This document shows positions 1 through 35,129 of a DNA stretch of 35,129 nucleotides, one piece after another. Made by a program: the position numbers and the translations under genes. Every line of letters starts with the position of its first letter. The stretch's first letter is position 1. The notes beneath the pieces are model-generated. The model was not told the DNA's origin, searched no databases, and saw only the letters and a program-made list of their open reading frames with translations. The stretch comes from Pseudomonadota bacterium (GTDB lineage: Bacteria; Desulfobacterota; Desulfobacteria; Desulfobacterales; ETH-SRB1), in the NCBI GenBank assembly GCA_018897415.1, contig JAHIKR010000064.1, forward strand, positions 1 to 35,129, read 5' to 3'.

Positions 1-11
1 TGAGCTGGCAT
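1..11 (-). CDS. 5' end (ATG plus 3 codons) of an unidentified divergently transcribed gene running off the left edge
   Basis: The reverse complement of 1-30 reads AGGAGG-aacaaacc-ATG CCA GCT CA. This is a canonical Shine-Dalgarno 8 nt upstream of an ATG (minus-strand ATG at 11..9). The product cannot be determined from 11 nt. Confidence 0.3.
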
Positions 12-168
12 GGTTTGTTCCTCCTGATAAAATAAATTTTAGTGTAACAGTAGTGACACACCATGTCAAATCTTATTTAACCGAGCACCACTTCGGGCGT
101 CTGGGTGCCCCTGTGAAATGCACTTTCTGCTTGACAGCCATCATTTTTAAAGGCAGCGTTTAAAAATA

Positions 169-1407
169 ATGTATAAAAAGAGATTGATCGAGCAAAAAAT
201 AGACCGGCTTTTGGATATGTTCCCAGTAGTTGCCATTATTGGTTCACGGCAATGTGGAAAATCAACACTGGTTAAAAATGTCCGTCCGGATTGGAAATAC
301 TATGATCTGGAAAGACCAGATGACTATCAACTGATAACAAGTGATCCATTAGGTTTTTTTGCCAGGCAAAGTGAAAAAACTATTATTGATGAGGCCCAGC
401 AATACCCGGAATTATTCAAAGTATTAAGAGGTATCATTGACCAGGACAGAAAAGCAGTCGGCAGGTTTCTGCTTACTGGATCAAGTTCTCCTGATATAGT
501 CAAAGGGTTGTCCGAAAGTATGGCCGGGCGAATTGCAACTATTGAACTTTGGCCATTTAAGGCAGCAGAATTTTATGACAAACCTCTTTTGCAAATTTAC
601 TCCCTGCTTTCTCAGAATAGACCGGATTTAGACCGGATTTCAGGTTTAAAGCCAGAGTTGGATGTCAAGCAAATATACGACCATTGGCAGTTAGGCGGTT
701 ACCCGGAGCCCAGGATAAAAGGTTGTGATACTCCGGAGTTTTACGGTTTATGGATGGATGAATATTTCTCGGATTATATCAGGAGAGATATTCAACGCCT
801 TTTTCCCAGAATCAACACTCATAATTTTCGTCTTTTTATCCAAACTCTGTCCTTTCACTCCGGCAAAATTATTAATCAGTCAGACATAGCCAGGGCATTG
901 GAAGTCAGCTCCGTTACCTCAAAAGAGTATCTTGAAATAATTCATAATACATTTATATGGCGCAATCTGAGAAGTTATGAAAAAAATAAATTAAAGAAAG
1001 TGCAAAAGATGTCCAAAGGTTTTTTCCGTGACCAGGGAATACTGCATCATCTCTTGAAAATTAATAGTCTTGATAACTTATTAGTCCACCCGGTGGCAGG
1101 TTTTTCATTTGAATCTTTTGTTGTAGAGGAAATTATAAGAGGGTTTCAGTGCACATTAACAGCAGGCATTGATTTTTATTTTTACAGAACCAGGGACAAA
1201 TCAGAGATAGATCTTATTATAGACGCTCCTTTTGGTGTTATCCCAATTGAGATCAAGCTGGGCTATAAAATTAAGAAAGGGATGCTGACGGCATTGAAGA
1301 ATTTTTTAAAAGATACTAATGCTCATTTAGGGATATTAGTAAATAACTCAGATAAAATAGAATTTTTGGCCAATAATATTATGCAAATTCCAGTCCACTA
1401 TTTTTGA
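169..1407 (+). CDS. AAA-family ATPase of the AAA_14/DUF4143 type
   Basis: 412-aa ORF with an N-terminal Walker A motif (GSRQCGKST) and Walker-B-like IIDEAQ. The C-terminal half resembles the DUF4143 nuclease-like region (EIDLIID...IEIK). Confidence 0.8.
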   Translation: MYKKRLIEQKIDRLLDMFPVVAIIGSRQCGKSTLVKNVRPDWKYYDLERPDDYQLITSDPLGFFARQSEKTIIDEAQQYPELFKVLRGIIDQDRKAVGRFLLTGSSSPDIVKGLSESMAGRIATIELWPFKAAEFYDKPLLQIYSLLSQNRPDLDRISGLKPELDVKQIYDHWQLGGYPEPRIKGCDTPEFYGLWMDEYFSDYIRRDIQRLFPRINTHNFRLFIQTLSFHSGKIINQSDIARALEVSSVTSKEYLEIIHNTFIWRNLRSYEKNKLKKVQKMSKGFFRDQGILHHLLKINSLDNLLVHPVAGFSFESFVVEEIIRGFQCTLTAGIDFYFYRTRDKSEIDLIIDAPFGVIPIEIKLGYKIKKGMLTALKNFLKDTNAHLGILVNNSDKIEFLANNIMQIPVHYF

Positions 1408-1419
1408 AAACATAGGGGG

Positions 1420-1493
1420 CACGCAGGCGCAAAGATAAAGAAGAAATTATGACGGAGAATGATCCGCAGATTACGCAGATTTTCGCAGATTAA
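1420..1493 (+). repeat. Degenerate copy of the 5' leader and start of the downstream GxxExxY cassette
   Basis: cacgcaggcgcaaagataaagaagaaattATGACGGAGAATGA parallels 1499-1563 (cacgcaaaggcgcaaagacgcc...aaagaaaattATGACTGAAAATGA). It continues as a 14-codon mini-ORF (MTENDPQITQIFAD) containing 3 copies of cgcagatt. Confidence 0.55.
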
Positions 1494-1497
1494 ATAT

Positions 1498-1525
1498 CTC
1501 ACGCAAAGGCGCAAAGACGCCAAGA
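1498..1525 (+). repeat. Left arm of the inverted repeat flanking the GxxExxY gene
   Basis: ctcacgcaaaggcgcaaagacgccaaga matches the reverse complement of 1936-1963 at 27 of 28 positions by eye. Confidence 0.8.
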
Positions 1526-1549
1526 TAAAAAACAATATAAAAGAAAATT

Positions 1550-1927
1550 ATGACTGAAAATGAGATTGCTAAAGAAATTGTTGATGCTGCGTATCATGTT
1601 CACAGAAAGCTTGGCCCAGGGCTTTTGGAAAGCGTGTACGAGGTTATTCTTGCCCATGAGTTGAAGAAGAGGGGGATGAAGGTTGAAAGGCAAGTGCCTG
1701 TGGCAATTGTTTTTGATGGCATAAAATTTGATGAGGGTTTTAGGGCTGATCTTATTGTAGAGAACAAAGTCATTGTTGAATTGAAGTCAGTAGAAAAAAT
1801 ACTGCCTGTCCACAAAAAACAATTGTTGACTTACCTCAGACTGGCAGACAAGAAGTTAGGATTATTAATCAATTTTGGTTCCGAACTAATTCGCGATGGT
1901 ATATCAAGAGTCGTTAATGGGTTATAG
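1550..1927 (+). CDS. GxxExxY family protein (small PD-(D/E)XK-like protein)
   Basis: 125-aa ORF. It has the G-x-x-E-x-x-Y signature (GLLESVY), the ADLIVENKVIVELK core, and a KKQLLTYLRL...GLLINFG tail typical of this family. Confidence 0.85.
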   Translation: MTENEIAKEIVDAAYHVHRKLGPGLLESVYEVILAHELKKRGMKVERQVPVAIVFDGIKFDEGFRADLIVENKVIVELKSVEKILPVHKKQLLTYLRLADKKLGLLINFGSELIRDGISRVVNGL

Positions 1928-1935
1928 CTTTCAAA

Positions 1936-1963
1936 TCTTAGCGTCTTTGCGCCTTTGCGTGAG
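1936..1963 (-). repeat. Right arm of the inverted repeat flanking the GxxExxY gene
   Basis: tcttagcgtctttgcgcctttgcgtgag is the reverse complement of 1498-1525 with one mismatch. Confidence 0.8.
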
Positions 1964-2035
1964 GCAATAAATTCTAAATAAGGAATTCCTGGAAGCACTG
2001 TGGAGCGGAGAGTATTTATAGTTGGCTGCAAAACG

Positions 2036-2060
2036 ATATAAAAGAAAATTATGACTGAAA
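2036..2060 (+). repeat. Exact 25-bp direct copy of the GxxExxY leader and start codon region
   Basis: atataaaagaaaattatgactgaaa is identical to 1535-1559. It lies 20 nt upstream of the ATG of the next gene (2080). Confidence 0.85.
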
Positions 2061-2079
2061 GAGGATGTTTTTGTAATAG

Positions 2080-3972
2080 ATGAAAAAGATACTTATAAGT
2101 AAAAATTTGTTTGTTTTGATTCTGGCCGATGTGGTTCTATTGGCCATTTCTTACTTTTTGGCCTACGTTGTGCGGTTTGAGGCTAAGCTTGGGGCAAGTG
2201 AACTGCTGGTTATAAAGCAGACAATTGTTCCAATCCTCCTATGCAAACTAACAGTGTTTTACTTCTTTAACCTCTACCGGGGTATGTGGCGTTATACCAG
2301 CATAGTTGATCTGCTTAATGTGATCAAAGCTGTAGCGGTGAGTTCTTTAATTATTATTACACTGATTCTCATGCTTAGCAAATTCCAGGGGTTTTCGCGG
2401 TCCATATTTGTCATTGACGCTGTTTTTTCCTTGATATCGATAGCCGGAATCAGACTTGTCATCCGGCTTTTTTTATCTACTACTAGTTTTTCTCGTAATA
2501 AGAATGGCATCAACAGCAACGAACATAAGAAAATGATTATAATCGGCGCTGGTGATGCAGCAGAAAAGGTCGTTCGTGAGATTTATGATAATCCGAAGAT
2601 GAAATATAGAGTCGTTGGTTTTGTTGATGATGATAAAAATAAGGTTGGTAAACAGATCCATGGGATAAAGGTTCTCGGCAGAATCGATGAGCTTAAAGAG
2701 ATTGTAAAAAGCGAAGGTGTGGATGAAATTCTGATCGCCGCGCCTTCTGCAGTGGGAAAAGACATGAGACGTATTGTAGAGATCTGTGATGCGACAAAGA
2801 TTCCCTATAAAACACTGCCGGGGTTGGGGGAAATAATCGACGGCAAAGTCAGCATCAAAACAATTCGAGATATTTCATACAAAGATCTTCTCGGAAGACC
2901 TCCTGTCCGATTAGAAAATGTCAAGATTTCGGATTTCTTGAAAGGCAAGTGTGTGTTAATCACAGGAGCGGGCGGTTCGATAGGTTCTGAACTGTGCCGG
3001 CAGATCTGCAAGTATGGGCCGTCCCTTGTGGTTTTGTTCGATGCAGGCGAAAGTAATCTATATTCGATTCAAATGGAACTCAAGCACTTGGTCACCTATA
3101 TAAAATATCGGGCTGTGCTCGGTCGGATACAGGATAAAGCATTGGTTGATGAGGTCTTCCGGAAATACAAGCCGGATGTAGTCTTTCACGCAGCCGCCTA
3201 TAAGCATGTTCCGTTAGTGGAAAGAAATCCCTGGGAAGCGGTATATTCTAATATCATCGGAACAAATACCATAGTCAAGGCGGCAATTGCCCATAAGGTC
3301 GACCGATTTGTCCTGGTGTCCACGGATAAAGCGGTGCGGCCGACCAACGTAATGGGAGCGTCAAAGCGCATTGCTGAAAAGATTGTGCAATTTCATCCGT
3401 CCGGTTCGACCAAGTTCATGTCTGTGCGTTTTGGGAATGTGATCGGTTCTTCAGGGTCAGTAATTCCCCTTTACCGGCATCAAATCGAAAAAGGTGGCCC
3501 TGTGACTGTTACACATCCAGAGATAACCAGGTTTTTTATGACCATAGAAGAGTCTGCACAACTTATACTTCAGGCATTTACCATGGGCGACGGCGGTGAG
3601 ATTTTTATCCTTGAAATGGGAACACCAGTCAAAATAGTAGATATGGCCAGAGACCTGATTCGTCTTTCCGGCAAAGAACCTGATACGGATATTGAGATAA
3701 AATTTATAGGCCTCAGGCCGGGTGAAAAACTTTACGAGGAGTTGATTACAGAGGGAGAAGGGATTGTAAAGACCGACCATGAAAAAATTCTTGTATTACG
3801 AGATGAGAGTCTAAGCGGTGACATAGAGCATTATAATAAATTAGATAGACTTGATGAACAGATAAGAGAATTGACCCATCTGGCAGACATGCATGATGCA
3901 AAGGGGATTAAATCAAAGTTGAAGGAGATTGTACCTGAGTATGCGATATCAGATGATGAAGCGGTAGTTTAG
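2080..3972 (+). CDS. Membrane-anchored nucleotide-sugar 4,6-dehydratase of the CapD/PglF/WbpM type (polysaccharide biosynthesis protein)
   Basis: 630 aa with about 4 N-terminal hydrophobic helices. It has two Rossmann motifs (IIIGAGDAAEKV; ITGAGGSIGSEL), the SDR catalytic region STDKAVRPTNVMGASKRIAE, and RFGNVIGSSGSVIP. Confidence 0.85.
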   Translation: MKKILISKNLFVLILADVVLLAISYFLAYVVRFEAKLGASELLVIKQTIVPILLCKLTVFYFFNLYRGMWRYTSIVDLLNVIKAVAVSSLIIITLILMLSKFQGFSRSIFVIDAVFSLISIAGIRLVIRLFLSTTSFSRNKNGINSNEHKKMIIIGAGDAAEKVVREIYDNPKMKYRVVGFVDDDKNKVGKQIHGIKVLGRIDELKEIVKSEGVDEILIAAPSAVGKDMRRIVEICDATKIPYKTLPGLGEIIDGKVSIKTIRDISYKDLLGRPPVRLENVKISDFLKGKCVLITGAGGSIGSELCRQICKYGPSLVVLFDAGESNLYSIQMELKHLVTYIKYRAVLGRIQDKALVDEVFRKYKPDVVFHAAAYKHVPLVERNPWEAVYSNIIGTNTIVKAAIAHKVDRFVLVSTDKAVRPTNVMGASKRIAEKIVQFHPSGSTKFMSVRFGNVIGSSGSVIPLYRHQIEKGGPVTVTHPEITRFFMTIEESAQLILQAFTMGDGGEIFILEMGTPVKIVDMARDLIRLSGKEPDTDIEIKFIGLRPGEKLYEELITEGEGIVKTDHEKILVLRDESLSGDIEHYNKLDRLDEQIRELTHLADMHDAKGIKSKLKEIVPEYAISDDEAVV

Positions 3973-4025
3973 GAAGGAGAGATTGGCTATTCGACACTTT
4001 ATGCAGGATTTAGTTTAGATAGATT

Positions 4026-4192
4026 GAGACCTTTGCAAAACGCCCCCTTTTGCCCAATTAGCGCTATAAAGCTTCACTAAAGTGCCTGTGTCAGACTCAA
4101 ATTTTAAGCCTCGAAATACTCAATGTATTCCTACAGTTAAAATTTTCGCCTTCCTTGAACTTGAACAAAATTGAGCATTTTTCAAAGGTCTC
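4026..4192 (+). mobile_element. MITE-like element A (167 bp): terminal inverted repeats GAGACCTTTG(C/A)AAAA and a 5-bp target-site duplication AGATT
   Basis: The ends gagacctttgcaaaa / ttttcaaaggtctc match at 14 of 15 positions as an inverted repeat. The flanking pentamers 4021-4025 and 4193-4197 are both AGATT. A near-identical copy lies inverted at 34796-34962. Confidence 0.85.
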
Positions 4193-4381
4193 AGATTATT
4201 ATACTTGACATTGGTTAAAATATATGTTCAATCTATGAACGTTTAGAAACTGAACACTTGAAGATGATTATTAATTCCCATAAATATCTTTACGTTAAGA
4301 CTTGTCGATTTCATGTAACCCACCAAGCGGAGCTATGCTCTATGTCTAAAAGTTAGCTCTAATTTCTCCCCATTAAATCTT

Positions 4382-4529
4382 GATGAATTCGTAAAAAGGC
4401 AAATTCATCATGTTAAGTGTTAAGTTTTAGGTGTTAAGTTCTGGAATTATATTGTTATAACAAATGCTTAAATCTTAAAACCTAAAACTTAAAACGTTTG
4501 TAAAAATCTGATTTTCAGACTTTTTACGA
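4382..4529. repeat. Long imperfect palindrome / structured repeat upstream of the regulator gene
   Basis: Outer arms tcgtaaaaag (4389-4398) / ctttttacga (4520-4529). Inner arms taagttttaggt / acctaaaactta. Local hairpins gatgaatt...aattcatc (4382-4409) and gtaaaaatctga-ttt-tcagactttttac (about 4499-4527). Confidence 0.6.
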
Positions 4530-4556
4530 GATTGTCAATCTTAACCTGTCACTATT

Positions 4557-5138
4557 ATGGATCATAAAGACATACGGACATTAAAACTCCTTGAAGAGAT
4601 CGAGAAAGACTATTTTCCGAGCCAGAGAGAACTCGCCAGGAAGTTGAATATTTCGCTGGGGCTTGTTAATTCATTTGTCAAGCGCCTTTCTCACAAAGGT
4701 TACTTCAAGATTACAACTATTCCTAAGAATAGGGTAAAATATATACTTATGCCAGAAGGAGCTGTTGAAAAAACAAGGCTGACATATCAGTATATCCAGT
4801 ATTCTTATAATTTTTACAAGGATGCCCGCCACAAACTCCGCAAACTTTATAAAGGACTTGAGGCAGAGGGAGTCAGACATATAGTTTTTTATGGGGCAAG
4901 CGATTTAGCTGAAATCGCATACATCTCTTTGCAGGAGACATCCATTGAAATGGTTGCCGTTGTAGATATGTTAAAGGCAGGGAAACAATTTTTGGGGAAA
5001 TTAGTTTTAGATCCTGTTAATCTTAACTCACTTTCATTTGACAGAATCCTTATTACCACAATTGAATCAAGAGAAAAAAATTTAGATGATATTATAGAAA
5101 ATGGAGTGCCCGATAGCAAGATAGTTACTATTGAATAA
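4557..5138 (+). CDS. EPS-associated MarR-type winged-helix regulator with an extra Rossmann-like C-terminal domain
   Basis: The N-terminus (SQRELARKLNISLGLVNSFVKRLSHKGYFKI...KYILMPEGAVEKTRLT) fits the EPS-locus MarR pattern as I recall it. The C-terminal roughly 90 aa (IVFYGASDLAEIAY...) looks like a small nucleotide/CoA-binding fold. Confidence 0.65.
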   Translation: MDHKDIRTLKLLEEIEKDYFPSQRELARKLNISLGLVNSFVKRLSHKGYFKITTIPKNRVKYILMPEGAVEKTRLTYQYIQYSYNFYKDARHKLRKLYKGLEAEGVRHIVFYGASDLAEIAYISLQETSIEMVAVVDMLKAGKQFLGKLVLDPVNLNSLSFDRILITTIESREKNLDDIIENGVPDSKIVTIE

Positions 5139-5247
5139 AGAGGGAAAAAATATATTATTCGTTATTCTTGAGGGATGGGAAGGGATAAAGGTACTAAGAG
5201 CAATTGAGAAGATTTGTTAAGGACGTGAATCATAGAGAGGGATTATC

Positions 5248-6288
5248 ATGTTAAACGATAAAACAATTTTGATTACCGGGGGAACTGGGTCATTGGGGAA
5301 AAAAATGACCCACATTATTTTGGAGAATTATACACCTGAAAAGCTTATTATCTTCAGCAGGGATGAGCTTAAGCAGTTTGAGATGTCTCAAAGATGGAGT
5401 ATGAAAAAGTATCCATGTATCCGCTATTTTCTGGGTGATGTAAGGGATAAGGATAGGCTCATTAGAGCTTTTAATGGTGTTGATTATGTCATTCATGCTG
5501 CAGCGCTTAAACAGGTTCCTGCGGCTGAGTATAATCCTGCAGAATGTATTAAAACAAACATATATGGTGCAATGAATGTTATTGATGCTGCACTTTTTAA
5601 CAATGTAAAGAAAGTCGTGGCCTTATCCACTGATAAAGCCTGCAATCCTATTAACTTATATGGAGCAACAAAGTTATGTTCAGATAAATTGTTTGTTGCA
5701 GCCAATGTCTATAGAGGATTTGATAAGGAGACAAGTTTTGCTGTCGTACGTTATGGTAATGTGCTTGGTAGTCGTGGCTCAGTGGTTCCATTTTTTAAGG
5801 AACGTTCTAAGACAGGCGTGCTTCCTATTACTGACCCCGACATGACACGCTTTTGGATTACCCTTGACCAGGCAGCTCATTTTGTACTCAAGGTTTTAGA
5901 ATTAGCAAAAGGGGGAGAAATCTTCGTTCCCAAGATTCCTTCCATGAAAATTACAGATCTGGCCAAAGCAATAGCTCCCGAGTGTTCACATAAAACCGTA
6001 GGTATTCGTCCTGGCGAGAAAATTCATGAAACCCTTATCGGAGAAGATGAAGGACGTAATGCTATAGAATATAAAGATTGTTACGTAGTAAGACAAGACC
6101 ACTTTGATGCTGAGAAAAGGCTCGATATCAATAATGGCGGCCGATCATGTCCAAAAGGATTTAGATATAGATCAGATAATAATCCTGAAAGATTAAGTAT
6201 TGAAGAATTAAAACAGACCTTAGAGCAAATCTCTGATGACTATAGTATTGAAAAAACACGTTGGTCAATGGACGATATTCCGCAATAA
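5248..6288 (+). CDS. pseB: UDP-N-acetylglucosamine 4,6-dehydratase, PseB/FlaA1 type (short soluble CapD-like SDR)
   Basis: 346 aa with N-terminal KTILITGGTGSLGKK. The catalytic block LSTDKACNPINLYGATKLCSDKLF has a Tyr-containing YGATK rather than the CapE/FnlA Met variant. Also has RYGNVLGSRGSVVP. Confidence 0.8.
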   Translation: MLNDKTILITGGTGSLGKKMTHIILENYTPEKLIIFSRDELKQFEMSQRWSMKKYPCIRYFLGDVRDKDRLIRAFNGVDYVIHAAALKQVPAAEYNPAECIKTNIYGAMNVIDAALFNNVKKVVALSTDKACNPINLYGATKLCSDKLFVAANVYRGFDKETSFAVVRYGNVLGSRGSVVPFFKERSKTGVLPITDPDMTRFWITLDQAAHFVLKVLELAKGGEIFVPKIPSMKITDLAKAIAPECSHKTVGIRPGEKIHETLIGEDEGRNAIEYKDCYVVRQDHFDAEKRLDINNGGRSCPKGFRYRSDNNPERLSIEELKQTLEQISDDYSIEKTRWSMDDIPQ

Positions 6289-6377
6289 GGAAGTAGTTCT
6301 TAGATTATTGTACCATGATACAAAAATAAATATTCAATGAAAAGTAATAAAATAAAGCGGTTGCTCAGAGGTAACTA

Positions 6378-7694
6378 ATGAAAATAGCAAAAAGTTTGAA
6401 GATGCAGAAGCGGGCAAGAAACAGGATACCCGGCATGACCCAATTGCTGTCAAAGCGTCCCGACATGTTTTCTTCAGGAGCTTGGCCAGGATATTATAGC
6501 AGAGCAAAAGGAGTAGAGATATGGGATTTGGATGGTAATCGGTATATAGATATGAGCCTTTCGGGCATCGGTACATGTATTCTTGGCTATGCCGATCCGG
6601 ACGTAAATCGAGCTGTCAAAGCTGCAATTGACGCAGGTTCAATGTCCACTTTGAATTGTCCCGAAGAAGTAGAGCTAGCAGATCTTCTTTGTAAGTTACA
6701 TCCCTGGGCCGAAATGGCCCGCTTCGCCCGTACGGGAGGCGAGGCAATGGCAATTGCCGTAAGGATAGCTCGTGCATATACTGGTAAGGACAAAATTGCC
6801 TTTTGCGGCTACCACGGGTGGCATGACTGGTATTTGGCTGCTAATTTAGGTACTGAAAATGCTTTAGGGGAACACCTCCTGACAGGGTTGAATCCAACTG
6901 GAGTCCCCAAAGGTTTAACGGGCACAGCTATTCCATTTCGCTACAATCATCTTGAAGAACTGCAAGCTATAGTTGAGAAAAACAGAAAAGACATAGCTGC
7001 TATCATTATGGAACCCATTCGCAATGTCCAACCACAACCCGGTTTTCTGGAAGGGGTAAGAGCTTTAGCTGACGAGATAGGAGCAGTCTTTATCATTGAT
7101 GAAATATCTGCTGCATTCAGAATGAACTCAGGGGGGGCACATCTTGTTTTTGGTATTTTACCCGATGTTGCGGTATTTTCCAAAGCATTGGGGAATGGCT
7201 ATCCAATAGCAGCTATAATAGGGAAGAGCCAGGTCATGGAAGCTGCTCAAAGCACATTTATTAGTAGCACTATGTGGACGGAACGTATAGGCCCTGCCGC
7301 AGCCTTGGCTACCATCAAGAAACATAAAGCTGTTGATGCAGGCAAGCACCTTATGGCTGTCGGAAAACAGATACAAGAAGGATGGACTCGTCTGGCGAAA
7401 AAGAATAACTTGAAAATAGATATTGGCGGGATCCCGCCACTCAGCCATTTTTCTTTTGAATATGATAATGCGCTATCAATGAAGGCTTTATTTGTTCAAT
7501 TGATGCTTGAACTGGGTTTTTTGGCATCGAATCTTTTTTATGCAATGTATGCCCACACAGAAGACCATGTAAGAAGCTATCTTGAAGGAGTTGATAAATC
7601 ATTTGAAAAAATAGCGCGCTCAATTGAGCACAACGATATCGATAAAAAACTCATTGGAGAACCTTCCAGTATCGGCTTTAAAAGACTTGCATAA
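6378..7694 (+). CDS. Class-III PLP aminotransferase (glutamate-1-semialdehyde 2,1-aminomutase-like)
   Basis: 438 aa with motifs ARFARTGGEAMAIAVRIARAYTG, IIDEISAAFR and FSKALGNGYP (candidate PLP lysine). These are typical of the HemL-like class-III family. Confidence 0.8.
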   Translation: MKIAKSLKMQKRARNRIPGMTQLLSKRPDMFSSGAWPGYYSRAKGVEIWDLDGNRYIDMSLSGIGTCILGYADPDVNRAVKAAIDAGSMSTLNCPEEVELADLLCKLHPWAEMARFARTGGEAMAIAVRIARAYTGKDKIAFCGYHGWHDWYLAANLGTENALGEHLLTGLNPTGVPKGLTGTAIPFRYNHLEELQAIVEKNRKDIAAIIMEPIRNVQPQPGFLEGVRALADEIGAVFIIDEISAAFRMNSGGAHLVFGILPDVAVFSKALGNGYPIAAIIGKSQVMEAAQSTFISSTMWTERIGPAAALATIKKHKAVDAGKHLMAVGKQIQEGWTRLAKKNNLKIDIGGIPPLSHFSFEYDNALSMKALFVQLMLELGFLASNLFYAMYAHTEDHVRSYLEGVDKSFEKIARSIEHNDIDKKLIGEPSSIGFKRLA

Positions 7695-7825
7695 CATGTT
7701 ATCATAAAAACTGATAAAAAAATCAAACCGATGCCAGAGAAAACTTTTATAATCAAAATTATTGAAAATGTTTTATCTGACGAGGAGTGGGTAACCCTTG
7801 TTGATGCCCTTAAGGCGATTTTGCA

Positions 7826-8146
7826 ATGGACAAAAAAAGCAAAGATTTGATGGATTTTATTTCCGGGGCTATTGATCACTTAGATGTGAGCGGCTTTGAA
7901 GCGCTTGAAATTCTGGATGTTCGTAGTCGTCTTGCATCAAGGGAGCCTCTTCTTGATGAGCAGGACAGGGCGCGTCTGGAAAGATTGGACCGCCAGTTGC
8001 TGCAAATGGCAGATTCTCTAATAGAATGTATCTCAGAAGTTGCGAATCTGGCAGAAATGCGGAGAAGAGCACATATTCTTCCATCTCATTGGTGGTGGTA
8101 TCTGGATGGAATTACTTCTGACAACCGCAAGGTCGCCGAAGGATAG
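7826..8146 (+). CDS. Hypothetical protein (contains the SHWWWYLD motif)
   Basis: 106-aa ORF with protein-like composition. No family was recognised. An upstream overlapping 39-codon ORF (7731-7850) would fuse to it with +1 A in the A7 tract at 7832-7838. Confidence 0.4.
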   Translation: MDKKSKDLMDFISGAIDHLDVSGFEALEILDVRSRLASREPLLDEQDRARLERLDRQLLQMADSLIECISEVANLAEMRRRAHILPSHWWWYLDGITSDNRKVAEG

Positions 8147-8173
8147 CAGCTATGCTCCAAGCTCTTGCCTCTT

Positions 8174-8203
8174 CACTTAAAACTTAATCACTTAAAACTA
8201 AAA
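8174..8203 (+). repeat. Two units of the 15-bp motif CACTTAAAACTTAAT
   Basis: cacttaaaacttaat cacttaaaactaaaa. The same unit is tandemly repeated at 9000-9059, and the surrounding sequence (8161-8218) is also homologous to 8986-9075. Confidence 0.8.
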
Positions 8204-8296
8204 ACTATGCTTTCTTCCGGTAGGCTGAGGGTCAAAAAATGGAAATTAGTCTGAAAGCGTGTTGCAAGTCATATTTGCAAATGATAAACGGGATTT

Positions 8297-8608
8297 GTGA
8301 TGAAGGAAGTTAAGTTTACAGTAATGCTGACGCGAGAGGACAGATACCGCCACCACCATGTACGATTTAGAAAAGACGTTCTCAGTTTTGTCGTACAATA
8401 TGAGACAAAGGTGGAAGAAAAATGGCTTCCAGTCGTAAGATATGATACAAGGCATGGCTTTGCTCATCGGGATCTTTTGGATAAAAAGGGCGAAAAACAA
8501 AAGACGCCTATTCTTGCCGAAGACTACAGCGAGGCCCTGACATTTGCTGAATACGATATCAAATCTAATTGGAAAATGTACAAACAGCATTTCATGGTAG
8601 GAGGTTAG
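8297..8608 (+). CDS. Small hypothetical protein, first gene of a tightly coupled pair
   Basis: 103-aa ORF whose stop lies 1 nt before the next ATG. The motif VVRYDTRHGFAHRD is faintly reminiscent of the RYDN..HH motif of TumE/DUF6516-type toxins; this is unverified. Confidence 0.55.
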   Translation: MMKEVKFTVMLTREDRYRHHHVRFRKDVLSFVVQYETKVEEKWLPVVRYDTRHGFAHRDLLDKKGEKQKTPILAEDYSEALTFAEYDIKSNWKMYKQHFMVGG

Positions 8609-8609
8609 C

Positions 8610-8903
8610 ATGGAGACACGAGAAAACGAGTTCTTTACCAGGAATTCCGAATTAAGTATGGAGTTCAGCAAATATGTTTTGGAACATCCCGAGATGGACG
8701 ACCTGCTGACAGAAGAAGCGGTAGTTGTGTTCCTGCCAGAATTTGATGCAGAACTGGCGGATTTCAACTCAAGAATGGCAAAGGAAATTGAAGGTGAAGG
8801 CGGCAGGGTGCTTTATGTGAAGGTGAAACAGATGGCCCCGAAGATCTTTTCCAGGCTGATGGGGGTTGAAGTTGGAGTTGCACGGTCACAACTTGAACAT
8901 TGA
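8610..8903 (+). CDS. Small acidic hypothetical protein, second gene of the coupled pair
   Basis: 97-aa ORF starting 1 nt after the stop of the previous ORF, which implies translational coupling. No family was recognised with confidence. Confidence 0.55.
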   Translation: METRENEFFTRNSELSMEFSKYVLEHPEMDDLLTEEAVVVFLPEFDAELADFNSRMAKEIEGEGGRVLYVKVKQMAPKIFSRLMGVEVGVARSQLEH

Positions 8904-8999
8904 GTACTGGTTCCATGATCTTTCACGGCTTACCGCAGATTTCTGTGCGGAAGCATCTTTTTGCTTCCAAGGCTGGATGTCTTTGGCTCTCTTCCTCTT

Positions 9000-9059
9000 G
9001 CCTTAAAACTTAATCACTTAAAACTTAATCACTTAAAACTTAATCACTTAAAACTTAAC
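9000..9059 (+). repeat. Tandem repeat, 4 x 15 bp (CACTTAAAACTTAAT), ending 3 nt before the aldo/keto reductase ATG
   Basis: gccttaaaacttaat / cacttaaaacttaat / cacttaaaacttaat / cacttaaaacttaac, read directly from the sequence. Confidence 0.9.
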
Positions 9060-9062
9060 ACT

Positions 9063-9956
9063 ATGTTCTTTCCTCATCTTGTCTTAGGCACAGCGCAACT
9101 TGGTCTTCCCTATGGCTTAGCCAACAAGGTAGGGCAACCTGACCAGGCTGTTGCAATTACTATAATCCGTGAAGCTTGGAAAAATGGGATTAGGGAATTT
9201 GATACAGCTCAGGCATATGGGGACAGCGAAAAGGTTTTGGGGAAGGCTCTTTACGAATTGGGCATATCAAGCGAAGCAAAAATCATAACTAAATTCCATC
9301 CGAATTTGGATCATCTGAACGCTTCAGATATGTCGAGAGCCTTGGATGAATCTCTCGAAAGGCTTAGGGTCCGAAGTCTTTATGGTATTATGCTGCACAG
9401 GGAGGAAATGCTTTCCTTATGGAATAAAGGTTTAGCGAAAATTCTTCATGCCTTTATTTTGTCCGGTAGAGTTGAAAAAATAGGTATCTCCGTCTATTCA
9501 CCAGATAAAGCTATACAGGCTTTAAACACCGAAGGTATCAGTATGGTTCAACTTCCGACCAATATCGTGGATAGAAGATTTGAAAATACAGGCGTATTTA
9601 AGCTATCAGATGAAAAGAAAAAACAGATTTACATCAGAAGCGTTTTTCTTCAGGGGCTGCTACTAATGAATCCGGAAGAAATTTCGGATAAAATGTCATT
9701 TGTCAGGCCAATAATTAAAGAAATACAAACGATTTCAAATAATATTGGATTGTCACAGCAGGAAATAGCGCTGGGTTACGTGAAATCAGAGATGCCAAAC
9801 GCTCATGTGGTTTTTGGCGCAGAATCTTCTGAGCAGGTAAAGAGCAATATAGCCTGTTGGAGAAAAAACATTCAACAGAATCTGGTTGATATGATTAAAC
9901 GTAAATTTGATGATATTGACGAAGTTATTTTGAATCCTAATTTATGGCCAAAATGA
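9063..9956 (+). CDS. Aldo/keto reductase
   Basis: From the ATG at 9063 the protein reads MFFPHLVLGTAQLGLPYG...REFDTAQAYGDSEKVLGKAL, a typical AKR N-terminus. The ORF-track start at 8961 (TTG) would translate the 15-bp tandem repeat and is unlikely. Confidence 0.8.
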   Translation: MFFPHLVLGTAQLGLPYGLANKVGQPDQAVAITIIREAWKNGIREFDTAQAYGDSEKVLGKALYELGISSEAKIITKFHPNLDHLNASDMSRALDESLERLRVRSLYGIMLHREEMLSLWNKGLAKILHAFILSGRVEKIGISVYSPDKAIQALNTEGISMVQLPTNIVDRRFENTGVFKLSDEKKKQIYIRSVFLQGLLLMNPEEISDKMSFVRPIIKEIQTISNNIGLSQQEIALGYVKSEMPNAHVVFGAESSEQVKSNIACWRKNIQQNLVDMIKRKFDDIDEVILNPNLWPK

Positions 9957-10735
9957 TGAATATTGTTGCAATACTTCAAGCTAGGATGGGATCATCACGC
10001 CTGCCTGGGAAAGTGCTAAAGCCGATACTCGGCCGCCCAATGTTGGAACATCATATAGAGCGGATAAAACTGAGCAGTAAAATTAACCGAATAGTTGTCG
10101 CCACCAGCATTGATCCAGCGGATCAAGCAATTGTTGATCTCTGCCGGCAGATAGGAATAGAATCTTTTGAAGGTGAACTTGAAAATGTCCTAGATCGTTT
10201 TTACCAAGCAGCAAGACTATACAAATCGGATCATGTGGTTCGCTTGACCGGTGATTGTCCATTGGCTGATCCACATTTAATAGACGAATTAATTGATTTT
10301 TACTTCGTTCAGAAATGTGATTATGCCAGCAATTGTTATGAACCAACTCTGCCTGACGGGCTTGACGCCGAAGTTTTCTCCTTTGCAGTTCTGGAACAGG
10401 TATGGAAGGAAGCCGTGTTGCCATCCCATCTGGAACATGTTACCCCTTTTATTTACATGCATCCGGAAAGGTTTAAAATAAAGAGCCATAAGTATCATAC
10501 AGATTTATCACATCTCAGGTGGACGGTTGATGAATATGAGGATCTGGAATTTGTTAGGCGGATATATGAAATACTTTATCCTGTAAAACCAGATTTTTCG
10601 ATGAAAGATATTCTTCTCCTTCTTGAAAAAAATCCAGAACTTGCGGAAATCAACAGGCGTTTTAAAAGAAATGAGGGTGCGAAGAAGTCGATTGAAAAGG
10701 ATAAGCAATTTCTTGCGCAAAAGCACAGCCATTAG
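9944..10735 (+). CDS. SpsF-type cytidylyltransferase (CTP_transf_3 family; candidate CMP-nonulosonate synthetase)
   Basis: N-terminal AILQARMGSSRLPGKVLKPILGRPML, plus RLTGDCPL and a LRWTVDEYEDLEF tail. The start may be ATG 9944, 9953 or 9956, and it overlaps the AKR stop (9954-9956). Confidence 0.75.
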   Translation: MAKMMNIVAILQARMGSSRLPGKVLKPILGRPMLEHHIERIKLSSKINRIVVATSIDPADQAIVDLCRQIGIESFEGELENVLDRFYQAARLYKSDHVVRLTGDCPLADPHLIDELIDFYFVQKCDYASNCYEPTLPDGLDAEVFSFAVLEQVWKEAVLPSHLEHVTPFIYMHPERFKIKSHKYHTDLSHLRWTVDEYEDLEFVRRIYEILYPVKPDFSMKDILLLLEKNPELAEINRRFKRNEGAKKSIEKDKQFLAQKHSH

Positions 10736-10759
10736 TATTGATCAAAATGGAGATTGAAT

Positions 10760-12871
10760 ATGGAAAGAGAAAAAATTACTATATATCTTGCAGAATTGGC
10801 TCACAATGGTTTTGGACTTAGCTTGAATACCATTCCCTTGGGTATAGGAAGTGTTGGAGCCTACAGCAAAAATAAATATGGTAATCAAATTGAAATACGT
10901 TTGTTCAGACAATTTGAAGACTTAATGAATGCTATATCAGATTTGCCGCCACATATTGTTGGCTTAGGATATTTTACATGGAATGACAATTTGACGCTTG
11001 CGGCCTTAAAATGTGTGAGGGAAATCAGTCCCGATACCCTGATTGTTCTCGGTGGCCTCAACATAACTATTAAAGGGTGGGAGAACACAACAAATAACGT
11101 TACCTCTAAAAAAAGGAAACCTTGTGATGAATACGCAAGAAAATATGATTTTACACTGCTTAATAATAATGCAGATATCGATATTATTGTACATGGAGAT
11201 GGGGAGGTTCCCTTTTCAAACATTATAGAAAAAATGATGGATTCCGCAAATCGATTACAAGTAAAAAGCCAGCCTATCGATGGGTGTACTACATTAGTTG
11301 ATGGAAATTTACTTGCAGGCAAAGTGGTTTCACCTTTGCTTGACCTGGATGTTATACCTTCTCCTTATATAATGGGCTTATATGCTGAATTGTTTGAACG
11401 ATATCAGTTAGTCCCTCAAGTTGAGTCTGTAAGGGGATGTCCTTACAATTGCACCTACTGTACGATTGGCGGAAATATTAATAAGCTGAGAAAACATAGT
11501 TTAGAATATATTAAGGAGGAGATCTTATTTCTTAAAGACAACAGCCCTAACAGAATTTTAAGAATAGCGGATTCAAATTGGGGTATTCTGAAAAGAGATG
11601 TCGAGTTGGCCGAGTTTATCAGGGAATTACATAATTCCACTGGCTACCCAAGTTCATTGAGAGTCTATTACGCAGAAAAAGGCCCTTTTGAAAATGTAAG
11701 AAGAATGGCGAAGACACTGAAGACTTTGCTGCCTTTGAATATGAGCTTCCAGACCTTAACAAAGGAAGTTTTGAAAAATGTTAAAAGACAAAACATGCCG
11801 ATTTCTAAGGTTAAGGAAATGGTTAAATTTGCTCATAGCAATAATATATCCGTTTCTACTGAACTTATTTCTGGACTACCAGGAGAAACATATCAGTCTT
11901 TCAGGGATGTATTCTTGGAAACCGTAAAGCTCAACTTTGATAGCGTTTATGTTGGCACCCTTTATTTAACAAAGGGTGCAGAATTATATACGGATAGAGC
12001 TAGGAAACAGTACGGTTTGAAGACAAAATATGTACTTCTCGGCAATAATATTACAAAACTTAATTCTCGTTATGTCATTGACGCAGATGAAGTTGTGACC
12101 GAGTCAAATAGAATATCTCTGAACGATTTTTGGGGACTTCATAAGTTCAATTTTTTTATTTTTTCATGTTATGGTGCAGCGTTCTTGAAAGAGATCATTA
12201 TGCACTGTATCAATTATCAGATAACGCCATTAGACCTATATGATGAATTATGTGAAAGGCCTGATTGTTACCCGTTTTTTAACGAAATCGCCGACAAATA
12301 CATGACAACTGTGAAAACAAAATACTTTGACACGAGAGAAGAACTTGAGGAAGCGGTATCAAAAACTATTAAGAAAAATGGTAATATTAATGAATTCAGC
12401 GTATATAGGCAGTGTTTTTATCGCCTTGGAAGGATTGCTAGTAGCCGATACAAACATTTATTTATCTCTGATTTTGTAAAATCTGCACGCTCAATTTATG
12501 ATAAAAATAGAAACAAGAATGAAGATGATAAATTTCACTCCATTCTGGATATGCTTGGTGATTTAGCAATAGATGTAATAATTTCGCCCCTGGAAGAAGT
12601 AAAAAAGGAAATTGTAAGATCATATAACTATGATTTAATAACATGGGCAAAGGACGATTATAAAAAACCTTTATCGGGATATAATTTAAAAAAAACAAGA
12701 AGGTTTTCGCTATGCGTCAGAAATATAAATGAGCATAGAGAATTATCTAATAAGACAAAAGGTTGGGGTGACTTAGAAAAATATGCATTTTATTTTACAA
12801 CTGTTGTTTCATCTAATATGAGGCGCTTAATTAAATATACTCATCGCGAAGACAGCGCCATCATTGAATAG
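10760..12871 (+). CDS. B12-binding-domain radical SAM enzyme (class B-like), large 700-aa form
   Basis: CxxxCxxC cluster RGCPYNCTYC with a preceding cobalamin-binding-like Rossmann region (IVGLGYFTW...LIVLGG). The ATG at 10760 follows GGAGA (10749-10753); the ORF track begins at TTG 10754. The gene is visibly more AT-rich than its neighbours. Confidence 0.8.
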   Translation: MEREKITIYLAELAHNGFGLSLNTIPLGIGSVGAYSKNKYGNQIEIRLFRQFEDLMNAISDLPPHIVGLGYFTWNDNLTLAALKCVREISPDTLIVLGGLNITIKGWENTTNNVTSKKRKPCDEYARKYDFTLLNNNADIDIIVHGDGEVPFSNIIEKMMDSANRLQVKSQPIDGCTTLVDGNLLAGKVVSPLLDLDVIPSPYIMGLYAELFERYQLVPQVESVRGCPYNCTYCTIGGNINKLRKHSLEYIKEEILFLKDNSPNRILRIADSNWGILKRDVELAEFIRELHNSTGYPSSLRVYYAEKGPFENVRRMAKTLKTLLPLNMSFQTLTKEVLKNVKRQNMPISKVKEMVKFAHSNNISVSTELISGLPGETYQSFRDVFLETVKLNFDSVYVGTLYLTKGAELYTDRARKQYGLKTKYVLLGNNITKLNSRYVIDADEVVTESNRISLNDFWGLHKFNFFIFSCYGAAFLKEIIMHCINYQITPLDLYDELCERPDCYPFFNEIADKYMTTVKTKYFDTREELEEAVSKTIKKNGNINEFSVYRQCFYRLGRIASSRYKHLFISDFVKSARSIYDKNRNKNEDDKFHSILDMLGDLAIDVIISPLEEVKKEIVRSYNYDLITWAKDDYKKPLSGYNLKKTRRFSLCVRNINEHRELSNKTKGWGDLEKYAFYFTTVVSSNMRRLIKYTHREDSAIIE

Positions 12872-12907
12872 CTGGATTTAGATTACATAAAATGCAAGCA
12901 AATTTAA

Positions 12908-13216
12908 TCATCCGCACATGATCAAGGAAAGAATCGACATCGAAGTGAGCTCTGCACGCTTTATATGTGCGAAAATCCGAAAAAGTTTTATCTTCAACGT
13001 CTTCATCCGGAATCGTCTAAGGTCCAGAGGCCTGATATTCGCTTAACCGTAGATTATCCGGAGGATTTAATCGTTGCACGAGAGGTTTATGAATTTCTTA
13101 AAAAACCGGGCGAATACATTAATGTTGCAGACATTATTGATTATATGGATGCCTATCCAAAATTGAAAGAATTGAACGGATGGATTGACGCCGGTATAGG
13201 AAGAATATGGAATTAG
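12908..13216 (+). pseudogene. C-terminal fragment of a second SpsF-type cytidylyltransferase
   Basis: The open frame reads ...SELCTLYMCENPKKFYLQRLHPESSKVQRPDIRLTVDYPEDLIVAREVYEFL. This parallels SHLEHVTPFIYMHPERFKIKSHKYHTDLSHLRWTVDEYEDLEFVRRIYEIL of the intact gene at 9944-10735. The N-terminal two thirds are absent. Confidence 0.65.
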
Positions 13217-13388
13217 AAGAAACAGTTATGACATGCAAGTATATTCTGAAAGACCAGGTAGAAGATGCAATCACTTAAGTATACCACATTAAGATACTCC
13301 ATCTGAACATTTCAAGAACTGATTTGTCAGTTCATAAATACACTTTCAGTGAAAAGATAAGCAATAATAATATTCAGGAAGGGTCATC

Positions 13389-15155
13389 ATGAATTTTAGC
13401 ACTTTTAACATGCATTTCAAAATTAACATGCGTTTCAAAAGATGGGTTAGAAAGTGGATACTCAGCGAGCATCTGTTTCGGAAGATTAGGCTTTATCGTT
13501 ACGACAAACTCCAGAAATTCTGGTTAGGCCACCCCCCGGTACCTGCACCTCCCTTCGAGACAAGCTATTTTAGAAAAGCAAATTTAGACCCACGTGTGGT
13601 TCGTCGTCTGGATGATTATCGATCCGCTGTAGTTGTAACAGGAAAAACCGAATTGCCTATTGAGAAGCGGAACGGAAAATCGTCAATTCAATTTGCAATA
13701 AGTCCGGCAAGAGATTGGGTTCCCGATAAGTTAGTTCGTTTTAAAATTGGTGGACACGAAACTCTTATTCGAGAAATACCGGTGGATCGGTGGTTCGATG
13801 TGCGCTTGGATCTTGAGGATGAAGACAAAACGTTGATTGTTGAACCAGATGCACCGGTTGAAATAACTATGCCGAGGCTCGTAAAAAATCCTATTCTGGA
13901 AAAGAATAGAAAGGAGATACGCCATATAGTCGTTTGCGTACTGGATGCATGGTCAACGGCCACTGTAAATGAAAAACATCCTATGACAGGGGAAAATAGC
14001 TTGACGCCTAATATAGATCGTTTTTTTTCGCAAGGCTTGTGTGCAAGAAAGGGTATATCAAGCGGGCAATGGACGTTGCCGGCTGTTGGTACTCTGTTCA
14101 CCGGGTTGCATGTTTCGCGTCATAAAATGACACATCCATGGCGCTGGCAGGAATTTGATCGTAATCGTCGAACATTGCCTGAATATTTTCAACATGCCGG
14201 TTATCATACCTTGTGTGGGTCCGTTGTGTCGCGGGTTACACCCGCATTTGGTCACAATCGGGGCTTTGATCGCTTCCTGTATCATTTTCCGGGATTTTCA
14301 TACCAGACTTATGATCCCGCTGTCTGGATACAGGAAATTATCGGTCATATGGAGGCACATTATGGAGATCGGACGTTCAGCTATTTCCAGTTTCCTGATA
14401 CCCATCCCTCGTGGGACATTGCCCCCGAAACGAGATATTTTCATTTATGCCGTCGTGGAAACACGTCGTCAAATCTTAAACAGTTGATGACATCAAAGGC
14501 TTCGAAAATTTTTGACATACCTAACCAAGCTCAACAATTATATTCTTTAAGACTCGCTGAGATCGACAGGATGCTTGGCTGCATTTTTGATTATGTAGAA
14601 AGAAAATTCGAAGAAGAAGCCCTTATCGTTGTGACAGCAGATCATGGTATGCGAATGCCGTATATGAGCGAAGCCCATCAAAACGATGAACCTTTCCTGA
14701 CAGATATTCGAGTTAATATCCCTCTATTCATGCGTGGTCTCGGCGTTCCCGTATGCTCTTATGACGGATTATGTCCGCCAAATCTTGATCTGCCTTTAAC
14801 TCTCTTAAATCTGGCAGGTCTAAAACCGGACTTAGATGATTTTGACGGTACAAACGTCCTGGATCGGATCAGTCTCCAAAAAGAATGTGTTATAAGTGAA
14901 TATGTTTACGCAGGAATCTACGAACTTGCAGTTAGAGGCTATGGCCACGCATTATTTTTAAAATTCGAGATCGACGACAAAGCATATAAGATTCTTTCAA
15001 GAGAACCGATATACATAGGACTATATTCGCTTAATACAGCTTCATACGGGAAAGATAACGATTTAATAAACGAAAAACCTGATGTTTTCGAAACTCTTCG
15101 CAAGGTTGCAATTGATCATATTAACAACATAGGTCTGATGGAGAATATCGGATGA
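13389..15155 (+). CDS. Alkaline-phosphatase-superfamily enzyme (phosphodiesterase/NPP- or sulfatase-like) with an N-terminal extension of about 170 aa
   Basis: Metal-site-like VCVLDAWS. The nucleophile region is QWTLPAVGTLFTG (T-x-P, not the C/S-x-P-x-R of FGly sulfatases). VVTADHGM is also present. RBS AGGAAGG. The stop overlaps the next gene's start (ATGA). Confidence 0.7.
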   Translation: MNFSTFNMHFKINMRFKRWVRKWILSEHLFRKIRLYRYDKLQKFWLGHPPVPAPPFETSYFRKANLDPRVVRRLDDYRSAVVVTGKTELPIEKRNGKSSIQFAISPARDWVPDKLVRFKIGGHETLIREIPVDRWFDVRLDLEDEDKTLIVEPDAPVEITMPRLVKNPILEKNRKEIRHIVVCVLDAWSTATVNEKHPMTGENSLTPNIDRFFSQGLCARKGISSGQWTLPAVGTLFTGLHVSRHKMTHPWRWQEFDRNRRTLPEYFQHAGYHTLCGSVVSRVTPAFGHNRGFDRFLYHFPGFSYQTYDPAVWIQEIIGHMEAHYGDRTFSYFQFPDTHPSWDIAPETRYFHLCRRGNTSSNLKQLMTSKASKIFDIPNQAQQLYSLRLAEIDRMLGCIFDYVERKFEEEALIVVTADHGMRMPYMSEAHQNDEPFLTDIRVNIPLFMRGLGVPVCSYDGLCPPNLDLPLTLLNLAGLKPDLDDFDGTNVLDRISLQKECVISEYVYAGIYELAVRGYGHALFLKFEIDDKAYKILSREPIYIGLYSLNTASYGKDNDLINEKPDVFETLRKVAIDHINNIGLMENIG

Positions 15156-15739
15156 CGAAAAATATAGTTCTTCGACCCCTTGCGCAAGAGGATGTCAGCC
15201 AAGCTTATGTAGATTGGCTCAATGATCCTGAAATTTATCATTACCTTGGCATAAGACATAGAAACCGTAATTTTACAAAAGAGGATATCCAGTCATTTCT
15301 CAATGACTGTCTTGCGAATTGTCGATTTCACTGGGGCATATTTTTGAATAATCGGCATGTTGGTAATGTTTCATGTTCTGCATGGAGTAACGAAAATCAT
15401 TGGATCGATGTATCGTATATTATAGGAGACAAAAGCATATGGGGTCGGAGTGTGGCAACCCTTTCGGTTGGCGCTGTTATTGACTATCTTTTTTCGGTCC
15501 ACCACTATCATAAGGTGCAGGCACATTCGACAGTTGATAATTTGGCTTCAATAAAAGTAATGAAAAAACTTGGAATGCGTCAGGATGCCGTACTCCGTGA
15601 GAATGCTTATTTTCCAAATCGGAAACGCTATTCTGATGAAGTAATATATAGTGTTCTTTGCAGAGAATGGGACCCGAAAGTAATTGATATAGATAATGTT
15701 CGGGTTTTTCCGATGCCGTGGGAGAAAGATATTACATGA
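15152..15739 (+). CDS. GNAT-family N-acetyltransferase (RimJ/RimL-like)
   Basis: IVLRPLAQEDVSQAYVDWLNDPEIYHYL N-terminus and a GNAT core (WGRSVATLSVGAVIDYLF...VMKKLGM). ATGA overlaps on both sides. Confidence 0.75.
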   Translation: MTKNIVLRPLAQEDVSQAYVDWLNDPEIYHYLGIRHRNRNFTKEDIQSFLNDCLANCRFHWGIFLNNRHVGNVSCSAWSNENHWIDVSYIIGDKSIWGRSVATLSVGAVIDYLFSVHHYHKVQAHSTVDNLASIKVMKKLGMRQDAVLRENAYFPNRKRYSDEVIYSVLCREWDPKVIDIDNVRVFPMPWEKDIT

Positions 15740-16671
15740 AAGTCGTTATTGCTGGAGTGAGTGGTCTCCTTGGAAGTAATCTGGTCATGACCATGAGGGG
15801 CAAATTCGATACTGTCGGGACATATAATCAAAATAAAATAGGTTTTGATGGTATTTGTATGGAGAACATGGACATTACTTCGGGTGAAGAAGTTAACAGT
15901 ACTATCTTGAGCGCTATGCCAGATATTTTAATCCATTGTGCTGCTGAAACTCGAGTTGATCATTGCGAGGAGTATCCTGGAGACGCCTTCCGTGTTAATG
16001 TTGAAGGTACATCAAACTTAGCTCTTGCAAGTGCCAAGGCAGGTGCAAAAATGATTTATATTTCCACGGATTCTGTATTTGATGGTCTAAAGGGGAACTA
16101 CAGCGAAAAAGACGAGACAAATCCCGTAAATGTTTACGCTCAGACAAAACTTGAGGGAGAAAAAGCCGTAAAAAAATACTGCGATAATTATCTGATCCTC
16201 CGAACCAATATTTACGGTTGGAACGCAAGGTCAAAATCGAGTTTAGCCGAATGGGTTCTAAATCGTTTGAAAAGCGGTGATCGAAAAATTCCTGGCTTCG
16301 GGGATGTTTTTTTTTCACCCATGTTAGTTAATGATCTGGCTCATATTATTGAAAAGATGATAGGAGCTGATTTGCGGGGGCTGTTTCACGTCGGAGCAAG
16401 CGATAAGTGCAGCAAACTCGATTTTGCCAGAATGATCTGCAGGGTCTTTGATGAAAACTCAAGGCGTGTAGTCCCGAGCAATTCGGATACTATTAATTTC
16501 AGAGCTCGCCGTCCCAAAGATACTTCTCTGAATGTTACGAAGGTTACTCTCGAATTGGAAAATGCAATGCCTACTGTTGTAGAAGGATTAAGACATTTTC
16601 GAGAGCTCTTGGATAGTGGTTACGTTGATCAACTGAAGGCGATTGTGATGAATCAGGAGGTTTCATTATGA
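15736..16671 (+). CDS. RmlD-like NAD(P)-dependent sugar 4-ketoreductase (SDR)
   Basis: From the ATG at 15736 it reads MKVVIAGVSGLLGSNL. It also has YISTDSVFDG and YAQTKLEGE (YxxxK). The ORF-track start 15718 lies inside the GNAT gene. There is an ATGA overlap with the GNAT stop. Confidence 0.75.
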   Translation: MKVVIAGVSGLLGSNLVMTMRGKFDTVGTYNQNKIGFDGICMENMDITSGEEVNSTILSAMPDILIHCAAETRVDHCEEYPGDAFRVNVEGTSNLALASAKAGAKMIYISTDSVFDGLKGNYSEKDETNPVNVYAQTKLEGEKAVKKYCDNYLILRTNIYGWNARSKSSLAEWVLNRLKSGDRKIPGFGDVFFSPMLVNDLAHIIEKMIGADLRGLFHVGASDKCSKLDFARMICRVFDENSRRVVPSNSDTINFRARRPKDTSLNVTKVTLELENAMPTVVEGLRHFRELLDSGYVDQLKAIVMNQEVSL

Positions 16672-17744
16672 ATAAAATGCATATCGCCGATCGCTCAATT
16701 GGAGATGGAGAGCCCACTTATTTCATAGCAGATATTGCGGCCAATCACGATGGGAGTCTGGATAGGGCCAAAAAATTGATCTGTCTGGCAAAGGAAGCCG
16801 GGGCAGATGCAGTAAAATTTCAAAATTTCGAAGCCAGGAAAATAGTCAGCAAACAGGGATTTGAATCGCTGGGTGGTCAAGCATCTCATCAGACTAAGTG
16901 GAAGAAGTCTGTCTTCGAAGTTTATGAGGATGCTTCCATTCCCTCCTCGTGGACTGTAAAACTCTGTGAGTTTTGTAAAGATACGGGGATTCATTATTTT
17001 TCTTCTCCCTATGACTTTGAAGCTGTGGATATGTTAGAACCATTTGTGCCGGCTTATAAGATCGGTTCGGGGGACATTACTTGGCCGGAAATGCTTCGAA
17101 AGATTTCAGCTAAAGGCAAGCCGGTTCTTTTAGCTACGGGAGCTTCGGATATAAATGAAGTGCGTGACGCGGTAAATATCATAAAATGTATCAATCCAAA
17201 TTTGGTTTTGATGCAGTGTAATACAAATTATACGGGGAGCCTGGAAAACTTCAGATACATTAATTTAAATGTTCTTAAAACCTTTAAAGACAAGTTCCCA
17301 GATGTAGTATTGGGTTTATCGGATCATACCCTTGGATATGTAACAGTATTGGGGGCTGTTGCATTGGGGGGGCGGGTAATAGAAAAACATTTCACTGACG
17401 ACATGAGTCGAGAAGGACCGGACCATGTTTTTTCAATGATACCTGAGGCATGGGCAGAAATGGTGCTACGTACACGAGAACTTGAAGATGCACTCGGGGG
17501 AAAGGAAAAGCGGGTGGAAGATAATGAACAGGAAACCGTGATCCTGCAGAGACGATGTCTGCGCGCGAAACAAAATCTGAAAATTGGAACAATTCTTACC
17601 AGACACTTGATTGATGTTTTAAGACCGGCACCGAGAGATGCTATTTCCCCTTATGATGTTGATCGGATGATCGGAATGCGGTTAATGGTTGATTTGCCGG
17701 AAGGCGAATATTTTAAATGGTCATATTTAGAAACGGTAAATTAA
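16668..17744 (+). CDS. NeuB-family nonulosonic acid synthase (PseI/LegI/NeuB/SpsE type)
   Basis: YFIADIAANHDGSLDRAKKLICLAKEAGADAVKFQ, a GLSDHT motif, and a C-terminal SAF-like domain. ATGA overlap with the upstream reductase. Confidence 0.85.
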   Translation: MNKMHIADRSIGDGEPTYFIADIAANHDGSLDRAKKLICLAKEAGADAVKFQNFEARKIVSKQGFESLGGQASHQTKWKKSVFEVYEDASIPSSWTVKLCEFCKDTGIHYFSSPYDFEAVDMLEPFVPAYKIGSGDITWPEMLRKISAKGKPVLLATGASDINEVRDAVNIIKCINPNLVLMQCNTNYTGSLENFRYINLNVLKTFKDKFPDVVLGLSDHTLGYVTVLGAVALGGRVIEKHFTDDMSREGPDHVFSMIPEAWAEMVLRTRELEDALGGKEKRVEDNEQETVILQRRCLRAKQNLKIGTILTRHLIDVLRPAPRDAISPYDVDRMIGMRLMVDLPEGEYFKWSYLETVN

Positions 17745-17747
17745 TCT

Positions 17748-18872
17748 ATGCGAGTCCTCTATTTCAGCAGAGATTATACGACCCACGATAGGCGCTTTCT
17801 TCAAAAACTGGCCCAATCTCGACACGAAATATTTTTTTTACGGTTAGAAAATGACAGTATTGATTATGAATCGCGTCTACTGCCGGATAATATTAATGTG
17901 GTAGAATGGAGTGGTGGGCGCGGACAAGTCAAAACGCAGGAGGAGTGCTTGCGTTTAATGCCTGATTTTTCAGCCGTTCTCGAACAAATTAAGCCCGATC
18001 TCATTCATGCCGGTCCTGTTCAATCCTGTGGATTCATGACTGCTATGAGCGGATTTCATCCTTTTCTTGTGATGTCCTGGGGATCCGATATATTGCTGGA
18101 TGCTGATAGAAATGAATTCTGGCGTTGGATAACAAAATATACTCTCGATCGGTCGGATTTTCTCTTTTGTGACTGCACGGCAGTTAGAAACAAGGTGAAA
18201 GAAATATCAAATTATTCAGGCAAGGCAATCCTTCAGTATTCATGGGGTGTCGATATAAAAGAATTTTCTCCAGGTCCGGATAACTCGAATTTTAAAGATT
18301 CTTTACAGTGGAGCGAGAACTGTATTGTTTTGTCGACCCGGAACTGGGAGCCAATATATGGAATGGATGTGCTCCTCAGGGCTTTTCACAAAGCCTATAC
18401 GAAAAATTCAAACCTCAGGCTTGTCTTATTGGGAAACGGTTCTCAGGAAAATGCAATTTGTAATTTTGTCAAAAAGCATGAACTCGATCATGCCGTTTTT
18501 CTGCCGGGTATATTATCCCACGCTAAACTGCCAGACATCTTCAGGGCTTCGGATGTATATTTAAGCTGTTCGTTCAGTGATGGTTCATCCGTATCACTCT
18601 TAGAGGCGATGGCTACGGGACTTCCTGTCATCGTAACAGACGGAGCTGGCAACAGGGAATGGGTTGTCCCAGGCCAAAATGGATGGTTGGCCCCGCCGGG
18701 CGATTTCGAAACATTTTCTGAATTTTTATATCAAGCTTCAATAATGTCGCACGAGGAACGAGAAAGCATAAGGCAGACGAATCGTAATATCATTGAGAGA
18801 TCAGCTGATTGGAATAAAAATGCATCCAAGCTTTTGGAATTGTATGAAAGAATCGAATCTCAATTTATCTGA
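17748..18872 (+). CDS. Glycosyltransferase, GT4-like (GT-B, Glycos_transf_1)
   Basis: C-terminal E-x7-E region SFSDGSSVSLLEAMATGLPVIVTDGAGNREWV. Starts 3 nt after the NeuB-type gene. Confidence 0.8.
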   Translation: MRVLYFSRDYTTHDRRFLQKLAQSRHEIFFLRLENDSIDYESRLLPDNINVVEWSGGRGQVKTQEECLRLMPDFSAVLEQIKPDLIHAGPVQSCGFMTAMSGFHPFLVMSWGSDILLDADRNEFWRWITKYTLDRSDFLFCDCTAVRNKVKEISNYSGKAILQYSWGVDIKEFSPGPDNSNFKDSLQWSENCIVLSTRNWEPIYGMDVLLRAFHKAYTKNSNLRLVLLGNGSQENAICNFVKKHELDHAVFLPGILSHAKLPDIFRASDVYLSCSFSDGSSVSLLEAMATGLPVIVTDGAGNREWVVPGQNGWLAPPGDFETFSEFLYQASIMSHEERESIRQTNRNIIERSADWNKNASKLLELYERIESQFI

Positions 18873-18899
18873 AAATCAGTCTGTTTCTGAAGGGGAAAA

Positions 18900-20822
18900 A
18901 TGATTATTTGCGTCAATTGCAACGGTAATATCACGACAGAGGAAAGTCCGGTCTATCAGTCCAGGAATGTTTTCGTTTTCAGTAAAGAAGACTATGAAAA
19001 ATTTATACTGGCGGATGAGTCCATTCTTTTTCTTTGGGGGGAGGTTTACGCTATATGCATGCCGAATGGTACTTATATTTCCATTGATCTCAAGACACAC
19101 GAAAGGGATATTGTAAATTTTTTTAGTAATTATTCCATCGATCAGGCAATTGATAAAATTGAGGGTAATTTTGTAGGATTGTTGATCAGGAATGGCGAAA
19201 TCGCCATCTTTGGCGATGAATTTAACAGGAAAGAACTTTTCTATAGAAAAATAAATGATGGAATTATTGCTTCCACAAACTTAAAGGCTGTCATAAAAAC
19301 AATTGATACAATCCGTTATTCCCAGAATGTTCTTGTAAATTTGCTTACCATATATGGGTATTATGCACCTAAAAAGCACACGATTTATAGAGATGTTTAT
19401 CGTCTTGGTGTTGGGGAACGATTACATTTTTCGTTAGGGAGCTTGACCGTAGAGAAAAAACCATTTGAGCCACTTAAGACAGGATCTTTTGGAATTAAAG
19501 AACACAATGAATATGTTGAGATTATGAGGAGCGCTGTTGAAATTCGCGCTTCATCACATTGTAACTGGATATTTATGTCCAGTGGATTTGATTCAAGTTC
19601 TATACTTGCTCTTCTCGTAGAAAAGTATGGGCCAGAAAAGGTGCGGTGTGTTGTAGGACGGATGAAATACTCAGAACGCGCCGGAGTCATCAATCAATTC
19701 GAGCTGGATAGAGCACATAAAATTGCTGAGTATTTTGGAGTACGAATTGATCAGGTGGATTTCGACTTTACAGGGCAAAAATCCGTCGAGTCATGGAAGC
19801 AGACGATTCCTCTCTTAAGAGATCAGCATCTATATGCTTATTCGGCTTATAATTTTTATCATTTGGCAAAATATGTCGCTGACAATGGAAATAGCGATGA
19901 TGCGGTCTTTGTCGGTGCTGTCAGCGATGGGGTTCATAATTTAGGTTTTGCCCAGTTTGCCACGATTCTCGAACATCCTGACATCGGATTTCGAGAATAC
20001 AGCGATAAAATGGCCTCTTATCTTTTCGGGCCAAGCTTTTTTAAGCGAATACTCGAAGGTGATATAGAAAATGATTTTGTGTATCAAATCATGAAGAGTC
20101 GTTCGGACGGAGCTGAGTTTTATAATATTAAGAAGATGGATGAATATGAGAAAAAAATAAAATTTCTTGAGTCTTTCTTCCACCGCAATCGTAGGATACC
20201 ATTCCTCAAACTTAAGAACATTTCTCTGGTTACTCAAGGTGGTGCAGAGTCTTTTGAAAATGAAATGGCAAACATATACTTAAAAGAAGTGGCAGAGAAA
20301 TTGATACCCGAAACAGTCTATTCATGCATACTGTATCTTTACAATAGTTATTTTTGGCAGGGAAGCACAGAGAGGTCAACGAACGCAGGGGCGTTGGATG
20401 TAATGGGCAAGACGATTACTTCTCCTTACTGGGATGGACGATTACATCGCTTCTTGAGTAAAATGCCTGAAGACTGGGGACGTGGGCTTGAACTCCGGCC
20501 AACAAAGTACCCCCTAAAGTGGATGTTGCAGAATGCGGTTGATTATCCCCTTCATCTGCAAACTGGACCTCATTCCTATCTATATGATGTGAATCCACAG
20601 TTTAGCCATACGAGCGAGTTTTTGTTTGGCTCGGCCTTAAAATTTTATTTGCAGGAAATCCTCAAAAACCGTCCTTATGAGGAAATTTTAGAGAGCAGCT
20701 ATTTTAATTTGGAATATATCAATTCAATTGTCGATGAATACGTTGCTGGTAGAGAATTCAGCGGTGCCAAAATGAATGACCTTCTCGCAATCGCAAATCT
20801 TTGCCTGATAGGCTGGTATTGA
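18900..20822 (+). CDS. Asparagine-synthetase-B-like ATP-dependent amidotransferase/amidoligase
   Basis: PP-loop variant IFMSSGFDSSSILALL with an AsnB-like layout over 640 aa. The N-terminus (MIICVNC) lacks the usual Met-Cys nucleophile arrangement. Confidence 0.65.
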   Translation: MIICVNCNGNITTEESPVYQSRNVFVFSKEDYEKFILADESILFLWGEVYAICMPNGTYISIDLKTHERDIVNFFSNYSIDQAIDKIEGNFVGLLIRNGEIAIFGDEFNRKELFYRKINDGIIASTNLKAVIKTIDTIRYSQNVLVNLLTIYGYYAPKKHTIYRDVYRLGVGERLHFSLGSLTVEKKPFEPLKTGSFGIKEHNEYVEIMRSAVEIRASSHCNWIFMSSGFDSSSILALLVEKYGPEKVRCVVGRMKYSERAGVINQFELDRAHKIAEYFGVRIDQVDFDFTGQKSVESWKQTIPLLRDQHLYAYSAYNFYHLAKYVADNGNSDDAVFVGAVSDGVHNLGFAQFATILEHPDIGFREYSDKMASYLFGPSFFKRILEGDIENDFVYQIMKSRSDGAEFYNIKKMDEYEKKIKFLESFFHRNRRIPFLKLKNISLVTQGGAESFENEMANIYLKEVAEKLIPETVYSCILYLYNSYFWQGSTERSTNAGALDVMGKTITSPYWDGRLHRFLSKMPEDWGRGLELRPTKYPLKWMLQNAVDYPLHLQTGPHSYLYDVNPQFSHTSEFLFGSALKFYLQEILKNRPYEEILESSYFNLEYINSIVDEYVAGREFSGAKMNDLLAIANLCLIGWY

Positions 20823-20838
20823 TGATGTTTAGCCTCAG

Positions 20839-22821
20839 ATGAAATTGGATTTTTTGTGCAAGATGAAAAACAAAAGAATCTTTTTTGAGAAAGTATCTTT
20901 TATCCATTATCCTCTCTTATTCTATTATTTATGGAGAGGATATGATATATATGTATTTGATTTTACATATAATATGAAAAAATCCAAATTATTACGATCT
21001 CTTATAAATAGAGAAAAGGTTATACGGATTTATATTAAATCCAGTACAAAAGAACATGGACTCGCAATTGATCAAACAGAAGTCATTTACAACCACCTTA
21101 AAAATGAAAAGATAATACGGATATTATCCGATCTTTATAAAACTACAGAAACGGACTTAGCTTTCAAAAAAATATTATTAAATGAGGTATTTAAACATAT
21201 TTATATAAACCAATATCTAAGCGATGAGGAGAAAGAACAAAAAGATTCTTTTGATATATTCTTTGTTCCTCATAATTACAATTTTTATGGGAAAATAATT
21301 AAAGATTACGGTAATTATAATATGAGGCCACTAAGAAAAATAAAAATAAATAAGTGGTTTTCATATATTTTCCCCTTTGTCGAAAGTTACGATAAACTTA
21401 AATGGCGTTTGGTGGCATTGTTTTATATTTTCCCAAAGATAGCATTGTTGTTCTTAGCAAGATTGTGTGCAGCGAAATCTTCATCGAAAGCCCACTTTAA
21501 GTATGCCATTCCCATAGATCAAATATTTCAGATTAAGTTCAATGGCAAAAGAAGCTTTGATTTTCTATTAGATTATGAAGAGATTAATAAAAAAAATACG
21601 ATTTTTATTCTCAACTATGCAGTTGATAAAGATTGGTTGGCTGAGCAGAAAGAAAAGGGATATTATTTTTTGAACACAAAAAATAATTTTAATATTCATC
21701 AGATGACAAAATTTCATTTGTCGGGCAAGTTATTACGCCTTACTTTTATGAGCCTAGTAAAAATGCTATTTGCAAGCACTTCTCACGTGCCATTTTTAAT
21801 TTGCTTCGTATATGGGATGAACATTTTTATTAAATGGAATATAATTTTTAATCAAATTTCCGCTGAAAATTATGTGTATACAAATCAAGAGGGAGTTGCC
21901 CAAATATTGATCAATATTCTTGTCGCAAAACATGGTGGGGCAACCTGGAATTATTCTTCATTCATTGGCGGAGGATTGCTTTATTCTAGGGACAATGATT
22001 TTAATGATTGCAGACATATCCTTTGGGCTTTTCTTAATAGTGATCACTTTCTGGCGGTAAACCGGGATGTTGTTAAGTATTATAGACTGCATCATCAGAA
22101 AATCCGCAATTATCATATCATAGGCAATATTTATTCTGAGATGGTTCGAGAGGAAATGGGAAAAATTAATAAGAAGGAATTCATTATCCAGTATTATCAT
22201 AGGCATTTTGCCAATAATATGAAAATTGTCGTTTACCTTGATACAACTTTTGTCGATGATGACAATGTATTTACTTCTTATGATGACGCAATAGCATCCT
22301 ATCAAGATATGCTTAGATTGCTCGATGAGCGAGAAGAACTTTTAATGATAGTTAAACCTTCCAAGAATGAGGATTTTTTTATCTCACCTTTAAGACAATG
22401 GTCTTCACCTGAAAAAGGAAAAATAATTATCGGCCTGTGGGAAAGTCTTAAGACTCATGAAAGAGTGTATTGGGCGGGCCACGCAGGTGATCTTCCTAAA
22501 ATTATGGCGATTAGCGACCTCGTTATCACGCATTGTATGTCTTCGCCCACGGTTGAAGCCCTTGGAGCAAGAAAAAAAGCCTTCTGGTATGAATCAGGTG
22601 ATAAGCATAGGGGGCTTGCATATGATAAAATTCCACAATTAGTGATTCATGGATACCATGATTTGAAAAAAAGAATTGAATATCTTTTATATGAAATTAA
22701 TGATGATGAATATGATGAATATTTGAACAAAAATATTAAATCCAAGATTGAATACCAACTTGATGGATTAGCTTTAACAAGATTTCGAAAGTTAATCTGC
22801 GCTGAAAAGAATAATCATTAA
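20839..22821 (+). CDS. Large orphan protein with a GT-B-like C-terminal half (candidate acidic-sugar transferase)
   Basis: 660 aa, very AT-rich and Lys/Asn/Ile/Tyr-rich, with a few hydrophobic segments. The C-terminal pattern is LMIVKPSK ... ISDLVITHCMSSPTVEALGARKKAFWYE. Confidence 0.55.
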   Translation: MKLDFLCKMKNKRIFFEKVSFIHYPLLFYYLWRGYDIYVFDFTYNMKKSKLLRSLINREKVIRIYIKSSTKEHGLAIDQTEVIYNHLKNEKIIRILSDLYKTTETDLAFKKILLNEVFKHIYINQYLSDEEKEQKDSFDIFFVPHNYNFYGKIIKDYGNYNMRPLRKIKINKWFSYIFPFVESYDKLKWRLVALFYIFPKIALLFLARLCAAKSSSKAHFKYAIPIDQIFQIKFNGKRSFDFLLDYEEINKKNTIFILNYAVDKDWLAEQKEKGYYFLNTKNNFNIHQMTKFHLSGKLLRLTFMSLVKMLFASTSHVPFLICFVYGMNIFIKWNIIFNQISAENYVYTNQEGVAQILINILVAKHGGATWNYSSFIGGGLLYSRDNDFNDCRHILWAFLNSDHFLAVNRDVVKYYRLHHQKIRNYHIIGNIYSEMVREEMGKINKKEFIIQYYHRHFANNMKIVVYLDTTFVDDDNVFTSYDDAIASYQDMLRLLDEREELLMIVKPSKNEDFFISPLRQWSSPEKGKIIIGLWESLKTHERVYWAGHAGDLPKIMAISDLVITHCMSSPTVEALGARKKAFWYESGDKHRGLAYDKIPQLVIHGYHDLKKRIEYLLYEINDDEYDEYLNKNIKSKIEYQLDGLALTRFRKLICAEKNNH

Positions 22822-22839
22822 TAAAGAAATATCTTAATA

Positions 22840-24324
22840 GTGGCAACTAAAGAACAGCAGATAAAAAACAGTTTTATCTATCTATTGCCCATCATAATTA
22901 GTAATCTACTCCCTTTTATTACATTGCCGATATTTACCAGAATCCTTACCAGGGAAGATTACGGGGTTTTGGCGTTAGCTCAGGTATATGCAATTTTTGT
23001 GACCGGTTTGGCAAATTTCGGAATGACCGTGTCTTACGACCGAAACTATTTTCAATATCGAGATAATCGCGTAGAAACGGCGAAATTATTATATTCCACT
23101 CTCCTCTTTGTAATGTTGAATTTTCTTTTTCTCGCTGGTTTGACTTATTTATTCAAGGGAACTCTCTCAAAGCTCATTATAGGATCTGCTGAACATGCGA
23201 ACATTATGTTCTGGGCGTTTTGTGCACAGTTTTTCAGTAGCGTGAGCTATTACTACTTGGCTTATTTTAAAAACTCCGAATCAGCAAAAAAGTTTGTTGT
23301 TTATACAATCACAGGTAGTCTTATTGCCATTATCATTTCTCTTTATCTGGTAGTTTATCTGCGTATCGGTGTTATTGGAATTGTATATGCGCAGTTGTGC
23401 TCTGGAACCTTAGTTTTTGCTATATTAACTTATAAATTTACAAATATTTTTTCCATTACATTTAGCAAACCGATATTTGTTGAGTCGCTGAAAATAAGTT
23501 ATCCCTTAACACCCAGGATATTTTTGGGTGTTATAGGCTCACAATTTGATAAATACATGATCGGTTTGTTGGCCTCAGTCGGGGGGGTCGGAATATATAG
23601 TATTGGTCAGAAAGTAGCATATGTTACATTTAGTTATATGACGGCGTTGGAAAACGTCTATGCGCCGCAGGTATATAAAAAAATGTTTGATCTTGGGGAT
23701 AAGGGCGGTGAAGCAGTGGGACCGTACCTTACTCCGTTTTTTTATATATCAATTTTGGTTGCGCTGATGATTTCCTTATTTTCTCAAGAGGTTATTACAA
23801 TTTTGACTCCAAGCTCGTATCATGAAGCCATAGATATAGTTACAGTTTTATCTATGCTATATGGGTCGTATTTTTTCGGAAAACAGCCTCAGCTTATCTT
23901 TGCAAAGAAAACATGGATGACCTCTGCTCTTACTCTGGTAAATATTACTCTCAACATTGCGATAAATATCCCGTTCATTATAAAATGGGGAGCCATTGGC
24001 GCTGCCTGGGCTACGCTTACCGCAGGAGTGATCTCCTGTTCGATTTCCTTTGCTATTTCGCAGCACTACTACCGAATCAGGTGGGAGTATGGAAATCTGG
24101 CATACATCTTCTTGACCTTTTTTGGATTTTCAATCCTTATTATATTATTGAGGGACATGAATGCCGCATACTCGGTGCTTTTGGGTGTGAAGATAATTGC
24201 TGTTATGATTTATGTCTTGATCGGTGTAAAAATAAGAGTGATTACTATGAAAAACTGGATGCTCGTGAAGGATATGCTTTTCAACTTAAAGACACGTTCG
24301 CTATTGGGAAATTCTCAATCTTGA
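22840..24324 (+). CDS. wzx: Wzx-type oligosaccharide flippase (MOP superfamily polysaccharide biosynthesis protein)
   Basis: 494 aa with about 12-14 hydrophobic helices and a Wzx-like N-terminus (SFIYLLPIIISNLLPFITLPIFTRILTREDYG). GTG start. Confidence 0.75.
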   Translation: MATKEQQIKNSFIYLLPIIISNLLPFITLPIFTRILTREDYGVLALAQVYAIFVTGLANFGMTVSYDRNYFQYRDNRVETAKLLYSTLLFVMLNFLFLAGLTYLFKGTLSKLIIGSAEHANIMFWAFCAQFFSSVSYYYLAYFKNSESAKKFVVYTITGSLIAIIISLYLVVYLRIGVIGIVYAQLCSGTLVFAILTYKFTNIFSITFSKPIFVESLKISYPLTPRIFLGVIGSQFDKYMIGLLASVGGVGIYSIGQKVAYVTFSYMTALENVYAPQVYKKMFDLGDKGGEAVGPYLTPFFYISILVALMISLFSQEVITILTPSSYHEAIDIVTVLSMLYGSYFFGKQPQLIFAKKTWMTSALTLVNITLNIAINIPFIIKWGAIGAAWATLTAGVISCSISFAISQHYYRIRWEYGNLAYIFLTFFGFSILIILLRDMNAAYSVLLGVKIIAVMIYVLIGVKIRVITMKNWMLVKDMLFNLKTRSLLGNSQS

Positions 24325-24355
24325 GCTAATGGGATTGCTGATGAGTTCTGTTGTG
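24285..24355 (+). repeat. Direct repeat copy 1 (wzx 3' end plus the decayed start of the downstream gene)
   Basis: About 90% identical by eye to 26102-26175. The exact core cgctattgggaaattctcaatcttgag is at 24299-24325 and 26119-26145. Confidence 0.85.
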
Positions 24356-24417
24356 GAAGTAAAACGATTCTTTGAAGCCAGAATGGAGTAACATCGTAAG
24401 ACAGAAAGGGATTTATT

Positions 24418-25437
24418 GTGGATATGAATTGTAGAATATTAGCCACGTTGGGGCCGAGTTCATTGCGGCAGGATATTATCTCGCAGATTGAGAATGAATA
24501 TTTATATCTTTTTCGCATTAATCTATCACATACACCAATCGATTCATTAGCGGATATCATAAGCAAAATTCAAAGCTACACCGAAATTCCTATCTGCTTG
24601 GATTCCGAGGGAGCACAGATTCGGAATCAATCGGTGACCAATGGAAAAATATTCCTTCATAAGGATGACGCAATAAAAATCCATTTCAATGAAATTCTGG
24701 GGGATTCAAAGAATCTATCTTTTACACCTCCTAATATAGCCGAGCAGCTAACTGTGGGTGACGAGATGAGTATTGACTTCAATTCAACTCGCATCAAGAT
24801 CATTGAGAAACACATGAAATACTGTAAGGCTAAGGTAGAACATGGGGGGAAGGTTGGTAGTAACAAGGCTGCCACCCTGAACAGGGAAATTGATATGGAA
24901 GCGATTACTTCCAAAGATAAGAAGGCAATCACGATTGCGAAAGAAATGGGGATCAAATATTTTGCTTTGTCTTTTGCCGGATCAAGTGAAGACGTCAAAA
25001 CGATGCGTGAACTCGCAGGAAGAGATGCGACCATCATTTCAAAAATTGAGAGCAAGAAAGGTGTTCTTAACCTCAATGATATAATAGATGCAAGTGACGA
25101 AATTCTTATTGACCGAGGTGATTTATCCAGAGAGATTAATCTTGAGAAGATTCCATTTCTACAAAGGAGAATAATTGCAATGGCAAGATCAAAAAAAGTG
25201 CCTGTATATGTTGCCACAAATCTCCTCGAGTCAATGGTAAAAGTGCCGGAGCCCACAAGGGCGGAAATTAATGATGTGGTAAGTACATTGTTAATGGGTG
25301 CAAATGGATTGGTTCTAGCCGCTGAAACCGCCATAGGAAAATATCCTGTAAAAGCTGCAAAGATGATTAAAAAGCTCATAAGCCAAACAGAAAAGTGGAC
25401 ATCAAATACCAGTATTACAGAATTACTAGAGAGTTGA
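24418..25437 (+). CDS. Pyruvate-kinase-like enzyme lacking the C-terminal regulatory domain
   Basis: ILATLGPSS...FRINLSHT, DSEGAQIR, KIESKKG, IDRGDLSREI and PTRAEINDVVSTLLMGANGLVLAAETAIGKYPVKA match the pyruvate kinase barrel motifs. It is only 339 aa. The likely true start is the ATG at 24424 (MNCRIL). Confidence 0.75.
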   Translation: MDMNCRILATLGPSSLRQDIISQIENEYLYLFRINLSHTPIDSLADIISKIQSYTEIPICLDSEGAQIRNQSVTNGKIFLHKDDAIKIHFNEILGDSKNLSFTPPNIAEQLTVGDEMSIDFNSTRIKIIEKHMKYCKAKVEHGGKVGSNKAATLNREIDMEAITSKDKKAITIAKEMGIKYFALSFAGSSEDVKTMRELAGRDATIISKIESKKGVLNLNDIIDASDEILIDRGDLSREINLEKIPFLQRRIIAMARSKKVPVYVATNLLESMVKVPEPTRAEINDVVSTLLMGANGLVLAAETAIGKYPVKAAKMIKKLISQTEKWTSNTSITELLES

Positions 25438-25492
25438 CAAAAATAGGCAATATCAACAGTTTTTAAGAAGAACTAACTATAGGTTAATAACT

Positions 25493-26056
25493 ATGTGCCG
25501 GGTGTATAACAACGGTAATAATGTTTTTTGGATAATGGGTCCCACAGCGAGCGGTAAAACGACTTTAGCCAATATCATTCTATCAAAGTTACGGGAAAAT
25601 GATACACTGGCTATTCATTATGATGGCGATGAGGTGCGAGATTTCTTTGGTCTGAGTCTTGGCTTCGAAAAAGCGGACCGGCTGAAGGTTGTCAAGACGA
25701 TTGTTCATCTTTCAAACAAGGCCATTGATGCCGGCCTAAACGTAATTATTTCCGCTTTAACTGCTAACCAGGATGCACGGGATTATGTGATACGGAATGT
25801 GAAAAATTTAATACTTATTTATCTTGAATGTAGCATCAAAAAATGTATGCAAAGGGACACTAAGGGCCTCTACGAAAAAGCGGCAAATAAAGAAATAAAC
25901 ACCGTTATCGGTTATAATGATGAATACTTGGCGCCGGAAAATCCAGATATTATCATTAATACAGATGAGAAATCGGTTGAAAGCAGTGCTCTCGATCTTA
26001 TGGAACGACTTCGCGAGCGTGGAATTATAAAAAAACCTTTCCAGAATTTAATCTAA
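25493..26056 (+). CDS. cysC: Adenylyl-sulfate (APS) kinase family protein
   Basis: P-loop GPTASGKTT, YDGDEVR and ISALTANQDARDYV resemble the CysC motifs (GxSGSGKST, LDGDNxR, SFISP). The substrate cannot be inferred from sequence. Confidence 0.65.
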   Translation: MCRVYNNGNNVFWIMGPTASGKTTLANIILSKLRENDTLAIHYDGDEVRDFFGLSLGFEKADRLKVVKTIVHLSNKAIDAGLNVIISALTANQDARDYVIRNVKNLILIYLECSIKKCMQRDTKGLYEKAANKEINTVIGYNDEYLAPENPDIIINTDEKSVESSALDLMERLRERGIIKKPFQNLI

Positions 26057-26101
26057 ATCTTCCATTAACAACAGGCTGCTAATGAAGAACATTTTTTTAG
26101 A

Positions 26102-26175
26102 CCTAAAGATACGCTCCTCGCTATTGGGAAATTCTCAATCTTGAGTTAATGAGATCGCTGATGAGTTCTATTGTG
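26102..26175 (+). repeat. Direct repeat copy 2 (pseudo wzx 3' end plus the true start of ORF 26149)
   Basis: Reads ...LKIRSSLLGNSQS* followed by ATGAGATCGCTGATGAGTTCT. It mirrors LKTRSLLGNSQS* plus atgggattgctgatgagttct at 24285-24355. Confidence 0.85.
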
Positions 26176-28023
26176 ATTATACATAGTCTATCACGTGCAC
26201 GGCATTTCTTGAGCACTCAGCCGCGTCACTTGCTTGGCAATGGACGTTATTTGGCCTTTCCGACTTCTACTACCCTAATGGTTATCAAGTTTTTGGAAGA
26301 TCTTGGTATAAAGGCGTTTCTTCCATGCCCTATTTCTAAAGAACGGCGCGACAAATTTCTGCGTGATTATATTGATATAATGGATGTACTGGCAGATCAA
26401 AACGGTCATGAGCTGCAATGGTGGGCTACCGATCTGGCTTCAAAAAATCGTTTTACTTCTCCTCTATTTGGGCTTCTAGATGCGCTTGTACGTTGCCATG
26501 ATGCTATAGACAAGGTATCTGGACAAAGACAATTGTTAGTTCTTATCCATCCGCCCTGGCCGGTAGTGCTTTCCCTGGAAAACTCAGCCAAGATTTGTGA
26601 GTGGGACTTGAAGATTCTATCATCGCCTATTTCAAAGTACCTTGCTCGATATCGAGGCAAGGCTAAAACATGGATGAGTGTTCTTATGGGGGGTTTTTCT
26701 TCTCTCTTTCGCATTTGGGAAACAAGACGTTGCTTCGGACTAATGCATAGGAAGAAAGAAAAAAATAAGCCGATTTATTTAATAAAGAGTTTTGTATATC
26801 CTGGCTCATTTTCCAAAGATGGTCTCTTTCATGACCCTTTTTTTGGAAAACTGTCGGAATTCCTCAAAAGGTCGATAGGGGATAAGGTTGACATTCTTAC
26901 TGTAGCTGTTGGCGCAGAAAATAGGAATGAATGTTATCAACGGATGAAGTCTCTTAAAGGACAACAGGTTGTTCCGTTGGAAGCGTTTTTGAGGTATTCT
27001 GATGTCCTTAAGGCGCTTCTGCATATATGGTGGAGTTGTATTACCAAACCGTTTCGGATGGTGACCAAATTGTCTTTTCTTGGAAACGAAATTTCAGGCC
27101 TGGTAAAAGAGTGCCTTTCATCAGGTGGTTGGAGGATTAAGCTTTATCAATATTTACATTTGTTTGCTGCTGAGCAAATTGTCCGGACTTATCGGCTTTA
27201 CGCCTGTGCGTTAACATTTGAAGGGAACCCTTGGGAGCGTATGTTTGTCGAAGGACTGAGACGTCATTTTCCGGAAACGCCTATTTTTGGTTACCAGCAT
27301 TCAGTTGTCCCTCAAGCTGCTGCCGGGGTTTTTATCAGCCCGAGAGAAAAAAAATACTCCCCCTTGCCATCCATTGTATTAACCACGGGTGATGTCCCAG
27401 CCGGCATTATGCGGCATTACGGAATGTTATCCGACGATAGTATTCGGCCATCGTGCGCTTTACGTTATGACTATCTTTATAATATAAATTATAGGGAGAG
27501 TGGGGAGCAGAGTAGATTTCTTGTGCTTGTGGCCTTAGAAGGTGTTCTGGAGGTGCTTCCTCTGCTTGAATATGTGTTTGATCAGGCTCCAAAATGCTCA
27601 GATGCCATTTTCCGCATTCGCGCACATCCGGTAATGCCTTTGCCGGAAATTCTAAGTAAACTAGGCAGGAGGATAGACCCGGAGGGGAATATTGAGACTT
27701 CCTCAGGTGGGACGGTGGCCAGTGATGTAGAGAAGAGTTCTGCAATTCTCTACTGGGGGACAACCGTGGCATTAGAAGCTTTAATGATGGGGAAGCCTCT
27801 AATACACTTTGATCGGGGTGATTTGCTCAGCTATGACCCCTTGTTCGAATTTAACGATTTCAAGTGGACCGTAGGAAAAAACAAGGATCTTCACACTATT
27901 CTGGAAGAAATCCGAAACCTGCCTGATGAAAAGCATGCTGTTTTGAGTGAGATAGGAAGAAACTATATTAGTTCGTATTTTAATAAAGTTAATGAAAAAT
28001 CCATAAGCAAATTCCTTCCTTAA
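26149..28023 (+). CDS. Large orphan protein with a GT-B-like C-terminal half (candidate Kdo/NulO transferase)
   Basis: 624 aa. The pattern TFEGNPWE ... GYQHSV ... FRIRAHPV ... ILYWGTTVALEALMMGKPLIHFD recalls HP-motif sialyl/Kdo-type or capsule-synthesis GT-B enzymes. By eye the layout parallels ORF 20839. Confidence 0.55.
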   Translation: MRSLMSSIVIIHSLSRARHFLSTQPRHLLGNGRYLAFPTSTTLMVIKFLEDLGIKAFLPCPISKERRDKFLRDYIDIMDVLADQNGHELQWWATDLASKNRFTSPLFGLLDALVRCHDAIDKVSGQRQLLVLIHPPWPVVLSLENSAKICEWDLKILSSPISKYLARYRGKAKTWMSVLMGGFSSLFRIWETRRCFGLMHRKKEKNKPIYLIKSFVYPGSFSKDGLFHDPFFGKLSEFLKRSIGDKVDILTVAVGAENRNECYQRMKSLKGQQVVPLEAFLRYSDVLKALLHIWWSCITKPFRMVTKLSFLGNEISGLVKECLSSGGWRIKLYQYLHLFAAEQIVRTYRLYACALTFEGNPWERMFVEGLRRHFPETPIFGYQHSVVPQAAAGVFISPREKKYSPLPSIVLTTGDVPAGIMRHYGMLSDDSIRPSCALRYDYLYNINYRESGEQSRFLVLVALEGVLEVLPLLEYVFDQAPKCSDAIFRIRAHPVMPLPEILSKLGRRIDPEGNIETSSGGTVASDVEKSSAILYWGTTVALEALMMGKPLIHFDRGDLLSYDPLFEFNDFKWTVGKNKDLHTILEEIRNLPDEKHAVLSEIGRNYISSYFNKVNEKSISKFLP

Positions 28024-28051
28024 ATTCATTGGATATTGTTTCCCTTAAGGC

Positions 28052-28081
28052 TTGACAAATCGTTTGGTCTCTTCATATAAG
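28052..28081 (+). promoter_or_regulatory. Candidate sigma70-type promoter (TTGACA-N18-TATAAG) for the CBS-kdsA-kdsB sub-operon
   Basis: TTGACA at 28052-28057 and TATAAG at 28076-28081. It lies in a 290-nt gap after ORF 26149 and about 230 nt upstream of the ATG at 28314. Confidence 0.35.
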
Positions 28082-28313
28082 CTGGATGAATTTTTTTTAC
28101 AATTTTGAGTAGCGGGTGCCACTGATATGAACAAGACATTGAGGGGGAAACACGTTTGTTGAAAAAGTTTCATAAAATGAGACCTTCATTTTCGTACGAG
28201 AAATGGCAAGGAGAGCGAAGTGGATACGCCACTGAGACAATTACATAGGTGGCATCTTAGAACATTAGTTTTAAGGTTTTGGAGTTTGTAAATTAGCTCA
28301 GGAGGTATAGAAT

Positions 28314-28703
28314 ATGAAAAGAATAACTGAGATTATGCGGTCAGGAGAAAATAATGCAGTATCAAATAAGGATGCCTGTTTTAGAGAAGTCTTGGAGATA
28401 ATGGATGCCAAGCGTCTTGGTGTGGTTTGTATTGTGGATGAGGGAAAACTGATAGGAATAGTGACTGACGGAGATCTCAGACGACTCATTCTAAAAACAC
28501 AGGATACCTTGCCTGACCTTTTTATGAAGAAAGTTAACAAGATTATGACTCTAAACCCAAAAGTTATCTCATCTGAGGCAAGTCTTGAAGATTGCCTTAA
28601 TATGTTAAAAAAACACAGATTTTGGGTTATTCCGGTGGTTAATGAAGAGCAGATGCTTCTGGGAGTTGTGCATATGCAGGATCTGCTTGAAGCACTGATA
28701 TAG
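28314..28703 (+). CDS. Stand-alone CBS-pair protein corresponding to the C-terminal part of KdsD/KpsF arabinose-5-phosphate isomerase
   Basis: ITEIMRSGENNAV...LGVVCIVDEGKLIGIVTDGDLRRLIL...IMTLNPKVI...VIPVVNEEQMLLGVVHMQDLLEA matches the KdsD CBS region. There is no SIS domain, and an in-frame stop lies 2 codons upstream of the ATG. Strong RBS AGGAGG. Confidence 0.75.
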   Translation: MKRITEIMRSGENNAVSNKDACFREVLEIMDAKRLGVVCIVDEGKLIGIVTDGDLRRLILKTQDTLPDLFMKKVNKIMTLNPKVISSEASLEDCLNMLKKHRFWVIPVVNEEQMLLGVVHMQDLLEALI

Positions 28704-28712
28704 GGAGAAGAC

Positions 28713-29570
28713 ATGATAAAAGACGTCCATATTGGAAAGGAACGTGTAGAAAAAGTTGTTGTTGGAGAAAACGAGCCATTGACTCTGATTGCCGGTCCGT
28801 GTGCGATTGAATCAGAAGAACATTCGCTACGAATGGCAGAGGCTATTCAGGAAATAACCAAAAGACTCAAAATTCAATTCGTCTTCAAGTCTTGTTATGA
28901 TAAAGATTGCAGAAGTTCTATTAAAAGTTACCATGGGATTGGTGTTACCAAAGGGCTTGCGATATTGAGAAAAGTCCGTGAGACTTTCCATGTTCCGGTC
29001 ACCGCAGATGTAAGCAATGTTGCCTTGGTGAGCGAGGTGGCCGAAGTTGTTGATCTCATACAGATTCCAGCCTATCTCAGCCGTCAAACACATTTACTGG
29101 TCTCCGCCGGCGAAACCGGCCTCCCTATTCATATCAAAAAGGGACAGTTTCTAAGTCCATGGAATATGAAAAATGCGGCCATTAAGGTCGAGTCCACTGG
29201 AAATCGTAACATTATCCTGACGGATCGGGGGACATTTTTCGGATATAACATGCTTGTAACCGATATGCGTTGCTTTAGAATCATGCGAGACTCCGGTTAC
29301 CCCGTGTGTTATGATGCTACGCACAGCATTCAAATGCCTGGTAGCCTTGGAACTTCCAGTGGTGGGCAAAGAGAGTTCATTCCTGATCTTACAAGGGCTG
29401 CCATGGGAGCCGGTGCTAACGCTCTGTTCATTGAAGTGCACGACAATCCTCAAAGTGCCCTGTGCGATGCCACGACACAACTCCCTTTGAAATTTCTGGA
29501 GGCTTTGCTCATACAGGCAAAGGCAATATACGATTTGGTCCGTCAGTTTCCGGAATTAGAAATCAATTAG
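28713..29570 (+). CDS. kdsA: 3-deoxy-8-phosphooctulonate (Kdo-8-P) synthase
   Basis: LTLIAGPCAIESEEH, FKSCYDKDCRSS, IQIPAYLSRQTHLL, DATHSIQMPG. Confidence 0.9.
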   Translation: MIKDVHIGKERVEKVVVGENEPLTLIAGPCAIESEEHSLRMAEAIQEITKRLKIQFVFKSCYDKDCRSSIKSYHGIGVTKGLAILRKVRETFHVPVTADVSNVALVSEVAEVVDLIQIPAYLSRQTHLLVSAGETGLPIHIKKGQFLSPWNMKNAAIKVESTGNRNIILTDRGTFFGYNMLVTDMRCFRIMRDSGYPVCYDATHSIQMPGSLGTSSGGQREFIPDLTRAAMGAGANALFIEVHDNPQSALCDATTQLPLKFLEALLIQAKAIYDLVRQFPELEIN

Positions 29571-29618
29571 TTGCATTTTAAATAAACCATAACGCAGAGA
29601 ACTAGTCGAAGGAGAAAA

Positions 29619-30389
29619 ATGAAAAAAAGAGTTGTAGCTGTTATTCCTGCCCGCATGGGATCATCCAGATTTCCGGGTAAACCGCTAGCTATGATCCTCA
29701 ATTTGCCCATGATCGAGCATGTGCGCAGAAGGGTTTGCCTTTCCGACGTCATAGACGATGTCTATGTAGCTACATGCGACCAAGAGATCTTCGATGTCGT
29801 CATCCGTTTTGGCGGTAAAACGGTCATGACCAAGAATACCCATGAACGCTGTACGGACAGAGTTGAGGAGGCAGCTCACGAGATTGACCTGGATATTGCC
29901 GTTATGGTTCAGGGAGATGAGCCTCTATTTATGCCGGAGGCTCTCGCCAAGCTGGTTGAACCAATGCTTGTTGATGATTTGCTGCCATGCACAAATCTAA
30001 TTTCAGTGATTCATAATGATGAAGATTTATCCGATGTGGATATCGTAAAAACTGTGCTGGATGAGAAGGGCTTTGTTATGTATTTTTCAAGGTCTCCTGT
30101 TCCACATATACGCGTCCAAAACGACTGCCCACTCTTTCGCCAAACGGGAGTTTCTGCCTTTACAAAGTCCTTTCTGCATACCTATTCCAAGCTTCAGCCT
30201 ACGATGCTTGAGGTGGCGGAGTCCGTAGATTTTTTGCGTATTATAGGGCACCGATATCCGATCAAAGGAGTCATATACGATCGCGTCTTAGTAGGAGTGG
30301 ATCGTCCCGATGATATTGGTAAGGTTGAGAAAATTCTGAGCGAGGATCCTGAACAAAAAACACTCTATGAGAGAATACTGAATATATGA
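29619..30389 (+). CDS. kdsB: 3-deoxy-manno-octulosonate cytidylyltransferase (CMP-Kdo synthetase)
   Basis: VAVIPARMGSSRFPGKPLAMI, VMVQGDEPLF, 256 aa, RBS GAAGGAG. Confidence 0.85.
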   Translation: MKKRVVAVIPARMGSSRFPGKPLAMILNLPMIEHVRRRVCLSDVIDDVYVATCDQEIFDVVIRFGGKTVMTKNTHERCTDRVEEAAHEIDLDIAVMVQGDEPLFMPEALAKLVEPMLVDDLLPCTNLISVIHNDEDLSDVDIVKTVLDEKGFVMYFSRSPVPHIRVQNDCPLFRQTGVSAFTKSFLHTYSKLQPTMLEVAESVDFLRIIGHRYPIKGVIYDRVLVGVDRPDDIGKVEKILSEDPEQKTLYERILNI

Positions 30390-30595
30390 ACAAAAAAATA
30401 TTTGTAGCCTTATCAACTTTTGCTGAGTATGGGGATGACCCGTTAAAACTTCTTGAAGAAAGCGGGTTAGAGTATTCTTTGAACTCCTTGGGCCGTCGGA
30501 TTGTCCGGGAGGAAATCATCGAGATGGGCAAAGACGCGACCTGGATTGTTGCTGGAGTTGAGCCTTACAATACCCATATGAGGAGGTATATTTAA
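30386..30595 (+). pseudogene. N-terminal fragment (about 60 aa) of a D-isomer-specific 2-hydroxyacid dehydrogenase (phosphoglycerate-dehydrogenase-like)
   Basis: KIFVALSTFAEYGDDPLKLLEESGLEYSLNSLGRRIVREEIIEMGKDATWIVAGVEPYN fits the N-terminal substrate-binding lobe of this family. The frame then ends after THMRRYI, and the NAD domain is absent. ATGA overlap with the kdsB stop. Confidence 0.5.
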
Positions 30596-30600
30596 ATCGT

Positions 30601-31995
30601 ATGAATATTCTTTTTGTTATCACAAATATTAATGGTACTTATAACGATGCTTATTCTTTTGGATTAGCTTCAATAGCAAGCATTACAAGAGATAAAGGGT
30701 TTAATTATGATATTAAGGTTATTAATAAAATTGAAGATTATGATGACTTATTTGATGCAGTTGAAAGGATAAAACCAAAAGTAATCGGATATTCAAGTGT
30801 ATCTTCTCAATTTATGTTTGTAAAAGATATTTCATCAAAAATAAAGGCAAGATTTCATGATAACATAATACAGGTTTGCGGTGGTATTCATCCAACAATT
30901 TATCCTGAATGTATCCTTGAAACGGAAATGATAGACGGTATTTTTATAGGTGAAGCAGAATATGCATTTTCTGATTTTTTGGATAGGGTATCAAATGGTA
31001 TACCTTACAAAGATGTAAAGAATTTTGCATATAACAATAATGGCACTTTAGTGAAAAATAGTTTGTATCCGCTAGAAACTGAATTAGAAAAGCTCCCATT
31101 TCCTGAAAGGGAAAAATATGGATATGATCGATTCGTAAAGAGAGATGGAATTGCTCATTTCTTATTTGCTAGGGGATGCCCTTACAATTGCAGTTTTTGC
31201 TGTAATCAGGCTAAAGCGCAAACTTACAATATGCGCATAAATACACCAAGATACAGATCTCCTGAAAGCTCCATTGAAGAGATTAAGCGGTTGTTAAAGA
31301 AATTCTCTTTTAGTAAAATTTTTATTTCAGATGATACATTTGGTGTAAATAAAAAATGGATGAGAGAATTTTGCAATAAATATGCTAAAGAAATAAGATT
31401 GCCTCTATGCTGTCAACTGCGTGTTAATATAGTGAACGAAGAAATAATGGAATATCTAAAACTAGCTGGATGTGTTCATGTTACCTGTGGTGTGGAATCA
31501 GGAAATACCTATATAAGAAAAGAAATAATGAAAAAAAACTATAGTGAAAAACAGATTGTCAACGCATATTCTTTATTTAAAAAATATGGAATGACATCAA
31601 ATGTCACAAATATTATAGGAGTTCCACAAGATACTGTTGATACTATTTGGGACACCATCAAATTAAATAGAAAAATTAATCCTACAAGTAGTGGAGTAAA
31701 CATCTTTTATCCGTATCGTGGAACAGAGCTTGGAAATTATTGTTTTAAAAAAGGCTTGATCGATGAAGATATATTTAATAAATTTAGTACAGAACGCAGA
31801 GAGTCTTGTTTGAATTTTCCTGCTGAATTTAAGAAAAAACTTGTCTATTTCCATAGAAATTGGCAATTGCTTGTATATAAACACAGACCATTAAAATTTT
31901 TATATTACTCTTTACTAAAATACATGCCAACACCTTTATTGAATACTCTTAGATTTATAAAAAGAAGGCTCTATATGGTGTTTCCAGGGTGGTGA
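30601..31995 (+). CDS. B12-binding-domain radical SAM enzyme (class B-like), 464-aa form
   Basis: RGCPYNCSFC cluster and an N-terminal cobalamin-binding-like region (KVIGYSSVSSQF...IQVCGGIHPT). The gene is markedly AT-rich. Confidence 0.8.
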   Translation: MNILFVITNINGTYNDAYSFGLASIASITRDKGFNYDIKVINKIEDYDDLFDAVERIKPKVIGYSSVSSQFMFVKDISSKIKARFHDNIIQVCGGIHPTIYPECILETEMIDGIFIGEAEYAFSDFLDRVSNGIPYKDVKNFAYNNNGTLVKNSLYPLETELEKLPFPEREKYGYDRFVKRDGIAHFLFARGCPYNCSFCCNQAKAQTYNMRINTPRYRSPESSIEEIKRLLKKFSFSKIFISDDTFGVNKKWMREFCNKYAKEIRLPLCCQLRVNIVNEEIMEYLKLAGCVHVTCGVESGNTYIRKEIMKKNYSEKQIVNAYSLFKKYGMTSNVTNIIGVPQDTVDTIWDTIKLNRKINPTSSGVNIFYPYRGTELGNYCFKKGLIDEDIFNKFSTERRESCLNFPAEFKKKLVYFHRNWQLLVYKHRPLKFLYYSLLKYMPTPLLNTLRFIKRRLYMVFPGW

Positions 31996-32257
31996 GGTAA
32001 TATCCTCATCCAGCCTATCCAATCCGCCGAGATTATTGTATGTAACCCGTTAGATTATTTATACTTTTTATCCTCTTCCTTAAAGAATACTACGATTATA
32101 GGTAATTATATCCTTATCATCGTTCCATATTATTTTTCCCTTGCACATTCCAGATGGTCGCTGATTGAATCGCATCTTACAAACAAATTGGAATTAGGTG
32201 ACTGACAGACAAAGCGTGATAGAATATGAGCAACATGATAACAAACGATATTGACTC

Positions 32258-33244
32258 ATGAACGATACCAGGCGAAAATATACAGGCAGGGATGTGGCCT
32301 TCATAATCCCTACAAAAGATCGCCCGGAAAAAGTTAAAAATGTTTTAGAGAGTATTGCATCACAGACAATGCTATGTGGCAGGCTAATCGTAGTAGATGG
32401 CGGGCAGAGTGTGAAAGATGTTGTGATGGGCTTTTCCGATAGTTTGCCAGTGGAATATTACGAGTGCCATCCTCCAGGCCAGATTCGTCAGAGAAATATT
32501 GGAATTTCAGTTATTGACGACCGAACACCTCTGGTCGGTTTTCTCGATGATGACATTGTATTGGAGCCGCGGGCGATAGAAGCAATGGTAGCTTTCTGGA
32601 ACAAGTGTGAACCTGATACTGCTGGTGTGTCATTTAATATTATCAATAACCCTTACAGCCATTCATGGATAAGAGCTATTATTGGTATGAGTTCACCACA
32701 ACAAGGTCAGGTGCTTCGTTCTGGATACAATGTTGCCACTTCACCTGTTGCTTCCGATTTAAAAGCCCAATGGCTGTGTGGAGGGGCGACAGTTTGGAAA
32801 AGAGAAATTCTCAGGGAGTATATTAATAAAGAGATATACGCTCGTTGGGCTATTTGTGAGGATCTTATTTTCAGCTACCCGATCGGAAAAAAATACCCCT
32901 TATATGTATGTGCTGATGCTAAGGTTAGACATGAACACGCATATGATCACATGGCTAAAATGAAGTATCGATATTATGGGCGCACTGTTACATTGTGGCG
33001 TTTATATTTTGTAGAGTCTCATATTGAACTTTCCAGAGCGTTCTATTTATGGATGTTGCTGGGTCAGATTACTGCTCGATGTATATCTGGTATCATTTCG
33101 TTTCGGGCAAGTGATATTGAATATGCTATTGGCCAGATAGAAGGTGTCGTAATTGGACTGACAGCAATACTTCGCGGTTCAAACCTCTTGTCCCTCTTGA
33201 ATGAAGATACTATTAGCAAACAAAAATGTCCCCTAAAGTCATAG
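32258..33244 (+). CDS. Glycosyltransferase family 2 (GT-A)
   Basis: VAFIIPTKDRPEKVKNVLESIASQT, VVDGG and a FLDDDIVLEP DxD motif. Confidence 0.8.
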   Translation: MNDTRRKYTGRDVAFIIPTKDRPEKVKNVLESIASQTMLCGRLIVVDGGQSVKDVVMGFSDSLPVEYYECHPPGQIRQRNIGISVIDDRTPLVGFLDDDIVLEPRAIEAMVAFWNKCEPDTAGVSFNIINNPYSHSWIRAIIGMSSPQQGQVLRSGYNVATSPVASDLKAQWLCGGATVWKREILREYINKEIYARWAICEDLIFSYPIGKKYPLYVCADAKVRHEHAYDHMAKMKYRYYGRTVTLWRLYFVESHIELSRAFYLWMLLGQITARCISGIISFRASDIEYAIGQIEGVVIGLTAILRGSNLLSLLNEDTISKQKCPLKS

Positions 33245-33261
33245 ACCACAAGCCATAAAGT

Positions 33262-33461
33262 GAGACCTTTGAAAAACGCTTCCTTTATGTCATTCCCGCG
33301 AAGCTTGTCCTCGACCCGATCGGGGAGCGGGAATCTATAACTGATTGAGAATGCTTGTCCTCGACCTGATCGGGGACTGGATTCCCGTTTTCACGGGAAT
33401 GACGATCTTGTCCTCGACCTGATCGGGGATTAGACTATTTCTGGCAAAATTCAAAGGTCTC
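33262..33461 (+). mobile_element. MITE-like element C (200 bp): same terminal repeats as elements A and B, different interior, TSD AAAGT
   Basis: The ends gagacctttgaa / ttcaaaggtctc form a perfect 12-bp inverted repeat. The flanking pentamers 33257-33261 and 33462-33466 are both AAAGT. The interior holds 3 copies of cttgtcctcgacc(c/t)gatcgggga (33303, 33353, 33406) and attcccg...cgggaat hairpins. Confidence 0.8.
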
Positions 33462-33503
33462 AAAGTATATGACATAGTGAGTAAAACCATTACGGATATT
33501 GAG

Positions 33504-34724
33504 ATGAAGCGTAAGATAAAGATAGTGCAAATCATGGCTCGTCTTAACATAGGGGGGGCTGCGATCCAGGCCATACTCCTCACGCAAGGTCTTGATCCTA
33601 ATCAATTCCAATCAGTTCTCGTTACTGGAAAAGTCTCAGCAAGTGAGGGGGATATGATCTACCTCGCTGATACGTATGGTGTAAAGCCGATCATCATTTC
33701 CAATCTTCAGAGAGATATTGGTATTCTTAATGATGTTAAAGCATTCTTGTGCGTTTTAAGGATCTTGAATAGAGAGAAACCGGATATTGTCCACACACAC
33801 ACAGCAAAGGCCGGCACAATCGGCAGGATAGCGACTTTTATCCACAACTTAGTTAATAGAGACAGAATTCGTGTTGTTCATACCTTTCATGGACATGTAT
33901 TTCACGGCTATTTTAGTAACATAATGTCAACAATGGTTATATTTACCGAGCGTATCCTATCGAAAATTACTGATATCATTATTGCCACAAGTGAAAGCCA
34001 GAAGAAAGAACTTGTATGTAATTACCGGATTGCACAGGCAAGCAAAGTCAGGGTGGTAAAACTTGGCGTTGATCTTGAGCCCTTCCTTTTATCTACACAA
34101 GAGAAAACGGCAATAGCCAAGAAAATAACCTGTCCTGCACTGAGAATTGGAATTGTTGGCAGGCTAGTTCCAATAAAGAATCACAAGATGTTTTTAGATT
34201 CAGCAAAAATTTTCCTCGAACAAAATCCATCAATTAAAGCAGCTTTTATAATTATTGGAGATGGTGAACTAAAACAAGAGCTGATTGACTATTGCCATAG
34301 GCTTGGATTGAGCGATCATGTTCAATTTTGCGGTTGGAAAAAAGAATTTTCGGAGATTTACACTAATCTTGATATAGTTGCCTTAACTTCAAACAATGAG
34401 GGAACTGCTATTGCGCTAATCGAAGCAATGGCATGTTCGGTGCCTGTTATCGCAACCAATGTCGGTGGTGTTCGGGATTTGGTGGGCAATTCGCAATTAG
34501 AGTTTATATCAGATGGCTTTAAAATATTTAAACGGGGCATTCTTTGCAGAGATAATGATGCCAAAGGATTTGCAAAAGGGATGGAATATCTGGTTAAAAA
34601 CAGGCAACTAAGTAAAGATATTGCAAAGGTTGCACAATCATTTGTTGTAGAACACTATTCAAAAGATCGTCTCCTTAGGGATATGGAATCATTTTATACC
34701 GAATTGCTAAATCAAGTCTCTTGA
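33504..34724 (+). CDS. Glycosyltransferase, GT4-like (GT-B)
   Basis: MKRKIKIVQIMARLNIGGAA N-terminus and NNEGTAIALIEAMACSVPVIATNVGGVRDLV. The alternative GTG start at 33477 begins only 16 nt after MITE C. Confidence 0.8.
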   Translation: MKRKIKIVQIMARLNIGGAAIQAILLTQGLDPNQFQSVLVTGKVSASEGDMIYLADTYGVKPIIISNLQRDIGILNDVKAFLCVLRILNREKPDIVHTHTAKAGTIGRIATFIHNLVNRDRIRVVHTFHGHVFHGYFSNIMSTMVIFTERILSKITDIIIATSESQKKELVCNYRIAQASKVRVVKLGVDLEPFLLSTQEKTAIAKKITCPALRIGIVGRLVPIKNHKMFLDSAKIFLEQNPSIKAAFIIIGDGELKQELIDYCHRLGLSDHVQFCGWKKEFSEIYTNLDIVALTSNNEGTAIALIEAMACSVPVIATNVGGVRDLVGNSQLEFISDGFKIFKRGILCRDNDAKGFAKGMEYLVKNRQLSKDIAKVAQSFVVEHYSKDRLLRDMESFYTELLNQVS

Positions 34725-34795
34725 AGCCAAAGCATTTCTCTTTTCAGGTCACTAACGAAATCCACTGCTATGGCCTTCAGCATATAACAGTGATA

Positions 34796-34962
34796 GAGAC
34801 CTTTGAAAAATGTTCAATTTTGTTCAAGTTCAAGGAAGGCGAAAATTTTAAATGCAGGAATACATTGAGTATTTCGAGGCTTAAAATTTGAGTCTGACAC
34901 AGGCACTTTAGTGAAGCTTTATAGCGCTAATTGGGCAAAAGGGGGCGTTTTGCAAAGGTCTC
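34796..34962 (-). mobile_element. MITE-like element B (167 bp), an inverted copy of element A, TSD TGATA
   Basis: Identical to the reverse complement of 4026-4192 at 164 of 167 positions by manual alignment. The flanking pentamers 34791-34795 and 34963-34967 are both TGATA. Confidence 0.85.
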
Positions 34963-34974
34963 TGATAATGTATC

Positions 34975-35129
34975 CTATTTCTTTTTCATATACCTGACAA
35001 TTTTTCTTAGCATTGTATCAAAATCAGTTTTTGGCTCAAAATCTATAATGCCCTTGATTTTTTCAGTACCAGGCACCCTGCGCTGCATATCTTCAAAATC
35101 TTTTCCAAATGCTTCATCATAGGGGATCA
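34975..35129 (-). CDS. 3' end of a convergent NAD-dependent sugar epimerase/dehydratase-like gene (partial; continues past the right edge)
   Basis: The minus-strand frame reads ...IPYDEAFGKDFEDMQRRVPGTEKIKGIIDFEPKTDFDTMLRKIVRYMKKK*. This is a typical C-terminus of extended-SDR epimerases. It is too short (51 codons) to appear in the ORF track. Confidence 0.6.
   Translation of the reverse strand, partial: IPYDEAFGKDFEDMQRRVPGTEKIKGIIDFEPKTDFDTMLRKIVRYMKKK

Follow-up and report, generated by a model that had tools for sequence, protein, structure and literature searches.

How does a B12-domain radical SAM gene come to lie five nucleotides behind a 69-codon reading frame that itself overlaps kdsB? 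This question is posed by positions 30386-31995 of a mosaic surface-polysaccharide gene cluster, analyzed here on a stretch of 35,129 nt (the window). A preliminary description had read this region as a breakpoint marked by a gene fragment. Its coordinates for the ATGA overlap with kdsB, the short open reading frame (ORF), the radical SAM start 5 nt later, and the 262-nt gap were all correct. The features at the joint are as follows.

29619-30389, plus strand: KdsB-like CMP-ulosonic-acid cytidylyltransferase gene (256 aa; stop codon TGA at 30387-30389), the native upstream partner of the dehydrogenase
30386-30595, plus strand: short ORF (69 codons), ATG at 30386 within the ATGA overlap with kdsB, TAA at 30593-30595
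30386-30577, plus strand: dehydrogenase-derived part of the short ORF, a putative pseudogene remnant with codons 1-64 of a ~310-aa D-isomer-specific 2-hydroxyacid dehydrogenase
30578-30600, plus strand: leader of the radical SAM module (AGGAGG at 30581-30586), supplying the last five codons and the TAA of the short ORF
30601-31995, plus strand: second B12-domain radical SAM gene (rSAM2, 464 aa), starting 5 nt past the TAA of the short ORF
31939-31995, plus strand: 3′ end of the radical SAM ORF, persisting as a relic in relatives without the radical SAM gene
31996-32257, no strand: hypervariable non-coding spacer (262 nt) between the radical SAM gene and the GT2 gene
32258-33244, plus strand: GT2 glycosyltransferase gene (Pfam Glycos_transf_2; 92.6% nt identity to locus L001), the conserved right flank of the variable slot

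The gene on the left passed the curated cut-offs of two NCBIfam models (NF009905, 262.8 bits against 255; NF003952, 239.8 against 193), scored slightly under that of the equivalog TIGR00466 (146.4 against 155.2), and matched Pfam CTP_transf_3 at 2.3e-40. Omega was 0.12-0.17 for kdsA and kdsB, without indels (0.17 and zero indels for the KdsB-like gene between the window and L001).

The radical SAM gene had been described as sharply more AT-rich than its surroundings, and the numbers bear this out. Its GC content was 0.302, against 0.402 ± 0.034 in the other 26 genes (z −3.0), and its GC3 was 0.217 against 0.374 ± 0.037 (z −4.2), both the lowest in the window. In 300-nt windows, GC dropped from 0.42-0.46 to 0.28 across about 30350-30650, an edge that coincides with the break, and was back up by about 32150. 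The nearest radical SAM clade lies 4-15 GC points under its flanks in four contexts. RSCU distance was not used as a test of codon usage because gene length dominated the values. Two further genes of the window are low in GC, PFTS at 0.311 and rSAM1, the first radical SAM gene, at 0.348.

Identity and decay of the short reading frame

Direct searches with the short ORF in Pfam, NCBIfam, and the PDB returned no match even at E ≤ 10. An exhaustive HMMER search (phmmer) of 1.84 billion proteins detected 132 relatives, all matched N-terminally at their residues ~1-63. The seven full-length matches that were scanned (310-336 aa) all carried Pfam 2-Hacid_dh (PF00389) and 2-Hacid_dh_C (PF02826), and a full-length relative (P0140) matched the phosphoglycerate dehydrogenase model TIGR01327 at 3.6e-67, under the model cut-off. 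Identity to residues 1-63 of the ~310-aa two-domain proteins was 44-65%, and the alignment of the composite stump reached ...KLNCINHC against ...KLKCISRC. The dehydrogenase assignment is thus one of transitive homology, via the full-length relatives. A word-indexed protein search gave only three short relatives and missed the proteins of 63-65% identity later found exhaustively; its silence is therefore uninformative. PDB matches of the stump to prephenate dehydrogenase (E 0.5) were set aside as chance-level.

These alignments show the 69-aa ORF to be what survives of the N-terminus of a D-2-hydroxyacid dehydrogenase, as the preliminary description had proposed. The break itself had been placed slightly too early, after ...EPYN; it follows ...EPYNTH (codon 64, nt 30577), and the terminal MRRYI* (30578-30595) is the translation of the radical SAM leader ATGAGGAGGTATATTTAA. 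Of the dehydrogenase, 64 codons remain in the window and no more than 78 in L001, or some 20% of its length. The NAD(P)-binding Rossmann domain (PF02826), the C-terminal return of the catalytic domain, and the catalytic residues are missing. Since the ORF stops after 64 (at most 78) dehydrogenase codons where relatives run to 307-330 aa, it is a remnant and not an enzyme.

Elsewhere, 42 of 43 genomes or loci encode the whole dehydrogenase (307-395 aa), the 43rd ending at a contig edge, and the distant loci contained no conserved short ORF. A KdsB-like gene lay immediately upstream in 27 of these 43 loci (−4 nt overlap in 18 of the 27), and the window KdsB was 55-71% identical to the gene directly upstream of a full-length dehydrogenase in most of 48 other loci. 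The KdsB-like gene and the dehydrogenase gene are conserved together over a wide range of genomes and are coupled in translation; the dehydrogenase is more than a chance neighbor. The position after it is a variable tailoring slot, occupied by a 235-aa family (10 loci), a methyltransferase (eight), an acetyltransferase (seven), a B12 radical SAM gene (two loci, L012 and L035, in two other phyla), or others. GT2 homologues occur downstream of the dehydrogenase in L011, L012, L016, L024, L041, and L047. The idea of a fixed GT2 partner for the radical SAM gene was discarded, since L074 has a GT2 that is not homologous to that of the window.

The pair ends a cluster of about ten genes in Omnitrophota, Chloroflexota, Planctomycetota, Elusimicrobiota, and Desulfobacterota. 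An eight-gene aldolase/isomerase/reductase set accompanies it elsewhere and is absent from the window lineage, which has KdsA. The closest KdsB relatives sit in clusters without KdsA, and in KdsA-less genomes the substrate of the KdsB-like protein may be other than Kdo. A close relative with an intact dehydrogenase was found neither in the genome collection nor among the metagenome contigs; the best intact matches reached at most 72% aa identity over the 78-aa composite stump, all in distant phyla.

Short forms were confined to the window's own clade (P0001-P0003, L066), and the stump carries frame-breaking indels in two of its three lineages: +2 in L001, and +1 and −4 in L004. The latter two, separated by 17 nt, sum to −3 and put L004 back in frame. 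Both the window and L004 still have an open ORF, from which a 69-aa peptide may be translated. Between L001 and L004, zero synonymous and nine non-synonymous changes were counted. Omega was 0.22 between the window and L001 and 0.38 between the window and L004, values that derive from 13-15 changes and are not clearly neutral. Trimming at the joint amounted to 0, 27, or 44 nt, and the 3′ end of the stump differed in all three lineages. Given its restriction to the closest relatives and the frame-breaking indels in two of three lineages, the short ORF is a pseudogene and not a conserved small gene. The doubts attached to the preliminary description were in substance dispelled: the compositional difference is significant, homology to the dehydrogenase is shown transitively, and the dehydrogenase is full length elsewhere.

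The radical SAM gene and the edges of its module

The rSAM2 protein passed the Pfam cut-offs for the B12-binding domain (PF02310, residues 14-126; 58.5 bits against 32.1) and for Radical_SAM (PF04055; 81.2 against 29.5). Its cysteines C193-x3-C197-x2-C200, within RGCPYNCSFC, are invariant in the family alignment, and homologues of ~460 aa number more than 1000. The AlphaFold model (pLDDT 90.7) matched TsrM, MgmA, CysS, OxsB, AprD4, and TokK in Foldseek (TM 0.63-0.70, E 6e-22 to 5.5e-17); the top structural matches were all class B enzymes. rSAM2 shares with them an N-terminal Rossmann-like B12-binding domain, a CxxxCxxC barrel, and a C-terminal helical domain, but is only 16-20% identical to every characterized member, and whereas those enzymes belong to antibiotic, RiPP, or hopanoid contexts, rSAM2 lies in one of ulosonic-acid and glycan biosynthesis. 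We predict rSAM2 to be of class B type, i.e. with a B12-binding domain, for which methylation, dehydration, or rearrangement are possible chemistries.

In sequence, rSAM2 was closest to AprD4, HpnJ, and BchE, at low scores (best PDB sequence match AprD4, 3e-16). NCBIfam equivalogs (HpnJ, BchE, ApyD, PhpK, HpnR, BzaD, and the AprD4 family) all fell far under their cut-offs (best HpnJ, 126.6 against 577.6; BchE, 113 against 481). AprD4 is a diol dehydratase with the same B12-binding domain, and the role of a tailoring methyltransferase is not established for rSAM2. The gene is under purifying selection (omega 0.25 against L004 and 0.20 against L008), is predicted to be still functional, and is presumably expressed from the kdsB operon. 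Judging only from fold and gene neighborhood, its product probably modifies the ulosonic-acid or glycan unit of the locus by radical chemistry, either C-methylation or an AprD4-like dehydration.

Fom3 of the fosfomycin pathway is a class B radical SAM methyltransferase whose substrate needs prior cytidylylation. As a lead from context, a CTP_transf_3 cytidylyltransferase is encoded no more than a few genes away from members of the rSAM2 family in the window, L005, L006, L069, and L070; L074 has no such gene within its 7.5 kb. Full-text literature searches on radical SAM with nonulosonic acid, O-antigen, or cobalamin returned nothing relevant, and no paper linking radical SAM enzymes with nonulosonic acids. 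Conceivably, the whole rSAM2 clade (more than 1000 uncharacterized class-B-type proteins) would be dedicated to cytidylylated 3-deoxy-ulosonic acids (Kdo- or NulO-like) or to glycans bearing them, would move between surface-polysaccharide loci of unrelated anaerobes as a bare cassette of ribosome-binding site and ORF, and lineages with the radical SAM gene would maintain an open stump as a bridge for handing ribosomes over from kdsB. We offer this composite idea as a speculation that we hold to be rather improbable.

The preliminary description had seen a repeated pattern, in which the other radical SAM gene of the locus also abuts a gene fragment. The features that bear on this claim are the following.

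10754-12871, plus strand: first B12 radical SAM gene (rSAM1, 705 aa), TokK/CysS/KedN5-like (NCBIfam KedN5 5.5e-44, under cut-off; PDB TokK 1.9e-30, CysS 3.4e-29)
12908-13216, plus strand: 5′-truncated SpsF-like cytidylyltransferase remnant, 37 nt past rSAM1 (callable ORF 12965-13216, 83 aa)
28314-28703, plus strand: CBS-pair-only gene, C-terminal part of a KpsF/KdsD isomerase without SIS domain (TIGR00393 kpsF, model positions 155-268 of 268, E 1.2e-18)

Both radical SAM genes do abut a remnant: the stump in the case of rSAM2, and the SpsF-like remnant following rSAM1. The latter aligns over 66 aa, at 32% identity, with residues 172-237 of the cytidylyltransferase at 9944-10735 (E 6e-7); its in-frame upstream extension SSAHDQGKNRHRSELCTLY matches P0254, and its homologues are named SpsF by JGI. 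Pairwise alignment also confirmed that the two radical SAM proteins share motif and domain order (23% identity, E 3e-13). They belong to different subfamilies, which makes an independent origin reasonable. The CBS-only gene may be a third junction remnant; no SIS-domain relic was visible upstream of it. As it lies at another junction, and as L001 also has a NeuB fragment, remnants mark module junctions generally and not radical SAM genes specifically.

Comparison among loci delimited the module on both sides. The leader block ATGAGGAGGTATATTT is common to the window, L004, L001 (in which the gene body is missing), and L008, where the upstream gene is different. Homology between the window and L008 begins at 30576, and over 30576-31982 (the gene with 25 nt of leader, in L008 directly after a p624 homologue) nucleotide identity was 86.7%, against only 73% and 67% in the flanks. 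Between these two loci, the radical SAM gene had a dS of 0.44 where the flank reached 1.67; the greater identity of the gene could partly come from stronger constraint, not from recent exchange.

On the right, the informative loci are L001, L002, L003, and L066, all without the radical SAM gene; they represent one population assembled four times and count as a single lineage. What they retain is the ribosome-binding block at one end of the module and, at the other, the final ~57 nt of the ORF (window 31939-32082 against L001 10297-10440, 89% in blastn). The relic encodes LNTLRFIKRRLYM..., and the C-terminal motif LW..LR..KR is conserved in distant family members. Because leader and ORF end are retained, the L001 lineage must have lost the gene; the relics and the conserved motif place the gene before the split of all sampled relatives, with deletion later in one. 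The radical SAM genes had been called late, independent acquisitions; independence remains reasonable, but 'late' holds only in part, given the relics in the relatives without the gene.

At the deletion joint, L001 carries a 50-nt palindrome, TTCAACTTGATTATTCCCCG-N10-CGGGGAATAATCAAGTTGAA, with a perfect 20-bp stem (z −9.2), which is absent from the window and unique among all loci compared. A REP or MITE element was considered; an attC-like element is unlikely given the perfect 20-bp stem without bulges. Integrase, transposase, or recombinase genes were not found in or beside the module, and the search for terminal repeats or a target duplication around it yielded only chance-level AT-rich matches. 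Window and L001 show at least four gene-sized differences; no relic of the extra methyltransferase of L001 was found in the window. The spacer (31996-32257) differs from those of L004 and L001 by block insertions, deletions, and transposed segments; e.g. window 32082-32118 corresponds to L001 10504-10540, with ~195 nt more in L004.

Origin of the joint

Taken together, positions 30386-31995 are likely a recombination joint within a mosaic surface-polysaccharide cluster, i.e. ordinary scarring of a mosaic locus. The ancestor would have carried the coupled pair of KdsB-like cytidylyltransferase and ~310-aa D-2-hydroxyacid dehydrogenase, followed by the variable slot. A module made up of the AT-rich ORF for the class-B-type radical SAM protein plus a ribosome-binding leader of ~25 nt would then have been joined to dehydrogenase codon ~78 by illegitimate recombination, either replacing the 3′ three quarters of the dehydrogenase gene or preceding their deletion. 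As no close relative with an intact dehydrogenase was found, both orders fit, a truncating insertion or an adjacency of dehydrogenase and radical SAM gene followed by deletion. Subsequently, the stump would have decayed through frame-breaking indels and trims of 0, 27, or 44 nt while the radical SAM gene stayed under purifying selection, and one sister lineage would later have deleted the radical SAM body, leaving the leader, the last ~57 nt, and the 50-nt palindrome. This lineage could probably do without the dehydrogenase because it would make its ulosonic acid with KdsA and lacks the eight-gene set.

A simpler course would be deletion only: from a tandem of kdsB, full-length dehydrogenase, and radical SAM gene, a single deletion of ~700 nt would have removed codon ~79 to the stop, with no insertion at the joint. 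Such tandems exist: in L012 (Chloroflexota) and in L035, the full-length dehydrogenase is followed at once by a B12 radical SAM gene, and in L013 one other gene intervenes. Deletions as large as a gene have also taken place in this clade, as with the radical SAM body of L001, and this very joint has undergone trims of 27 and 44 nt. In L012, L035, and L013, however, the radical SAM protein is only 25-36% identical to rSAM2 and not its orthologue, and the endpoint of the deletion would have to coincide, to ~2 nt, with the left edge of the block found also in L008, whose upstream gene differs. The sharp GC step and the excess of identity to L008 over that of the flanks also point to a separately moving module, and we judge a course without insertion to be unlikely. 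That the contig is an assembly or binning artefact, a chimera fusing DNA of an AT-rich organism to the kdsB operon, would account for the abrupt GC step in a metagenome-assembled genome. Yet the same joint was assembled independently in the JGI metagenome locus L004 (93.8% identity from kdsB through the stump and the radical SAM gene to GT2), both module edges persist as relics in the relatives without the radical SAM gene, and homology to L001 resumes beyond the module in the same order, which leaves this explanation a negligible probability.

Selection could also have kept the 69-aa ORF, either as a translated bridge between kdsB and the start of the radical SAM gene or for a small protein of its own. 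In both radical-SAM-bearing lineages, the window and L004, it is open and ends 5-19 nt ahead of the radical SAM ATG; the L004 indels restore its frame, and omega of 0.22 between window and L001 would agree with constraint. But these lineages are only two, a single complex mutation may have produced the +1/−4 pair of L004, and an AGGAGG of its own precedes the radical SAM gene. The differing 3′ ends in three lineages, the excess of non-synonymous changes between L001 and L004 (nine against zero), and the restriction of the short ORF to this clade likewise speak against a useful ORF, which we consider quite improbable.

A recombination joint of the kind preferred here has familiar counterparts, as gene remnants at module junctions are a feature of mosaic O-antigen and capsule loci, e.g. 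the O-antigen loci of Escherichia and Salmonella or the capsule loci of Klebsiella and Streptococcus. The window locus has in common with these its low-GC accessory genes, gene-sized presence/absence differences, fragments at joints, and conserved flanks. It differs in that IS, H-repeat elements, and JUMPstart/ops-type landmarks were not seen at the joint, in its host, an uncultured proteobacterial metagenome-assembled genome, and in its sugars, which are ulosonic acids of NulO and Kdo type. An annotation of the window should label the 69-aa ORF as what is left, as a pseudogene, of the dehydrogenase that partners kdsB, and the radical SAM gene as intact and accessory, being present in some close relatives and absent from others. 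Two by-products of the analysis, neither of which would surprise specialists in the evolution of polysaccharide loci, are more useful than the joint itself: the recurrence of a B12-domain radical SAM family in ulosonic-acid/NulO loci, and the ~ten-gene KdsB-like/dehydrogenase cluster with its variable tailoring slot. Both could guide work on glycan chemistry.

The joint downstream of kdsB

The preliminary description had placed a dehydrogenase-like fragment directly after kdsB, overlapping it as ATGA, with an AT-rich radical SAM gene adjoining. This layout is borne out by the coordinates:

up to 30389: KdsB-like gene; its TGA and the ATG of the short ORF overlap as ATGA
30386-30595: short ORF, 69 codons, TAA at 30593-30595
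30601-31995: radical SAM ORF, 464 aa
from 32258: GT2 glycosyltransferase gene, the next gene after the radical SAM ORF

The 464-aa protein carries the motif RGCPYNCSFC and matched the Pfam models B12-binding (58.5 bits, cut-off 32.1) and Radical_SAM (81.2 bits). Its gene was also confirmed by computation as a compositional outlier, with a GC content of 0.302 versus 0.402 ± 0.034 in the other 26 genes of the window (z = −3.0) and a GC3 of 0.217 versus 0.374 ± 0.037 (z = −4.2), the minimum of the window. In 300-nt windows, GC dropped exactly at the joint and recovered past the radical SAM gene.

Searched directly, the 69-aa ORF had no match in Pfam (even at E ≤ 10), NCBIfam or PDB, and a word-indexed protein search returned only three short proteins, i.e. 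the ORF itself and relatives of 69 and 66 aa. An exhaustive HMMER search with its first 64 residues against 1.84 billion representative proteins (E ≤ 1e-3) yielded 132 matches, each at its own N-terminus (residues ~1-63; 132/132). Pfam 2-Hacid_dh and 2-Hacid_dh_C were present in all seven full-length matches scanned (310-336 aa), and the full-length match P0140 reached 3.6e-67 with the PGDH model, under the model cut-off. The ORF had thus rightly been called a dehydrogenase N-terminus, by transitive homology only. Loci with a full-length enzyme do exist: scanning a genome collection with an alignment of the dehydrogenase N-termini gave 52 loci from many phyla, and the dehydrogenase ORF, called in 43 of them, spans 307-395 aa in 42; the remaining short copy is truncated by a contig end. 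Immediately upstream, 27 loci have a KdsB-like gene (55-71% identical to that of the window), with the same 4-nt overlap in 18 of the 27. Because of this pairing and overlap, we regard the dehydrogenase as the native, translationally coupled partner of such kdsB genes. The 69-aa ORF is what is left of this native dehydrogenase, a pseudogene stump joined to the radical SAM leader.

Decay, loss and origin of the joint

The order kdsB, stump, radical SAM gene, GT2 is found in the window and in L004 (a JGI contig, 93.8% identical). L001, L002, L003 and L066, four assemblies of a single population with 91-93% identity to the window, have kdsB, stump, a ~370-nt spacer and GT2, without the radical SAM gene. 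In a further comparison locus, L008, a radical SAM gene (protein 82% identical) occupies a different slot. The module is therefore presence/absence-polymorphic among relatives.

The L001 stump is the longest of the three, extending to ...PYNTHVLKQLPKLNCINHC, which matches ...VLxxLPxLKCISRC of intact enzymes; 27 nt are lost at the joint in L004 and 44 in the window. The block ATGAGGAGGTATATTT, common to the window, L004 and L001, serves as the radical SAM leader and, in addition, provides the last codons and stop of the stump. From the radical SAM ORF, L001 keeps the 3′-terminal ~57 nt, coding LNTLRFIKRRLYM..., a true relic because the C-terminal motif P..LW..LR..KR persists in family members as little as 46% identical. 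Since L001 retains both leader and 3′ relic, the common ancestor of every sampled relative already had the gene, and its body was deleted in the L001 lineage. The proposed 'late' acquisition must be revised accordingly, so that the preliminary interpretation holds only in part: the gene predates the divergence of the sampled loci, and one lineage lost it secondarily. Exactly at the deletion joint lies a palindrome (L001 10252-10301; also in L002, L003 and L066), TTCAACTTGATTATTCCCCG-cagcaagcta-CGGGGAATAATCAAGTTGAA, with a perfect 20-bp stem and a 10-nt loop (dG −21.6 kcal/mol, z = −9.2). Its sequence is unique among all loci compared; a template-switch scar and a small palindromic element are the candidate origins.

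Comparison of the window with L001 gave omega values of 0.12-0.36 for intact genes (kdsB 0.17); indels were absent from kdsA and kdsB and frame-preserving in the other intact genes. For the radical SAM gene, omega was 0.25 versus L004 and 0.20 versus L008, and we therefore consider it a working gene. The stump has an internal +2 frameshift in L001 and +1 and −4 indels close to its start in L004, so that its 192 nt show three frame-disrupting indel events across three lineages, together with three different 3′ ends. L001 and L004 stumps differ by 0 synonymous and 9 non-synonymous changes; omega in the window comparisons was 0.22-0.38, with very few changes. The stump is a decaying remnant rather than a conserved small gene.

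The L008 homologue is 86.7% identical in nucleotides over window positions 30576-31982, i.e. the ORF and a 25-nt leader. It lies directly after a homologue of p624, the window's 624-aa surface-carbohydrate protein, and before formyltransferase and deacetylase genes, and its flanks reach no more than 73% and 67% identity to the window; dS was 0.44 for the gene versus 1.67 for the flank. In four independent contexts, the GC content of the nearest radical SAM clade is 4-15 points under that of its flanks, which agrees with spread from AT-rich donors. The module is not marked by any recombinase, terminal repeat or target duplication. Alternatively, random deletion may have removed the 3′ part of the dehydrogenase from an older dehydrogenase-radical SAM tandem, an arrangement seen in L012 and L035, where B12 radical SAM genes directly follow an intact dehydrogenase (non-orthologous, 25-36% identical). 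We consider this less likely, since the left edge of the block shared with L008 falls within ~2 nt of the point where the dehydrogenase-derived sequence of the window stops. The case for the dehydrogenase having been joined to a module of defined edge rests chiefly on this coincidence. The joint is probably a recombination scar of the kind typical for polysaccharide loci, in which the dehydrogenase stump is attached to the leader of a radical SAM module that is AT-rich and functional.

Remnants elsewhere in the mosaic locus

The first radical SAM gene of the window (10754-12871) is TokK/CysS/KedN5-like; aligned pairwise, the two proteins share motif and architecture, as described, at only 23% identity. 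Two further features are relevant here:

12908-13216: 5′-truncated SpsF-like cytidylyltransferase remnant, 37 nt after the first radical SAM stop
28314-28703: CBS-only gene, a 129-aa CBS pair; C-terminal third of a KpsF/KdsD arabinose-5-phosphate isomerase (model positions 155-268 of 268)

Each radical SAM gene does adjoin a remnant, as the suggested repeated pattern holds, but remnants also occur at joints without radical SAM genes, such as the CBS-only gene and, in L001, a fragment of NeuB next to a complete one. Remnants thus mark recombination joints of the mosaic locus in general. The CBS-only gene, at another module boundary, is without the catalytic SIS domain, and no SIS relic was visible upstream; L001 has a conserved copy (omega 0.36, free of indels). 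Two readings are possible, either a third junction remnant or a regulatory CBS protein that stands alone before kdsA. SpsF-like fragments (83-102 aa, 52-75% identical) occur on the unrelated contigs L071-L073, in two with an AP_endonuc_2 gene directly next; the SpsF-like remnant may thus amount to more than simple debris.

Further blocks of gene size distinguish the window from L001, and other features were noted. A pyruvate-kinase-barrel-only gene (339 aa) and an APS-kinase-like gene (187 aa) at 24356-26069 are missing in L001, where the flippase gene abuts the p624 gene directly; this difference is a hint that a substituent may be sulfated or phosphorylated. Only L001 has a methyltransferase following GT4. 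Intergenic arrays of related heptamers (CTTAAAA, ACTTAAA, TGTTAAG) lie at 4411-4495, 8175-8206 and 9002-9062; the largest (15-nt unit × 4.1), just upstream of an aldo-keto reductase gene, gives a spurious KLNHL-repeat N-terminal extension in the mechanically called ORF 8961-9956. Two large proteins without Pfam match (20839-22821, 660 aa; 26149-28023, 624 aa) find their only matches among Haft's 'surface carbohydrate biosynthesis' models in NCBIfam (PFTS-motif TIGR04417, 1e-21; TIGR04326, 2e-11). The PFTS gene (GC 0.311) is the second most AT-rich in the window.

Enzyme function and the conserved kdsB/dehydrogenase cluster

The AlphaFold model of the 464-aa protein is of high confidence (pLDDT 90.7) and has as best structural neighbours exclusively class B radical SAM enzymes (TsrM, MgmA, CysS, OxsB, AprD4 and TokK; TM 0.63-0.70). 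The best solved relative by sequence is AprD4, a sugar 1,2-diol dehydratase and not a methylase; the protein scored far under every cut-off of curated equivalog models. Family members in L005, L006, L069 and L070 lie in NulO (nonulosonic acid)/ulosonic-acid loci with NeuB, CTP_transf_3, HpcH/HMGL-type aldolases, HAD phosphatases and p624/LIC12162-like proteins; the member in L074 has a dTDP-sugar-type context instead. Judged by fold and gene context, the enzyme probably carries out a radical modification on the sugar acid or glycan of the locus, which could be C-methylation or dehydration. Full-text literature searches returned no paper linking radical SAM enzymes with nonulosonic acids. One NulO-type locus (L006/L007) contains three different B12-domain radical SAM genes (1642-3129, 8001-9398 and 9443-10984) and a radical SAM/SPASM gene, with genes for cytidylyltransferase and NeuB interspersed among them. 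Ulosonic-acid loci seem commonly to stack several tailoring genes of the radical SAM type.

The KdsB-like/dehydrogenase pair closes a conserved cluster of roughly ten genes (L011-L058; e.g. L013 1-9000, L017 and L026), in the order p624-like surface-carbohydrate protein, GFO/IDH/MocA oxidoreductase, methyltransferase, GmhA-like SIS isomerase, FSA/TalC aldolase, HpcH/HpaI aldolase, HAD phosphatase, two SDRs, KdsB-like gene and dehydrogenase. It was found in Omnitrophota, Chloroflexota, Planctomycetota, Elusimicrobiota, Desulfobacterota and others, and its product is presumably a CMP-activated keto-deoxy sugar acid. The window retains the p624-like gene, kdsB and the stump, with the CBS-only protein and KdsA standing where eight genes intervene elsewhere; no other locus of the comparison set has KdsA. 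What follows the dehydrogenase plainly varies from locus to locus, the slot being taken by a 235-aa family (10 loci), a methyltransferase (8), an acetyltransferase (7), a p624-like gene (4), GT2 (3) or a radical SAM gene (2).

Of more interest than the scar itself is this conserved KdsB-like/dehydrogenase cluster, followed by a variable tailoring slot. A second such lead is the radical SAM family, large and uncharacterised, that is linked to ulosonic-acid loci.
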